The notes: generated by a model not told the origin, from the sequence alone. A DNA stretch of 64,000 nt from Spirochaetaceae bacterium (GCA_051531975.1 JAOPTT010000006.1:32656-96655); one strand, 5' to 3'; positions 1-64,000 are shown, numbered from the stretch's first letter. A program made the numbers and translations.

Positions 1-819
1 TATCATATAGAATATATTAATAAATATAGTAGTATTTTTATTAATGGGAATTGTTCTGAATTATTAACTTCTTTAAGTAATATTATTGAAAATGCTACTA
101 GCTCCATGAAAAATGGTGGTGAAATAACAATAGAATTGGATTTAATAGAATTAGATAAAAAAGAATGCTTAAATTTTATAAATTCTGTCTCTCCTGGTAG
201 ATATTGTTCTATCTCAATTAGTGATAATGGCCATGGTATTTCTTTAGAAAAAATGCAAAATATTTTTAATCCATTTTTTAAAATAAACTCAAATAAAAAA
301 TTATCTGGATTAGGTTTATATACAGTAAATGGCTGTTTAAAAGATCATAATGGTGCTGTAAATATAAAAAGTATTTTAGATAAAGGAACTACTGTTACCT
401 TATACTTTCCAATAACTGATAATAGTGGAAACACCAAAATAGCCCCCCCTAACTATTTATGTAAAACAATCCTATTAGTAGATGATGAAAAAATTAATAG
501 AATTACGGGGAAAGATTTATTAGAACATATTGGATTTAAAGTTTTGTTAGCGTCTGATGGTGATGAGGCTGTAAAAATATATAGTAAAAAACATTTAAGT
601 ATTGATTTAGTTTTAATTGATATGGTAATGCCAAAAATGAATGGTTTTGATGCATTTAATGCCATGAAAAATATTGATCATAAATGCAAAGGTATAATTT
701 TATCAGGATATTTAGATTATGTAAAAATACAAGATTTAATCGATAGCGGTATCTTAGCCATTTTAAGTAAACCTTACAGTATTAATGAACTTGAGCAAGT
801 AATTAATGAAAATATATAA
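1..819 (+). CDS. Hybrid sensor histidine kinase/response regulator, 5'-truncated (HATPase_c + REC)
   Basis: Frame is open from base 1 (YHIEYINK...NIIENATSSM), so the gene starts upstream of the window. N-box NIIENA, G1 DNGHGI, G2 SGLGL; C-terminal receiver LLVDDE...DMVMPKM...KPY. Confidence 0.9.
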   Translation, partial: YHIEYINKYSSIFINGNCSELLTSLSNIIENATSSMKNGGEITIELDLIELDKKECLNFINSVSPGRYCSISISDNGHGISLEKMQNIFNPFFKINSNKKLSGLGLYTVNGCLKDHNGAVNIKSILDKGTTVTLYFPITDNSGNTKIAPPNYLCKTILLVDDEKINRITGKDLLEHIGFKVLLASDGDEAVKIYSKKHLSIDLVLIDMVMPKMNGFDAFNAMKNIDHKCKGIILSGYLDYVKIQDLIDSGILAILSKPYSINELEQVINENI

Positions 820-932
820 ATGAAAAAAATTGTTATATAAATTGGAAAGTTTATAGGATTAATGAAGGAATAATTAAGTGAGTTTAAGTTGGAATTACCC
901 CAATGGCATATTTTTAATAAAGGATAAACTTT

Positions 933-1517
933 ATGAATAAAAAGTTTTATAGAAAGTCAAATATTAAAACAATTTATTCTGGAGAATACTATGTTACTAA
1001 GAAAAATGAAATAATATCAACTGTACTTGGTTCATGTATCTCCGTATGTTTATACGATAAAGTTAATAATATTTGTGGTATAAATCATTTTATGTTGCCC
1101 AAAAATTCCATTATAAATTTTATTGAAAAACAATATGAATTTAAAAGTGAGTTTTTGAGCAGTAATTCATTACGTTATGGAATAAATTCTATGGAAATAC
1201 TAATAAATAAAATATTAGCTATGGGTGGCGAGAAAAAATACATAACAGCAAAAGTATTTGGTGGGGGAAATGTTATAATACATGATCAAAATAAAAAAAC
1301 TATAGGAGAACAAAATATAGACTTCATATTAGGCTTTTTAAAAGCTGAAAATATTGAAATCTTAAACAAGAATATTGGAGGTTGTATAGGTCGTAAACTT
1401 CTATATAATACTAAAAATAATTCTGTTTATATTAAAAAAATTCCTATCATGAATATAGAGAAAATAGAAGCAAACCCAATCAATATAGAGGCTGCAGGAA
1501 GTATTACAATATTTTAG
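933..1517 (+). CDS. cheD: Chemoreceptor glutamine deamidase CheD
   Basis: Motifs GEYYV, STVLGSCISVC (catalytic Cys), GINHFMLP (His), RYG, AKVFGGG, IGEQN. Confidence 0.93.
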   Translation: MNKKFYRKSNIKTIYSGEYYVTKKNEIISTVLGSCISVCLYDKVNNICGINHFMLPKNSIINFIEKQYEFKSEFLSSNSLRYGINSMEILINKILAMGGEKKYITAKVFGGGNVIIHDQNKKTIGEQNIDFILGFLKAENIEILNKNIGGCIGRKLLYNTKNNSVYIKKIPIMNIEKIEANPINIEAAGSITIF

Positions 1518-1540
1518 TGATCTCTAACGATAATATCTTT

Positions 1541-1596
1541 GCAATAATAGTTGCGTGAATATTCTAATATGTTGCTAATAAAGCAATAATTGTTGC
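1541..1596. promoter_or_regulatory. Phased near-palindromic sites, putative upstream activator sequences
   Basis: GCAATAATAGTTGC (1541-1554) and GCAATAATTGTTGC (1583-1596), with a degenerate middle copy ending GTTGC at 1575; 21-bp period. Confidence 0.55.
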
Positions 1597-1634
1597 ACTT
1601 CATCAATTATTTCACCTATTTATATAATCAGAAC

Positions 1635-1651
1635 TTGGCACTAAAAATGCA
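1635..1651 (+). promoter_or_regulatory. Putative sigma54 (-24/-12) promoter of the first cheY-MCP-like module
   Basis: TTGGCAC-TAAAA-ATGCA; GG at 1637-38 and GC at 1649-50, the exact -24/-12 spacing, about 50 bp upstream of the cheY start. Confidence 0.65.
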
Positions 1652-1702
1652 TTTAAATTTTAAATGTATCAAATATATTACAAAATAAAGAAGGTAGAAT
1701 AA

Positions 1703-2068
1703 ATGAAAACTATATTTGCAGTTGACGATTCCGTGACACTAAGAGCTTCTCTCAATTATACACTTACAAAAGCAGGATATGATGTAAAATTAGCCGAGGA
1801 TGGCGTAATAGCATTGGATAAGATATCTAATTATACAGATAAAATTGATTGTTTTCTGTTTGATATCAACATGCCAAATATGGATGGTATAACACTTATT
1901 AAAAAAGTTCGAGAAATTTCAAGGTTTAAATTTACACCAATTTTGTTTCTAACAACGGAAAGTCAGGAATCAAAGAAAATGGAAGGTAAGGCCGCTGGTG
2001 CTTCTGGTTGGATTATTAAGCCCTTTGATCCATTAACATTAATTTCAACGTTAAAAAAATTCGATTAA
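1703..2068 (+). CDS. cheY: CheY-like single-domain response regulator (copy 1)
   Basis: AVDDS, FDINMPNMDG, FLTTES, GASGWIIKPF; 121 aa. Confidence 0.92.
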   Translation: MKTIFAVDDSVTLRASLNYTLTKAGYDVKLAEDGVIALDKISNYTDKIDCFLFDINMPNMDGITLIKKVREISRFKFTPILFLTTESQESKKMEGKAAGASGWIIKPFDPLTLISTLKKFD

Positions 2069-2117
2069 GGTATTTTTAAATATATCGAAAGAATATTATG
2101 GGTGAGAAGGAATATAT

Positions 2118-3374
2118 ATGATCCAGAAAATAATGGTTTCACTAATTTTATTAATGAATATAATAACTGGGTTTTTATCAAGTTTAATGAAATTTAATTT
2201 ATTCTTAAATATTTTATTATCTTTGACTTTGTTAGTTATTTTATTTTTAAAAAAAGAGAAAATAAAAATAGTCGAGATTGAGAAAGAAATTAATGAGAAA
2301 ATTGTTGTTAAAAAAGAAGAAAGTGTAGAAAACAAAATTATAGACCCGTATGAAACAATTAGACCTAAAACCTGTCATAGTTGTTCCGAGCAAATCTATT
2401 TTATAAAACAGAGTCTGCCTATTATAAAAAAGCTTTCAGAGAATTCACAGAAATTTGAAGAAGAGACTATAGATAGTCTCTTTCGAGATTTTGAAAACAT
2501 ATGGACCGAGAGTGAAACTATAGTAAAACAATCAAAAGATTCTATGAAATCTATATTTGATCCCGGTATTGAAAATAATCTAGGTTATGTATTGAACGCT
2601 TCAAAAGAGATAAATAGTGATTTTTCAAGTTTTATACCAGTATTAAGCGAGATGAACAAGCTTGCAGATAGCTTTATTAAAACCTCTATTGATAGCTTTA
2701 ATACAATTACTAAAACTACAAAAGATATTGTTGAGTTATCGGAGCAGGTTAAAGTTATCTCTATAAATGTTCGAATTGAAGCTGCTAGAGTAAAAGATAG
2801 TGGTGGTTTTAAAGTATTAGGTAATGATATTTCAAATTTTGCTGAAAAAACTGCTAAAGTTGCGAACTCTACTAATCAACAGATAAAAGAAACTTTGTCT
2901 CAAATTAATATTCTCAAGCAGGATCTTTCATTTAAATTAAATAATGTTGAAAATATGGCTAAAAATATATATGTAAAAATATCACCCTTTGAGGACATTT
3001 TAGGATCATCATCTGGTGCGATAATGGGAATTATTAAAAACTTAAATAGTGTATCAAGCAGTCTTCAAAATAATTTAAATAAATCTATTACAAAACTACA
3101 ATACCAGGATATTACTAGTCAGGAATCTGATCATGTGTTGCAATTTTTAGAACATATAGGTGAGTATGGATTTTTTAATAGAGATTTGGGTTTATACCTA
3201 TCAGAAGAGAAAAAAAATGATATTAGAAAAAGTATTATAAATTATTTAGAAGGCATTAGCACCACAAATAATGAAGAAATTGAGATTTTAGCGTTTACTA
3301 ATTTATGGGGGCTTGATATCGATATAAAAAATAGATTAAATATCAAAGCTTCTGATGAGGTAACTCTTTTTTGA
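2118..3374 (+). CDS. Atypical methyl-accepting chemotaxis-like protein (copy 1)
   Basis: Two N-terminal hydrophobic segments; divergent MCP hairpin tip SINVRIEAARVKDSGGFKVLG; LQYQDITSQ motif; C-terminus DEVTLF. Confidence 0.8.
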   Translation: MIQKIMVSLILLMNIITGFLSSLMKFNLFLNILLSLTLLVILFLKKEKIKIVEIEKEINEKIVVKKEESVENKIIDPYETIRPKTCHSCSEQIYFIKQSLPIIKKLSENSQKFEEETIDSLFRDFENIWTESETIVKQSKDSMKSIFDPGIENNLGYVLNASKEINSDFSSFIPVLSEMNKLADSFIKTSIDSFNTITKTTKDIVELSEQVKVISINVRIEAARVKDSGGFKVLGNDISNFAEKTAKVANSTNQQIKETLSQINILKQDLSFKLNNVENMAKNIYVKISPFEDILGSSSGAIMGIIKNLNSVSSSLQNNLNKSITKLQYQDITSQESDHVLQFLEHIGEYGFFNRDLGLYLSEEKKNDIRKSIINYLEGISTTNNEEIEILAFTNLWGLDIDIKNRLNIKASDEVTLF

Positions 3375-3424
3375 ATTTGAATTAAATATATAATTCAAAA
3401 AAGTTTATAAAAGGACATAATAAT

Positions 3425-5338
3425 TTGAAAAAACCAGGAATACTTTTACATTTTTTACCATTTATAATACTAGTTAGTTTTCTAATAGGTGCATATACAG
3501 ACTTTTCAAGGAAAGTTTCAGATGAAAGACATGATATGATTCAGCAATTGGCATTAACCGAATCAAATATAAATAAAGTGACAAACTATAATATAAGTAA
3601 GATGATCGGTGTGGCTACTTATATAGGTCTTAACACTGATGTAGATATTGAGGAGTTAGATTATTTTGTTCAAAAAGTTTTACCATCAGAAAATAATATA
3701 ATTAGTAATATTGGAATATTTGAGGATACAAAAGCAATCTATTTATACCCTTATGAACCAAATAAAAGTATGATCAACATTAATTTAGCTGAACTTCCAG
3801 CCTTTAGAGATGATGCTTTTATAGTTAAAAATGATTTTGAAGTTGTTATAACACAGCCAGATGAAGTAATTCAAGGTGGTGTAGGCATTGTTACTAGGTT
3901 ACCTATCGTTCTACCTAATGGTTTATACTGGGGACAAATAGGTTATATGATGAAACTTGACGATATAGTTGAAAGTTTATTTCTTAATACTGATAAATAT
4001 ACTTATTTAATAACACAATATAATAATTATAATAGCCTTACACATATTGTTTATGATTCTGGGTTTGAAGATAACTTTTTAGTAGATGAGGTTGTTATCA
4101 ATCTACCATCAGGATTTTGGATTGTTAATATAGCATATAATAATCTGTTTGAGCTTATTTCTCCTGTATTTTATATTATGATATTTTCTTCAATTTTATT
4201 TTTTGGGTTATCAATATATATTATTTCTAAGTTTAAAAGAAGTGAAAGACAATTACATTCAATAATGGATAGTATTAGTGCCTTTATATTTGTAATGACT
4301 GATACAGGAGTTTTTTTATCAGTAAACAAATCTATGCTAAATAGTTTAGGGTTAAATGAAAAAGATATCATAGGCAAATCATACAAAAATGATTCTCTAA
4401 AAGATTTACCGGGTTTTAATTTTTTTGAGAACTTTAAATTTAAAAATATTAATGAAATATATAGTGCATATGATGTAAGTTATTTAGACCAATATAATGA
4501 AAAAAAGTGGGTTCATATAACACTACAACGAATCAAAATTAATACATTTGGTGAACCAGTCATTATCGGGACTTCAATAGATCTCACCAAAGAGAAGGAA
4601 TTACAAGAAACAGTTATTCATGAAAAAAAAATGGCAGCAGTTGGACGCATGGCTGGTGGAATTGCACATGATTTTAATAATAATTTATTACAAATACAAA
4701 GTGCTAAGGATCTTTTACTTATCAATAATGAATCTTTTAATAAAAAAAGTTTAGAATATATAGATATCATTCAATTAGCTAGTGATAAGTTATCTAATTT
4801 AACTTCCAAGTTATCATCTTATTCTAAGAAAGGTTCATGGATTAAATCACCAGTTGATTTCCACAAATTAATTGTTAATCTTATTAGTGAAAATAAAACT
4901 AAATTTTCTGGGAATGTTACCATTATTCAAGAATTAACTGCAATATTATATTCTGTTCTAGGGGATATTAAGGAGTTAGAAAAAGCAGTATATAATATTA
5001 TTTTAAACTCTATTGAGTCGTTTTCTAATAATGGTGAAATTAAAATTAACACAAAAAATATTATTATTGATACAAAAGTTAAAATAAATAATAACTTTAC
5101 TTTATCCCCTGGTAATCATTTAATTATTGAAATTGAAGATAATGGGTGCGGAATAAATGAAGAAATAGTTGATAATATTTTTGATCCATTTGTTACTACA
5201 AAAGAAATTGGTAAAGGTCTAGGATTATCTGCTGTTATGGGTATAATCTCAGATCATAATGGATCAATAGATATTAAAAGTCAGGTTGGTATTAAAACCA
5301 ATATTAAAATAACTCTACCGGTATTATTAAATGTTTAA
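3425..5338 (+). CDS. CHASE/PAS sensor histidine kinase
   Basis: TM, CHASE-like region (YLYP...IQGGVGIVTRLPI...YWG), TM, PAS, H-box GGIAHDFNN, DNGCGI, FDPFVTTKEIGKGLGL. Confidence 0.88.
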   Translation: MKKPGILLHFLPFIILVSFLIGAYTDFSRKVSDERHDMIQQLALTESNINKVTNYNISKMIGVATYIGLNTDVDIEELDYFVQKVLPSENNIISNIGIFEDTKAIYLYPYEPNKSMININLAELPAFRDDAFIVKNDFEVVITQPDEVIQGGVGIVTRLPIVLPNGLYWGQIGYMMKLDDIVESLFLNTDKYTYLITQYNNYNSLTHIVYDSGFEDNFLVDEVVINLPSGFWIVNIAYNNLFELISPVFYIMIFSSILFFGLSIYIISKFKRSERQLHSIMDSISAFIFVMTDTGVFLSVNKSMLNSLGLNEKDIIGKSYKNDSLKDLPGFNFFENFKFKNINEIYSAYDVSYLDQYNEKKWVHITLQRIKINTFGEPVIIGTSIDLTKEKELQETVIHEKKMAAVGRMAGGIAHDFNNNLLQIQSAKDLLLINNESFNKKSLEYIDIIQLASDKLSNLTSKLSSYSKKGSWIKSPVDFHKLIVNLISENKTKFSGNVTIIQELTAILYSVLGDIKELEKAVYNIILNSIESFSNNGEIKINTKNIIIDTKVKINNNFTLSPGNHLIIEIEDNGCGINEEIVDNIFDPFVTTKEIGKGLGLSAVMGIISDHNGSIDIKSQVGIKTNIKITLPVLLNV

Positions 5339-7568
5339 ATATATAACTCCAATAATATATTGGCTTTTGATTACATCATGGTCGATTATCTTTATTCTTT
5401 ATATAAAAAGAATAATAAAAAAAACAATAAGTGATAGATTAGTATTTATATTAGTAATTATATTGTCTCTAGATGCTTTTAGGTCATTATTTGAAAGTTC
5501 ATATTTTGGGATATGGTTTACTTCTTTATCTGGGATCATCAATATTAAATACTATAATTTATTATCTCAACCAGAACTAGTTTTTATACCAAAAATATTA
5601 AATTTGATTGTCGCAATATTAACAATTTTTATAATCATTAGAAAATGGATACCAGAGGAAACAAATCGAGTAAAAAACTTTGAACACAAAAATAATTTAA
5701 ATGATTTAATTTTATCAAAAATACCTGTTTCTGTTTTAATAACTGATAAAAATGGTGTAATTGAATATGTTAACAAACAATTTTGTAGTTTAACAGGTTA
5801 TGATGAGAAGGAAATTATTGGTAAAGATACTAATATTTTAAAAAGTGATTTAACTCCAAAATCAACTTATGAAGAAATGTGGTCAACAATTGAACATGGT
5901 AATGAATGGTTTGGATATTTCACAAATAAGAAAAAAAATGGAGAGATCTATTATGAGAGTGCAAGAATTAAACCATTAATTGATTCAGAAAATAATATAA
6001 CTAGTTATCTAGCTATTAAAGAAGATATTACAAAACAACACAATATTGAATTAGAAAAAAATATGTTAATTGAAGCAATAGAGCAATTATCAGCATCTGT
6101 TGAAATCCTTGATACAACTGGTAAAATTACATATGTGAATAATACATTTTTGTCTAATACTGGGTTTGATAGGGAATGTGTTTTAGGAACATATTCAAAA
6201 GAGTTCTTGGATGAAAATAAAGAGCAAAACAATATGTTAATAGACATATTATTATCGGGGGAATCATATAATCTAAGTAACATTGTTTCAAAAAATACTC
6301 GTGGTTTTATTGTAGAAGATGTAATAATTTCTCCAGTATTAAATAATTTAGGAAAAATTATTAACTTTACAACAATAAGGAAGAATGTTACAGACAATTT
6401 TAACATATCAAACGAAAAGAAAGAGTTAAGTGATCAAATTAATCAAATGCAAAGATTAGAGTCTCTTGGCCAATTAGTTGGTGGTGTAGCTCATGATTTT
6501 AATAATATATTAACAGGTATTACATCATCTGTTGAACTAATATTATTGAATCCCAATGAAATTAAGTCTAAACATCAAAAATATATAAATATAATCAAAA
6601 CATCAAGTATACGAGCTGTTGATCTAACTAAGCAATTACTAAAATTTAGTAAAAATAACGTAAATGAACTAAAACCTTTAAAATTAAAAATGGTATTAAA
6701 TGAAACTGTAAATCTATTGAAACAAACAATAGATAAGTCCATTTCAATCAATTTATATAATAATTTTAGTAATGACCATATCTTAGGTAATTATTCCACA
6801 CTACAGAGTGTTCTTCTTAATATTGGAATCAATGCAAGTCATGCAATTAGTGGTGAAGGAATAATTAAATACAATATTTCAAATATTTTTTTAAGTAATA
6901 AAATTATATTAAATAATAACTTGAATGTAAAACCTGGTGAATATTGCCTTATAGATATAACAGATACTGGGAGTGGAATATCAAAAGATAATATAGGAAA
7001 AATATTTGAACCTTTTTTCACAACTAAACCGGAAGATATTGGGACTGGTTTAGGTTTATCATCATCTCAAAGGATAATTCAAGACCACGATGGATGTATC
7101 ACTGTTAATTCAGAGATCGGACAAGGTGCACAATTTCATATATATTTACCTGTCATTAAGTCAAAAGAAAAATTAGTATCAATAATTAAGGATGATAATA
7201 TTATTGGTTCAGGTAATATCTTGTTTGTTGATGATGAAGACATTAATAGAGTCTTAGGTAAAGAATTACTTGAATCCATTGGATATACTGTAGCTATCGC
7301 ATCAAATGGTCTAGAAGCCTTAGAATTATATTCTAGTCATACAGAAACCTATGATTTGATTTTATTAGATATGATGATGCCTGGATTAAGTGGAGAAGAA
7401 GTTTTTCATAAGTTAAAAGAAATTAACCCGTCGTGTAACATTGTTATAATATCTGGATATATTCATGAAAAAAATATATCTAAATTAAAAGAAAAAGGAC
7501 TTAGTGGAGTTATTAAAAAACCTTATACAATAAATCAGCTGGGTTTATTAATAAAAGAAATTATATAA
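5331..7568 (+). CDS. Membrane-bound hybrid histidine kinase with two PAS domains and a receiver
   Basis: N-terminal TM block; PAS (ITDKNGVIEYVN, EWFGYFTNKKKNGEIY) x2; GGVAHDFNN; FEPFFTTK..GTGLGL; REC FVDDE...DMMMP. Confidence 0.92.
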   Translation: MFKYITPIIYWLLITSWSIIFILYIKRIIKKTISDRLVFILVIILSLDAFRSLFESSYFGIWFTSLSGIINIKYYNLLSQPELVFIPKILNLIVAILTIFIIIRKWIPEETNRVKNFEHKNNLNDLILSKIPVSVLITDKNGVIEYVNKQFCSLTGYDEKEIIGKDTNILKSDLTPKSTYEEMWSTIEHGNEWFGYFTNKKKNGEIYYESARIKPLIDSENNITSYLAIKEDITKQHNIELEKNMLIEAIEQLSASVEILDTTGKITYVNNTFLSNTGFDRECVLGTYSKEFLDENKEQNNMLIDILLSGESYNLSNIVSKNTRGFIVEDVIISPVLNNLGKIINFTTIRKNVTDNFNISNEKKELSDQINQMQRLESLGQLVGGVAHDFNNILTGITSSVELILLNPNEIKSKHQKYINIIKTSSIRAVDLTKQLLKFSKNNVNELKPLKLKMVLNETVNLLKQTIDKSISINLYNNFSNDHILGNYSTLQSVLLNIGINASHAISGEGIIKYNISNIFLSNKIILNNNLNVKPGEYCLIDITDTGSGISKDNIGKIFEPFFTTKPEDIGTGLGLSSSQRIIQDHDGCITVNSEIGQGAQFHIYLPVIKSKEKLVSIIKDDNIIGSGNILFVDDEDINRVLGKELLESIGYTVAIASNGLEALELYSSHTETYDLILLDMMMPGLSGEEVFHKLKEINPSCNIVIISGYIHEKNISKLKEKGLSGVIKKPYTINQLGLLIKEII

Positions 7569-7583
7569 TTAAAATATATAACA

Positions 7584-7611
7584 TGAAACATATTATAAGG
7601 GGCTGCATATA
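7584..7611 (+). promoter_or_regulatory. Possible ECF-type autoregulatory promoter
   Basis: TGAAAC-N16-CATATA upstream of the ECF sigma gene; one mismatch to the SigW-type TGAAAC-N16-CGTA consensus. Confidence 0.4.
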
Positions 7612-7666
7612 TTATTTTATAATAAAATGAATAAAATAATTCCTGGTTTGTATATATAGTAGGAGT

Positions 7667-8188
7667 ATGTACATGAATAGAAAAATTAAAGAGAAAGAAC
7701 TTTTTAATTTAATGGTTAAAACCCATTATTCAAGAGTTTTAAATACAGCTGTTTACTATCTTAAAAATAGAACAGAAGCTGAAGATATTACTCAAGATGT
7801 TTTTTTAAAGGCCTTCCAAAAATTAGATTTTTCTAAAACTGATAAGAATAGTTTTCCTATACTTTTTCTAATTACTAAAAACCTCTGTTTTAACAAATTA
7901 AAAAGTAAAGGTTGGAAAGAGAATACATTTTTTGAATATGAAATCCCTACTAATAATCTTAATCCCGAAGATGCCTTTTTTAAAAAAGAGAATATCTCTT
8001 TAATTAATAAAGCCATTCAAAATTTAAAAGAAAAGGATAGAGAGGTTCTCATTTTAAAACATTTCCAAGATTGTTCTTATTCAGAAATCAGTGAAATATT
8101 ACATATTCCTATTGGGACTGTTATGTCTAGATTATTTAATGCTCGAAAAAAATTAGAGCAGTTACTAAAAGGAGAATATGATGAATAA
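7667..8188 (+). CDS. ECF-family RNA polymerase sigma factor
   Basis: AEDITQDVFLKAF (region 2), SYSEISEILHIPIGTVMSRLFNARKKL (region 4); AGGAG RBS. Confidence 0.93.
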   Translation: MYMNRKIKEKELFNLMVKTHYSRVLNTAVYYLKNRTEAEDITQDVFLKAFQKLDFSKTDKNSFPILFLITKNLCFNKLKSKGWKENTFFEYEIPTNNLNPEDAFFKKENISLINKAIQNLKEKDREVLILKHFQDCSYSEISEILHIPIGTVMSRLFNARKKLEQLLKGEYDE

Positions 8189-8624
8189 TTGTGAAGAGTT
8201 TGAACTAAGTGTTCAAGCATTAGCCGATTCAGAATTAGTATTAATTGATACTGATAAACAGATGTTATTTGAGCATCTTTCGAATTGTAAAAGTTGTAGA
8301 GAATTGTATACATCTACAGTTAAATTGAATCAGAGTATAAAAATGAGTGGTGGAAGTACTCCATCGGATAAATGGTTAGATGAGTTAAATAAAAAAAAGA
8401 GTAGGACAATTTGGCAAAGAGCAGGTATTATTTTAATAATAATTCCATACATACTTATTCTTACTATAGGTATACAAGAACTTTTTGCTGATAATTCAGA
8501 AAGTTTCCTATTAAAGGTATGTATCGGGGGCATTTCATTTGGGTTTATAGTGTTATTAGTACGTACTATAATTGATAGAATAAAAGAATCTAAGAATGAT
8601 AAATATAGAGAGGTAATAAGATGA
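8178..8624 (+). CDS. Zinc-finger (zf-HC2/ZAS) membrane anti-sigma factor
   Basis: N-terminal C...HLSNCKSC (HxxxCxxC) followed by two TM helices; overlaps the sigma gene. Confidence 0.88.
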   Translation: MMNNCEEFELSVQALADSELVLIDTDKQMLFEHLSNCKSCRELYTSTVKLNQSIKMSGGSTPSDKWLDELNKKKSRTIWQRAGIILIIIPYILILTIGIQELFADNSESFLLKVCIGGISFGFIVLLVRTIIDRIKESKNDKYREVIR

Positions 8625-8935
8625 TAATAGTAACATCGGATAATATTGAAGGAAAAAAGATTACAGATGTAAAAGGTCTAGTTAAAGGAAATACAATAAG
8701 AGCAAGAAATATTGGTCGAGATATATTAGCTGGTTTAAAAAATATTATTGGTGGAGAAGTTACTGATTATACAAAGATGATGGCAGAATCTAGAGAACAG
8801 GCTCTTGATAGAATGGAAGAATCTGCTAAAGATCTTGGTGCTAATGCAATAGTAGCTGTTCGATTTGTAACGACAAGTGTTATGGATGGAGCTGCGGAAC
8901 TATTAGCATATGGTACAGCTGTAGTTATAGAATAA
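8621..8935 (+). CDS. ybjQ: YbjQ/UPF0145 family protein
   Basis: GRDILAGLKNIIGGE, SREQALDRM, LGANAIV, ELLAYGTAV. Confidence 0.9.
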   Translation: MIIVTSDNIEGKKITDVKGLVKGNTIRARNIGRDILAGLKNIIGGEVTDYTKMMAESREQALDRMEESAKDLGANAIVAVRFVTTSVMDGAAELLAYGTAVVIE

Positions 8936-8958
8936 ATAATTTATAATAAATCTTAGAG

Positions 8959-9429
8959 TTATTTTGATAATAATTTGGTTATATATTTCTCAATTTCTCT
9001 AGGTTTAACCATAGGAGCAAAACGTTTAACAGGAATTCCTTTTTTATCTATAATAAATTTAGTAAAATTCCATTTTATTTTTCTACCAAACATGCCCTTT
9101 AAATTCTCTTTCAAAAATGTAAAAACAATATTTTCGTGGGGACCATTTACATCAATTTTTTCTAATATTGGAAATGTTACTCCATAATTTAGAGAACAAA
9201 ATTCTGTAGCAGCTTTTTGATCCCCAGGTTCCTGATAAGCAAACTGATTACAAGGATAACCTAATATAACTAACCCTTGTTCTTTATATCTTTTGTAAAG
9301 TAATTCTAATTCCTTAAATTGAGGAGTATATCCACACTTACTTGCCGTATTAACAATAAGTATTACCTTACCGTGATATTCAATAAACGCTTCATCATTT
9401 AAATCATATATACTATTTAACATATTCAC
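8959..9429 (-). CDS. Glutathione peroxidase family (Cys-type) peroxidase
   Basis: GKVILIVNTASKCGYTPQ, GYPCNQF, IKWNFTKF. Confidence 0.93.
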   Translation of the reverse strand: MNMLNSIYDLNDEAFIEYHGKVILIVNTASKCGYTPQFKELELLYKRYKEQGLVILGYPCNQFAYQEPGDQKAATEFCSLNYGVTFPILEKIDVNGPHENIVFTFLKENLKGMFGRKIKWNFTKFIIDKKGIPVKRFAPMVKPREIEKYITKLLSK

Positions 9430-9481
9430 ATCCTTGTGTTTATAGTAATTTTTACCACGTAATTAATATAAAGTTAAGCTT

Positions 9482-10699
9482 CTACTTCTTTTTTTTCGGT
9501 TTTTTTGGCTTTAAAGCCTTAATTCTAGGGGATGGCATAAGATCTACAGTCGGTTCGAACCCATCAATGACTTTTCTTTTAATATATGTTTGGATTTGTC
9601 TCTCTATTTTTACTAGATATTCAAATTCATCTTCACTTGCAAAAGAGATTGAAATCCCTGATTCACCAGCTCTTCCTGTTCTACCAATTCTGTGGATATA
9701 ATTCTCAGGTACTTGAGGTAGATCATAATTAATTACAATAGGTAATGATTTTATATCGATACCTCTAGAAGCTAAATCAGTTGCAACTAATATTTGAGTT
9801 TCTCCATCTTTAAAATTATCTAATGAATTAGTTCGTGAAAACTGAGTTTTTTTACCATGAATAGAATCAACAATAACTCCTTTACTTTCAAGAAATCTAC
9901 ATAGCCTATCAACTCTATTTTGGCTTTTTGCAAAGACTAAAACTTTATCCCACTTGTTTTGTTTAAAAAGATGTAATAAAAGATGGGTTTTATTACTTTT
10001 GTCTACAGGATATAACCACTCTTCAATGGTATCAGCAGTAGTAATTTCTTCTTCGACTCTAATATCAATTGGATTGTATAAAATCTTTTCAGATAATATT
10101 CTTATTTCTTCTGGGAAAGTAGCAGAAAACATTAGATTTTGTCTTTTTTTAGGAAGTAGTTTAATTATTTTATCTAACTCTTCAGTAAATCCCATATCAA
10201 GTAATTTATCAGCTTCATCTAGGACTAAAGTATCTAAGCAGTCAAAATTTAGTGCATTTTTTTCAAATAAGTCTAATAATCTACCTGGAGTTGCTATTAA
10301 TATATCTGCTCCACCACGTAATTTTTGCATCTGAGGGTTTATATTAACGCCTCCTAAAACTATCTCAACTTTAATATTTAAGTATTTACTATAAGTATTA
10401 ACACTTTCACCAACTTGAACTGCAAGTTCCCTTGTTGGTACTAATATTAATGATCTTATACCCTGGTTTCTTTGAACTAATTTCTTAGTGATTTTTTGTA
10501 ATATAGGTAGAGTAAAACTGGCTGTTTTACCAGTCCCAGTTTGAGATATAGCAATTAGATCTTTATTTTTTAATAATAATGGTATTGCTCTATTTTGAAT
10601 TTCAGTTGGGGTAATATACCCTTTCTCATTTACTGCTTTACATATCTCTTTTGTTAAACCTAGTGCTTTAAAGTCATTTATATTCTCTGTCATTTTCAT
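9482..10699 (-). CDS. rhlE: DEAD-box RNA helicase, RhlE-like
   Basis: QTGTGKT, PTRELA, TPGRL, DEAD, SAT, HRIGRTGRAG; GFEP plus basic C-terminal tail. Confidence 0.88.
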   Translation of the reverse strand: MKMTENINDFKALGLTKEICKAVNEKGYITPTEIQNRAIPLLLKNKDLIAISQTGTGKTASFTLPILQKITKKLVQRNQGIRSLILVPTRELAVQVGESVNTYSKYLNIKVEIVLGGVNINPQMQKLRGGADILIATPGRLLDLFEKNALNFDCLDTLVLDEADKLLDMGFTEELDKIIKLLPKKRQNLMFSATFPEEIRILSEKILYNPIDIRVEEEITTADTIEEWLYPVDKSNKTHLLLHLFKQNKWDKVLVFAKSQNRVDRLCRFLESKGVIVDSIHGKKTQFSRTNSLDNFKDGETQILVATDLASRGIDIKSLPIVINYDLPQVPENYIHRIGRTGRAGESGISISFASEDEFEYLVKIERQIQTYIKRKVIDGFEPTVDLMPSPRIKALKPKKPKKKK

Positions 10700-10827
10700 A
10701 TTATATTTAAATTTGAAATATATTACAAATCACTGTTTAATAATTATACTTTTATAGGAAAACTTAAGTAAAAAATCCATCTGATTTATCTTTAAAGCTA
10801 ATTATTATTTGCATTACATTGTAAAAT

Positions 10828-10856
10828 TTGACTTATATATACTCATGTCTTAGAAT
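10828..10856 (+). promoter_or_regulatory. Sigma70-type promoter of the che operon
   Basis: TTGACT-N17-TAGAAT upstream of cheY (10928). Confidence 0.6.
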
Positions 10857-10927
10857 TTAAAATAATAGTTATGGAATATTTGATGAGCATTTAAAATGTA
10901 AAATATTATGTATAAGGACATGACAAT

Positions 10928-11290
10928 ATGAAATCGATATTTGCAGTTGATGATAGTTCTACTGTAAGGGCTATGCTGGGGAATGTGTTAATAAAAGCTG
11001 GGTATTCTCTACATTTTGCTGAGGATGGAGTTATAGCTTTAGATATGATTAATAAAAGTTCATATAAAATAGATCTTTTTATATTTGATGTTAACATGCC
11101 TAATATGGATGGTATCGCTCTAATTAAAGATGTGAGAAAAATATCTAAATTTAAATATACTCCAGTTTTGTTTTTAACATCTGAGTCCCAATTAGTTAAT
11201 GAAGGAAAGCTAGCAGGTGCTACTGGTTGGATTGTGAAGCCTATAAATGATGATTTGTTGTTAAGTGTAATTAAAAGATTTATTAAATGA
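10928..11290 (+). CDS. cheY: CheY-like response regulator (copy 2)
   Basis: AVDDS, FDVNMPNMDG, FLTSES, GATGWIVKP. Confidence 0.9.
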   Translation: MKSIFAVDDSSTVRAMLGNVLIKAGYSLHFAEDGVIALDMINKSSYKIDLFIFDVNMPNMDGIALIKDVRKISKFKYTPVLFLTSESQLVNEGKLAGATGWIVKPINDDLLLSVIKRFIK

Positions 11291-11335
11291 AAATTATATA
11301 TTTGTTAAATTAAAATTAATATATTAGGGGATTTT

Positions 11336-13090
11336 ATGAAATTAAGAAAAGTTTTTAATTGGATCATGTTCGTAGCTGTATTATTAACATTAAGTTATGT
11401 TTATATAACTATGTTGAGAAACAATGTAGTTGAAAAAATTGATGAAAAACATAATGAGCGTTTTTTGTCTTTTGCAATCGCTGATGAGTTTAGACAAACA
11501 TCTGCAAATCTGACAAGATTTGCAAGAACATATTCTGCAACAGGTGATCAAAAGTATTGGGATGAGTATTGGGCACTTGTTGGTTGGAGTTCTGGAGAGA
11601 CTCCAAGACCTGATTTTGTCCATTCTGATCTTTATCCAGGAGAAAAAATAAAAGAGTTAGATGTTATGGCTAGGGTTGGCCTAACAGAAGATGAACTTAT
11701 ACAACTTGGTGCGATAATAGGCCTATCAAATGATCTAATATTATTAGAAGATCAAGCTATGCAATCTGTACAATCAGGTACTTTTGTTGATGGACCTGAA
11801 GAGATTTATGAAGATGAAAATATTAATAGTTTTGCAGTAAGAATATTATATGATAAAACATATCATGATGTTATTTATCAGATTATTGAGGAAGTTGATG
11901 CATATATACGTGAATTAGATGTACGAATATTTAATCAACTAAATGTATTAGAAAGCCAAGAAACTTTTATTAATACAATTGCGATGATTATACTCGCGAT
12001 TTTAGTAATTTGTATTTTTTCTCTTATTATATATTTAAATAAATATATCCTAAATAAAGTTCTAGGTGGTGAGCCTGTAACTATTGGAGAAATGGCTAAA
12101 AATATTGCCAAGGGAGATCTTAATATAGATTTAATTCATAAAGATAGTATTGGATTAATGGGCGAAATGGTAACAATGACAAATAACTTCCGTGATGTTG
12201 TTTCTGAAGTTCGAAATAGCTCAAATAATGTTGCTTCAGGCAGTAGCCAACTTAGTGAGACATCTAATCAAATGTCCCAAGGAGCCACTGAACAAGCAGC
12301 TGCTATTGAAGAAATATCATCATCCATGGAAGAGATGGTTTCAAATATAAGACGAAATGCAGATAACTCTATACAAACTGAAAAGATAGCAAGAAAATCT
12401 GCTGTTGATGCAGAAAATGGTGGAAGTGCAGTTAATAAAACAGTCCAAGCTATGAAAGATATCGCATCAAAAATTAATATTATTGAGGAGATTGCTAGGA
12501 ATACAAATCTACTTGCACTAAATGCATCAATTGAAGCAGCTAGAGCAGGTGAATATGGAAAAGGATTTGCAGTTGTTGCATCAGAAGTTGGAAAACTTGC
12601 CGAACGTAGTCAGTTAGCGGCTTCTGAGATAAATGGACTTGCAACAAATAGTGTTCAAATCGCTGAACAAGCTGGAGTTACTATAAACGATATGATTCCA
12701 GATATAATTCATACTGCTGAATTAATACAGGAAATTAGTGCTTCTAGTAATGAACAAAACTCTGGAGCAGAACAGATCAATGCTGCCATAATGCAGCTTG
12801 ATAAAGTTATACAGCAAAATGCGTCTGTTTCTGAGGAATCATCTTCAATGGCAGAAGAGCTTAATGGTCAATCTATGTTACTAAAAGAAGCAATTAGTTT
12901 TTTTAAAGCGGGTAATTCAAATGATACAATTAAAAAAAACCGCGTAGATCATACAACTAAAAGTTTACCTTCTAGACACATTATAAAAGAGCCAAAACAG
13001 AGAGCCAAAGGTGTTAATTTAAAAATGAACGATAGTGAACAATATAGTTTATATGATGATGAATTAGATAGTGACTATGAGGCATTTTAG
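11336..13090 (+). CDS. Methyl-accepting chemotaxis protein with periplasmic sensor and C-terminal pentapeptide
   Basis: TM-periplasmic-TM-HAMP-like; canonical [29 protein letters not shown]; ends DYEAF. Confidence 0.95.
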
Positions 13091-13099
13091 GAGAATCTT

Positions 13100-13621
13100 A
13101 TGAATGATAATAATGTCCAGGTACTAAATCAGTATTTAACATTTACTTTAAATAATGAAAAGTATGGTATTGATATTGTAAATACCAGAGAAGTTCTTGA
13201 AACCACAGAATTAACAAAAGTTCCTAGAATGCCTGACTTTATGTGTGGTGTTATAAACTTAAGAGGTAGTGTTGTTCCCGTAATTGACCTGAAACTAAAG
13301 TTCAATATGGGGAGTTTAACTGATAATGAGAGAAATAATGTAATTGTAACCGAGATTAATGATCTAGATAGTGGTGACGAGAAACTAACAATTGGTATTT
13401 TTTGTGATTCTGTTCAGAAAGTTTTGACAATTGAACCAGAAAATATAGAGTCCGCCCCAAAGATTGGGATACCAATAAATACGGAGTTTATTCATGGAAT
13501 GGGAAAGGTTAAGGATGAGTTTATAATATTATTAAACATAAATAAAATTCTGACTAGTAAAGATCTTAATCAAATCGTTTCTGATGGTGATGAATCAAAT
13601 GAGGAATCTGATGGCAATTAA
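13100..13621 (+). CDS. cheW: Chemotaxis coupling protein CheW
   Basis: QYLTF, TKVPRMPDFMCGVINLRGSVVPVIDL. Confidence 0.95.
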   Translation: MNDNNVQVLNQYLTFTLNNEKYGIDIVNTREVLETTELTKVPRMPDFMCGVINLRGSVVPVIDLKLKFNMGSLTDNERNNVIVTEINDLDSGDEKLTIGIFCDSVQKVLTIEPENIESAPKIGIPINTEFIHGMGKVKDEFIILLNINKILTSKDLNQIVSDGDESNEESDGN

Positions 13622-13934
13622 AAAAGGAACAACCATATTATTAGGTAATGAGCTAATTATTGAAGTTATAGACTCTAAAAAATTAGATTTTTTAGAATAT
13701 CTTGAAAAGGGAAATAGTTTTAAAATAGATTTTTCGGAAATAAAAAAAATAGATATTATTGGTCTGCAGTTCATTATTTCTTTTTATAAAGAAGTAACTA
13801 AGGCAGGGAAAAAAATTAAATTTTCTGGTGTTTTTACTGATGAATTTATTGAAGAATTAAACAGCATTATTTTTACTTTGGATAGAATTAATAATACAAA
13901 TGATCTATCCAATCTAATTAAAGAGGTAATTTAG
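13611..13934 (+). CDS. STAS-domain protein of the chemotaxis cluster
   Basis: GNELII...IDFSEIKKIDIIGLQFIIS. Start placed at ATG 13611 (GAGG upstream) rather than 13584. Confidence 0.8.
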   Translation: MAIKKGTTILLGNELIIEVIDSKKLDFLEYLEKGNSFKIDFSEIKKIDIIGLQFIISFYKEVTKAGKKIKFSGVFTDEFIEELNSIIFTLDRINNTNDLSNLIKEVI

Positions 13935-13940
13935 AGGTCG

Positions 13941-16001
13941 ATGATGGAAGATGGTAGATTTATACAAATTTTTAAAGATGAGGCACTAGAGCTATTAGGA
14001 CAATTAGAGGACTCTTTATTAGAACTTGAAGCTAGTCCTAAAGACGAGGAGCTTATATCTGCAGTTTTTAGAGTTATGCATACAATAAAAGGTTCGGCTG
14101 GAATGGTTGGCTTAGAAGCTATTTCAGAGTTTACACATGAGGTTGAATCAATATTTGAGGAAATAAGATCTGGTAATATTATTGTCTCAAAAAGTTTTAT
14201 TGATTATACACTAAGATCTAGGGATATAATATTAGAGATGATAAATGATCCAGACTATAGATTTCAAGACTCTGAATCTTTCTTTTCAGGTTTCAAGAAT
14301 TCAATTAACAAAAGAACTGAAATTACTAAAACTGATTTACATCCAAAAACATATAGGATTATATTTAAACCAGATCCTGAAATCTTTTTTACTGGGACAG
14401 ATCCATTAAGAATGATACAAGAAATTCTTGAGCTAGGTGAAGGGGTCGTAATGCCTTTTTACCGTGAGATACCAAAGTTTACTGATTTTATCCCACAGCA
14501 GTGTTATATTTATTGGGAAATTTATCTAACAACTACAGAAAAAATAAATAAAATTCATGATGTTTTTATTTTTTTAAACGAGAAATCTTCTATTACAGTA
14601 GAAGAGTGGAATCATGAAATAGAAGACCCTAATCCTCAGAAACTTGGTCATTTACTTGTTAAAAGTGGACTACTAAAAGATAGTGATATTAATAATGCAC
14701 TCGATAAGCAGCCAATGCTTGGTGAAATTCTTATAAAAAAAGATATTTTAACTAAACATGAGGTGAAAAATGCATTAAAGGCTCAATCATATATAAACGA
14801 AAAGAAAAGTAACAAAGTAGAAACTAAAATATCAAATAGTTTAAGAATAAATTCTAATAAGCTTGATAGTCTTATAGATTTAGTTGGTGAAATTGTAACT
14901 ATTTATGCTCAAATGTTACAAATGAGTCATGAATCAGAGGATTCAAAGCTAGTATCTATAATAGAACGATTTGGTATGTTAACAGAAGATCTAAGGGATA
15001 CTTCCATGAGTATGCGCATGGTACCAATTGGTTCTACATTTTCAAGGTTCAAAAGGTTAGTTAGAGATCTTTCTGGTGAACTTGGGAAAAAAATTGAACT
15101 TGTTACTGAGGGAGCTGAAACAGAACTTGATAAAAATGTGATAGAGCAACTTAATGAGCCTTTAGTACATATAATTAGGAATTGTATAGATCATGGTATA
15201 GAAAGTCCTGAAATCAGAACCAAGAATGGAAAAAGTGAATCAGGTGTAATAAAATTAAGTGCGATTCATTCTGGAACAACAGTTCAAATCGTTATTGAAG
15301 ATAATGGTGGCGGATTAAGTAGAGATAAAATATATAATAAAGCCATTTCTCGAGGATTAATACAAAAAACTGATGAGATATCTAATAAAGATCTTTTTAA
15401 CTTAATTTTTGCACCAGGATTTTCTACTGCTGAAAATATTACAAAGGTTTCAGGTAGAGGTGTTGGACTTGATGCTGTAAAAAAACAGATAGAATTACTT
15501 AAAGGTCATGTATATATAGATAGTAAAGAAGGTGAGTTTACAAAATTTACTCTTGTTTTACCAATAACTTTAGCTATAATCGAAGGCCTTTTAGTTCAGA
15601 TTGAAAAAGAGTCTTTTGTAATTCCACTTGGAGCAGTGGAAGCTTGTGTTGAGTTAATGGATGAAAACAAAGACTTAAAGTCTGGTCGAAATGTAATAAC
15701 TTTTAGAGATAAATTAGTTCCATATATTGATCTAAGAAAATTTTTTAGTATTAAAAGTCAAAGGCAGACAATTGAGCAAATAGTAATTGTTAATTCAAAT
15801 CATCGTCAGATTGGATTACTTGTTGATAGCGTAATAGGAAGTCATCAAACTGTTATCAAATCACTCGGAAATATGTATCGAGGAGTACAAGAGATCTCAG
15901 GAGCAGCGATTTTAGGTAATGGTTCAGTTGCTTTAGTTTTTGATGTGGAGAAACTTGTTAGAGTAGTTGAAAAAACAGAAAGTATTTATGCTATTACATA
16001 A
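13941..16001 (+). CDS. cheA: Chemotaxis histidine kinase CheA
   Basis: Hpt FRVMHTIKGSAG, LDSLIDLVGE, HIIRNCIDHGIE, SGRGVGLD, C-terminal CheW-like domain. Confidence 0.97.
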   Translation: MMEDGRFIQIFKDEALELLGQLEDSLLELEASPKDEELISAVFRVMHTIKGSAGMVGLEAISEFTHEVESIFEEIRSGNIIVSKSFIDYTLRSRDIILEMINDPDYRFQDSESFFSGFKNSINKRTEITKTDLHPKTYRIIFKPDPEIFFTGTDPLRMIQEILELGEGVVMPFYREIPKFTDFIPQQCYIYWEIYLTTTEKINKIHDVFIFLNEKSSITVEEWNHEIEDPNPQKLGHLLVKSGLLKDSDINNALDKQPMLGEILIKKDILTKHEVKNALKAQSYINEKKSNKVETKISNSLRINSNKLDSLIDLVGEIVTIYAQMLQMSHESEDSKLVSIIERFGMLTEDLRDTSMSMRMVPIGSTFSRFKRLVRDLSGELGKKIELVTEGAETELDKNVIEQLNEPLVHIIRNCIDHGIESPEIRTKNGKSESGVIKLSAIHSGTTVQIVIEDNGGGLSRDKIYNKAISRGLIQKTDEISNKDLFNLIFAPGFSTAENITKVSGRGVGLDAVKKQIELLKGHVYIDSKEGEFTKFTLVLPITLAIIEGLLVQIEKESFVIPLGAVEACVELMDENKDLKSGRNVITFRDKLVPYIDLRKFFSIKSQRQTIEQIVIVNSNHRQIGLLVDSVIGSHQTVIKSLGNMYRGVQEISGAAILGNGSVALVFDVEKLVRVVEKTESIYAIT

Positions 16002-16866
16002 AATAGATAATGCAATTTATAGAGGTATTAAAATGTCCTCTGTAGATTTTAGTAAAATTCAGAATTATATTGGTGATACTATAGGAATCAATATTCCTTT
16101 AACAAAAAAATTAATGGTTGAAACAAGATTATTAAAAAGATTAAAAGCTCTAAAAATGACTAATTATGATGAATATACAAAGTACCTATTTAGCAAAGAA
16201 GGTCAAAGTATTGAAATACCTAGGTTTATAGACTGTATTACTACTAATAAAACTGATTTTTTCAGAGAGGAAGATCATTTTGATTTTTTAGTTAAAAATG
16301 TTTATCCAGATCTGATTAAAAAATTTAGATTTAAAGAGATAAATTTATGGTCTGCAGCAGCTTCAACAGGGGTTGAAGCATATACTATTGCAATGATTAC
16401 AGATAATTATCTACTAAATTATTCAGGAATTAATTTTAATATTCTTGCTTCTGATATATCTGAACAGGTTTTAAATATTGGAAAAAGGGCTGTTTATTCT
16501 ATCGAAGATTGTAAGCCCATCACAGGAATATTTAAAAAAAGGTATTGTCTTATTAGTAAAGATAAAGAAAAACCAACTGTAAGGATAAAAAAATATTTGA
16601 GACAAAAAGTTAATTTTAATATTATTAATCTAATTGATGACAACTATGAAATTGAAAAATTATATCATGTTATTTTTCTAAGAAATGTGATGATTTATTT
16701 TAATATGGAGACACAACTTTCAATTCTAAAAAAGTTATATAAATATTTACATCCAGAAGGTTATCTATTTTTAGGGCACTCAGAAAAGGTTCCTGAAAGT
16801 TTATCATTATTTAAAAGGGTTGGACCTTCAATATACGTAAAAAAGGAGAAAACTTTTAATGGATAA
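15988..16866 (+). CDS. cheR: Chemotaxis methyltransferase CheR
   Basis: [42 protein letters not shown]. Start uncertain (15967 TTG, 15988 ATG or 16033 ATG). Confidence 0.93.
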
Positions 16867-17932
16867 TATAATTAAAATAATGATTGTTGATGATTCTGCT
16901 GTTGTCCGTAGTACATTTGCAGAGATAATATCTAATGAGAAGGATATTGATATATTATCTACAGCTGCTGATCCATATATCGCTGCAAAGAAACTACAAG
17001 AAAATATACCAGATGTTATCATCCTTGATATAGAAATGCCAAGAATGGATGGACTCACTTTTCTAAAGAAACTTATGTCTCAATATCCTATCCCAGTAAT
17101 AATTTGTAGCAGTAAAAGTGAAAAAGGATCAACAAATGCCATTAGAGCTTTAGATTATGGCGCTGTTGATATTATTCAGAAACCTCAAGTTGGAACAAAA
17201 GTATTTTTAGAAGAATCTAGAAAGTTAATCTGTGATTCTATTAGAGCTGCGAGTTTAGTAAAATCAAAAAAAGTAGTAGTACCTATTACTGTTACACCAA
17301 AACATAGTGCCGATGTTATAATGTCAAAGCCGATTAATAATAGATCAATCGAAACTACAGAGAAATTAATAGTTGTAGGAGCATCCACAGGTGGTACGGT
17401 GGCATTGAAGGTTTTTTTAGAGCAACTACCACTTGATTCTCCTGGTATTGTTATCGTTCAGCATATGCCTGAAAAATTCACAGAACAGTTTGCTAAAAGA
17501 TTAAATGAAACTTGTACAATTACAGTTAAAGAAGCAAAAAATAATGATTCAATATTAAGGGGTACAGCTCTGATTGCACCTGGTAATAAACATGTTTTAC
17601 TTAAAAGAAGTGGTAGTAGATATTATGTCGAACTTAATAATGGACCATTAGTATCTAGGCACAGGCCTTCGGTTGATGTTCTATTTAGATCAACAGCAAG
17701 ATATGCAGGTAGTAATGCTATAGGAATAATTATGACTGGTATGGGGGATGATGGTGCAGAAGGTCTATTAGAGATGAAAAATTCTGGAGCTTATACTGTA
17801 GCTCAGGATGAAAAAAGTAGTGTTGTTTTTGGAATGCCAAAAGAGGCCATAAAAAGGAATGCTCATTGTAAGATTATGGAACTAGATGCAATTGCTAAAC
17901 ATATAATGTCTAAGTTTAAGGTAATGATATAA
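16859..17932 (+). CDS. cheB: Chemotaxis methylesterase CheB
   Basis: REC plus [28 protein letters not shown]. Confidence 0.97.
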
Positions 17933-18027
17933 TTATATATGAATATTAACTAATTTTTATTTAGCAAATTAAATATAATAATCCTATTTTATAGTTATTA
18001 TTGTAGTCAAAGTATTTACAGAATAAT

Positions 18028-18056
18028 TTGACTTTGCTAATTTTTTGGATTAAATT
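18028..18056 (+). promoter_or_regulatory. Sigma70-type promoter of the second cheY-MCP-like module
   Basis: TTGACT-N17-TAAATT; the -35 forms one arm of the inverted repeat AGTCAAA (18005-11)/TTTGACT (18027-33). Confidence 0.45.
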
Positions 18057-18103
18057 TTAATATAGATATAAATAAATATAAATAAATATAAAAAAGAGGT
18101 CCC

Positions 18104-18469
18104 ATGAAAACAATATTTGCAGTAGATGACTCTGTTACTATAAGATCAACACTTAGCTATACCCTCACTAATGCAGGATTTGATGTACAATTAGCCGAAG
18201 ATGGTGTAATAGCTTTAAAGAAATTAGAGACATTCACAGATAAGATAGATGCTTTCCTCTTTGATGTTAATATGCCCAATATGGATGGCTTAACATTGAT
18301 TAAAAAAGTACGTGAATTACCAAAATATAAGTTTACACCTATATTATTTCTGACTACAGAAACTCAAGCCTCAAAAAAAATAATAGCTCAAGAAGCTGGA
18401 GCAACAGGGTGGATAGTTAAACCTTTTGATGCAGATGTTTTAATTTCTACATTAAAAAGATTTATTTAG
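18104..18469 (+). CDS. cheY: CheY-like response regulator (copy 3, paralog of 1703-2068)
   Basis: MKTIFAVDDSVT, FDVNMPNMDG, KFTPILFLTTE, GWIVKPFD. Confidence 0.92.
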   Translation: MKTIFAVDDSVTIRSTLSYTLTNAGFDVQLAEDGVIALKKLETFTDKIDAFLFDVNMPNMDGLTLIKKVRELPKYKFTPILFLTTETQASKKIIAQEAGATGWIVKPFDADVLISTLKRFI

Positions 18470-18537
18470 TATATAACTAAAGAACTCTGTAATAAATAAT
18501 ACAGAATTAAAACTTTAATACTATTCAAGGAGAATAT

Positions 18538-19788
18538 GTGATCAGAATCACGATTTTATTGTTGATTATAACTTTAAATGTTGTTGGTATATTTTTTAAC
18601 AATTTTACAAATATCACATCTATATTATCTATATTAATGGTTTTGTATCTTTTTTATGTAACAAGAAATAGAAAGAATATGTCTGAACAACCTATAGAAA
18701 AAGAAATTGTTGAATTAGAAATTAATACACCTAAAGATGATATATCTGAAGTTATTATAGAAGATAAATCTGAGATAGATTCAAATAACCAATATTCAGA
18801 AAATTTCTTTTATATTAAAGAGTGCCTTCACGTTATTGAAAACTTATCAATTAATACTAGGAAGTTTGAAGAAGATACTCTTCAATCTCTTTTTAAAGAA
18901 TTTGAAGAAATTTGGTCGGAAAGTGAAGTTATTGTTAGAGATACTAAGGAATCTATGAAATCCATATTTGATGCTAATTCCAAGGATAATCTAGCATATG
19001 TTCTAAATACTTCCAAAGAAATAAATAATGATTTCACCAATTTTATTCCAGTTTTAAACGTTATGAATAATGTAGCTGATAAATTTATCCAAACATCAAT
19101 AGAGAGTTTTGATACAATTACAAAAACGACTAAAGATATTGTTGATTTAGCTGAACAGGTTAAAGTTATTTCGATAAATGTTAGAATTGAAGCTGCAAGG
19201 GTGAAGGATAGTGGTGGTTTTAAAGTATTAGGTAATGACATATCAAATTTTGCTGAAAGAACTTCTAAGGTTGCATTATCAACGAATGAGCAGATAAAAA
19301 CGACTATGCAGGTCATAGATAGTTTGAAATCTGAACTGTCACAGCAATTAGATAGTGTTAAAAATCAAGCTCAGTCTATATTTGCAAAAGTTTCTCCTTT
19401 TGAAAAAATACTATACTCGTCTTCAGAATCTGTAATGGATGTAATAAAAAAACTTAATATTATATCAGGAGAACTTCAATCAAATCTTAGGAATTCAATA
19501 TCTAAATTACAATATCAGGACATAACAAACCAAGAATCAGATCATTTAATTCAAATATTAAAACAGATTGAAAAAGTAGAATTATCTAATTTAAATTTTG
19601 ATGAAACATTAACAATGGAAAAAAAGAAAGATATTAGAGAAAGAATAATTAATTATTTAAAGGATATAAGTACTACATCAAATGAAGAAAATGAAGTTGA
19701 AAGACTAGCAAAACAATGGGGTGTTCGTATTGTTGTAGATACAAGAAAACCTGGAAAAGAGAATGATGATGGTGTTATCTTATTTTGA
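18538..19788 (+). CDS. Atypical methyl-accepting chemotaxis-like protein (copy 2)
   Basis: Same tip EQVKVISINVRIEAARVKDSGGFKVLGNDISNFAE as 2118-3374; LQYQDITNQ; ends DGVILF; GTG start after AGGAG. Confidence 0.8.
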   Translation: MIRITILLLIITLNVVGIFFNNFTNITSILSILMVLYLFYVTRNRKNMSEQPIEKEIVELEINTPKDDISEVIIEDKSEIDSNNQYSENFFYIKECLHVIENLSINTRKFEEDTLQSLFKEFEEIWSESEVIVRDTKESMKSIFDANSKDNLAYVLNTSKEINNDFTNFIPVLNVMNNVADKFIQTSIESFDTITKTTKDIVDLAEQVKVISINVRIEAARVKDSGGFKVLGNDISNFAERTSKVALSTNEQIKTTMQVIDSLKSELSQQLDSVKNQAQSIFAKVSPFEKILYSSSESVMDVIKKLNIISGELQSNLRNSISKLQYQDITNQESDHLIQILKQIEKVELSNLNFDETLTMEKKKDIRERIINYLKDISTTSNEENEVERLAKQWGVRIVVDTRKPGKENDDGVILF

Positions 19789-19848
19789 ATTGTTTGTTTA
19801 ATGAATAACACAGTTTAATAATTACAGTAAAAATGATAAGTTTATCAT

Positions 19849-20040
19849 ATGAATGGACAAAATAGAGAAAATATAAAGCCTGGTATAGAGGTTAAAATTG
19901 TACAAAAGCACCACCAAAGAAGTGGTGAGTTAACAGAAGGGATAGTTAAAGACCTACTAACTAAGTCTAGTTATCATCCCCATGGAATAAAAGTAAGACT
20001 AGAATCTGGTATAGTAGGCCGTGTTCAGGAAGTTATTTAA
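19849..20040 (+). CDS. YwbE (DUF2196) family small protein
   Basis: IKPGIEVKIVQK...SGELTEGIVKDLLTKSSYHPHGIKVRLESGIVGRV. Confidence 0.88.
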   Translation: MNGQNRENIKPGIEVKIVQKHHQRSGELTEGIVKDLLTKSSYHPHGIKVRLESGIVGRVQEVI

Positions 20041-21137
20041 TTACAAAGGGCTTCAATAATATCTTTGTATATATTGAACCCTTCTACTAGCTGATTTATT
20101 TCTATGTATTCATCGGTTGTGTGAGCTTGTTTAATAGAACCTGGACCTAAAATAATAGGCTGAAATATATTTGAAAATTGTGACGCATCTGTTAAGTACG
20201 ATACAGTCTCAGATTTTCTCCCAGTTATTTTTTCTGATTTAGTTACAACTGGAGATTTTGGATCTGTGTGTAACGAATCATATAATACAGAACTAATTTC
20301 TAATCCTAATCTTTTTGCTTCTACTGAAATCTCTTCAATTACATCCTTAGTTCGAGCATCTGGCATTGATCTAAAACAAATTTTACATCTACTCCTAGCA
20401 GCTGTTACATTCATTGCACAATTAAAATCGCTTAAAGTTAAGTTAAGTGTATTTGTTGGTGGTTCAAAACTACTATTTTGATAAGTCTTATCTGTATCAT
20501 ATTTTGTTTTAAGCCCAGAAATAAAAGACATAAAAGGAATCATTTTAAAATTAGCACTTTGACCAATATTTGTACTAGAATGGGCAGCTTTTCCATAGGC
20601 TGTAACAACTATCTGTCCAACTCCTTTATGGGCATAAACAGGTTTTAACTCTGTAGGTTCTGTAGCAATTCCCCACTGAGGAGGAAAATCCTTTAACATT
20701 TTTGAATGTTTAGCTATAAACTCAGCACCTTCACAACCAATTTCTTCATCTGATGTGATAATAAAAGTAATTGGTTTTTTTGTTATTTCAAATTGTAATG
20801 CTGCTAACACAGAAGCAGCTGCAGGGCCCTTCATATCACAAGCACCTCGACCATATAATTTATTGTCTACTACTTTAGGAAATAGCCCAGAATCTTCAGC
20901 TATTGGAACTGTATCTGAATGTATTAAAAAAGCCAAACCACCTATACCACTTCCTTTTCTAGCAATTAAATTATATTTATCAATATTATTAGGATCTTTG
21001 TATGTTAATAATTCAGTTATATAGCCAGCTTCTACAAGGAGTTCTTTATATATATCTATTATATTTTTATTACATGTAGAACTTACACTATTAATCTCTA
21101 TTAGCTTTTTTGTTAATGTTATTAGTTTCTCTCTCAT
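20037..21137 (-). CDS. M20 metallopeptidase, acetylornithine deacetylase (ArgE)-like
   Basis: HSDTVP, YGRGACDMKG, DEEIGC, EPT, GKAAHSS, GPGSIKQAHTTDEY. Confidence 0.85.
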   Translation of the reverse strand: MREKLITLTKKLIEINSVSSTCNKNIIDIYKELLVEAGYITELLTYKDPNNIDKYNLIARKGSGIGGLAFLIHSDTVPIAEDSGLFPKVVDNKLYGRGACDMKGPAAASVLAALQFEITKKPITFIITSDEEIGCEGAEFIAKHSKMLKDFPPQWGIATEPTELKPVYAHKGVGQIVVTAYGKAAHSSTNIGQSANFKMIPFMSFISGLKTKYDTDKTYQNSSFEPPTNTLNLTLSDFNCAMNVTAARSRCKICFRSMPDARTKDVIEEISVEAKRLGLEISSVLYDSLHTDPKSPVVTKSEKITGRKSETVSYLTDASQFSNIFQPIILGPGSIKQAHTTDEYIEINQLVEGFNIYKDIIEALCN

Positions 21138-21253
21138 ATATATAGTATAAAATATTAAAAAATAATTAAAAAGAGTAGTCTCTTTGATGTATTTTATAAA
21201 TTATTATATTTTTATTGCGGATTTTCTCATTATATGTAACTATAATTGTAATT

Positions 21254-21712
21254 ATGGATATAGATGAAACATCATTAAAGATTTTAAAAAAGCTAGAAGA
21301 TGGTAGAGCTTCATTTCAGAAAATTGCAGATTCTCTCTCAATTGCTGAAGGAACTGTTCGAAGTAGGGTTACCGGTTTAATTGATGCAGGAATATTAGAA
21401 GTTAGAGGTTTAGTGGATCTAGAAGCATTAAAAGGTTACAACATGGTTCAAGTTGGTATTAAATTATCAACAATGGATCTTATTGGAAAAGGCGAAGAGA
21501 TAAGCAAACTTCCTAGTATATTAAATGTACTTGTTGTTACTGGACGTTTTGATTTAATGGCTACAGTTTTGTTAAGTAATGATTATAAATTAGCTGACTT
21601 CTATATGAAAGAGATGAATACAGTTTCTGATATTCAAGGTGTAGAAACATTTGTTGTATATAAAGAATTTAATACAAAAATACCATGTACGGCAATAAAG
21701 GAGATTATGTGA
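21254..21712 (+). CDS. Lrp/AsnC family transcriptional regulator
   Basis: MDIDETSLKILKKLEDGRASFQKIADSLSIAEGTVRSRV HTH; VVTGRFDL RAM domain. ATG 21254 preferred over 21215. Confidence 0.9.
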   Translation: MDIDETSLKILKKLEDGRASFQKIADSLSIAEGTVRSRVTGLIDAGILEVRGLVDLEALKGYNMVQVGIKLSTMDLIGKGEEISKLPSILNVLVVTGRFDLMATVLLSNDYKLADFYMKEMNTVSDIQGVETFVVYKEFNTKIPCTAIKEIM

Positions 21713-22872
21713 AAACAACAACTTTGTATAATAGACATAAAGAATTGAACGCTACATTTTCTGAGTTTGGTGGATATAATATGCCTTTATGGTATGGATC
21801 AGCAAAAGAGGAACATATCAGTGTTATTAAATCAGTAGGTCTTTTTGATACTAGCCACATGTCTGTATTTACAATTACTGGCCGAGATTCATTAAATTTA
21901 CTTAAAAGAGCATTTTCTAGGGATATTGATGAACTAAAAATTGGGAAGTCTGTTTATGGACTTTTTCAAAATAGTGAATTAGGTGTTATTGATGATACAC
22001 TTATATATCATTTGGAAAATTTAAGTTATATGGTTGTTGTAAATGCAGGGATGTCTGAAATAATTATATCCCATCTACTTTCATTCAAATTTAATGATAT
22101 AAAAATTGATAATTACACTGATAAGTTAGCAAAAATAGACATTCAAGGTCCTAAATCAATAAAAATAATGGAAAAACTCTTTGATTCAACACTGTTTGAT
22201 CTGTTCCCTTATTTTTCATTTAAAGGGAATTTTATTGATAGTGAAATAAAATTTAATAATCAACCTATTTTAATTTCAAGGTCCGGATATACAGGTGAGT
22301 TTGGTTTTGAACTATATGTCGATAGTAAGTGTGCTTCTGATCTATGGGATTCATTATTATTAAATGGTGAAGAATTTGACATTATACCCTGTGGGTTAGC
22401 TGCTAGGGATTCATTAAGGGTTGGTGCAGGTCTACCACTTTCTCACCAGGATATTGGAAATTGGAAGTTTTGTAACAATCCATGGAATTTTGCTGTAACA
22501 AATAGTGTTAAAAGCAGTGATAGTTATACATATGCCTACGTTGGATATGATGTAAGGAAACTACATGCAGAAAAAACTGGAAATGTAATATATCAATCAG
22601 ATAGTATAGGTGAGGTTTTAACATGTATATCAGAAGTATCTTTAACTAGAATTCAAGATACTGTTTTATCTGTAAACTCACCTGATCTTCCACATGACTA
22701 TAAAATAAAGGGTCTTGTTGCTGGATTTATTAAAGTTAATAGACCTCTAGATTATAACACAATAATATTTATTACAGATGGTAAAAGAGAACTTAAAGTA
22801 GAAGTTGTAGAGAGTATTAGACCTCATAGAACTGCTAGGAAATCGATAAAAAATATAAGGAGTTTTAAATGA
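21709..22872 (+). CDS. gcvT: Glycine cleavage T protein (aminomethyltransferase)
   Basis: FGGYNMPLWY, GLFDTSHM, VIDD, QGP, SRSGYTGEFGFEL, CGLAARDSLR. GTG start after AAGGAG, overlapping the Lrp stop. Confidence 0.9.
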   Translation: MKTTTLYNRHKELNATFSEFGGYNMPLWYGSAKEEHISVIKSVGLFDTSHMSVFTITGRDSLNLLKRAFSRDIDELKIGKSVYGLFQNSELGVIDDTLIYHLENLSYMVVVNAGMSEIIISHLLSFKFNDIKIDNYTDKLAKIDIQGPKSIKIMEKLFDSTLFDLFPYFSFKGNFIDSEIKFNNQPILISRSGYTGEFGFELYVDSKCASDLWDSLLLNGEEFDIIPCGLAARDSLRVGAGLPLSHQDIGNWKFCNNPWNFAVTNSVKSSDSYTYAYVGYDVRKLHAEKTGNVIYQSDSIGEVLTCISEVSLTRIQDTVLSVNSPDLPHDYKIKGLVAGFIKVNRPLDYNTIIFITDGKRELKVEVVESIRPHRTARKSIKNIRSFK

Positions 22873-23213
22873 AATTTGCAAAAACACACGAATGGGTAAA
22901 AAAAGATGGAGATATCTTTTTAGTTGGTATATCTGATTTTGCACAAAAACAGTTAGGGGATATTGTATTTGTAGATTTTCCAGAAGTTGGTGATAATATA
23001 GATCAAGATGACTCATTAGGTGAATTAGAGTCATCTAAAGCTGTTTCTGAATTGAATATGCCATTTACAGGAGAAGTAATAGAGTTAAATGAAGAACTTG
23101 AAGACTCTCCAGAACTTATTAACTCCGACCCACATAAAACTTGGATTGTTAAAATTAGAGCTGAAAACCCAGAAGATTTTAATACATTATCTGATAAAGA
23201 AGAAACTCCGTGA
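22869..23213 (+). CDS. gcvH: Glycine cleavage H protein
   Basis: THEW, GISDFAQKQLGDIVFV, ESSKAVSE (lipoyl-Lys), PELINSDP. Confidence 0.95.
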   Translation: MKFAKTHEWVKKDGDIFLVGISDFAQKQLGDIVFVDFPEVGDNIDQDDSLGELESSKAVSELNMPFTGEVIELNEELEDSPELINSDPHKTWIVKIRAENPEDFNTLSDKEETP

Positions 23214-24499
23214 GGTACCTATCCCATACTGCTAATGATATCTCAAAAATGTTAGCAGTAATTGGTAAGGAATCAATATACGATCTGTTTGATCACATAC
23301 CTGATGATGTTAAAATTACTGAGGATTTAAAACTTCCTACAGAATTATCAGAGTGGGAATTAGAGGAACATCTAAATGATTTAGCACAAAAAAATATTAA
23401 TAAAAAATCATATTTAGGTGGAGGAAGTTATAATCACTATATACCAAATATTATCCAATATTTAACTTCAAGGTCAGAGTTTTTAACGTCTTATACACCT
23501 TATCAGCCAGAAATATCCCAAGGTACATTGCAATCTCTTTTTGAATTTCAGACATACGTCTCTAATTATCTTGGAATGGATTATAGTAATGCATCTATGT
23601 ATGACGGTGCGACTAGTTTTGCTGAGGCAGTATTGTTATCAACTAGGGTTACCAAAAGAAAAAAAATTGTTGTTTCGAAGGCTATTAATCCAAAATATAT
23701 TGATGTATTAAAAACATATGTTACTAGTTTAGGTATAGAGATAATTTATTTAGATTATAACAAGCATGGAGAAACAGATCTAACTAATATGCCAGATCTG
23801 TCTGATGTTGCATCAATATCAATACAATCTCCTAACTATTTTGGTGTAATAGAAAAACAAGAGCTTATTAAACCAATTATCAAAACTGAAAAAACACTTT
23901 TTATATCGTTATTTTCTGAAATTTTATCATACGGGCTGTTTAAACCTCCTGGAGAATTTGCAGCAGATATTGCGTGTGGAGAGGGTCAGAGTTTTGGTAT
24001 AAATCAAAGTTTTGGTGGCCCATCCCTTGGGATATTTGCATTTAATAAAAAGTACTTAAGAAATGTTCCAGGAAGACTTGTTGGACAGAGTATTGATATA
24101 AATGAACAACGTAGTTTTTCATTAACATTGGCTACTCGTGAACAGCATATCAGACGAGATAAAGCTACAAGTAATATATGTTCAAATCAAGGTCTTTGTA
24201 CATTATCCGCAATTATCTATATGTCTTTATTAGGTGGTAATGGACTTAATGAGTTGGCAAAAGTAAATTACCAGAATAGTAGTTATTTAAAGAGTGCTTT
24301 AATAGATGCTGGGTATGAAATAATTTTTAGTAGTGAAACATTTAATGAGTTTGTTGTTAAATCTAAAAAAATATTACCAGGTATAAGTCTGGAGAGTACT
24401 TATCCAGAATTAAAGGACTGTTATTTAATAACAGTAACAGAGGTTTTTAATAAAACTGAATTAGATATGTTTATATCAGACTTAGGAGGTAATGTATGA
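23210..24499 (+). CDS. gcvPA: Glycine dehydrogenase subunit 1
   Basis: EFLTSYTPYQPEISQG, NASMYDGAT, TREQHIRRDKATSNICSNQ. Confidence 0.95.
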   Translation: MRYLSHTANDISKMLAVIGKESIYDLFDHIPDDVKITEDLKLPTELSEWELEEHLNDLAQKNINKKSYLGGGSYNHYIPNIIQYLTSRSEFLTSYTPYQPEISQGTLQSLFEFQTYVSNYLGMDYSNASMYDGATSFAEAVLLSTRVTKRKKIVVSKAINPKYIDVLKTYVTSLGIEIIYLDYNKHGETDLTNMPDLSDVASISIQSPNYFGVIEKQELIKPIIKTEKTLFISLFSEILSYGLFKPPGEFAADIACGEGQSFGINQSFGGPSLGIFAFNKKYLRNVPGRLVGQSIDINEQRSFSLTLATREQHIRRDKATSNICSNQGLCTLSAIIYMSLLGGNGLNELAKVNYQNSSYLKSALIDAGYEIIFSSETFNEFVVKSKKILPGISLESTYPELKDCYLITVTEVFNKTELDMFISDLGGNV

Positions 24500-25935
24500 T
24501 CTATGATGAACCTCTATTATGGGAAAAATCAGATGGATTAGGTTTAGGTTTTTCAATGCCAACACCGGTAGAGAATAGTACTTTACCAGATTCAAAATAT
24601 CTCAGAGGAAATATTAATTTACCAGGTTTTAGTGAACCTGAGGTTAGTAGACATTTTACAAGGTTATCTACCTGGAATTATGGGTTAGATACCGATATTT
24701 ACCCTTTAGGATCTTGTACAATGAAATATAATCCTAAAATACACGAGAAACTCGCTTCAATTAGTGGTTTTACAAAAAATCACCCATTACAATCAGATGA
24801 AACTTCCCAGGGTTCCTTAGAGATTTTATATAAAACTGGTGAATATTTAAAAGAAATTACAGGAATGGATGATGTTACTCTTCAACCTGCTGCTGGTGCA
24901 CATGGTGAATTAGTTGCTATGTTAATGTTTAAAAAATATCATGAATCCCGGGGTGAAAATAGAGATACTATATTAATACCTGATTCTGCCCATGGAACCA
25001 ATCCTGCATCCGCTTCTTTATGTGGTTTTAAAGTTAAGGTTATTCCTTCAAATAAGGATGGTATATTAACTCCTAATGCTGTTAAAAATCTTATGGATGA
25101 AACTGTGGCAGGTATTATGATTACAAATCCAAATACTTTAGGTATATTTGAAATTCATATAAAAGAGATAGCAGAAATCATTCATGCTGGCGGTGGTTTA
25201 GTTTATGCCGATGGCGCAAACTTAAACGCTATAATGGGCATTGTAAAAATGGGGGATACAGGGGTTGATGCGATGCATCTTAATCTACATAAAACATTTT
25301 CAACTCCCCATGGAGGAGGAGGTCCTGGAGCAGGTCCTGTTTGTGTAAAAAAACATCTTTCTGAGTATCTTCCTCTACCAAGAGTGATATATAAAAATAA
25401 TAAATATAGTCTAGAATATAATTATAAAAATTCTATAGGAAAGGTTCATGGATTTTATGGTAATTTTAGTGTCATTTTAAAAGCCTATTGTTACATTTTA
25501 TCTATGGGAGCGACTGGTCTTAAAAATACCAGTTTATATGCTGTTTTAAATGCTAATTATATTAGGGCGAGTATAAAAGATTTTTATCATTTACCATATG
25601 AATCAGCTTCAATGCACGAAGTTCTATTTACTGACTTAAAACAAGTTGATTCTGGTGTTAATACTTTGGATATTGCTAAAAGATTAATCGAGAATGGAAT
25701 ACATCCTCCTACTATATATTTTCCATTAGTAGTTAGTGGAGCAATGTTAATGGAACCAACAGAAACAGAATCTTTAACATCATTAGACAATTTTATAAAG
25801 ATATTAATTAATACAGCTTCTGAAGCAAAAACAGATCCAAAAAAATTGCATAATGCTCCAACAAATTGTAAAAGAAATAGAGTTAATGAAACATTAGCAG
25901 CAAGAAATCCAATTTTAAAGGGAGAAGTTCTATAA
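24496..25935 (+). CDS. gcvPB: Glycine dehydrogenase subunit 2
   Basis: YPLGSCTMKYNP, SAHGTNPASA, HLNLHKTFSTPHGGGGPG (PLP-Lys), EPTETES. Confidence 0.96.
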   Translation: MIYDEPLLWEKSDGLGLGFSMPTPVENSTLPDSKYLRGNINLPGFSEPEVSRHFTRLSTWNYGLDTDIYPLGSCTMKYNPKIHEKLASISGFTKNHPLQSDETSQGSLEILYKTGEYLKEITGMDDVTLQPAAGAHGELVAMLMFKKYHESRGENRDTILIPDSAHGTNPASASLCGFKVKVIPSNKDGILTPNAVKNLMDETVAGIMITNPNTLGIFEIHIKEIAEIIHAGGGLVYADGANLNAIMGIVKMGDTGVDAMHLNLHKTFSTPHGGGGPGAGPVCVKKHLSEYLPLPRVIYKNNKYSLEYNYKNSIGKVHGFYGNFSVILKAYCYILSMGATGLKNTSLYAVLNANYIRASIKDFYHLPYESASMHEVLFTDLKQVDSGVNTLDIAKRLIENGIHPPTIYFPLVVSGAMLMEPTETESLTSLDNFIKILINTASEAKTDPKKLHNAPTNCKRNRVNETLAARNPILKGEVL

Positions 25936-26033
25936 TTTCCAAGAAGTTAGATCCTGTATTATTAAATTATAAAAAGTCTATTAGACATCTGTATAATTTG
26001 ATAGTATAGGTCAATCTTTATATTGGAGTAATT

Positions 26034-26741
26034 ATGAATTTAGAAGTTGATGTACATACACATACCACTGCAAGTGGACACGCTTATTCATCTTTAAATG
26101 AAATGGCTGAGGCTGCATCTAAAAAGGATATTAAAATAATGGGTACTACTGATCACGGTCCCAAAATGCCTGGTGGTGCTCATCTATATCATTTTCATAA
26201 TATAAGAGTAATCCCTGAGTTTATTTCAGGTGTTCGTATATTAAAAGGAATAGAAGCAAATATAATAGATTTTAAAGGTGGATTAGATGCTCCTGTTGAA
26301 CTATTAAAAGAGATGGAACTTGTAATCGCAAGTTTCCATGGCCCATGTATTGAACCAGCTGGAATCACAAAGACTACTGATGCGCTATTAAAATTAATGG
26401 AAAATAGATATGTAAATATAATAGGTCATCCAGAGGATAGAAGATTTAAATTTGATCTTGAAAGTGTCGTTTCTAGTTCTAAAACAAATAAAACTCTTTT
26501 AGAAGTTAACAATAGTTCTTTATTACCAACAACTTTTAGAGAAGATAGTAGAAATGGAATTATATCTATATTAGAAGAGTGTGGAAGACAAAGTGTGCAA
26601 GTTGTATTTGGTTCAGATGCACATCATACATCAAGTGTTGGAAGATTTGATATGGTTAAGGCATTGATAAAAGAAATTGGATTCCCTGAATCACTTATAA
26701 TTAATAGATCTAGTTCTGAATTTTTAAAATATATAACATAA
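26034..26741 (+). CDS. PHP-domain phosphoesterase, YcdX-like
   Basis: DVHTHTTASGHAYS, TDHGP, GIEANI, GHP, GSDAH. Confidence 0.9.
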   Translation: MNLEVDVHTHTTASGHAYSSLNEMAEAASKKDIKIMGTTDHGPKMPGGAHLYHFHNIRVIPEFISGVRILKGIEANIIDFKGGLDAPVELLKEMELVIASFHGPCIEPAGITKTTDALLKLMENRYVNIIGHPEDRRFKFDLESVVSSSKTNKTLLEVNNSSLLPTTFREDSRNGIISILEECGRQSVQVVFGSDAHHTSSVGRFDMVKALIKEIGFPESLIINRSSSEFLKYIT

Positions 26742-26754
26742 GGTATAAAAATAA

Positions 26755-26783
26755 GTTGATTAAATATAATATCAACCTATAAT
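26755..26783 (+). promoter_or_regulatory. Putative promoter with an overlapping inverted repeat upstream of the cyclase pair
   Basis: TTGATT-N16-TATAAT; inverted repeat GTTGAT-N10-ATCAAC (26755-26776). Confidence 0.4.
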
Positions 26784-26794
26784 AAAAGAAATTA

Positions 26795-28741
26795 ATGCTA
26801 AAAAGAACTCTACTTGCAATTTTATTAATAACAATCTCTCTTTGTCTCTTTTCAAATGTTGAAAAAGGAGTAATTGATCTTTCGAATTACGATTTTAATA
26901 CCGATGAACCTTTAGACCTTTCAGGAGAGTGGATATTAAAACAGGATAATAGAAATGATATATTTTCTAATGTACCTGGTGGCTGGATAGGTCACAAAGG
27001 TGAAGTAACTTACATAATAAATATAATTAGTAGTGGAGCTAAACGTCTAATTATTGCACCATCTCAAATAAATTCAAAATATAAACTTTTTCATAATGGA
27101 ATACAGATTGCTAGCGATGATCAAAATAGACCAAGATATATTCCAATTGAACTAATAAATGGAATTAACAAATTAGAATTTAATATTACAAATTATACCG
27201 ATGTATTTAGTGGGTTTAGAAATCACCCTTATATTGGGAACTTTAATACTATGATGAGAAAACATGAGAGGAATATTTTAAAAGATACCTTTTTTAGTGG
27301 TGCCTCATTTATTATGTTTATCTTTTTTGTAGTACTTTTTCTACATTATAAAAAAGATAGGTCTATGTTATATTTTGCCTTAATATGTATTAATTTTGCA
27401 GTTAGGAGTTTTGTTACAAATGATAAAGTTATATTTTATTATTTACCTAATTTGTCCTACGATATATGCAATAAACTTGAATACTTAACCATTTATATTC
27501 TTCCTTTATTACTTCTTCTGTTTCTTTATAATTATTTTAAAAAGGCTAAAAAAGATAAGTTATTTTTAATTTTTACAATTATCTCTATTGTATATCCATT
27601 GTCAGCGCTACTATTTACACCAGCACTATATATGAAGTTATCTATCTCTTTTTATATATATATATGTATTTTTTCAGTTTATATAATAATCAAATTAGTC
27701 TTTTATACTATCAATAGATATCGTGACTCTTTAAAGTTATCAGTAAGTCTGTTATGCCTATGTTTTGCAGGAATTTATGATATTAATATTATCTTTAACA
27801 GTTCTTCTGTAACTCTCATTTTACCTGGTTCAATGATTATTTTTATCATGTTTATGTCTTTTATAGTATCAAAAAGAGAGATTGATAATACAAAACAAAT
27901 TGAAAAATTATCATCTGAGACTCTTAAAGTAAATAAATACTTAAGTAAATTTGTTCCAAATCATTTTATTGAAACAGTTGGTATGGGTAATATATTAGAA
28001 ATAAAAAAAGGTGATGGTATGGAGAAGGATATGACAGTTCTTTTTGCTAGTATCAAAAATTTTAAAAAAGACTTAAAGCTATATAATCCAGAAGAGAGTG
28101 TAGAACTACTAAATAGATGCTTTTCAGTTATATCACCAATAATTTCAAGTAATAATGGGTTTATTGATAAATTTATTGATGAAACATTAATGGCTGTATT
28201 CCCCGGAAAACCTGAAGATGCTATCGATGCAATAATACAGATAAACATAGAGTTGAAAATGTATAATAGCTCTAATAGTGAGGATCGACCAATTGAGATA
28301 AGATCTGGAATACATATAGGTAAACAATTTATTGGAATAGTTGGGGATGATAAAAGAGTAGATGCAACAGTAATATCAAAAGTTGTTAATACCGCTAGTC
28401 GTATTAATTCATTTACAAATAAAATTGATAGAAATATTTTAATAAGTGATGATGTATATCAACGTTTATCAAATAAAAATGGATATGAAACTAAGTTTAT
28501 GGGAAAGGTTAAACTAAAAGGAAATAAAAATTTCATCGGAATTCATTGTATATATATTGATGATATGGATGAGGCTGATAATCTTTTTAGTATGACAATG
28601 ACCAGACTAGGTAATAGTAGTTTAGATAAAATAGAGAATGTTTTACTAAATATTAAAAGTATGTACAAAGATCATACGCCTTCTTTATATTACTTAGAAT
28701 TAATTCAAAGAAATAAAACATTGGAGGATATAGAAAAATGA
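26795..28741 (+). CDS. 7TM-DISM receptor class III nucleotide cyclase, C2-like half (lacks metal-binding Asp residues)
   Basis: Signal peptide, GVIDL...LSGEW extracellular domain, about 7 TM, KFVP, VLFASIKNF, DKFIDET, GIHIG, DATVISKVVNTASRI. Confidence 0.88.
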   Translation: MLKRTLLAILLITISLCLFSNVEKGVIDLSNYDFNTDEPLDLSGEWILKQDNRNDIFSNVPGGWIGHKGEVTYIINIISSGAKRLIIAPSQINSKYKLFHNGIQIASDDQNRPRYIPIELINGINKLEFNITNYTDVFSGFRNHPYIGNFNTMMRKHERNILKDTFFSGASFIMFIFFVVLFLHYKKDRSMLYFALICINFAVRSFVTNDKVIFYYLPNLSYDICNKLEYLTIYILPLLLLLFLYNYFKKAKKDKLFLIFTIISIVYPLSALLFTPALYMKLSISFYIYICIFSVYIIIKLVFYTINRYRDSLKLSVSLLCLCFAGIYDINIIFNSSSVTLILPGSMIIFIMFMSFIVSKREIDNTKQIEKLSSETLKVNKYLSKFVPNHFIETVGMGNILEIKKGDGMEKDMTVLFASIKNFKKDLKLYNPEESVELLNRCFSVISPIISSNNGFIDKFIDETLMAVFPGKPEDAIDAIIQINIELKMYNSSNSEDRPIEIRSGIHIGKQFIGIVGDDKRVDATVISKVVNTASRINSFTNKIDRNILISDDVYQRLSNKNGYETKFMGKVKLKGNKNFIGIHCIYIDDMDEADNLFSMTMTRLGNSSLDKIENVLLNIKSMYKDHTPSLYYLELIQRNKTLEDIEK

Positions 28742-30717
28742 TAAAAAAAATCCTCTATATTTTATTACTGTTGTTACTATATTCATGTAATGTTAATAAA
28801 AATATTGTTGAAGTTAATGGGAAATGGGAACTATATAACAACAAATTTATATTATCTGAACCATCTAATACAGTAGAATTACCTGATTCTAAACTCTATT
28901 TCTCTGGATCAAATAAAGAAATAGCAACAAATAAAAATTATGAGTTTGGATCTATAAAACAGAAATTAAATGTTATACCTAATAATAACTATTCACTTTA
29001 TTTTTCCGGAGTACATTCCGCTTCGAAGATATGGATAGATGGTGAACTCTTAGGTGAATTTGGTACTATTGGAAAAACTTTAAATAGTTCTGAACCTGAT
29101 ATTAGACGAGGGTTAATCAATTTTACTCCCCAAAAGAAATCGGTGGATTTAGTAATTGAATTTTCTCATTTCTATTTCAATACTAAATATCTATTTAAAT
29201 GGATTGTTTTAGGTAATACATCAGATATCGTAAGGTTATATATAAAAAGTCAAAGTAAAGATTATATAACCTTTGGTTTATTAATAATTTGCTCATTTTT
29301 GTTTTTATTAATTTATATTATAAACCGCAAAAACTCATACAATTTATTTTTATCTCTTTTTTCTATCTCTTATGGCTTAAGATCTTTTTTAATGAAAAAT
29401 ACAACTCTTTATTACATGATTCCATCACTTAAGTGGGAATATATTTATATGATAACAAAAGCCAGTGAACTATGGGCATTGTCTTTTATATTACTATTTT
29501 TTCGATCTTTGTTTCCTGAAGAACTAGATAATATTGTAACCAAAATTATAGTCTCAGCTACATTGGTTATGTCACTACTAACTTTTATCCCTCTTGAATA
29601 TTTTAATAAACATAATGTTCTGCTAGTTTTTCATATTTTAGTATTAATTTCAGGTGTTTATATTATATCTAGGTTATTAAAAACTGTACAAAAATATCGA
29701 AGTTATGCCGTTCCTGCAATGATTACAGTAATATTTTTCTTTTCAACTATAGTTTTCGACATTTTTGCGAGTAGAATAATGGTAATATTTGATTATTATA
29801 GTGCTCAATTTGTTTTTCTTCTAATTATAACAATGTTTCTAATGATAGGTAAAAACAGATCTGATACAAGTCGAAGTGTGGCTCACAAGCAAAAAATGAA
29901 TTTGTTAACAAGAGAAACTTTCTCAAAGTTTGTTCCAATTGAAATTCTAAGTAGAGTTAACAATAGTCAGTTAATAGATAGACCTCCTGGTGATTTTATT
30001 CTTGAAGCAATAACAATGGTTTACATCGATATCAGAGATTTTACTAAATTATCAGAAGGTTTATCTCCAACAGACAATTTTAAATTGATAAACGATTTTT
30101 ATTCTATTGTAGGAGAACATGTAAACAGTAATCATGGGTATATAGAATCTTATGGTGGGGATGGTGTTAAGGCTATTTTTTCAGATAATCCATTAGATGC
30201 TATTAATACAACACTAAATATTAGTAGAGATGTTGCAAAAAGTTCAGGTATAAAAATTGGTATGTCTATACATTTTGGTAAAGTTGTATTAGGTACAATT
30301 GGTGGGAAAAATAGAATCCAAGCAACAGCTATATCTGAAGTAACAAGAATTTTAGGAGTTATGGATAATTTTAATTCAAAAATGGGTATAGAAATACTTA
30401 TTACTGAAGTTATATATAAAAGTTCAAATATTCATTATCAAAAAACAATATATTTAGGTCCAGTTATATTAAAGGATGAAGAAGAACCGGTTAATCTATA
30501 TCAAGTTATTCCAGATGATTTTCATATTGATCCATTATTTAGAGAATCTTTCTCCGATGCAGTGGATATGATTCAAAAAAAGAGTTATTCAAAAGCTTTA
30601 AGTATCTTTTATTTAGCTCAGCGATATAATCCAACTCATTTACTTACAAAATACTATGTTAAGCAACTGGAAAATTTTGTTAAATTAGATCAGTTAACCT
30701 TTACTCTAAAGCTTTAG
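28738..30717 (+). CDS. 7TM-DISM receptor class III nucleotide cyclase, C1-like half (lacks Lys/Asn/Arg)
   Basis: Lipobox-like LLYSC, NGKWELY extracellular domain, about 7 TM, KFVP, YIDIRDFT, ESYGGDG, SIHFG, QATAISEVTRILGV, C-terminal TPR-like helix pair. Confidence 0.88.
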   Translation: MIKKILYILLLLLLYSCNVNKNIVEVNGKWELYNNKFILSEPSNTVELPDSKLYFSGSNKEIATNKNYEFGSIKQKLNVIPNNNYSLYFSGVHSASKIWIDGELLGEFGTIGKTLNSSEPDIRRGLINFTPQKKSVDLVIEFSHFYFNTKYLFKWIVLGNTSDIVRLYIKSQSKDYITFGLLIICSFLFLLIYIINRKNSYNLFLSLFSISYGLRSFLMKNTTLYYMIPSLKWEYIYMITKASELWALSFILLFFRSLFPEELDNIVTKIIVSATLVMSLLTFIPLEYFNKHNVLLVFHILVLISGVYIISRLLKTVQKYRSYAVPAMITVIFFFSTIVFDIFASRIMVIFDYYSAQFVFLLIITMFLMIGKNRSDTSRSVAHKQKMNLLTRETFSKFVPIEILSRVNNSQLIDRPPGDFILEAITMVYIDIRDFTKLSEGLSPTDNFKLINDFYSIVGEHVNSNHGYIESYGGDGVKAIFSDNPLDAINTTLNISRDVAKSSGIKIGMSIHFGKVVLGTIGGKNRIQATAISEVTRILGVMDNFNSKMGIEILITEVIYKSSNIHYQKTIYLGPVILKDEEEPVNLYQVIPDDFHIDPLFRESFSDAVDMIQKKSYSKALSIFYLAQRYNPTHLLTKYYVKQLENFVKLDQLTFTLKL

Positions 30718-30722
30718 TTCTG

Positions 30723-30751
30723 TTGACAGATAAAATCTTACTGTGTAAACT
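30723..30751 (+). promoter_or_regulatory. Sigma70 promoter of the yebC-ruv operon
   Basis: TTGACA-N17-TAAACT, followed by AAGGAG RBS. Confidence 0.7.
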
Positions 30752-30780
30752 TTTGAAACAATTAAGATTAAGGAGTCTGC

Positions 30781-31494
30781 ATGTCAGGACATAGTAAATG
30801 GGCAACTATTAAACATAAAAAAGGTGCACTCGATGCAAAACGAGGTAAGATATTTTGTAAAATTATAAAAGAGATTACTGTTGCTGCAAGAATGGGTGGT
30901 GGGGATGCTGAAACAAATCCTAGATTAAGGACTTCTTTGTTAAAAGCAAAAGCTGCAAATATGCCAAAAGATAACATTGCTAGAGCAATTAAAAAGGGTT
31001 GTGGTGAAACTGATGGTGCAATCTTTATGGAACTTGTTTATGAAGGTTATGGTCAAGGTGGAGTTGGTCTTATTATTGAGGCTCTTACAGATAATAAAAA
31101 TAGAACAAGTGCCGATGTTAAATCTATTTTAACAAAAGGTGGAGGTCAAATTGCAACACCAGGAGCTGTTTCTTATCAGTTTAATAGAAAAGGTGTTCTA
31201 ACATACGATTTAGAAGCAACTGATTTTGACGCAATTTTTGAAACAGCACTTGAAGCTGGAGCTGAAGATGTTACAAATGAGGGAGTAATTGAAGTAATTA
31301 CAGAACCTGGAGACTTTGAAAATGTATTAAATGCATTAGAAGAAGCTAACTTCGCTCATCTAGGTGCAGAGATTACAATGGTTCCAGATGCAACTATAGA
31401 ACTCAACGAAGAGAAAACTGAAAAGCTACTATCTCTTATTGATAAGCTAGAAGATCACGAAGATATACAAAATGTATCTTCAAACCTTGCCTAA
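30781..31494 (+). CDS. yebC: YebC/PmpR family protein
   Basis: MSGHSKWATIKHKKG, NMPKDNI, YEGYG, TDNKNRT. Confidence 0.96.
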   Translation: MSGHSKWATIKHKKGALDAKRGKIFCKIIKEITVAARMGGGDAETNPRLRTSLLKAKAANMPKDNIARAIKKGCGETDGAIFMELVYEGYGQGGVGLIIEALTDNKNRTSADVKSILTKGGGQIATPGAVSYQFNRKGVLTYDLEATDFDAIFETALEAGAEDVTNEGVIEVITEPGDFENVLNALEEANFAHLGAEITMVPDATIELNEEKTEKLLSLIDKLEDHEDIQNVSSNLA

Positions 31495-31977
31495 GTGGTA
31501 AGAGTTATAGGTATAGACCCTGGCCTTGCTAATACAGGTTGGGGTATTATAGAAACCGATGGAATTAGATTTAGATATCTAGCCCATGGTACAATTGAAA
31601 CAAAAAGTGAATTAAAATCTACAATTCGACTAAAAGAGATATATAGCCAGTTACAGGAAGTTATAGTAGAGTATAAGCCAACACATTCAGGTGTTGAGAC
31701 TCTATATTTTGCAAAAAATGTTTCATCGGCACTGCCTGTTGCTCAAGCAAGAGGTGTTCAGCTTTTAACCCTGGGTAATAATGGTATTATAACAGGGGAG
31801 TATACTCCTATTCAGATTAAACAAGCAGTTGTTGGTAATGGTCGAGCAACAAAAAAACAGGTTCAGGAAATGGTAAAGTTATTATTAAAACTTAAATCTA
31901 TTCCAAAACCTGATCATGCCGCTGATGCTTTAGCTGCGGCAATATGCCATGTGCATAGTGTGAGGGTAAATGTATAA
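31495..31977 (+). CDS. ruvC: Holliday junction resolvase RuvC
   Basis: IGIDPG, QARGV, EYTP.QIK, DHAADALA. Confidence 0.96.
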   Translation: MVRVIGIDPGLANTGWGIIETDGIRFRYLAHGTIETKSELKSTIRLKEIYSQLQEVIVEYKPTHSGVETLYFAKNVSSALPVAQARGVQLLTLGNNGIITGEYTPIQIKQAVVGNGRATKKQVQEMVKLLLKLKSIPKPDHAADALAAAICHVHSVRVNV

Positions 31978-32551
31978 TAGTTTAACAGGTAAAATTACAG
32001 AAAAAGGTATTAGTCATCTCTGTTTACAAATAGGTGGAGTAGAATGGATTCTTTTAGCCTCTATCAACAGTTTAGATACGTGTAATGTTGGGGAAGACAG
32101 AAGGTTTTTCACATATTTACAACATAAAGAAGACGGCATGACAATGTTTGGTTTTGCTACTAAAGATGAAAGAGTTCTTTTTTTAGATCTAATAAAGGTT
32201 AATGGAGTAGGGGCAAAAGCTGCACAAAAAATATTATCTGGAATAAAACCTGCAGAGTTCATACGTTGTTTAGAAGATGAAGATGTTGATAGGTTAACTA
32301 AAGTCCCAGGTCTTGGTAAAAAAACAGCACAGAAGATAATTTTAGCATTAAAAGGCAAATTGAAATTAGAAGATGATGTTGTAAAAGAATCTACTAGAGA
32401 TAGTGTTGATAAAGAGATTTTAGATTCTCTTGTTGCCATGGGTTTTGATAAAAAGAGAGCAAAAAATGTCTTAGTTGATGTAATTGCAAATGCAGATGGT
32501 TTAGGTGAAGGTGAAATACTTCGTTTAGCTATAATTAAGTTAAGTAGTTAG
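31970..32551 (+). CDS. ruvA: Holliday junction DNA-binding protein RuvA
   Basis: [25 protein letters not shown]hH motifs. Confidence 0.95.
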
Positions 32552-32559
32552 GGGTTATT

Positions 32560-33594
32560 TTGGGTCAGTTTGAAGAAGAAAATATACTATCTGGAGAATC
32601 TCTATTTAATGACGATATAGAACGTCTAGATAACCCTATTAGACCTAAATTATTAGCAGACTTTCAAGGTCAAGAAGATATAAAAGATAATCTAAATATA
32701 TTTATAACAGCTGCCAGAGATAGAGGTGAAGCTTTAGATCATGTATTTCTAAGTGGTCCTCCAGGACTTGGTAAGACAACATTAGCTAATATTATGGCAA
32801 ATGAGTTAGGGGTTGAAGCTAGAGTGACATCAGCTCCTGCTATGGATAAACCAAAAGATTTAGCAGGTTTATTAACAACAATATCAGAAAATAGTGTTTT
32901 TTTTATAGATGAAATTCATAGATTAAAACCAACAGTAGAAGAGATGTTATACATCGCAATGGAAGACTACGAATTAGACTGGATAATAGGTCAAGGTCCA
33001 TCTGCAAGAACTATAAGAATACCAGTCCCACCTTTTACATTGGTTGGGGCAACAACAAAGCCAGGGAAAGTATCTAGTCCACTTTTTACTCGTTTTGGAA
33101 TAAATATAAGAATGAGTTTTTATACCCACGAAGAATTACGGGATATAATTGTTAGAAGTGCAGATATATTAGAGATTCAAATTGATCCAGATGCAGCATT
33201 TGAGTTAGCAAAATGTTCTAGAGGTACACCTAGGGTTGCGAACAGACTACTTCGAAGAATGAGGGACTTTGCTCAGGTTACTGGGGATGGAATAATTAAT
33301 ACAAAAATTGTGGCTGATGGGTTAAAAAGATTAGAAATTGACTCATATGGTCTTGAAAGACACGACAGGGAGATCTTGAATACTATAATTACAAAATATA
33401 ATGGTGGCCCAGTTGGTGCAGAGACTTTAGCAATTAGTGTAGGTGAAGGAATTGACTCTTTAGAAGATTTTTATGAACCATATCTAATACAACAGGGCTT
33501 TATTAAAAGAACTGCAAGGGGTAGAATGGCGACCCCTTTGGCATATAAACACCTAGGAATGGAGTTACATGAAAATCAGCGACTACTCTTTTGA
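32560..33594 (+). CDS. ruvB: Holliday junction helicase RuvB
   Basis: [33 protein letters not shown]...RTARGR. Confidence 0.97.
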
Positions 33595-34591
33595 GTTACC
33601 TAAAGAACAGATAGCACAATATCCTCCAGAAGTTAGAGGAACAGCGAACTTAATGGTTCTTAATAAAAAAAATAACACTATCCAACATAAAAACATGCAA
33701 GATTTAACAGATTATATCGATGATAATACAGTTGTTGTTTTTAATAATTCCAGAGTAAGAAAAGCAAGACTATTTGCAAATACTTTAGATAGTGGTGGAA
33801 AAGTAGAATTTTTCATGTTAACTAAAGTAAAAAAAAATACCTGGGAAGTAATGGTCTCAAAAGCAAAGAAGCAGATTGTTGGACGGGAATATAAATTTGA
33901 AGGTGGAGCAACTGGTACAATCCTAGAAATTATATCTACTAACCACAGAATTGTTGAGTTTGATACTGACATCGATGATGAATATCTAAATAGTTTTGCT
34001 CATATTCCACTACCTCCATATATAAAACGTGAAGATGATAATGCTGACTCGGAAAGATATCAGACTGTATTCTCAAAAGAGATAGGTTCATGTGCTGCTC
34101 CAACTGCATCTCTTCACTTTACTGTGGATATATTAGATAAAATAAAATCAAAAGGTGCGGATATAGCATTTGTGACACTTCATGTAGGTCTTGGAACATT
34201 TGCTCCTGTAAGAACTGAGTATTTAGACGATCATGATATGCATTTTGAAGATTTTTATATCTCTGATGATAGTGCAAAAATAATTGAAGCTGGTATAAAA
34301 ACTGGTAAAAAAATATTAGCTGTTGGTACAACTTCTGTTAGAACATTAGAGTCATCATGGAAAAATGGGGCTTTAGTCAGAGGTACTCAAAGTACTAATT
34401 TATTTATTAAACCTGGCTATGAATTTAAAGTTGTCGATAAAATGTTTACCAATTTTCATACCCCAGAATCAACACTTTTAGTTCTTGTATCAACTTTTGC
34501 AACAAAAGAATTAATTGATAAAGCATATAGAGAAGCTGTAGAACAAAAATATATGTTTTTTAGTTATGGTGATGCGATGTTAATTGAATAA
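33569..34591 (+). CDS. queA: tRNA ribosyltransferase-isomerase QueA
   Basis: [50 protein letters not shown]. Confidence 0.97.
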
Positions 34592-34631
34592 ATTATTGAA
34601 CGATGAATAACTGTATTAAATATAATCTATT

Positions 34632-35234
34632 TTAATATGTGTTTTCATCCATCGCTTTAAAATCTTCTCTGACTTTATTTAATCTTGTTAGATGTTTATT
34701 AATTGTTTTATTATAATCTAACTCCCCAGTTTGTATCATATATGACTCATCTTCAAAGTTTATGATATCTTCAATAAATAGAAACATGAATTTATCAGCT
34801 GAAGCTTTTGAAGACCATTCCACTGCATCAACCCAATGTTTTTTTGCTTCTAAATAATAAAACTCGGCTTCGTTTAAACTTTTAATATTATACTCTTTCC
34901 ATGGTGCATTATAAAATAGTGCTTCTCTTTTATCAAAACCTTTTGCAAGTTGAAGATAAGAATCTACTAATTTAAGATTGATGTGTGTATACATTAAATA
35001 TCTATATTTTTCCCACTCATCAGCAGTTTTTATTTTTGCAATCGCATATAAAGGATTACTGAATCGAACTCCTAAACTAGACTTTAAATAGAATATATTC
35101 CTATTTACATCATGGGGGTATTGATAAAAATTTTCGACATATAGTCCATAAAACCCTTCTAAATATTTAATATCAAAACTATATATTGATGTTGAGATAA
35201 TAAAAAAAATAGAGGCTAATAAAAGCTTTTTCAT
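34632..35234 (-). CDS. Exported hypothetical protein
   Basis: 200-aa ORF with N-terminal signal peptide, directly downstream of tmk; helical and aromatic-rich (NPLYA, WEKYRYL, FYNAPWK). No function recognised. Confidence 0.75.
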   Translation of the reverse strand: MKKLLLASIFFIISTSIYSFDIKYLEGFYGLYVENFYQYPHDVNRNIFYLKSSLGVRFSNPLYAIAKIKTADEWEKYRYLMYTHINLKLVDSYLQLAKGFDKREALFYNAPWKEYNIKSLNEAEFYYLEAKKHWVDAVEWSSKASADKFMFLFIEDIINFEDESYMIQTGELDYNKTINKHLTRLNKVREDFKAMDENTY

Positions 35235-35241
35235 AATATTA

Positions 35242-35850
35242 TTATCGTATTTTATTTAGAATCTCATTAGTAATATTTTCAGGTGTTTTTGTGCCATCAA
35301 TTATATGTACATTCATAGCTGTATTTTTATAACTATTTATAGCTTTTAAATACTGATCATTAACCTTAGTTTGATACTCTTTTGCATCAAATAACTCTTT
35401 TGCTTCACCTCGAATATTTATACGTTCTTGACATATTTCAACCGGAACTGATATAAAAAAAAGATGCTCAGGTAGAGGATAGTTATTTATAGTTTTTACA
35501 AAATCAAATCCACATTCTGGTGATTGATAGGCTAATGAACTAAATAGGTATCTATCACAAACTACATAATTGTTGTTGTTTAAATGTTCAATTATTCCAT
35601 TTTGCCCATAAATATGCTCATATCGATCTGCAACAAAAAGTTTACTAATACTTTTTGGTTCAAGAGAAACCTTTTTTTGTAAGACACTTCGGATTAGTTT
35701 TCCTATCGCTCCATCAGTTGGTTCAAAAGTAGTAAATACAGTTTCATTAGAACTAATTAAGGCTTCTGATAATCTTTTTAACTGAGTTGTTGTTCCTGAT
35801 CCATCTAAACCCTCTAATACAATAAACTTTTTTAGAACTTCTGTTTCCAT
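35242..35850 (-). CDS. tmk: Thymidylate kinase
   Basis: FIVLEGLDGSGTTTQ, EPT, LFVADRYEH, DRYLFSSLAYQ. Confidence 0.95.
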   Translation of the reverse strand: METEVLKKFIVLEGLDGSGTTTQLKRLSEALISSNETVFTTFEPTDGAIGKLIRSVLQKKVSLEPKSISKLFVADRYEHIYGQNGIIEHLNNNNYVVCDRYLFSSLAYQSPECGFDFVKTINNYPLPEHLFFISVPVEICQERINIRGEAKELFDAKEYQTKVNDQYLKAINSYKNTAMNVHIIDGTKTPENITNEILNKIR

Positions 35851-35881
35851 TATAACCTCTTTTTATGTAGAATAAAAATAA

Positions 35882-36931
35882 GTGAATGTTATCATAAATA
35901 GAGTTCTTATTATACTCATTTTAACTATATCTTTTATCTCACAAATAAATTCTCAGGATATTGTTATAACAATACCTGATAAATTTACTGTTTTGGATTT
36001 ACCTCTACCACCATTTCCAAAAGAAATAATTAATAGTATAGAAGTTATTAATTATGATTCAGAGTTGATAAATGATATTTTTGTTAGACCAATATTACAA
36101 GATAGCATTTCATATATATATTACCCAAATATTTTAAATAATAGATTAACTTCCAATGGATTGTTATACCAAGTGTTTTCATTAGAAACAGATTTTTCTA
36201 GTATAATGTTAAGTTACAATCCTGAATATTCTACTAACAATTATTCTATATCAAGTTTAATTAGTTATGATTCAGATGAAAATTTAGTAGATGCTGAAGT
36301 CACATATAATGAATATCGTTTTCCTATTGATATAAAAGTAACCTCAAATTTTTTAGATCTGTCATTAGAATTATCTCTTAGCTATTATGATTACACTAAA
36401 TTTTGGAGTATAACACCTTTTATATCTCAAGATTTGTCTTCAATTTATCTAAAATATATTGATGATACTTTTATTAGACCAACAGCCCAGTTTATATATG
36501 ATACAAATAACAATTATTGGGGTTCCTTTGGCTTAGGTGGAATTGATTTTAGAGTTGGAATAGCAACTTATACTGATTATTTTTTCCCATATTTAGAATA
36601 CACAAAAACACTAGGCAAGTCCCTTGTCGGGGTGGTAACAAATATTGATGAAGATCGTATTGATTATAGAGTAGTTTATGAATATAATTCACGGTTTTTA
36701 GCTGGGTTAGGAACAGAACTCCTTGAAGGATATTCAGATTTTGAGCCATATCTAATGTTTTCAGAAGACTTCATATTTGGTCAAAGAGAATATAGAATTT
36801 CTATGGAAGAATTAAACTTTAGCTTTAGCTTTATTAATGAGCATATTACATCTATAATTTCACTAGAATTTTTAAATCTAGAATTTAATACTTTTGAGTT
36901 ATTAATAAGTTATAAGGTTGGTAAAAAATGA
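35882..36931 (+). CDS. Exported hypothetical protein, possibly beta-rich outer membrane protein
   Basis: Signal peptide; Tyr/Phe-rich alternating strands; first gene of the exbB-exbD-tonB-tamB-bamA run. Confidence 0.6.
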   Translation: MNVIINRVLIILILTISFISQINSQDIVITIPDKFTVLDLPLPPFPKEIINSIEVINYDSELINDIFVRPILQDSISYIYYPNILNNRLTSNGLLYQVFSLETDFSSIMLSYNPEYSTNNYSISSLISYDSDENLVDAEVTYNEYRFPIDIKVTSNFLDLSLELSLSYYDYTKFWSITPFISQDLSSIYLKYIDDTFIRPTAQFIYDTNNNYWGSFGLGGIDFRVGIATYTDYFFPYLEYTKTLGKSLVGVVTNIDEDRIDYRVVYEYNSRFLAGLGTELLEGYSDFEPYLMFSEDFIFGQREYRISMEELNFSFSFINEHITSIISLEFLNLEFNTFELLISYKVGKK

Positions 36932-37530
36932 AAGAACTTCTATTAAAAAATATATATGCTTTAGTTCCAATAATTATTCTATCTATTATTTCAGTATCTC
37001 TAATTATAGTTAAATTGGTCTACTTTTTTTCAATCAGAATAAAAAACCCAAGAGGTATTGAAAATTCACTTGATGATCTGCTTAAAGGTAACTATGAAGA
37101 GTCGTTAACTAAAATCTCAGATGACTATTCTCCAACAGCTGAGATCATAAGATATGAAGCAAAGTTATTAGGTGAAGGGAATAGAGCTGTTTTTTCACAT
37201 AAAATTGAAGCTTTTGCCCAAAGAAAAATATATGAAATGGAGAAGTATGTTACATATCTTTCTGCTATAGCAAATGTAGCAACATTATTAGGGTTATTAG
37301 GAACAGTAATTGGTATGATAATTACTTTCTATGAAATGATGGTTAGTAAAAGTTCTGACCCTTATACGTTAGCTGGTGGTATTTCCCAGGCATTAATTAC
37401 AACAGCAGCAGGATTAATTACAGCGGTTCCTGCAATTTTATTCTATTCAGTATTTAATTCAATTATACAAAGACATATTAGTTCTATGGAAAGTTCATCA
37501 TCTGAAATATTAGCTTTAAAGGAGTCCTAA
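36928..37530 (+). CDS. exbB: MotA/TolQ/ExbB proton channel protein
   Basis: LLGLLGTVIGMI, AGGISQALITTAAGL. Confidence 0.88.
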   Translation: MKELLLKNIYALVPIIILSIISVSLIIVKLVYFFSIRIKNPRGIENSLDDLLKGNYEESLTKISDDYSPTAEIIRYEAKLLGEGNRAVFSHKIEAFAQRKIYEMEKYVTYLSAIANVATLLGLLGTVIGMIITFYEMMVSKSSDPYTLAGGISQALITTAAGLITAVPAILFYSVFNSIIQRHISSMESSSSEILALKES

Positions 37531-37929
37531 ATGAAACTTAAGGGGCACCTAAAGGATGATAATGTATTACTAATTACTCCTTTAATAGATATTATGTTTT
37601 TAATTTTAATATTTTTTGTTTTAAATAGTAGTTTTACAAAAAATAGGGCTGTAAAGGTTGATGTTCCTCAAACAATATCTGGTTCTAGTGTTGGTGAAGT
37701 TGAAACACATATATTATTAACAAAGGATCACAGTATTTTAATAAATGATAAAGAGATCTCCCTCTCTGCCTTTTCTGCTACTCTTTTAGAAAGTGTAGGA
37801 ACCACTAATGATCCAATTATAATATTAGAAGGGGACAAAGAAATCTCCTACGAGTTTATTATGGGTATAATGGATAGAGTGAAAGTTTTAGGCTTCAATA
37901 ATATTTCTCTTGTTGTTAAAAAGTTATGA
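37531..37929 (+). CDS. exbD: ExbD/TolR family protein
   Basis: ITPLIDIMFLILIFFVL (essential Asp), GDKEISYEFIMGIMD. Confidence 0.9.
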   Translation: MKLKGHLKDDNVLLITPLIDIMFLILIFFVLNSSFTKNRAVKVDVPQTISGSSVGEVETHILLTKDHSILINDKEISLSAFSATLLESVGTTNDPIIILEGDKEISYEFIMGIMDRVKVLGFNNISLVVKKL

Positions 37930-38624
37930 AATTAAAAATTTCATTTTTGCTTTCAATTATAATACATATCACAATTTTATCCTTTATTTTATTCATAGAA
38001 GTTCCACCAGAAGAGCCTGAGGAAGAAATTATCAAAATTAACATAGAAATAACCTCAAAAAACAGAGATAAAAATATAAATAATTCAGATGTAGAGAAAA
38101 TTATAGAAAAAAGTACCGATGTTATAAGTAGGAATATTGTAACTGAAACACCTACAGATACTCCAGTTAAAAACAGTTATATAGATTTTATTAAAGTGGA
38201 TAATCCTGAATTAGTTATATCTAAAAAGAATTATAATGCTTCTTCTGATAGTAGTTTTGATATTCCTGATCTAAATGATTTTGAAGAGAGTTTATCTGAA
38301 ATGATTCCTATGGAAGATTTTTTGGAAGAAGAAGAAGTAAATAAAGAGCAATTTGAAATTTCTTGGGATGGTGAATCTAGAGATGTTATAGAACAGCAAT
38401 TTATAGATTTTTCTTCATTTCCTAAAGATTCATTTACTGGTGTTGGAGTACATGTAGAGTTTATGGTAAATTCAAATGGAGAAGTCTTTGGAGTAGAAAT
38501 TAAGCCTCCTGGGTCAGGATCTGCAGATTTTGATATTCTGATTAAACAATACATTAATAAATTTACATTTAAAAAGGGAGAATCTACAAGCAAAGGGGAA
38601 GTGATTATTGTCTATAAAAAATAA
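37926..38624 (+). CDS. TonB-like energy transducer
   Basis: TM with SxxxH (SIIIH), acidic linker, C-terminal VHVEFMVNSNGEV...SGSADFD TonB_C-like fold. Confidence 0.72.
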   Translation: MKLKISFLLSIIIHITILSFILFIEVPPEEPEEEIIKINIEITSKNRDKNINNSDVEKIIEKSTDVISRNIVTETPTDTPVKNSYIDFIKVDNPELVISKKNYNASSDSSFDIPDLNDFEESLSEMIPMEDFLEEEEVNKEQFEISWDGESRDVIEQQFIDFSSFPKDSFTGVGVHVEFMVNSNGEVFGVEIKPPGSGSADFDILIKQYINKFTFKKGESTSKGEVIIVYKK

Positions 38625-41600
38625 CTTAATTCTTTCTCATATTGTACAACTTATCTCTTTAACTATTGTTATCATTTTGTTCTTTTTTGTTATAAATCCT
38701 GGAATTACAGAATTACAAAAGATCTTATCTGAAAAAAAATTTGACATAATAAGAGAGTTAGAAGAAGAGTATGAGGTAAATATATCTTATGAATCAATTT
38801 CTCCAATTATTATAGATTCAATAAATATTAAAAATGTATCAATTCAAAGTTTTAGTGGTCTACAAAAAATTGATATTTCAGAAGTTGCTATAAAGTTCAG
38901 CCTTCTTAATATGCTATTAACTAACTTTAAGAGTGATAATCCTCCTCTTATTATCTCTTCAATACACCTAAAAACTGGGAAAATTTTCATTGATTTTGAA
39001 GACGTAGACTTTTTTTCAAAGTTTAAAGCAGGGAAACCTAATAATATTTTAATAAAACCCAAGATATATATAAAAAATATAGACTTGGATATGAACTTTG
39101 AATTATTAGTACTTAAATTAGATAATATTAAAGGGCACTTAAGCAGCCGAATGTCTAAATATTATGCAGATATTGATACTACAATTACATATGAATCTAA
39201 ATTAGATGTACCATTTGAATACATAACTGGAGATGCTGAAGTTAAAGCAGTTTTGGAGCGTAATTTTATAGACCTAGTAAGCAAAGTAAAATTAAGTAAT
39301 ATTTACTCTGATATAGGAACTATAAAAGATATAAAAGCAGATCTAACTTTATTAAATGGTGAGTTAAGAATTGATAAAATAGATAAAAAGATGGATTTAA
39401 CATTTATATATAAGATACCTCTATATGAAATGTTTTTTTCAATAGATAGTAAGTCCATGGGATTAGAGGATTTGTTTGTTCCAGATAGTACATTTAATCT
39501 TTTTGATAAGTTCGATGGCACAGTCTTTTCTGGAGAGTTAAGTGGATTATATAGCTTAATGAACAGAAGTTTTTTATATAATTCAGAAGGAAATATTTCG
39601 ATACCTCATTTAATAAAACAGATTCCCTTAAAACTGGATTTTAAATTTATTGGCGATCTAGACTACATAACTATTAATCGTTTAAATACATATACTTCAA
39701 AAGGATATTTAGGATTTAACGGTGGTATTAATCTAAAAACACTTTTTCCCCAGGGAAATTTTTATGTAAGAGATTTTAAATTATCAGAAAATAGTATTAT
39801 TAATTCTGACTTTGAAGTAAAGGTAATAAACAGTAATTTCATAAATGTTAATTTTGATTATATTGAATCATTAGGTTTAAAAATAAATGATATTTCTTCA
39901 TTATTATATATAGATGAAAACGATATTAGCTTTCAGGCAATTAGTAGAGATTCTGGTGGTAAAATTTCACTCTCTGGTAATTATAGTAAAAAAGAAAACT
40001 ATATATCGTCATCATTGAATGTTCAAAACTTAGGTATAAATTTTTTAACCAATATATTGGATAATGATTTAATAGACAAATATTTTGATAATAATAAAAT
40101 TTCATTTAATGCAAATTTAAATTATGATTTTAACAATATTTTTTATCGAATAAATGACTTTTCATTACTGGACTCAGAGGATAATACATATGTTGAATTA
40201 GAAGGCATGGGGAATCTAAAGGAATTTAGTATTGAAAACCTAAAAATTAATATACCGGATATTGAAATTCAAGCTAGAATAGATGGGAAAGTTCGAGGTT
40301 CTGAAATATCCTTAAAAATTGATTCACTTATCAATGATAATATATATATTTTTGATCTAAACTATGGCCATGATAAAATTAGTATAACTGGGTCTTATGG
40401 TTTAAAACTTGATTTAGTTTTTGGAGATTATAAATATTTAAATATTGAAGCAAATAATATTCCTATAAATTATAGAGGTATTACTGTTAATCCAAGATTT
40501 AAAATACGAACTGCTATTTTAGATGATAATTCTTTTCTATTATCAATTCCTTATTTTGAGACAAGTATTAGCCATGAAAAACTTATTTTTGATCCATTTA
40601 TATCATTTAGTGCCGATGGTTCACAAGAACATTTGAAGCTTACAAGTTTTAGGTATATTGATAAATTATCCTCATTATCTGGAAATATTGATCTTAAGAA
40701 AGAGTCCAATGATAATTATTATCTGAATTTATTATTATCAAATGAGGAATTAGAATCCTATGATATTAAGTCTTTATATTCATTATCTACTAAGAGTTTA
40801 ACTGTAGATTTAGATATTAGAAACTTTTTAGTAGATAGATTACAGTTAGAAAATGTTAGTGGGAAAGTCTCTACTAAGTTTAATATGAATGGAAATCGGT
40901 TACAGTTTAAGGTCAATGGTACTATGTCATCAAATGATCTTACAATAAATACTAAAACAACTAAAATAGATCTGGGTTTTAACATTACAGAGAAATTATT
41001 TACTTTACATGATTTACAAACTTCTATAGATAATATGCAATTTAATATACCATTATTAACATATAATTTTATTGATGGTGATATCTTAGGAAGAGTTGAT
41101 TCTATAATTACTTTAGGAGAGTCTAAGTTAACTACTGATATAGCAATAGACTTATCTGTTAATGAAATTGATGACTTTTTTAATTTAAATAGTGATATTA
41201 TAAATACTGTAAATGGTAAACTTAATATTGGAAGTCTAAAGAATAATAATGATGAATTATTTTCAAATAAAGGTTTTAGACTCTTTAATAACCCATCAGC
41301 ACTACAGATCTATTCTATAGATAAGAATCTAAAGATTATACATAATCATAAATCAGGGAAGATTATTGCAAAAATACAAAAACCATATTTTGCTGCTCTT
41401 ACAGCTAACGGTACATTAAAAGATGGTTTAATGAATATTAGTGTTAATGATATCGATATTGATGGTACAAAGGTTGAATCTTTTATATATGCAAATAAAA
41501 ATGATGATGAAAAGTTAATAATTTTAGATGATTTAAATATGAGAGGACAATTAAACTTAGTTGGTCCAATTGATAATCCAATAATGAATGGACTAATATG

Positions 41601-42870
41601 GATAGATACAAATATAGGTATTTCATATATCACAGATAAAATAGATCCTATTCGTGCAAATATAAGAATTAAAGATAATAAGTTCACTATTTTAAATACA
41701 GATATTAAAATTGGAGAGAATGGACTATTGAAATTTAATGGTGAGATGTTATTTGATTCATGGCTGCCTGAGACTATTTTAGTCCGGGGAAAAATACCAA
41801 TAGCTAATAAAATACCACTTGAATATCAGTATAATACTATAATCTGCGAAACAAATATTTATACAAATAATTTAGTCTTTTATTATGATGATTCTGGTAC
41901 GTTAATAACTGGGGAAGTCATAATAGAAGATGGAGAGTTTTATACTAAATTTTTGAACTCAACAGAACCAGTTGAGACAGTAATTGAAGAAAACGAATCT
42001 ATAAATAATATTTCTATCGAATTAGCAGTTAAGATTGGAGCAAATAATAGACTTTATTGGCCATATAGAAATTTACCTATAGTTCAGGCTAAGTTAAATC
42101 CTAATGATCAGGTATTAGTAAATTATAAATCAGTAAATAATGAGTATAGTATTGTAGGAAAATTATCAATCTCTGAGGGAGAAATTAATTATTCCGGTAA
42201 CCCTTTTATTTTAAAAGAGGGGTCGATTGAGTTAGATATTTCCCCTGAACAGTTAGATCCATATATTAAATTAGTAGGTTATAAAACTGTTCTTGATGAT
42301 GACGACAGACAAGTTGAAGTATTTCTTGAATATGAAGGTGGTTTCTTTTCAGATTTTGAACCAACCTTTAGTTCTAGTGATGCAAGTAAGTCAGAAGAAG
42401 AAATTAATCGATTAATTGGAGTTGCTGTAATAGGTGAAGATGATGACCTAGCAATTAATGCCTGGGATATACTAAGTGAAAATGCTGATTCAATTTTAAA
42501 CTCATATCTAGCAAGACCTTTAGAAGAAGCTATAAAAAAAATTATAGGATTTGATGAAGTTAAGATACAAACTTCTTTCATTACAAATATTTCATTTGAT
42601 GCTGAGGATGAAACCGGATATAATCTATCCGAAATGTTAAATAATACAAGTATTACTATTGGACATTTTGTAACAAAAGACTTTTTTATTAAAGGTAGTG
42701 TTGGAACTATATTTGAAGACGACCAACTTCAATCCGAAGTTGATTTAGGTTTAACTCTTTATTCCCCTCATTTTCAACTGGGGTTTAATTTGAGCCCTAA
42801 ACTGTCAGATTTTGTTTTTACACCAGAAATAGAAATTTCAATTGATTGGGTATTAAATCCAGGCAAGTAA
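38608..42870 (+). CDS. tamB: TamB/AsmA-like translocation and assembly protein
   Basis: 1420 aa, N-terminal TM, beta-rich body, DUF490-like C-terminus (F.LKEG.I...DPYI), immediately upstream of bamA as in spirochaetes. Confidence 0.75.
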   Translation: MSIKNNLILSHIVQLISLTIVIILFFFVINPGITELQKILSEKKFDIIRELEEEYEVNISYESISPIIIDSINIKNVSIQSFSGLQKIDISEVAIKFSLLNMLLTNFKSDNPPLIISSIHLKTGKIFIDFEDVDFFSKFKAGKPNNILIKPKIYIKNIDLDMNFELLVLKLDNIKGHLSSRMSKYYADIDTTITYESKLDVPFEYITGDAEVKAVLERNFIDLVSKVKLSNIYSDIGTIKDIKADLTLLNGELRIDKIDKKMDLTFIYKIPLYEMFFSIDSKSMGLEDLFVPDSTFNLFDKFDGTVFSGELSGLYSLMNRSFLYNSEGNISIPHLIKQIPLKLDFKFIGDLDYITINRLNTYTSKGYLGFNGGINLKTLFPQGNFYVRDFKLSENSIINSDFEVKVINSNFINVNFDYIESLGLKINDISSLLYIDENDISFQAISRDSGGKISLSGNYSKKENYISSSLNVQNLGINFLTNILDNDLIDKYFDNNKISFNANLNYDFNNIFYRINDFSLLDSEDNTYVELEGMGNLKEFSIENLKINIPDIEIQARIDGKVRGSEISLKIDSLINDNIYIFDLNYGHDKISITGSYGLKLDLVFGDYKYLNIEANNIPINYRGITVNPRFKIRTAILDDNSFLLSIPYFETSISHEKLIFDPFISFSADGSQEHLKLTSFRYIDKLSSLSGNIDLKKESNDNYYLNLLLSNEELESYDIKSLYSLSTKSLTVDLDIRNFLVDRLQLENVSGKVSTKFNMNGNRLQFKVNGTMSSNDLTINTKTTKIDLGFNITEKLFTLHDLQTSIDNMQFNIPLLTYNFIDGDILGRVDSIITLGESKLTTDIAIDLSVNEIDDFFNLNSDIINTVNGKLNIGSLKNNNDELFSNKGFRLFNNPSALQIYSIDKNLKIIHNHKSGKIIAKIQKPYFAALTANGTLKDGLMNISVNDIDIDGTKVESFIYANKNDDEKLIILDDLNMRGQLNLVGPIDNPIMNGLIWIDTNIGISYITDKIDPIRANIRIKDNKFTILNTDIKIGENGLLKFNGEMLFDSWLPETILVRGKIPIANKIPLEYQYNTIICETNIYTNNLVFYYDDSGTLITGEVIIEDGEFYTKFLNSTEPVETVIEENESINNISIELAVKIGANNRLYWPYRNLPIVQAKLNPNDQVLVNYKSVNNEYSIVGKLSISEGEINYSGNPFILKEGSIELDISPEQLDPYIKLVGYKTVLDDDDRQVEVFLEYEGGFFSDFEPTFSSSDASKSEEEINRLIGVAVIGEDDDLAINAWDILSENADSILNSYLARPLEEAIKKIIGFDEVKIQTSFITNISFDAEDETGYNLSEMLNNTSITIGHFVTKDFFIKGSVGTIFEDDQLQSEVDLGLTLYSPHFQLGFNLSPKLSDFVFTPEIEISIDWVLNPGK

Positions 42871-42886
42871 AATATGAGGAGAATTA

Positions 42887-45373
42887 ATGAGCAAAATCAG
42901 TTATATTCTAATGTTTTTATTTTTTATTACAGGAGGTTTTCTTTTTTCTCAAGAAGATGATAACTGGGTACAAGGTAAAACTATTATAGATATTGAGTTT
43001 GAAGGACTTGATAATGTTGATAAAAATGAATTAAACGGGGTAATTAATAACTATATTGGAGAAGTCTTTTCAGATGAACTTTTTCTAGAATTGCAAACTC
43101 TTATGTATGAGTTAGATTATTTTGATATAATTGTTCCAAATGCAAAACCTGGTGATGATTCTAATGAAACAGTTATTATTGTTTTTAAAGTTCAAGAATC
43201 TCCAACAATTTCAAAAATAAAATTTGAAGGTAATAGTGTATGGAGTACTGAATTACAAAATTCAATTGTCTTAAAACCAAAAGATATATATTCGGATTTT
43301 AAACTTGAACAGGCTCAGAAAGCATTAGTAAACTTTTATATTGATAAAGGATATTCAAGTGCAACTGTTGATATTGAAAAAGATAGTGATCCTGAAAAAA
43401 ACTCCTTAATTGTTACATTTAATATAAATGAAGGTGTTCAAACTTTAATACGTGAAATTAATTTTAACGGTAATAATATATTTACTACAGATAAAAAATT
43501 ACGGGCTCTAATAGAAACTAAAAAGAAATCTCTTTTTAAAGATGGTGTATACCGTGTAGGTGTAATTCAATCTGATGTGTTATTAATCGAAGGTTTATAT
43601 CATAACAGTGGATATATAAAAGCAAAAGTTTTAGATGTTAAAACAACTTTAACTGATGATGAAAAAGATCCTGAAATTAAAAATATGGTAATTGATATAT
43701 TCCTAGAAGAAGGTGATGTATATACTTATGGTGGTATATCCTATGCTGGAAATAAAATATTTACGGATGTTGAATTCGACGCATTTGATTTCATGGATTA
43801 TGGTGCTGTATATAATAAATCAAAACATGAAGGTCGTTTCATTAAAATACAAAGTTTATATTATGATAATGGTTATATTGAAAATAGTTTTCATGATGAA
43901 ATTGAAATTGATGAAGAGAATAAAGTTATTTCGCATGTAATTTCAATCAGAGAAAGTGGTATTGCTCACATCGGTAAAATTTCTGTTAGAGGGAATGAAA
44001 AAACTAAAGATATTGTTATTCTTAGAGAGATATTAATTGAACCAGGAGATGTTTTTAGTAGAAAAGAGGTATGGAGTGCTTTAAGTAATATTATGAGTAC
44101 TAGCATATTTACCAATGTTGTTCCTCAATTAGAAAAAACTGAAGATGGTAATATGGATCTTGTATTCGAAGTTGAAGAAGCTCGAACACTTACTTTAATG
44201 GGTGGTATTACTGTTACTGGAGCTGATTTTGAACCAGCTTTAACATTTAGTTTAAAAGATTTAAACTTTATGGGTATGGGAAGAACTTTTGGAGGTACTT
44301 TAAATCTTGGTTTAGATACCCAATCATTTTCTTTAGAATACAATGAACCACGTATATTTAATACTGAATTCTTTGGTGGAGGTTCACTGTCTTTCACCCA
44401 TTCTGAAGAGGACATGCTTGAGTTAGCAGGGGAAGACTCTGAAGGTCTTGAATATCCAATTCTTACTGGAATATCTTCTTTTGAAGAGTATGAAGCGTGG
44501 GAAGATGAAGGTAATGAAATCGACGAAGATGAAGAAGATTTACATCAGTATGATATTTCTTTGGCTATTTCCGGTGGACATTTATGGTATACAGATTTAG
44601 GGCGTGTTAGAGCATCCAGTGGTTATTCTATATCTTTGGACACTTATGTTTATGATAACGATTTTGTACCATACGAAACAGAATATAGAGAACGAGAATC
44701 TGAAGAATGGGAGTTTTCTGATAAGTGGTGGGCCAGAGGTGTCTTAGATAATAGAGATAGTCCTGTAGGAACAACTGAAGGGTATGGATTTTCCCAAGGT
44801 TTAACGATTGGTGGAATACTTCCATTAGATAGTGAATCCCATTATATAAAAACAGTTTCTAATGCAGATGTTTATTTTAAGCTAGTAGATACTCCAGTTA
44901 ATGAAGATTGGGATTTTATACTATCTTTAAGACTTCATGGTGCTTATACAAGAATATTTGAAAAACCTGGATACGATCTATTAGATGCAGATAAAACAGC
45001 AAAAATTGATGGTATGTTTGTTGGTCGTGGTTGGTCATCTGAAGGTAGTGGAACAGCATTATTAGATCTAAAGGTAGAATTAAATATCCCAATTGTTCCA
45101 AATATGTTTGGATCTACATTCTTCTTTGATGCAGCAAATGTATGGACTGATGATGAAGATGAAGGAACGCTTGATATTGATGACTTTAAATTCTCATTTG
45201 GTGGAAGTATAGGAATTACAAATCAAATTATGCCTATTTCATTTTTTATTGCCAAAACATTTCAAACTGAAGATGGTGATATTAATTGGAGTCCGGAAAG
45301 TGAGTACAATAAAATATTTGATGATAATTTAACATGGGGTATTTCTTTTAACCTAAATTATCTATTGAACTAG
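42887..45373 (+). CDS. bamA: Outer membrane protein assembly factor BamA
   Basis: POTRA repeats (IEFEGL, IKFEGN, INFNGN, GNEKTKDIVILRE), NFMGMG, barrel with GRGW and FFDA. Confidence 0.93.
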   Translation: MSKISYILMFLFFITGGFLFSQEDDNWVQGKTIIDIEFEGLDNVDKNELNGVINNYIGEVFSDELFLELQTLMYELDYFDIIVPNAKPGDDSNETVIIVFKVQESPTISKIKFEGNSVWSTELQNSIVLKPKDIYSDFKLEQAQKALVNFYIDKGYSSATVDIEKDSDPEKNSLIVTFNINEGVQTLIREINFNGNNIFTTDKKLRALIETKKKSLFKDGVYRVGVIQSDVLLIEGLYHNSGYIKAKVLDVKTTLTDDEKDPEIKNMVIDIFLEEGDVYTYGGISYAGNKIFTDVEFDAFDFMDYGAVYNKSKHEGRFIKIQSLYYDNGYIENSFHDEIEIDEENKVISHVISIRESGIAHIGKISVRGNEKTKDIVILREILIEPGDVFSRKEVWSALSNIMSTSIFTNVVPQLEKTEDGNMDLVFEVEEARTLTLMGGITVTGADFEPALTFSLKDLNFMGMGRTFGGTLNLGLDTQSFSLEYNEPRIFNTEFFGGGSLSFTHSEEDMLELAGEDSEGLEYPILTGISSFEEYEAWEDEGNEIDEDEEDLHQYDISLAISGGHLWYTDLGRVRASSGYSISLDTYVYDNDFVPYETEYRERESEEWEFSDKWWARGVLDNRDSPVGTTEGYGFSQGLTIGGILPLDSESHYIKTVSNADVYFKLVDTPVNEDWDFILSLRLHGAYTRIFEKPGYDLLDADKTAKIDGMFVGRGWSSEGSGTALLDLKVELNIPIVPNMFGSTFFFDAANVWTDDEDEGTLDIDDFKFSFGGSIGITNQIMPISFFIAKTFQTEDGDINWSPESEYNKIFDDNLTWGISFNLNYLLN

Positions 45374-45382
45374 GAGAGAATT

Positions 45383-45898
45383 TTGAAGATTAAATTATTA
45401 GTTATATTTATTTTTTTAACAGTTGTATTTAATGTAAATGCAAATAATGACTTAACTAAAGTTGGTGTTGTTGATGTCAGTGAAGTTTATACTCGATTCA
45501 GTAAAGAATCGACAGATGCAAGAAAGTTTGATGAATATAAGAGTAAAATAGAAGATGAAATATCAAAAAGAAAAATTGAGATCGATAATATTGATAAAAA
45601 TCTCATAGATGCTCGGGATAATGATGATCAAGAACTTGTTGCAGAATTAGAAAGTAAATTACAAATATCAAAGATTAATTTACAAAATTATGTGAGATAT
45701 AAAAATAATGAATTAAGAGCTTTAATATCTTCTGATTCAACAAAAGGAGATTTTTCTGATCGGTTGCAGGATGCAATGAAAGAAGTAGCTCTTCAAAATG
45801 GAATTTCAATAATCATGCATAAAGATGATCCAAAAATGTTGTGGTATTCTCCAGATGTTGATATAACTGAATTAGTTATAGAAAAAATAATGAATTAG
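45383..45898 (+). CDS. skp: OmpH/Skp periplasmic chaperone
   Basis: Signal peptide, KVGVVD, coiled coil, LWYSPDVDITELVI. Confidence 0.88.
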   Translation: MKIKLLVIFIFLTVVFNVNANNDLTKVGVVDVSEVYTRFSKESTDARKFDEYKSKIEDEISKRKIEIDNIDKNLIDARDNDDQELVAELESKLQISKINLQNYVRYKNNELRALISSDSTKGDFSDRLQDAMKEVALQNGISIIMHKDDPKMLWYSPDVDITELVIEKIMN

Positions 45899-45906
45899 GT
45901 GGTTAT

Positions 45907-46278
45907 ATGGATATATCAAAACACTATAGTAAAAGTATATCAAAAGTTTTTAAAAAGAATTTTGATAAAGATTTAGAGAAGTTTAAGTCAGAGTTTCTAC
46001 CAATTTTTGTAGATTGTGGTAGAATGTTGCCAGAGGATGTCTCAACTGAGATTTTTAATAGATTTGTTACATTTTCAGAAAGGGATTATAAAGAGGCTCT
46101 TTATCATTTAGTTAATGTTTTTGAGTTATTCGAAGAAAATTATGATATCGCGAATGACCCTTTTAATGAAGAAGAGTGGGAATATATTAAATTAGTTATT
46201 AATGATAGTACCGAAGAGTTTGGTTTAGAATTAGTACAATATATTATGCAAGTTATGCTTGATCTAAATATTATTTAG
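45907..46278 (+). CDS. Hypothetical acidic protein
   Basis: 123-aa ORF with AGGTGG RBS, last gene before a terminator. Confidence 0.7.
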   Translation: MDISKHYSKSISKVFKKNFDKDLEKFKSEFLPIFVDCGRMLPEDVSTEIFNRFVTFSERDYKEALYHLVNVFELFEENYDIANDPFNEEEWEYIKLVINDSTEEFGLELVQYIMQVMLDLNII

Positions 46279-46280
46279 TT

Positions 46281-46309
46281 AAGAGGCACAATTAATGTGC
46301 CTCTTTTTT
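46281..46309 (+). terminator. Intrinsic terminator of the bamA-skp operon
   Basis: AAGAGGCACA-ATTAA-TGTGCCTCTT followed by a T run. Confidence 0.85.
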
Positions 46310-46346
46310 ATTAATGTGTTAATAAAAAGGAGTCGAAAATAATATT

Positions 46347-46664
46347 ATGAGTATAAATAATATAGATCCTAATTTATCTACAGCTACTAATAGAGCTAAA
46401 GCACTACAAGATAGTGTTAACAGAGACGATACTGATAAGAAACTTTTAGAGACTTGTAAAGAATTTGAGTCAATGTTTGTAAAGCAGATGTTAGATTCTA
46501 TGAAAAAAACAGTTAATAAGTCTGGTTTCATAAAAGAAAACATGGGTGAGCAGATTTTTGATGACATGCTTAATGATGAATATTCAAAAAAAATAGCAGA
46601 TACATCGGGATTTGGAATTGCAGAAATGATGTATAAGCAACTTGCTGGTAAAAAGTATCAGTAA
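46347..46664 (+). CDS. Single-domain FlgJ-type rod-binding protein
   Basis: LLETCKEFESMFVKQMLDSMKKT...IFDDML.DEYS...GFGIAEMMYKQL; no muramidase domain. Confidence 0.85.
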   Translation: MSINNIDPNLSTATNRAKALQDSVNRDDTDKKLLETCKEFESMFVKQMLDSMKKTVNKSGFIKENMGEQIFDDMLNDEYSKKIADTSGFGIAEMMYKQLAGKKYQ

Positions 46665-46682
46665 AGTAGATTTCTCTAATAC

Positions 46683-46711
46683 TTGTCATTTATACAACCC
46701 TTAGTTATATT
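46683..46711 (+). promoter_or_regulatory. Sigma70 promoter upstream of the small ORF and tsaD
   Basis: TTGTCA-N17-TATATT. Confidence 0.6.
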
Positions 46712-46730
46712 GTATGTTAGGAGTAGTTAA

Positions 46731-46910
46731 TTGGCAGTGAGAATTGAAATAATTAAAATAGAACATAAAAAAAGAGTTCCAGCTGTACAGTGCGAAGGTT
46801 CACTAAGCTGTGAATTAGGTGAAGCTATAGTCGAGATGGTTCCAACACTTTTGGAACATGGTACTTCATTAAATCAAATATCCACAATGTTATGGGGAAA
46901 GCAGTGCTAG
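46731..46910 (+). CDS. Putative 59-aa small protein not in the ORF track
   Basis: AGGAG (46719-23), 7-nt spacer, TTG start; MAVRIEIIKIEHKKRVPAVQCEGSLSCELGEAIVEMVPTLLEHGTSLNQISTMLWGKQC*; stop overlaps the tsaD start. Confidence 0.55.
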   Translation: MAVRIEIIKIEHKKRVPAVQCEGSLSCELGEAIVEMVPTLLEHGTSLNQISTMLWGKQC

Positions 46911-47917
46911 TTTTAGGTATTGAAAGTTCATGTGACGAATGTGCCGCCTCAATTATTAAAGATGGAAAAACAGTATTAAGTAATATAATTGCAACTCAAA
47001 TTCAAGAACATAAAGTTTATAAAGGTGTCGTTCCAGAAATAGCTTCTAGAATTCATACCAATTGGATCTTTGGAGTTGTAAAACAAGCTTTAAAAGAGGC
47101 AAATATAACTGCTAATGATCTAACAGGAATTGCTGTTGCTAATAGACCAGGTCTTTCTGGGGCTCTATTAGTAGGAGTCTCTTTTGCAAAAGGTCTGGCA
47201 TACTCTTTAGGGATTCCTATAATTGGTGTTGATCATGTTAAAGCACATCTATATGCATCACATATTGAAAATGATATAGAATATCCTTACATTGGCTTAC
47301 TTGTTTCAGGAGGTCATACTGTTATTGCAAAGATAACTGGATTTGACGAAATGGAAGTTCTTGGCTCAACCATTGACGATGCTTGTGGTGAAGCTTTTGA
47401 TAAAGTTGCAAAATTTTATGACCTTGGATATCCAGGTGGAAAAATAATAGATGACCTTGCAAAAAAAGGAAATCCAAAATCTTTTAACTTCCCACGATCA
47501 AGTTTGCATAAAGGTGACCATAAATACGATGTATCCTACTCAGGATTAAAAACAGCTGTAATAAATCAATTAGATAAGTTTTGGGATGGAGTTAGTGAAA
47601 AATCCCCTGAAAATATAGCTGCCTCATTTCAGCATGTTGCCATCGATGTATTAATAAAGCGAGTTGAAAGAGTCATTAAAGATACAGGAATTAAGACAGT
47701 TGTTGCAGGTGGTGGAGTTACTGCTAATAGTTATTTAAGAACCAGATTAAAAACATTATATGGTGTTAAAACATATTTTCCATCGCTAACATTATGTACT
47801 GATAATGGTGCTATGATTGCAGCTTTAGGTTCAGGACACTTGTTAAGAGGAGAATCTGATGATTTTTCTTTAACAGCAGTATCAAGAGTTATGGCTTTTC
47901 GTCGGGGATACCCTTGA
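46904..47917 (+). CDS. tsaD: tRNA t6A threonylcarbamoyltransferase TsaD
   Basis: VLGIESSCDE, GVVPEIASR.H, HVKAH, LVSGGHT, DDACGEAFDK, SYSGLKT, CTDNGAMIA. Start GTG 46904 or ATG 46892. Confidence 0.96.
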   Translation: MLVLGIESSCDECAASIIKDGKTVLSNIIATQIQEHKVYKGVVPEIASRIHTNWIFGVVKQALKEANITANDLTGIAVANRPGLSGALLVGVSFAKGLAYSLGIPIIGVDHVKAHLYASHIENDIEYPYIGLLVSGGHTVIAKITGFDEMEVLGSTIDDACGEAFDKVAKFYDLGYPGGKIIDDLAKKGNPKSFNFPRSSLHKGDHKYDVSYSGLKTAVINQLDKFWDGVSEKSPENIAASFQHVAIDVLIKRVERVIKDTGIKTVVAGGGVTANSYLRTRLKTLYGVKTYFPSLTLCTDNGAMIAALGSGHLLRGESDDFSLTAVSRVMAFRRGYP

Positions 47918-47978
47918 TTTTATAAATAAAAATCTATATTATCTTTAAGGATTTAGCCAAATTCTTAAAGGATGTATT

Positions 47979-48515
47979 ATGAGTTATAATTTAGATTCTG
48001 CAGTTAAAAAAATACCCAATTTTCCTAAAGAAGGAATACTTTTTTATGATATCACAGGAATTTTAATGAGACCTGAAGCATTTAGCTTCGTTATTAAAAG
48101 AATGGTAGAGTTATATAAGGATAAAGGGTTTTCATCAATTGCCTGTGTTGAGTCTAGGGGATTCATATTTGGTGCACCTTTGGCAAAAGAACTTGGATTA
48201 CCTATTGTATTAGTTCGTAAAGCTGGTAAATTACCAGGAGATCTATATAAAAGATCATATAAGTTAGAATATGGTGAAGCCGTAATTGAAGTTCAGAAAT
48301 CTGATATTCATAAAGGTGATAAAGTTTTGCTAGTAGATGATCTACTGGCCACAGGAGGAACACTCCAGGCCGCCGCTTTTATGTTTCATGAAGCAGGTGC
48401 TGATGTTACAGATATTTTTTCTGTAATTGGATTACCGTTCCTGAATTTTAAAGAAAAATTCAAGGGAATTAATGTTACGACGTTAATTGATTACCATGAT
48501 GAAAATATTAATTAA
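47979..48515 (+). CDS. apt: Adenine phosphoribosyltransferase
   Basis: PNFPKEGILFYDIT, ESRGF, RKAGKLP, VDDLLATGGT. Confidence 0.96.
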   Translation: MSYNLDSAVKKIPNFPKEGILFYDITGILMRPEAFSFVIKRMVELYKDKGFSSIACVESRGFIFGAPLAKELGLPIVLVRKAGKLPGDLYKRSYKLEYGEAVIEVQKSDIHKGDKVLLVDDLLATGGTLQAAAFMFHEAGADVTDIFSVIGLPFLNFKEKFKGINVTTLIDYHDENIN

Positions 48516-48537
48516 CCGCCAAATGGCGGTTTTTTTT
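48514..48537 (+). terminator. Intrinsic terminator after apt
   Basis: AACCGCC-AAAT-GGCGGTT followed by a T run. Confidence 0.85.
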
Positions 48538-48545
48538 AAAACAGA

Positions 48546-48595
48546 ATTGAATACAGATGCATATATATGCAATAATGTCTGTATAAATATAGAGG
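48546..48595. promoter_or_regulatory. ARG-box-like operator cluster upstream of carA
   Basis: TGAATACAGATGCA (48548-61), perfect palindrome TGCATATATATGCA (48558-71), TGTATAAATATAGA (48580-93). Confidence 0.6.
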
Positions 48596-48602
48596 AGTCT
48601 AA

Positions 48603-49751
48603 ATGTTAAGTATCTGCTATCTCGTTTTAAAAGACGGAACAGTATTAAAAGGAAAAAGTTTTGGAGCAAATGCCCCACTTTCTAAAGATCTAATTTCAGG
48701 TAAGATAGATTCTGCAGCTGGAGAAGTAGTATTTAATACAAGTATGACAGGATATCATGAAATTCTTACTGATCCATCATACACAGGCCAGCTAGTTTTA
48801 ATGACATATCCCCATTTAGGTAACTATGGTTGTGACGATGTTTGGTCAGAAATCGGTCCTGAAGATAGTGGACGATGTGGTGTTAAACCTAGTGGTTTTA
48901 TTGCTAGAAGTTATTATGATGGTCCAATAGGACCAGGAAGAAAAACTCTTTCAACATTTCTTAAAAAAAATAATAAGTTTGGAATAACAGATATAGATAC
49001 TAGAGCTTTAACTCTTAAATTAAGAGACGAAGGTAGTTTAAATGCAGTTATTGTAAAACCTGAAAATGGTATTACTTTAGAAGACCCAGAGATTAAAGAG
49101 ACTCTAAATTATTTAGATACATTTCCATCAATGGCTGGAAGAAATCTTGTAGAAGAGGTTGGTACAGAGGTTGTTGTAATAGAAAACCCTAAAGGTAAAA
49201 CACATGTTGTTTTATACGACTGCGGTGTGAAAGCAAATATTGTAAGAGAATATGTAAAAAGGGACTGTAAAGTAACAATAGTTCCATCTACGACAAGTTC
49301 AACCAAGATGTTATCTCTTAATCCAGATTTAATTATGTTATCTAATGGTCCTGGTGACCCGGCAATGTTAACAGATCAAATTGAAACCGTTAAAGATTTA
49401 ATTGGAAAAGTTCAGTTATGTGGTATATGTCTTGGTCATCAGATTTTATCTTTAGCATTAGGTGCTAAAACATTTAAAATGAAGTTTGGACATCATGGTG
49501 GAAATCACCCTGTTAGAGATGAGTTTACTAGAAAAGTCTTTGTAACTTCTCAGAACCATGGTTTTGCTGTTGATGAAAAAACATTACCTAAAGGAGTAGA
49601 TGTATGGTTAGTTAATGCTAATGATAAATCTATTGAAGGAATAGTTAACAGAGAATTAAATATTCAATCTTGTCAGTTCCATCCAGAAGCTGCTCCAGGT
49701 CCTGAAGACTCAGAGTGGATATTCGATTCATTTATTAAGGGGTTAAAATAA
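48603..49751 (+). CDS. carA: Carbamoyl-phosphate synthase small subunit
   Basis: [41 protein letters not shown]. Confidence 0.97.
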
Positions 49752-52700
49752 TGCCAGCTAGAAAAGATCTTAAGAAAATATTAGTAGTAGGTTCAGGGCC
49801 AATTGTAATTGGACAAGCTTGTGAGTTTGATTATTCAGGTACTCAGGCTGTAACAGCATTAAAAGAAGAGGGGTATAATGTTATATTAGTTAATCCTAAT
49901 CCTGCAACTGTTATGACATCCCCTGGTATTGCAGATGCTATATATGTAGAACCGCTAAGAGCTGATTATGTAGAAGCTATAATTAAAAAAGAGAGACCTG
50001 ATGCTATTTTATCTACTATGGGTGGACAAACTGCATTAAACCTAACTATAGACCTAAACAATAAAGGTATATTAGAAAAATACGGCGTTGAAATTATAGG
50101 TGCCGGAATTGAATCTATTATGAAAGCTGAAGATAGAGGTCTGTTCAAGAAAGTTGTAGAGAAAGTTGGTTTAGACTCTCCTTATTCTGTTCTTGCAACA
50201 ACAATTGAAGAAGCTATTGCTTTAGAAGAAGAGATCGGTTTTCCATTAGTAATCAGGCCTTCTTTTACACTAGGTGGGATGGGTGGAAACATTGCTTTTT
50301 CCAGAGAAGAATTAGAAAGAATTATGACTAGGGCATTTGCAGAATCTCCTGTAGGTTCCGCTCTTGTTGAAGAGTCTTTAATCGGCTGGAAAGAGTATGA
50401 AATGGAAGTTATGCGTGATAAAAACGATAACGCTATCATTGTATGTTCAATTGAAAATATTGATCCTATGGGTGTTCATACTGGAGATAGTATAACTATT
50501 GCACCTGCTCAAACATTATCTGATAAAGAGTATCAAAAAATGAGAACTGGTTCTATCGATATCTTACGAGAAGTTGGTGTTGATTGTGGTGGTTCAAATG
50601 TTCAATTTGCAACTAAACCAGATTCAGATAGAATGATTGTTATTGAGATGAATCCAAGGGTATCAAGATCATCAGCTTTAGCTTCAAAAGCTACAGGTTT
50701 TCCAATTGCAAAATGTTCAGCTAAATTAGCCGTAGGTTATACATTAGATGAAGTAATGAACGAAATAACAGGTGTTACGGCATCTTGTTTTGAACCAGCT
50801 TTAGATTATTGTGCTGTAAAAGTTCCTAGATTTGAGATGGAAAAATTTCCTACAGCATATTCTGCACTTGGTACTCAAATGAAAAGTGTTGGTGAATCTT
50901 TAGCAATGGGTAGAACAGCATTAGAAGCTACAAATAAAGCTATTAGAGCTGCAGAATTTGGATACGATGGAATTACAGAGATGAAAGATCTTTCAGATGC
51001 CGAAATACAGACAATTTTAAGATCTGCTCACCCAAGAAGAATATTTGCAATTTATACTGTATTAAAACAAAAAGGTCCAGACGCAGTAATTGAGCTTAAT
51101 AAAGTTACAGGTTATGACAGATGGTTCTTATATATGATGTGTCAACTTTTAGAGTTAGAGACAAAAATTGAGACACAGGAACTGACTGCAGAACTCTTAG
51201 AAGAAGCTAAAAAAGCTGGAATATCAGATACCAGAATTGCAGAATTAACTAAAAAAGAGTCAAAAGACATAGAGTCCCAAAGAAAAGATATGGGTATTGT
51301 TCCAAGTTATCACTTTGTTGATACATGTGCAGGTGAGTTTACAGCACAAACACCTTTTTTCTATTCAACTTATGGTGAGATAAATGAAGGTGGACAGTTA
51401 TCAGACAATTCTGTAATGATTTTAGCATCAGGTCCAAATAGAATTGGACAGGGTTTAGAGTTTGATACCTGCTGTACCATGAGTACACTATCTTATAAAG
51501 CAAAAGGTCGGAAAACAATTATTGTTAACTCAAATCCTGAAACAGTTTCAACTGACTTTAAAATATCTGACAGACTATATATGGAACCATTAACACCTGA
51601 ATATGTTAAATCTATAATGGATAAAGAGGGTGTTAAGGACATTGTTGTTCAATTAGGTGGTCAAACACCTTTAAACATGGCAGAAGAGCTAGAAGCTTAT
51701 GGTGCTAATATCTTAGGTACAAGTGTAAAAGGTATTTTTGATACTGAAGATAGGGGACTGTTTGCAGATTTAGTTAGAAAACTAGGCTTAAGACAACCTG
51801 AAAATAGGATGGCAGGAAATTTTGAAGATGTTAAAAAATATGCTAAAGAGATTGGTTATCCAGTTCTTTTAAGACCATCGTTTGTAATTGGTGGAAGAAG
51901 TATGTTTATTGCTTATTCTGATGAGCAGTTAGAAGAGTTCACACATAAAGGTATTGATATCTCAGAAGAAAAACCAGTTTTAGTTGATCAGTTTCTTGAA
52001 AATGCATTTGAATATGATTTAGATGCAGTTTCTGATGGTGAAAATGTTTATGTTGGTGGAATTATGCAACATATTGAAGCTGCTGGTATTCACTCTGGTG
52101 ACTCTGCATGTGTATTCCCTCCATATAAATCGAATAAAAAAATTGAACAAGAGATGGTTGATGCTGCTGTTAAAATAGCAAAAGAAATCCAAGTAAAAGG
52201 ATTCTTGAATATACAGTTTGCATCAAAAGATGATGTTTTATACATTATTGAAGTAAACCCTAGAGCAAGTAGAACGGTACCATTTTTATCTAAAATATCA
52301 AGTATTAATATGGTTGACGCTGCTGTTAGTGTATGGCAAGGAACAAACTTACAGGAACAAGGTCTTGTTGGTGAGTCTGGTGTAGCAATTGGTAAATGTA
52401 CTTGTGGTTGGGCTGTAAAAGAAGCTGTATTTTCATTTGATAGATTTGATATGATAGACCCAGTATTAGGGCCAGAAATGAAATCTACTGGTGAAGCAAT
52501 AGGTACTGGTGATACTTTTGGAGAAGCTTTTAGTAAAGCTCAGGCATCTGTAGGGGCTACTCTACCAACATCAGGAACTGTTTTTATATCAGTAAATGAT
52601 AAAGATAAAGAAGCTGTCTTACCTGCTGCAAAAAAATTGTCTAAGTTAGGTTTTAGCATAGCTGCAACAAGAGGAACAGCTAATTTCTTATATAAAAACG

Positions 52701-52978
52701 GTGTATTAGCTGAAGTTATACAAAAGCTTCATCAAGGACATCCACATGCTGTTGATTATTTAGCTAGTGGTAAAATATCTCTTTTAATAAACACTCCAAT
52801 GGGTAGTGAATCAGAGGTTGCTGACGGTTACATACGTACTGAAGCCGTTAAGCTTAAAGTTCCATATACTACAACTATCAGTGCCGCAGAAGCTGCTGTA
52901 GAGGGTATTGATCACTTAATTAATAATGAGATTAAGGTTAGACCACTACCATCTATGAATGTAGAAATTACCTTATAA
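49751..52978 (+). CDS. carB: Carbamoyl-phosphate synthase large subunit
   Basis: [58 protein letters not shown] domain. Confidence 0.98.
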
Positions 52979-52986
52979 TAAAAATG

Positions 52987-53012
52987 TACCCAGAGTATAC
53001 TCTGGGTATTTT
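52987..53012 (+). terminator. Intrinsic terminator after carB
   Basis: Perfect 22-bp palindrome TACCCAGAGTATACTCTGGGTA followed by TTTT. Confidence 0.75.
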
Positions 53013-53024
53013 ATGGAGTATAAA

Positions 53025-53465
53025 ATGAAAAAAATAATATTAATTCTACTTAGTTTTTCTTTGTTATCATGTGTTACTACAATTGAAAATTTAAAAGATG
53101 AACCAGTAAAATATGCTGGGACAGTCGTTTCTATTAGAGGTGAAGTTACAAATAAAATAAATATACCTTTCACAGATTATTCATTGCTTGAGTTAACTGA
53201 TTCAACTGGCAAAATTATTATATTTTCTGTTAATGATTATAATAAATCTGATAAAGTTAGATTAAAAACTAAAGTAATTGCTTTTGATTCTGAGAACTTA
53301 GAACAATCAACTCAAAATATAATTAGTTCAATCGAGAATTTTTTAATTGAGAAATTATCTTCTGACAAAAAAAGCGTTAGTAAAGCTTCAAAAAATATAG
53401 GGAAAACAGTTTCTGCTATATTAAATAAAATTGAAGCTACTTATTTCTTAATTGAGGTAGACTAA
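53025..53465 (+). CDS. Lipoprotein with OB-fold-like N-terminal region
   Basis: MKKIILILLSFSLLSC lipobox; P.KY.G.VV.I.G.V...LTDSTG.I pattern; GGAG RBS before ATG 53025. Confidence 0.7.
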   Translation: MKKIILILLSFSLLSCVTTIENLKDEPVKYAGTVVSIRGEVTNKINIPFTDYSLLELTDSTGKIIIFSVNDYNKSDKVRLKTKVIAFDSENLEQSTQNIISSIENFLIEKLSSDKKSVSKASKNIGKTVSAILNKIEATYFLIEVD

Positions 53466-53467
53466 CA

Positions 53468-54043
53468 ATGGAAAAATGGAAATATAAATACTCTTTCTTA
53501 TCTGGAATACTCTTTCTTTTATCTTTTATTTTTAAAGAGATGGTTGTTAATAGTCCCAAAAATCCTTCTGTTATTGTTTTTATTGTTCCTTATATAATGT
53601 TAATTTTATATTCAATAGGACTTTTTATTGGTTTTTTAAAATATTCAAAATTAAATGATAGATATATTCTTTTTTCAGCATCATTTTTTGTAGCTCTTTT
53701 TTATTCAATTCTTGTTTTGACAGAGCTTATAGATCGGTTTGTATCTTTAAATGATATCTCTTATCTCCTAATTTTTTTACCTAATTTTCTATTTTCTGTA
53801 TCATTAATTTATTTTGCTGTAACACTTTTTATTCAAAAAAAGATTTATGGAAAATTAACAGTATTACAAGGTACATTTGCATTAGTATTAGGTTTATCTT
53901 TTCTAGTTCCATATCTTTATTTATTACGATTACCAATGTTTATACTGTTTTTTATATCAATAACTTATTTGATTTTAAAAAACGATAATAAACTAATAAA
54001 TAAAAATAAAGAACCAGACCTATTATCAAGAGGTAAATTTTGA
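53468..54043 (+). CDS. Hypothetical integral membrane protein (about 6 TM)
   Basis: Hydrophobic helices throughout. Confidence 0.7.
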   Translation: MEKWKYKYSFLSGILFLLSFIFKEMVVNSPKNPSVIVFIVPYIMLILYSIGLFIGFLKYSKLNDRYILFSASFFVALFYSILVLTELIDRFVSLNDISYLLIFLPNFLFSVSLIYFAVTLFIQKKIYGKLTVLQGTFALVLGLSFLVPYLYLLRLPMFILFFISITYLILKNDNKLINKNKEPDLLSRGKF

Positions 54044-54339
54044 GTCGTCAGTATAAAGAAGATGAAATGCTTAAATCAAAAGGGATCACTTATTTCCCAC
54101 CTGTAAAAGAATTTAAAGAAGCTTTGAGTATATATAACGAATGTGGTGGTATGATCATATCTTTAGAAGAAGACGGTTTTATGATAGATGAACCTGATAC
54201 CATATCTAAATTATATGATATTCCTAAAGAGCATCTAGAAATGTATTTTAAAGATGCTCTTAATAATAACTTGGAATCTGATGAAATAAATTCTATTATT
54301 TCAAAATGGAAAGAAGAAGAAATTAATTCTTCAATATAA
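54040..54339 (+). CDS. Hypothetical protein
   Basis: 99-aa acidic ORF; GAGGT RBS, TTG start overlapping the upstream stop. Confidence 0.6.
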   Translation: MSRQYKEDEMLKSKGITYFPPVKEFKEALSIYNECGGMIISLEEDGFMIDEPDTISKLYDIPKEHLEMYFKDALNNNLESDEINSIISKWKEEEINSSI

Positions 54340-54340
54340 T

Positions 54341-55942
54341 CTATACTTCATTTAACTCATCACCAAGCTTTTCTGCATAGTTTGATAACTCTTCGGACAT
54401 CTGTGTTAACTTAACCATCTCGTTGTGTACAGTTTTATTCCCATTAGAGATTTCATCCATACTACTATTTAAGGTTACTACAAAACTTCCCATTTCTGAG
54501 AAGTTCTTCATTACTTTATCATCATTAATTTGTACTACTTTTACAGCATCATTAACTTGAGCGGTCAAATTATTCATACTTGATGTTGCACCTAATAATT
54601 CATCACTACCAACTGACAGTTCATTTACACTAGTATTAATTTCATGCATAGCTTCATCAACATCTTTAACATTTTCACTAATTGATATAAAAGCATCACC
54701 ACTATTTTGCACATTTTTATCAGTAGTATTTATTGCAGATATTAATTCTTTTAATGTTTCACTAATCTGTTTTACATTCATAGCACTTGATTCTGCTAGT
54801 TTTCTAACCTCATCTGCTACAACTGCAAATCCTTTACCACTTTCACCTGCATGTGCAGCTTCAATTGCGGCATTCATGGCTAATAAATTTGTTTGACTAG
54901 AGATTTTTGATATAGTCGTAGTCATATTTTTTATGTTATCAATATGATCAATTACCTGCTGGAATGAGTCTTTCGTTTTACTTATAACAGCAGCTCCTGT
55001 ATCTGCAGTTGTTTTTAATTTAGCAACCGCAACAACTTTATTATTTATAATATTTGAAACATTTTTAATAGAAGCAACCATTTCTTCTAAAGATGCACTA
55101 GTTTCTACAATGTTAGCAGAAGTACTATCAGAAATCTTTTCAAGAGTTAATACACTTTCAGAAATTTGCTGTAAAGACTCTTCTGAAATATGGAATTGTG
55201 TACTTAGAGAAGTTACTTTGTCTTTTACTTGATTAACACTATTTTCAATTGTTGTTACACTATTTGTAGCTTCTTCAATATTATCTTTTATTTTATTAGT
55301 TTGTTTGAATTGAGAATTAGATTGCACAATAATTTCTTTTAATTTATCTTCTTTTTCTTCGCTCTCTGTAATTTTATCTAAAGTATCTGAAATTGTCTTG
55401 GATACAATAATTCCATATTTAATAAGTAATAATAAGGAGATTACATATATTACTAAAGGGGCTGTTAATTGTTGTTGTAATGTTCGTGTTAATTCAGTTA
55501 CTTCTTTAAACATAATTCTTCTAATAATATCTGAAAAATAAAAGACTGAATAAAAGATTATTATAATTTTATGTTGTTTTATGGTATTAGAAAATACAGT
55601 ACTTAATATCACTAACATTATACCAATACTTGCATAAACCATAAAATGTTGTTCCCCATTAATTTTATTCATCAAACCTGAAAGAACAATAATTCCAGCA
55701 AAAGTATATATTGTATATGAACAAGCTAGTTGATACTTTTTTTTATGTAATAAAAATAACGAAATTAACATTGCAACAATTATTAAAGAAAATAATCCAA
55801 ATACTAAATAATTTTTTGAGACAATATTATTAAGTAAAACTGGGAGCATTGCTATTGCAAGGCCTATGTTTAATACTTTTAAAATTGGAGCCTTCATTTG
55901 TGTTTCATAATCAGCATCTTTATATAACTCTTTTATTTTCAT
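54341..55942 (-). CDS. Methyl-accepting chemotaxis protein with integral-membrane sensor
   Basis: About 6 N-terminal TM helices; [35 protein letters not shown]. Confidence 0.93.
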
Positions 55943-56034
55943 TTTATTCCCCTATTTCAATAATATTTCATTACCTTTAATACATCAATTCTTTTTTTAT
56001 AGCGCCTATAGTTTCTATATGATAATATATTTTT

Positions 56035-57039
56035 GTGAAATGTTATTCTATATGTATAATTCTTATATTAATTACCTCTTGTTCAAAAAGTTATAAGGTT
56101 AATGAATTAAATCTATATAGTGGTGTTTCTGAAATAATAAAACTTGAAAATAATAATTTTGTTTTTTTAGCCAATTTAACAAATTTTAATAATATAATTA
56201 CTTTAAACTATATTTCAGATAGTGGTGAACTAATTAATGTATATCCACTTGATAAGTATACAAATACAGATGTCCAAGCAAATTTTATAAAATTAGTTAA
56301 TCAGAAAAATCAGTTAACGGTTTTTTACGAGAATAAAGGGCAAGAAATAATTGCTGAAAGTTTTAACAATTTACTAAGAACTAACTATATTAAGTTTATC
56401 CGGGACAAAAGTAGCTACGGGTCAATCTTTAAAATTGAAAACAATGCAAAACCGATATTTATTAGAAGTAAAAAAAACTATGTTAATACTAAACACAGTA
56501 ATTACAAATATAATTATTTTCTATTGAATAATAAACTAGAAGTCTTAGAAAATCACTCTATTGATCTAGGTGAATATTTTCCTAGGGGCATAACAGTATT
56601 TAATGATAAAATAATCTATTTTATTGATGACAGTAAACTATTTTTCTACAATATAAAGGATAAACAACATACGCCAATATATCAGTTTAAGAACGATATA
56701 CTTGATATAAAAATTATATCAGATAAGATGTTAATACTATTATTCGATGTTATATATATTGTAAATAAAAGTGGTGAAGTTACAAAAAGTTTTAAACTTA
56801 TAAAAAAGGGTAGTAGTTATTCTGCAAATAAAATAATTGAAACAAACAATAATGTAATAGTAGTGCAATTTAATTCAGAAAATGGATCAATGTTTAAAAG
56901 TTTTAATGTTCATGGAATACAGATGAGTGAATATTTTTTAAAAGAAAATATATTTGGAGATTCTTATCACTATAAATCTGAAAACAGTACATCATTTTTT
57001 TATTCAACTGCTGATAGTCTTTTTTTTAAGGATTTTTAA
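56035..57039 (+). CDS. Hypothetical lipoprotein, possibly beta-propeller
   Basis: ILITSC lipobox; short beta-strand repeats; very AT-rich. Confidence 0.6.
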   Translation: MKCYSICIILILITSCSKSYKVNELNLYSGVSEIIKLENNNFVFLANLTNFNNIITLNYISDSGELINVYPLDKYTNTDVQANFIKLVNQKNQLTVFYENKGQEIIAESFNNLLRTNYIKFIRDKSSYGSIFKIENNAKPIFIRSKKNYVNTKHSNYKYNYFLLNNKLEVLENHSIDLGEYFPRGITVFNDKIIYFIDDSKLFFYNIKDKQHTPIYQFKNDILDIKIISDKMLILLFDVIYIVNKSGEVTKSFKLIKKGSSYSANKIIETNNNVIVVQFNSENGSMFKSFNVHGIQMSEYFLKENIFGDSYHYKSENSTSFFYSTADSLFFKDF

Positions 57040-57073
57040 TTGTTTTATCACAACACTATTGATATAATTATTT

Positions 57074-57616
57074 ATGAAAAAAAGCTATGTTGTTATACTA
57101 TTACTTATATTCAGCTGTAAATCTGTTGATAATTGGGAAGAAAAGCCTGTTCTATTACAAAATACTGTGAAAGAAGCTAGTACATATGTAACTGAACAAA
57201 AAGCATATATAGAGTTAGTTCAAAGTCGACTCAACATGGATGTTAAAGAGAACCTATCTATTGAACAATTGGATCATCTACTAGCAGTAGAAAAAGATAT
57301 AACATTATCCTCTCAAAGAGTAATGAATAGTTGGTTTGATTTTTATTTAAAGTTAAGAGAAGACCCGGGTTTTTCAGAAGCGCTTAATGGTCATTATTAT
57401 CTGAAAAAAGCAATCACTGCACTAAACTTTAGTGAACAAATGAAACTAAAAAATCAAAATAAAACTTTAAGAGAAAGTAAGCTATATGATGAAATTAACC
57501 TATTGGAAGAGGAGTGCAGGTTATCTATAGGTGAAATTGTTGCATATAACAATACTCAACTTGATCCTGAATTTTATTATAAACAACTAAAAAAAATATA
57601 CAAACAAATTGATTAA
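57074..57616 (+). CDS. Hypothetical lipoprotein
   Basis: MKKSYVVILLLIFSC lipobox; helical. Confidence 0.7.
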   Translation: MKKSYVVILLLIFSCKSVDNWEEKPVLLQNTVKEASTYVTEQKAYIELVQSRLNMDVKENLSIEQLDHLLAVEKDITLSSQRVMNSWFDFYLKLREDPGFSEALNGHYYLKKAITALNFSEQMKLKNQNKTLRESKLYDEINLLEEECRLSIGEIVAYNNTQLDPEFYYKQLKKIYKQID

Positions 57617-58854
57617 TTTATATCTAGAATATTGAATCGATAATTCTGTGTAACGACACCATCTAGTTCAAATATTTTGTATATTACCCTCTTTTCTCCA
57701 AATTTTAAAGGTAAATCCTTTTTAGTCATTAGTTTAATATTTTTAGCATATTTAAGAATATTGAACTCATCATACCACTCTAGCTGTCCCTCAAAAATAT
57801 TTATTTGTTCCTTACTTTTATTACTTAATAAAACTGCAAATGTCAAATAATTAGAAGTCACACCTGTTGTTATTGTATATTCTATCTCGTGAATTTCAAT
57901 TTTTCTTTTTATATTAATAGGTAATATAAATTCTAAAGGTTTAAGTTTTTCTCTCTCTTTCCCAGGTGCTGATTCTATCTTTGTTATCTCAATCAATATA
58001 AGAGATATATTAGGGCTATTTCTTAGAGCACTTTTGGTTATACTAAATGGTATAGTTTCATTTTTGTAATATTCTATCAATTGTGGAGTAGAGAACTTTT
58101 CATTAATTAAAATATTATTATCTTTATCAAACCATTTTACAAAACCTTCTAAATATAAAATATTTTCGGTTTCAGATACTACTTCAAAGCTAAGTTCGTG
58201 TAAAAAATTATTAGTACCTTGATTCATTTTGGATTCAATAATAACAATATGTGGTTCAGAAGTATGATAAAACTTTTTAACTTCTGTTTTAATTTCACCA
58301 GGGGATAAATTGCTATTAGTGCTATAATTTGTAGTTATATTGTTTGATTGTTTTGGAACAAAAATAACGAATAACATTATAATAATTGGTAATAGAAATA
58401 TTAATAACCATAATTTTTTTATCTTTTTTTTTACTTTGTTGTTATTTAGTTTTTTTAATTTTCTATATAACTTTTTATCAACAATTTTTATTTTTTTTAT
58501 TACTAAATCTAGGGATTCTAAATCAGTTGAGTCATCACCAATTACTCTGTTTTTCTCAGCTAAAATCATATAATATAATTCAAGAATATTACTATTAAAT
58601 GGAGTTTTATACATAGCTTCTTCAATATTCGTTAATGCTTTGTTCCAATCCCCAAACTCAAAATCATTTTTTGCAGAATCGTAGTTTAAATTGGCTAGTT
58701 CATCTATTTTATCTAAATCTTCAACTTCTAATTTATGCTTATTTTTTAATATTGTTAAATCATTTAATGAAGTTATTTTATTATTGAGTACAAGATCTCT
58801 TAACTCTCTTGTATAAGACTTCAAGTTGTTTGAATTGTTTGATTTTTTATCCAT
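57613..58854 (-). CDS. Bitopic membrane protein: TPR-like N-terminus, TM, two repeated beta domains
   Basis: YDSAKNDFEFGDWNKALTNIEEAMYKTPFN TPR; TM LWLLIFLLPIIIMLFVIFV; repeats EGFVKWFDKDNNIL and EGQLEWYDEFNIL. Confidence 0.7.
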   Translation of the reverse strand: MDKKSNNSNNLKSYTRELRDLVLNNKITSLNDLTILKNKHKLEVEDLDKIDELANLNYDSAKNDFEFGDWNKALTNIEEAMYKTPFNSNILELYYMILAEKNRVIGDDSTDLESLDLVIKKIKIVDKKLYRKLKKLNNNKVKKKIKKLWLLIFLLPIIIMLFVIFVPKQSNNITTNYSTNSNLSPGEIKTEVKKFYHTSEPHIVIIESKMNQGTNNFLHELSFEVVSETENILYLEGFVKWFDKDNNILINEKFSTPQLIEYYKNETIPFSITKSALRNSPNISLILIEITKIESAPGKEREKLKPLEFILPINIKRKIEIHEIEYTITTGVTSNYLTFAVLLSNKSKEQINIFEGQLEWYDEFNILKYAKNIKLMTKKDLPLKFGEKRVIYKIFELDGVVTQNYRFNILDIN

Positions 58855-58899
58855 ATCATATTATAATCTTTTTTATGGACTATTTAAATAGGAGTCAAT

Positions 58900-59790
58900 T
58901 TGAAAAGCTTAATACTTTATCCTGAAAATGATAGATATGTATTAAAAAGAATTTTTAAAATATTTAATTCTCAAAATATAAAAGTAGATGCAAGCATGAT
59001 TAACAGAAGTTGGACTTTAGATCAACTAGCTACTATATATTCAGTTCTAGATAACTATACTCATTTAATAATCATCATATCTTCGGAATGTTTTAAAGAA
59101 GCCTGGTTAGCAGGTTTATTAGGTTATCTATCAGGTTCCAATAAAGGCTGTTTTTTTTATTTTACAGAAAATGATGATAGTAATTTTAAACTATTTTCAA
59201 AATATCCAAACGGTCAGGGATATAATGAAGTTCAATCCTATGCAGAAATTGAATCTGTGCGTTGGAGTAAGGTACAAAAGAAAGAAGAGGCTCGAAACCA
59301 CTTAATTGATATGGGTTTTGCTTTAAGTGACGACTCATTAGGAGAGTGCATTGTTTCTGGTCATGTTAGTATTGTAAAGAAGTATATAGACGCTGGTTTT
59401 TCTTGCTCAACAAGAAATTCAAAAGGTGTTCCAGTTTTATGTCTAGCAATAAGAAGCAATCATCTAGAGATTGTAAAATTCTTAATAGATCTTGGAGCTG
59501 ATATAAATGCTATTAGTGACGATAGAAATAACACTCCTATTATGGATGCATCATCATCTGGTTATATGGACTCTGTAAAATTACTTGTTTCAGAAGGTGC
59601 AGATTTAGAGTGTCAAAGTAAAAATGGGCAAACTGCACTAATTTTAGCTGTAGGTCATGGTGATATTGAGTTATCAAATTATTTATTAAGCGCTGGTGCT
59701 GATTATGAGATTAAAGATTTTTTAGGTATGTCTGCTAAGGCATACGCAAAACTTTTTAATAAACCTGAGATTTTAGAGTCAATGATTTAA
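58900..59790 (+). CDS. Ankyrin-repeat protein with N-terminal TIR-like alpha/beta domain
   Basis: Ankyrin repeats GVPVLCLA, NNTPIMDA, GQTALILA, GMSA; N-terminal beta-alpha domain. Confidence 0.85.
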   Translation: MKSLILYPENDRYVLKRIFKIFNSQNIKVDASMINRSWTLDQLATIYSVLDNYTHLIIIISSECFKEAWLAGLLGYLSGSNKGCFFYFTENDDSNFKLFSKYPNGQGYNEVQSYAEIESVRWSKVQKKEEARNHLIDMGFALSDDSLGECIVSGHVSIVKKYIDAGFSCSTRNSKGVPVLCLAIRSNHLEIVKFLIDLGADINAISDDRNNTPIMDASSSGYMDSVKLLVSEGADLECQSKNGQTALILAVGHGDIELSNYLLSAGADYEIKDFLGMSAKAYAKLFNKPEILESMI

Positions 59791-59795
59791 AAAAG

Positions 59796-61145
59796 TTATT
59801 CTATTGTCTCTTTGTCTTTAATTGTTGTTTGTAATTCAAGAGATTGCTCAGCAAGATCCTTCATTCTAATTGCAGGGTCAAATTTTTCATCTAATTTAAT
59901 ACACTTTTCCCATATTTTTATAGCATCATTTATTTTGCCTTCTGAGAAAAGTTGTAGTCCTTTTACATACAATTCTTGTATTTGCTCTCTTTTTTCCATC
60001 CTCTGATAGTCACCAAGATTAAGTTTCATTTCTATACTGTAACGATTTAATGGAGTTTCAGGTAACAAATCTAATGAGTAATTGATTGCAAATATAAACT
60101 CATTTTTAGACTCTTCAACTTCTCTTTCAACTTTCACACTTTCACCATGTTTTTTACGATAGTTAATTTCAGTACCAATTGTAATTCTTGGGCTACTTGT
60201 TCTATATAAAAAACCTCCATGAATAGAAGCAATATCGATTATTTTAACATCAAATCCAAATGCGTGGTGGAATCCCTCTCCTTCAGAAATATTCCATTCA
60301 AATGATTCATAATTTCCATCTGCATCAAGAGCAGGGCCATCATGTAGATTAAATTTATAGGCTAAGTCATAAGAGAGAGTTAATAATTCTATAGGTGAAT
60401 AGGCGAATCCTACATTTGCAGAAGATGGAAGTGGGTCAGGGCCGTCTATAAACTCCCGACCTATATTCATTGCTGATAGACCAATAGAAAAATTTCTATT
60501 TCTAGAACTATAAAATTTAAAAAGATTAAACTCTGTTAAAACTCCAATATCAAAAAAAAGAGCTAGGGATGATTGGTCATCTACATCCAGATGGTCATAT
60601 ACATCTGGAACACTTCTATAGGCAAGGTTTACACTTGTTCCAAGTGATATTCCTGAAAAATCAAAACCTCTTAATAAATTCACAGATACGTTATTTTTTA
60701 AAATAAACTCTGAGTAAATTCCCGAATTACTTCTTTCAGCCCAGTCATTAACTCCAGTAAATCCAACATGTAACCATTTTCCCTGAAAACCATAACCTAA
60801 ATCACCATTTCTACCAGTAAAAGCTATTGTTTCCATAGTTACATCTTCAATGAATTCATTATGAAAAAAAGAGATTTCTGAAATATCTAATCTGGAACTA
60901 ACCGATGGATTTGCATTAAAGAATCCTATGTCATTTGGCATTCCTGTGAAAGCAGTTCCCATACCTTCATATTTCCCACCAGGAGGTATATATAACGTTA
61001 AAAAAGCATTTAAACCACTATTATCATTTATCCCAGAATCATCTACGAAAAGCTCATACATTGTGTTATAAAGTTCTTCAGTCTCTTCTGAAAAGAGAAA
61101 ACAAATGAGAAAATTAAATGTTAATACAAAAATGAGTCTTTTCAT
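59796..61145 (-). CDS. UPF0164 family (FadL/PorV-like) outer membrane protein with C-terminal TPR
   Basis: FLTLYIPPGGKYEGMGTAFT...FFNANPS...SFFHN signature; C-terminal LYVKGL...AIKIWEKCIKLDEKFDPA TPR. Confidence 0.8.
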   Translation of the reverse strand: MKRLIFVLTFNFLICFLFSEETEELYNTMYELFVDDSGINDNSGLNAFLTLYIPPGGKYEGMGTAFTGMPNDIGFFNANPSVSSRLDISEISFFHNEFIEDVTMETIAFTGRNGDLGYGFQGKWLHVGFTGVNDWAERSNSGIYSEFILKNNVSVNLLRGFDFSGISLGTSVNLAYRSVPDVYDHLDVDDQSSLALFFDIGVLTEFNLFKFYSSRNRNFSIGLSAMNIGREFIDGPDPLPSSANVGFAYSPIELLTLSYDLAYKFNLHDGPALDADGNYESFEWNISEGEGFHHAFGFDVKIIDIASIHGGFLYRTSSPRITIGTEINYRKKHGESVKVEREVEESKNEFIFAINYSLDLLPETPLNRYSIEMKLNLGDYQRMEKREQIQELYVKGLQLFSEGKINDAIKIWEKCIKLDEKFDPAIRMKDLAEQSLELQTTIKDKETIE

Positions 61146-61256
61146 TATCCCCCGTAGTTAATTCCCTTCCACAATGTGCCGTAAATACATATAATGAAAC
61201 TATCGTCATATATATTATATATTATAAAACAAATCTTGACAGGAGTTCTTAAATAG

Positions 61257-64000
61257 ATGAAGAAATTATTAATATTATTGTTAATTATATTCTTATCTAC
61301 TACTCTTGTCTATTCTAAAGGTAGTGGAGAAGAAAGTACTCTAGAAATAGCCAATACTTTAATAGAAGATAAAAAATATAATGAAGCTCTTGCAATGTTA
61401 TATTCATACGCAGCTGAGAATCCTAAAGCTATCTACGATGTTCAAATACTTATAGATGAAATTAAAACAAAAAGGGAAGAAAGCAATGCCATTTTAGACG
61501 AATTTTTTACAGCCTTATATGACAACCAAGATTTTGAAACCGCTGAGAAACTTCTAAAAGAGTTTGATGAAAAAAATCCTTATCCAGATGATTTAACTAA
61601 AAAACTACTAAAAAATGCTAGGTCCGGTACACAATTTGTTATTAATCAAAAAAGATTTAAAGAATATATGGATGAAGCTCTTGTTCATTTAGAAGCAAAA
61701 GAATTTAATCTAGCTTTAGATAAATATCTATTATGTTTAGATTTCCATTCAGATGAATTTGATCTATTAATTGAAACTAGTTCCACAGATAGTTTAGAAG
61801 AAATTGACTTAGAAAATATAGATCAGGATCTACCTGTTGATCGATATTATGCTACCTTAAGGAATAGTTCATTTAAAGAGAGGGATTTAATAACAAGTCA
61901 AACTGAAGATTTAAAATTAAATTTAGAAATATTTATAGAATCATATAATGAAAGTATTAAACTTATTCAATCAGAAGTTATAGATAAAGATGTTTTAGAT
62001 AATAAATTGAAAATATTTAAGGTTATTCCAAGTATATTAAACAGTTATTATAAAAGAAAAGAACAACTAGAACAATACAATGATCTGTTTACAAGACTTA
62101 CTACTGATGATACACCAAGTAAGTTTATATCCTATGCATCTTTAACATTATCAGGCCGTAAAAATACTGAAGAAGGATTTATATATTTAATAAATAAATT
62201 ATACCCTATTTATATCGATGATATAATTACAAAAATTGATACAAAAATAGATTTAGATTTTAAGTTAGCTGTTAATTTATATAATTCAGCTAATTATGAT
62301 GAAGCTATAAAAAGTTTTAATAACATCATAAATAGTTATAGCGCTTTAAATAGCAGTGCTTCTTTATGGAAGTCATTTATAAAAATTGATGATAATTTCA
62401 ACATAACAAATGCGGATACTTTAATAAATAAATATAACTATATTGGTGATTCTCAAATTGGAACAAAGGTCATTAAATCTTATATCGGATTAGCAAATTA
62501 TTTAAAAGGTGTAGATGATGATTCAAATATTAGTGACCTTGAAAATTATCGTACTTTTATAGTTTCACAAATGAGTGAAATAGAAGAGGAAAATAAATTA
62601 TGGTCCATAGAGGTTAATAAGATATCAAACAGAGATGTATTAACTTATGCCAATGCACCTAATTTAGTCTCTAATTTACAGATAGAATATAGCAGAGTAA
62701 AAAATCTATTTATAGATAAGGAAATATTACTAGTAGATAAAATAACAAGCAATTATTATGTAGATATTTTTGGTTTCGATATCGATCAGGGTAATAGTGA
62801 TATTGATGCTATGGGAGAAGTTATTGCAAATGCGGCACTACCTACAGATTTAGAAGAGGTTATAGATGTATATTTTGGTATAAATAATACAGATCAGCGT
62901 AGTTTAACAACATATAATCCCGAGACAGCCCTAACTAATTTAACTAAAATAGAAGATGAATATATAACCTTTGTTGATAAAATTGAGAACTACATTAATA
63001 AATTTGAAAATGAAAAATCTTACATAAAATCTAACAATAATTTTAATCTTAGATATCAAAGTGTTTCAAATGCATTTGGTTTAGCAAATAGTAATAAGGA
63101 ATCGTTAATAACTTATTCTACAAATGCTATCGATAAGATTACTTTATCTAAAGAGTCAGAAAATAGGGGAACAACACTGTATAATAGTGCCCTAAATTCT
63201 TTTAGACAGGAAAAATTTAACGAAGCCCGTAGTTTTATAGATAATGGAATTAACGTATCAGAGGTTGCTATATCCTATAGTAAAAATAGTTATGTTATAG
63301 ATGAACTAATTCCTCTGTTTTACAATTTATCCGAAGATATTAACCAAGAAGAGGCTAGGATTGTTATTAGAGATGTTAGAAAGTTAATAACAAGTGGAAA
63401 AGCCCAATATTTAGAAGGAGCTTATATTCCTGCATCAAATTTGTTTAAAGAAGCTGAACTTAAATGGGCAGGAACTAATGTTGATTCTCACCCTGAAATC
63501 CCATATTGGTTAGCATTAATTAGAGATGCATTGGATATTGAGTCTGGTAGATATTTATCAATTACAGAACCACTATATAGTATTCTTGCTGGTTATATAA
63601 GTTTTGCAGAAAATTATTATAGAACCGGATTATTACAAGAAAATAAGGTTGAAAAATTAAAATCTTTTGCTATTGCAGATAGTTATTTAGAAAAAGTACT
63701 ACAGGTTAGAGCATTAAATGAGAGAGCTCGATTTTTACGGTTACAAGTTTTAAAATCAAAAGATCCTGAAGCATTTAAAGCTACTTTTAGTAATAGTTTT
63801 ATTGGGTATAGAAATGATATTGTTAGAGCCATAGAAAACAATAAATCATTAGCTACTAGTACAGTTATGGCTACTTTAGGAAACTACGAAGCAATTGTTA
63901 TAGATGCATATCTGCCAAGGCCTAGATTATCTGGAAGTCGAAGACGGAATTTATTAGAACGATTTTATAAGCAGTCCAATCAGTCAGCAAGTCAAAGAAT
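61257..64000 (+). CDS. Large exported TPR-containing hypothetical protein, 3'-truncated
   Basis: AGGAG then ATG 61257: MKKLLILLLIIFLSTTLVYSKGSGEE signal peptide, ANTLIEDKKYNEALAML TPR-like. Frame checked open at both ends; absence from the ORF track is consistent with running off the window. Confidence 0.8.
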   Translation, partial: MKKLLILLLIIFLSTTLVYSKGSGEESTLEIANTLIEDKKYNEALAMLYSYAAENPKAIYDVQILIDEIKTKREESNAILDEFFTALYDNQDFETAEKLLKEFDEKNPYPDDLTKKLLKNARSGTQFVINQKRFKEYMDEALVHLEAKEFNLALDKYLLCLDFHSDEFDLLIETSSTDSLEEIDLENIDQDLPVDRYYATLRNSSFKERDLITSQTEDLKLNLEIFIESYNESIKLIQSEVIDKDVLDNKLKIFKVIPSILNSYYKRKEQLEQYNDLFTRLTTDDTPSKFISYASLTLSGRKNTEEGFIYLINKLYPIYIDDIITKIDTKIDLDFKLAVNLYNSANYDEAIKSFNNIINSYSALNSSASLWKSFIKIDDNFNITNADTLINKYNYIGDSQIGTKVIKSYIGLANYLKGVDDDSNISDLENYRTFIVSQMSEIEEENKLWSIEVNKISNRDVLTYANAPNLVSNLQIEYSRVKNLFIDKEILLVDKITSNYYVDIFGFDIDQGNSDIDAMGEVIANAALPTDLEEVIDVYFGINNTDQRSLTTYNPETALTNLTKIEDEYITFVDKIENYINKFENEKSYIKSNNNFNLRYQSVSNAFGLANSNKESLITYSTNAIDKITLSKESENRGTTLYNSALNSFRQEKFNEARSFIDNGINVSEVAISYSKNSYVIDELIPLFYNLSEDINQEEARIVIRDVRKLITSGKAQYLEGAYIPASNLFKEAELKWAGTNVDSHPEIPYWLALIRDALDIESGRYLSITEPLYSILAGYISFAENYYRTGLLQENKVEKLKSFAIADSYLEKVLQVRALNERARFLRLQVLKSKDPEAFKATFSNSFIGYRNDIVRAIENNKSLATSTVMATLGNYEAIVIDAYLPRPRLSGSRRRNLLERFYKQSNQSASQR

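Follow-up and report, generated by a model that had tools for sequence, protein, structure and literature searches.

The DNA analysed here is a stretch of 64,000 nucleotides from a Spirochaetaceae bacterium, referred to throughout as the window. It carries two overlapping genes, A and B, each encoding a receptor-like membrane protein that ends in a class III cyclase domain. The open reading frames and the junction sequence confirmed the gene boundaries and the ATGA overlap given in a first-pass annotation of this DNA. The features of the locus are as follows.

26756..26783, forward strand: promoter-like site TTGATT-16-TATAAT, 12 nt 5' of the A ATG, 10/12 matches
26795..28741, forward strand: gene A, 648 aa; proposed C2-like subunit, 7TMR-DISM receptor cyclase lacking both metal-binding Asp residues
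26858..27274, forward strand: A periplasmic sensor domain, beta-sandwich (residues 22–160; AlphaFold2 model, pLDDT 85.9)
27284..27874, forward strand: A 7TMR-DISM_7TM membrane module (residues 164–360; PF07695, 65.3 bits)
28025..28534, forward strand: A cyclase homology domain (residues 411–580)
28049–51, 28169–71, 28181–83, 28367–69, 28388–90 and 28400–02, forward strand: A codons S419, K459, E463, T525, N532 and R536, respectively
28723..28741, forward strand: putative translational-coupling junction, with GGAGG at 28723–28727 and the ATGA overlap at 28738–28741; identical 4-base overlap in 5/5 loci read
28738..30717, forward strand: gene B, 659 aa; proposed C1-like subunit, 7TMR-DISM receptor cyclase with both Asp residues, lacking Lys, Asn and Arg
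28795..29253, forward strand: B periplasmic sensor domain, mostly beta by prediction (residues 20–172; model poor, pLDDT 58.9)
29263..29844, forward strand: B 7TMR-DISM_7TM membrane module (residues 176–369; PF07695, 34.3 bits)
30004..30537, forward strand: B cyclase homology domain (residues 423–600)
30028–30, 30148–50, 30160–62, 30325–27, 30346–48 and 30358–60, forward strand: B codons D431, S471, D475, T530, R537 and V541, respectively

The A/B junction sequence ends ...GAAAAATGATAAAA, and the ATG of B (28738–28740) has TG in common with the TGA stop codon of A (28739–28741). The GGAGG motif lies 10 nt 5' of this ATG, within the end of A. Because of the overlap and of this motif inside the 3' end of A, the two genes are probably transcribed together, with coupled translation. 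The promoter-like site upstream of A is weak evidence, as this AT-rich region contains no excess of such sites (37 seen versus 39.4 expected). Among indexed sequencing runs, no RNA run was listed for the locus and one DNA run, which may be its source, contained it. A metatranscriptome of the same sample contained next to no sequence words of the A/B locus.

Both proteins have the same order of parts in their sequences: a signal peptide (with an invariant Cys17 in B), a periplasmic sensor, a 7TMR-DISM module, a helical linker with an FVP motif and, on the cytoplasmic side, a class III cyclase domain. Pfam recognises 7TMR-DISM_7TM (PF07695) and Guanylate_cyc (PF00211) in each, and both membrane modules score above the PF07695 cut-off of 29 bits. 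The PF00211 match is clear for A (70.3 bits) and marginal for B (22.1 bits, cut-off 21.9), where it covers the first half of the domain only; in a whole-genome search B scored 21.4 bits alone and 26.7 bits when neighbouring segments in frame were included. Both domains match solved class III cyclases (E = 3.6e-16 for A and 1.4e-7 for B), and profiles of the A and B families align with each other with a probability of 100.

The best Foldseek matches to the model of the A sensor were the sugar-binding N-terminal domains of GH2 glucuronidases (TM ~0.69, E = 1e-6). Neither isolated sensor matched 7TMR-DISMED2 (PF07696) in Pfam, even at E values up to 10, a domain that relatives carry. The nearest Atlas clusters of the two sensors are identical and the A/B profile alignment begins at residue 76, within the sensors. 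The idea of two different extracellular sensor domains, put forward in the first-pass annotation, does not survive this comparison: judged by their sequences, the A and B periplasmic domains are diverged paralogues of one fold and not different kinds of sensor.

Class III cyclases form head-to-tail dimers, in which a catalytic site takes two metal-binding Asp residues from one subunit and a base-specifying pair together with a transition-state Asn/Arg pair from the other. In A, Ser and Glu (S419 and E463) occupy both metal-Asp positions, and K459, T525, N532 and R536 are retained. In B, both Asp residues are retained (D431 and D475, 44 residues apart), and S471, R537 and V541 stand in place of Lys, Asn and Arg. 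Script-checked numbering and alignments thus reproduced the residue assignments made earlier for both proteins; B also retains the second base-specifying Thr (T530), which had not been mentioned. The column assignment is supported by phmmer alignments to solved cyclases (A with OaPAC, 5x4t; B with Cya2, 2w01), by a MAFFT alignment of the full set of 29 cyclase domains from the genome, by hmmalign against a profile of these domains and by comparison of the A-family and B-family profiles. Since the Pfam match of B is marginal and half-length, its Asn and Arg columns depend on how it aligns with A, with Cya2 and with the remaining cyclase domains of the genome.

With few deviations, the six columns read D-K-D-T/D-N-R in the 29 cyclase domains of this genome. 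Both Asp residues, Asn and Arg are found in one polypeptide, as in the complete homodimeric type, in 27/29 domains, the exceptions being A and B. Only A lacks the Asp residues, only B lacks both Asn and Arg, and A and B are the sole adjacent cyclase genes in the genome. As the only two incomplete domains of the 29 are adjacent and reciprocal, their complementary loss of residues is more than chance. The Lys and Thr of the intact half-site are compatible with ATP, which fits the specificity suggested for this locus before; the same pair occurs in 21/29 domains of the genome. Linder and Schultz are said to have set out in 2003 that class IIIb adenylyl cyclases have a Lys plus Thr base-specifying pair, with Thr replacing the Asp of class IIIa. 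K459 and T525 of A would match that subclass. E463 of A and the neighbouring D462 could retain weak metal binding, and the invariant R537 of B might, in a B:B site of non-canonical type, do the work of the missing Arg.

We then compared the two families in public data. All 24 A-type clusters read x-K-E/D-T-N-R, with K, T, N and R invariant and the first Asp gone, and D-S-D-T/A-R-x is found in each of the 24 B-type clusters, with both Asp residues retained and K, N and R gone; a random loss of residues, which would have spoken against the proposal, was not seen. The lowest domain identity among these clusters was 52%, and the next-best 27 matches outside the families read DKDTNR (n = 26) or DKDSNR (n = 1). 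Within the B-type clusters the D, D, S and R positions are invariant (24/24), and the canonical Arg position is variable (A in nine, K in seven, S in five, otherwise V, Y or N). Residues of the predicted dead pocket are conserved as well: E463 of A in 23/24 clusters, and R537 and S471 of B each in 24/24. The F-T of the phosphate loop is present in 24/24 B-type clusters and gone from A, and the K-G of the KGK loop is retained in A (23/23 aligned sequences) and degraded in B. The reciprocal distribution over two domains that is typical of C1/C2 pairs therefore extends over the six canonical positions, the phosphate-loop Thr and the KGK Lys.

Orthologues are only about 50% identical overall, and their synonymous sites must be saturated. 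In each protein conservation is highest in the cyclase domain, and to the same degree (mean pairwise identity 0.58 vs 0.57). Neither the A nor the B cyclase domain is decaying. In the tree, each family forms one clade with a support of 100. Pairwise distances in the two families are correlated across 12 matched pairs (r = 0.80, a value reached in 0/5000 permutations), and their mean divergence is equal (0.54). Shared descent alone predicts a distance correlation between co-resident genes. For 11/24 A-type clusters no B cluster was matched on the same contig, the contigs being short.

B-type loci with readable DNA were found in 4 of 38 genomes of the order. At 5/5 of these loci an Asp-deficient cyclase gene lies upstream with a 4-base overlap and both frames open, and no unpaired orthologue was seen among them. 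Two of them have PHP upstream and yebC downstream, the genes that flank the pair in the window; another is a second, paralogous pair, and a further one belongs to a different genus. Beyond these, a genome-collection scan found pairs in only 2/80 loci, both in genomes already found (G003 and G014); a metagenome scan with a B-domain profile found a B-type signature or half-site pair at 0/80 loci; and a sample of 401 genomes of the phylum held no further B-type domain, the best foreign match scoring 197.6 bits compared with 357.8 for B itself.

Fused forms were found by HMMER scan only. A 1262-residue protein from a MAG named as Treponema contains two 7TMR-DISM-cyclase units, which read NKSTNR and then DKDIDT, and a near-identical 1269-residue copy occurs on six contigs. 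This distant relative carries the A/B split in A-then-B order. A search of a word-indexed database for longer or fused forms of B gave three matches, all of them unrelated kinase-GAF-cyclase-STAND proteins. In a neighbouring genus, 7TMR-DISM cyclases with degenerate Asn/Arg positions occur without an adjacent partner (G041, DKDGKT; G006, DKDSNS), so degeneracy in the wider family is not always paired. In the genus g4, a degenerate cyclase (DKDAGG) adjoins a complete one (DKDTNR). The genome studied here also encodes four close 7TMR-DISM cyclase paralogues of A and B with complete sites.

We consider it likely, and hold with good confidence, that A and B make up an obligate heterodimeric receptor adenylyl cyclase in which one site is active and the other pocket is degenerate. 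By analogy with the head-to-tail class III dimer, B would give D431, D475 and its intact phosphate loop to the shared site, A would give K459, T525, N532, R536 and the KGK lysine, and the A:B dimer would contain one complete ATP-type site. The symmetry-related pocket, formed by S419, D462 and E463 of A with S471, T530, R537 and V541 of B, would be catalytically dead. An A:A dimer would be without metal ligands and a B:B dimer without Lys, Asn and Arg; the residues and the comparative data thus favour the original proposal, in which both homodimers fall short of a complete site and A:B forms exactly one. The two diverged periplasmic sensors would feed their signals into this single site, and a two-ligand gate, as first put forward, would be built on diverged copies of one fold. 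The tree suggests that Asn and Arg were lost in the B lineage first, which would have made the Asp residues of the partner dispensable. Proof of principle comes from the D300A and R376A mutants of Rv1625c, each inactive and each able to complement the other in the experiments cited from Beltz et al., 2016.

Other readings account for part of these data. A, B or both could be a pseudo-enzyme that pairs with the genome's 27 complete cyclases, or a non-catalytic receptor, and A:B would then not be a functional enzyme. The four complete-site paralogues are possible partners for A, and the g4 neighbours and the degenerate orphans show that mixed combinations occur in the wider family. However, reciprocity between the A and B families has no exception (24/24 and 24/24), and A and B appear translationally coupled at all five loci and co-diverge at equal rates; pairing with a complete partner would leave unexplained why the Asp residues of A as well as the Asn and Arg of B are lost in every member. 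We regard this reading as unlikely. Still harder to credit is a B that acts as a non-canonical homodimeric cyclase, possibly on another substrate, with R537 and S471 replacing Arg and Lys and with A as an accessory sensor. The invariance of R537 and S471, which show no drift in 24/24 B-type clusters, agrees with such a role, as does the retention of both Asp residues, the phosphate loop and T530. It would nevertheless not explain why A keeps invariant K, T, N, R and K-G with no metal ligands of its own, and the canonical Arg position of B is free to vary among six residues and its KGK loop is degraded.

That A and B are decaying duplicates without cyclase function, complementary by an accident of drift, is very improbable and is already contradicted by the conservation data. 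The marginal Pfam cyclase score of B speaks for it, but the frames are open at 5/5 loci, the cyclase domain is the best-conserved region of each protein and the retained catalytic residues are invariant over 24 clusters per family at about 50% overall identity. The incomplete domains are, moreover, only two of the 29 in the genome, and they are neighbours.

A wider interpretation can be entertained, tentatively and with more doubt than belief: that spirochaete 7TMR-DISM cyclases re-invented the animal adenylyl-cyclase design independently, with stages visible today, and that the pair is a two-input coincidence detector with a functional dead pocket. The stages would be a tandem pair with one degenerate member (G045), the reciprocal two-gene A/B pairs and the single-chain, two-unit Treponema protein. 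The dead pocket may be functional because E463, R537 and S471 are conserved; it could be a heterodimer-specific lock or an allosteric ligand site, and we liken it to the pocket that takes forskolin in membrane cyclases or bicarbonate in soluble cyclase.

Were the heterodimer confirmed, a design with one active site and one regulatory pocket would have evolved independently in bacteria, with fused single-chain relatives alongside. It would also provide a simple, genetically separable model, in which the halves, the sensors and the degenerate pocket can be changed one at a time. Such a model would help with a question still open for the mammalian enzymes, namely the control that a pair of receptor modules in the membrane exerts on one catalytic site. 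For annotation it calls for caution, as A and B would both receive the label "adenylate/guanylate cyclase" and neither is expected to work alone. A and B most likely depend on pairing with each other to make cAMP; a mixed-pair design is known from animal cyclases, and bacterial ones are described as dimers of identical subunits. In the papers cited here from one specialist group, the relevant sections describe bacterial class III cyclases as homodimerising monomers and place the origin of the pseudo-heterodimer in a duplication and fusion in an early eukaryote (PMC9552081; Beltz et al., 2016). No paper describing a bacterial class III cyclase made in nature from two complementing genes was found in the full texts searched, a set with few subscription journals; a 2004 actinobacterial survey with three occurrences of 'heterodimer' in its indexed text (PMC2447327) may bear on novelty. 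GcyB/GcyC of Rhodospirillum centenum, considered as a bacterial multi-subunit parallel, was rejected, since these are described as non-catalytic subunits.

The closest bacterial systems are the canonical 7TMR-DISM adenylyl cyclases of the homodimeric type. They have the domain order and the clade in common with A and B, and family relatives and genome paralogues read DKDTNR; their sites are complete and they stand alone, whereas A and B are each incomplete and paired. Soluble guanylyl cyclase has one catalytic and one degenerate site. It resembles the proposed A:B enzyme in building one catalytic site from two separate polypeptides, and its alpha and beta chains are described as an obligate heterodimer in the section cited (PMC6592433), but it is eukaryotic, cytosolic and GTP-specific and has a haem-NO sensor. 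The alveolate P4-ATPase guanylate cyclases (T. gondii ATPaseP-GC, Plasmodium GC-alpha and GC-beta) are reported there to carry the nucleotide and transition-state residues in the first domain and the Asp pair in the second (PMC6592433), an inverted order that matches both A-then-B and the fused Treponema protein. They differ from A and B in being fused eukaryotic enzymes with GTP specificity and a linked ATPase domain. In the fungal rhodopsin-guanylyl-cyclase heterodimers, as outlined in the passages cited, two sensor subunits (NeoR with RGC1 or RGC2) must pair for regulated activity, RGC1 and RGC2 retain all catalytic residues, and obligate pairing is thought to depend on regions outside the cyclase core (PMC8815786). 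The proposed A:B enzyme would likewise pair two sensor subunits; the fungal proteins differ in being eukaryotic and light-sensing and, for RGC1 and RGC2, catalytically intact.

Co-expression of the D300A and R376A variants of M. tuberculosis Rv1625c gave one restored site and an active enzyme, even when two different receptor anchors were attached, in the experiments cited above (Beltz et al., 2016). These variants are point mutants made in the laboratory from a natural homodimer, whereas the A/B split occurs in nature, is conserved and involves at least seven positions. The mammalian membrane adenylyl cyclases AC1-9 are described in the sections cited as TM1-C1-TM2-C2 pseudo-heterodimers with one active and one degenerate interface site (PMC6592433; PMC9552081; PMC8815786). 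On that description, A and B would resemble them in taking the metal Asp residues from one cyclase domain and the base pair with Asn/Arg from the other, and in having a membrane module before each cyclase domain. They differ in being two separate, apparently translationally coupled genes, in having a 7TMR-DISM 7TM module with a periplasmic sensor where the mammalian enzymes have a 6TM bundle, in a Lys/Thr instead of a Lys/Asp base pair and in the C2-like, Asn/Arg-bearing unit coming first. Their origin, which the tree places within the spirochaete 7TMR-DISM cyclase clade, is independent of that of AC1-9.

Genes A and B, two overlapping genes of the window that each encode a 7TMR-DISM receptor cyclase, carry complementary half-sites, as the first-pass annotation had observed, and comparative evidence strongly supports the reading that their products would work as an A:B heterodimer. 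The reciprocal half-sites, the coupling signals and the domain order of the pair are evident in the sequence itself. The window is AT-rich (G+C about 27–33%) and lies on contig C6 of the source genome, which comprises 5.46 Mb in 29 contigs. The genes and their neighbours are as follows.

13941–18469, same strand as A and B: cheA-cheR-cheB and a cheY-like receiver gene (Pfam)
21685–25935, same strand as A and B: gcvT, gcvH and two gcvP subunits, glycine cleavage (Pfam)
26034–26741: PHP-domain phosphoesterase gene, 53 bases upstream of A
26795–28741, plus strand: gene A, ORF of 648 aa (ORF call)
28738–30717, plus strand: gene B, ORF of 659 aa (ORF call)
30781–34591, same strand as A and B: yebC-ruvC-ruvA-ruvB-queA, directly 3' of B (Pfam)

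The overlap between A and B is ATGA, and a GGAGG lies 10 nt 5' of the B start, within the 3' end of A. Pfam matched 7TMR-DISM_7TM and Guanylate_cyc in both A (65.3 and 70.3 bits) and B (34.3 and 22.1 bits); the Guanylate_cyc match of B, at 22.1 against a cut-off of 21.9, spans the first half of the domain alone. No NCBIfam model matched either protein. The two are 25% identical, aligned from residue 147 on. The PHP gene keeps its position 5' of A at both syntenic same-genus loci and is absent at the paralogous and distant pairs. The N-terminus of B (28738–28788) resembles a lipoprotein signal (…LLLLYSC), and Cys17 of B is invariant in 24/24 aligned sequences of its family (B-type); no invariant Cys was found at the N-terminus of A, and anchoring or processing might differ between the subunits. 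Both genes also encode a conserved tail, about 55 residues long, 3' of the cyclase domain (A 28565–28738, B 30538–30714); the tails align with each other (A pattern …H.PT.YYL.LI..N..LED), and relatives have TPR repeats there.

According to PMC6592433, a class III site is built from seven residues, namely two Asp, the pair that specifies the base, Asn, Arg and one more Lys. A script check bore out the residue numbering given for A and B in the first-pass annotation.

Table. Residues of A and B at six catalytic positions.
Position; A; B
First metal Asp; S419; D431
Base-specifying Lys; K459; S471
Second metal Asp; E463; D475
Base-specifying Thr; T525; T530
Transition-state Asn; N532; R537
Transition-state Arg; R536; V541

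With phmmer, A FASIKNF aligned to FFSDIVSF, KFIDETLMAVF to KFIGDCVMAYF and DATVISKVVNTASRI to DYTILGDAVNVAARL of the photoactivated cyclase OaPAC (5x4t), and B YIDIRDFT aligned to LTSDLRGFT, IESYGGDGVKAIF to IDEFMGDGILVLF and ATAISEVTRILGVM to YGVVGAQVNLTYRI of Cya2 (2w01). The phosphate-loop F-T after the first Asp is present in B (DIRDFT) and gone in A (SIKNFK), and the K-G-K loop, present in A as LKGN/K, is degraded to LKDEEE in B; judged from these motifs, both elements are split between the proteins like the six main positions.

PF00211 matched 29 times in the source genome, on 16 contigs and in open frames of 219–1111 aa, a domain content in proteins of varied length that implies a large cAMP signalling network. 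When all 29 domains were aligned, nearly all showed D-K-D-T/D-N-R in the six catalytic columns. In 27/29, both Asp as well as Asn and Arg are retained; A alone is without the Asp residues, B alone is without Asn and Arg, and one domain, C14_160211, has Lys as its sole missing residue. A and B are also the sole adjacent cyclase genes in this set; more than 3.6 kb separates the next closest two, which lie on opposite strands.

B was searched against 41 related genomes, and the matched loci were retrieved together with a more distant tandem pair of another genus. Orthologues of B were present in two same-genus genomes (53% and 51% identical), one of which also holds a 39% paralogue. Adjacent pairs with reciprocal losses, which it had been proposed to seek in other genomes, are found in the same arrangement at 5/5 B-type loci in four genomes, and the upstream and downstream cyclase genes overlap by 4 bases at all five loci read.

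Table. Signatures of the paired genes (residues at the first metal Asp, Lys, second metal Asp, Thr, Asn and Arg columns; DKDTNR is complete).
Pair; upstream gene; downstream gene; flanks
Window (G000); SKETNR; DSDTRV; PHP upstream, yebC downstream
G001, first pair; SKETNR; DSDTRY; as in window
G003; TKETNR; DSDTRA; as in window
G001, second pair; TKETNR; DSDTRK; unlike window
G014, other genus; NKDTNR; DRDTTQ; unlike window

With the B-domain profile, B-type domains were found in 4/38 genomes of the order (all one family), at these five loci. One same-genus genome, 81% complete, yielded neither A-type (the family of A) nor B-type, a 401-genome sample of the phylum held no further B-type (best foreign match 197.6 bits versus 357.8 for B itself), and scans of genome and metagenome contig collections gave no new pairs. 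Judged from record names, the family belongs to the spirochaetes: MAGs are titled Spirochaetales and Spirochaetaceae, and clusters are named from Thiospirochaeta perfilievii and Spirochaeta dissipatitropha. A contig from an uncultured bacterium (L071, 3415–7108) carries a complete cyclase (DKDTNR, 619 aa) and, 1.2 kb downstream, a short ORF of 196 aa whose cyclase domain reads DSDTNM.

In a database of 5.8 billion proteins, the A cyclase domain recovered 24 clusters at 53–100% identity, followed by a sharp fall to 43% or less, and the B domain recovered 24 at 52–100%. A-type signatures were SKETNR (18), TKETNR (3), RKETNR (2) and TKDTNR (1), with K, T, N and R in 24/24 and the first Asp in 0/24. 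B-type signatures were DSDTR plus a variable residue (22) and DSDAR plus A (2), with both Asp, Ser and Arg-for-Asn in 24/24 and six different residues at the canonical Arg position. The 27 next-best non-family matches, which served as an outgroup, read DKDTNR (26) and DKDSNR (1). Random residue loss in orthologues, which would have spoken against the first-pass reading, is thus not what is seen: the signatures are reciprocal in 24/24 A-type and 24/24 B-type clusters. Eleven A-type clusters were paired with a B-type cluster by an identical length of the longest contig, from which a shared contig is inferred, and two more through cluster members; the other 11, on contigs of up to 34 kb, could not be paired in this way. 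Mean pairwise identity was 0.41 in A and 0.41 in B for the periplasmic domain, 0.41 and 0.45 for the 7TM module, and 0.58 and 0.57 for the cyclase domain, so the weakly scoring B domain is as constrained as that of A.

A maximum-likelihood tree built by quick search from 102 cyclase domains, with SH-aLRT support values, recovered A-type and B-type as one clade each (support 100 each), both nested within the 7TMR-DISM cyclases of this order. B-type grouped with other Asn/Arg-less domains, namely those of the HMMER-scan proteins P0014, P0019 and P0013 and of the G014 downstream gene (support 90), and the G014 upstream gene fell outside the A-type clade. This topology suggests a single, early loss of Asn and Arg and a later loss of the partner's Asp, more than once, an order that makes sense because, without B's Asn and Arg, a site using A's Asp was already dead. 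The A and B distance matrices, over 12 matched pairs with an equal mean divergence of 0.54, correlated at r = 0.80, a value reached by 0/5000 permutations; this correlation is a mark of co-inheritance, not of binding, since shared descent alone would yield it.

Pfam recognised neither periplasmic domain. Compared as profiles, the two families can be aligned from residue 76 through to the C-terminus, with 20% identity, and the two periplasmic domains have their three nearest ESM Atlas clusters in common, GH2-type sugar-binding domains being weaker leads; the profile alignment and common clusters therefore indicate that the sensors are diverged copies of one fold. Each is equally conserved within its own family. 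The "two different" sensor domains originally proposed are indeed diverged, but they share that fold. The A domain was confidently modelled as a beta-sandwich (pLDDT 85.9, 5-sequence alignment) matching the N-terminal sugar-binding domain of GH2 glucuronidases (TM ~0.69); the B model was poor (pLDDT 58.9). The two sensors may bind different ligands or form one shared site. In the Rv1625c chimeras of Beltz 2016, a heterodimer whose subunits had different receptor anchors retained activity and lost ligand regulation, so ligand handling by the two A/B sensors cannot be assumed.

When 1.84 billion representative proteins were scanned in full by HMMER, the profile of the B domain returned multi-cyclase-domain proteins beside B-types. 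P0012, a 1262-aa protein of a Treponema MAG (NCBI name hypothetical protein), has two 7TMR-DISM_7TM and two Guanylate_cyc matches; its cyclase domains read NKSTNR then DKDIDT, signatures that divide the residues as A and B do and follow one another in the A-to-B order. A 1269-aa member of its cluster, 99.8% identical, was seen on 6 contigs. A hydrophobic stretch between the halves, at the place of B's signal peptide, would return the chain across the membrane. Each half shares about 23% identity with A and with B and sits on a long branch in the tree, and P0012 may be either a fused A/B-like pair or of separate origin. P0008 (1265 aa; NKDTNR and DKDTNR) has domains that are 68% identical and sisters in the tree, and so reflects its own duplication and fusion. 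In G045 (neighbouring genus g4; L260 3014–7194), a tandem of sister copies, DKDAGG and DKDTNR, has an 86-base gap and no overlap. Lone Asn/Arg-degenerate 7TMR-DISM cyclases stand at the syntenic locus of G041 (DKDGKT; L258 5060–7096) and G006 (DKDSNS; L259 4603–6657) with no adjacent partner, so degeneracy in the wider family is not always paired; these three loci may represent the same degeneration at stages that are earlier or alternative.

The scan also returned P0003, P0005, P0011 and P0019, which are bacterial and soluble and combine two or three cyclase domains with TPR repeats between them and PAS or receiver domains in front. Degeneracy affects one or two of these cyclase domains (DKDTHQ / DKNTSR / DKDTNR, for example), and the proteins may be further single-chain pseudo-heterodimers. 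P0044, a protein derived from a transcript of the amoebozoan Mastigella eilhardi, ranked with the best matches of the B-domain profile; its two cyclase domains read DTDSTQ then EKDTNR, metal half first.

From the established head-to-tail class III dimer, we infer that A:B would have one complete Lys/Thr (ATP-type) site and that A:A and B:B would have none. In the dead pocket, E463 of A is kept in 23/24 clusters, and R537 and S471 of B in 24/24; the G014 pair has Asp at the E463 position in the upstream gene and Thr for Arg in the downstream gene. Speculatively, these hints might point to co-variation between E463 and R537, which would then lock the heterodimer or bind a regulator.

Schultz 2022 and Beltz 2016 describe bacterial class III cyclases as homodimers and place the origin of the pseudo-heterodimer in an early eukaryote. 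In the full-text papers searched, no natural bacterial half-site cyclase made from two genes is described. With its two sensor-7TM-cyclase units, P0012 is the bacterial counterpart to the TM-C-TM-C arrangement seen in animal cyclases.
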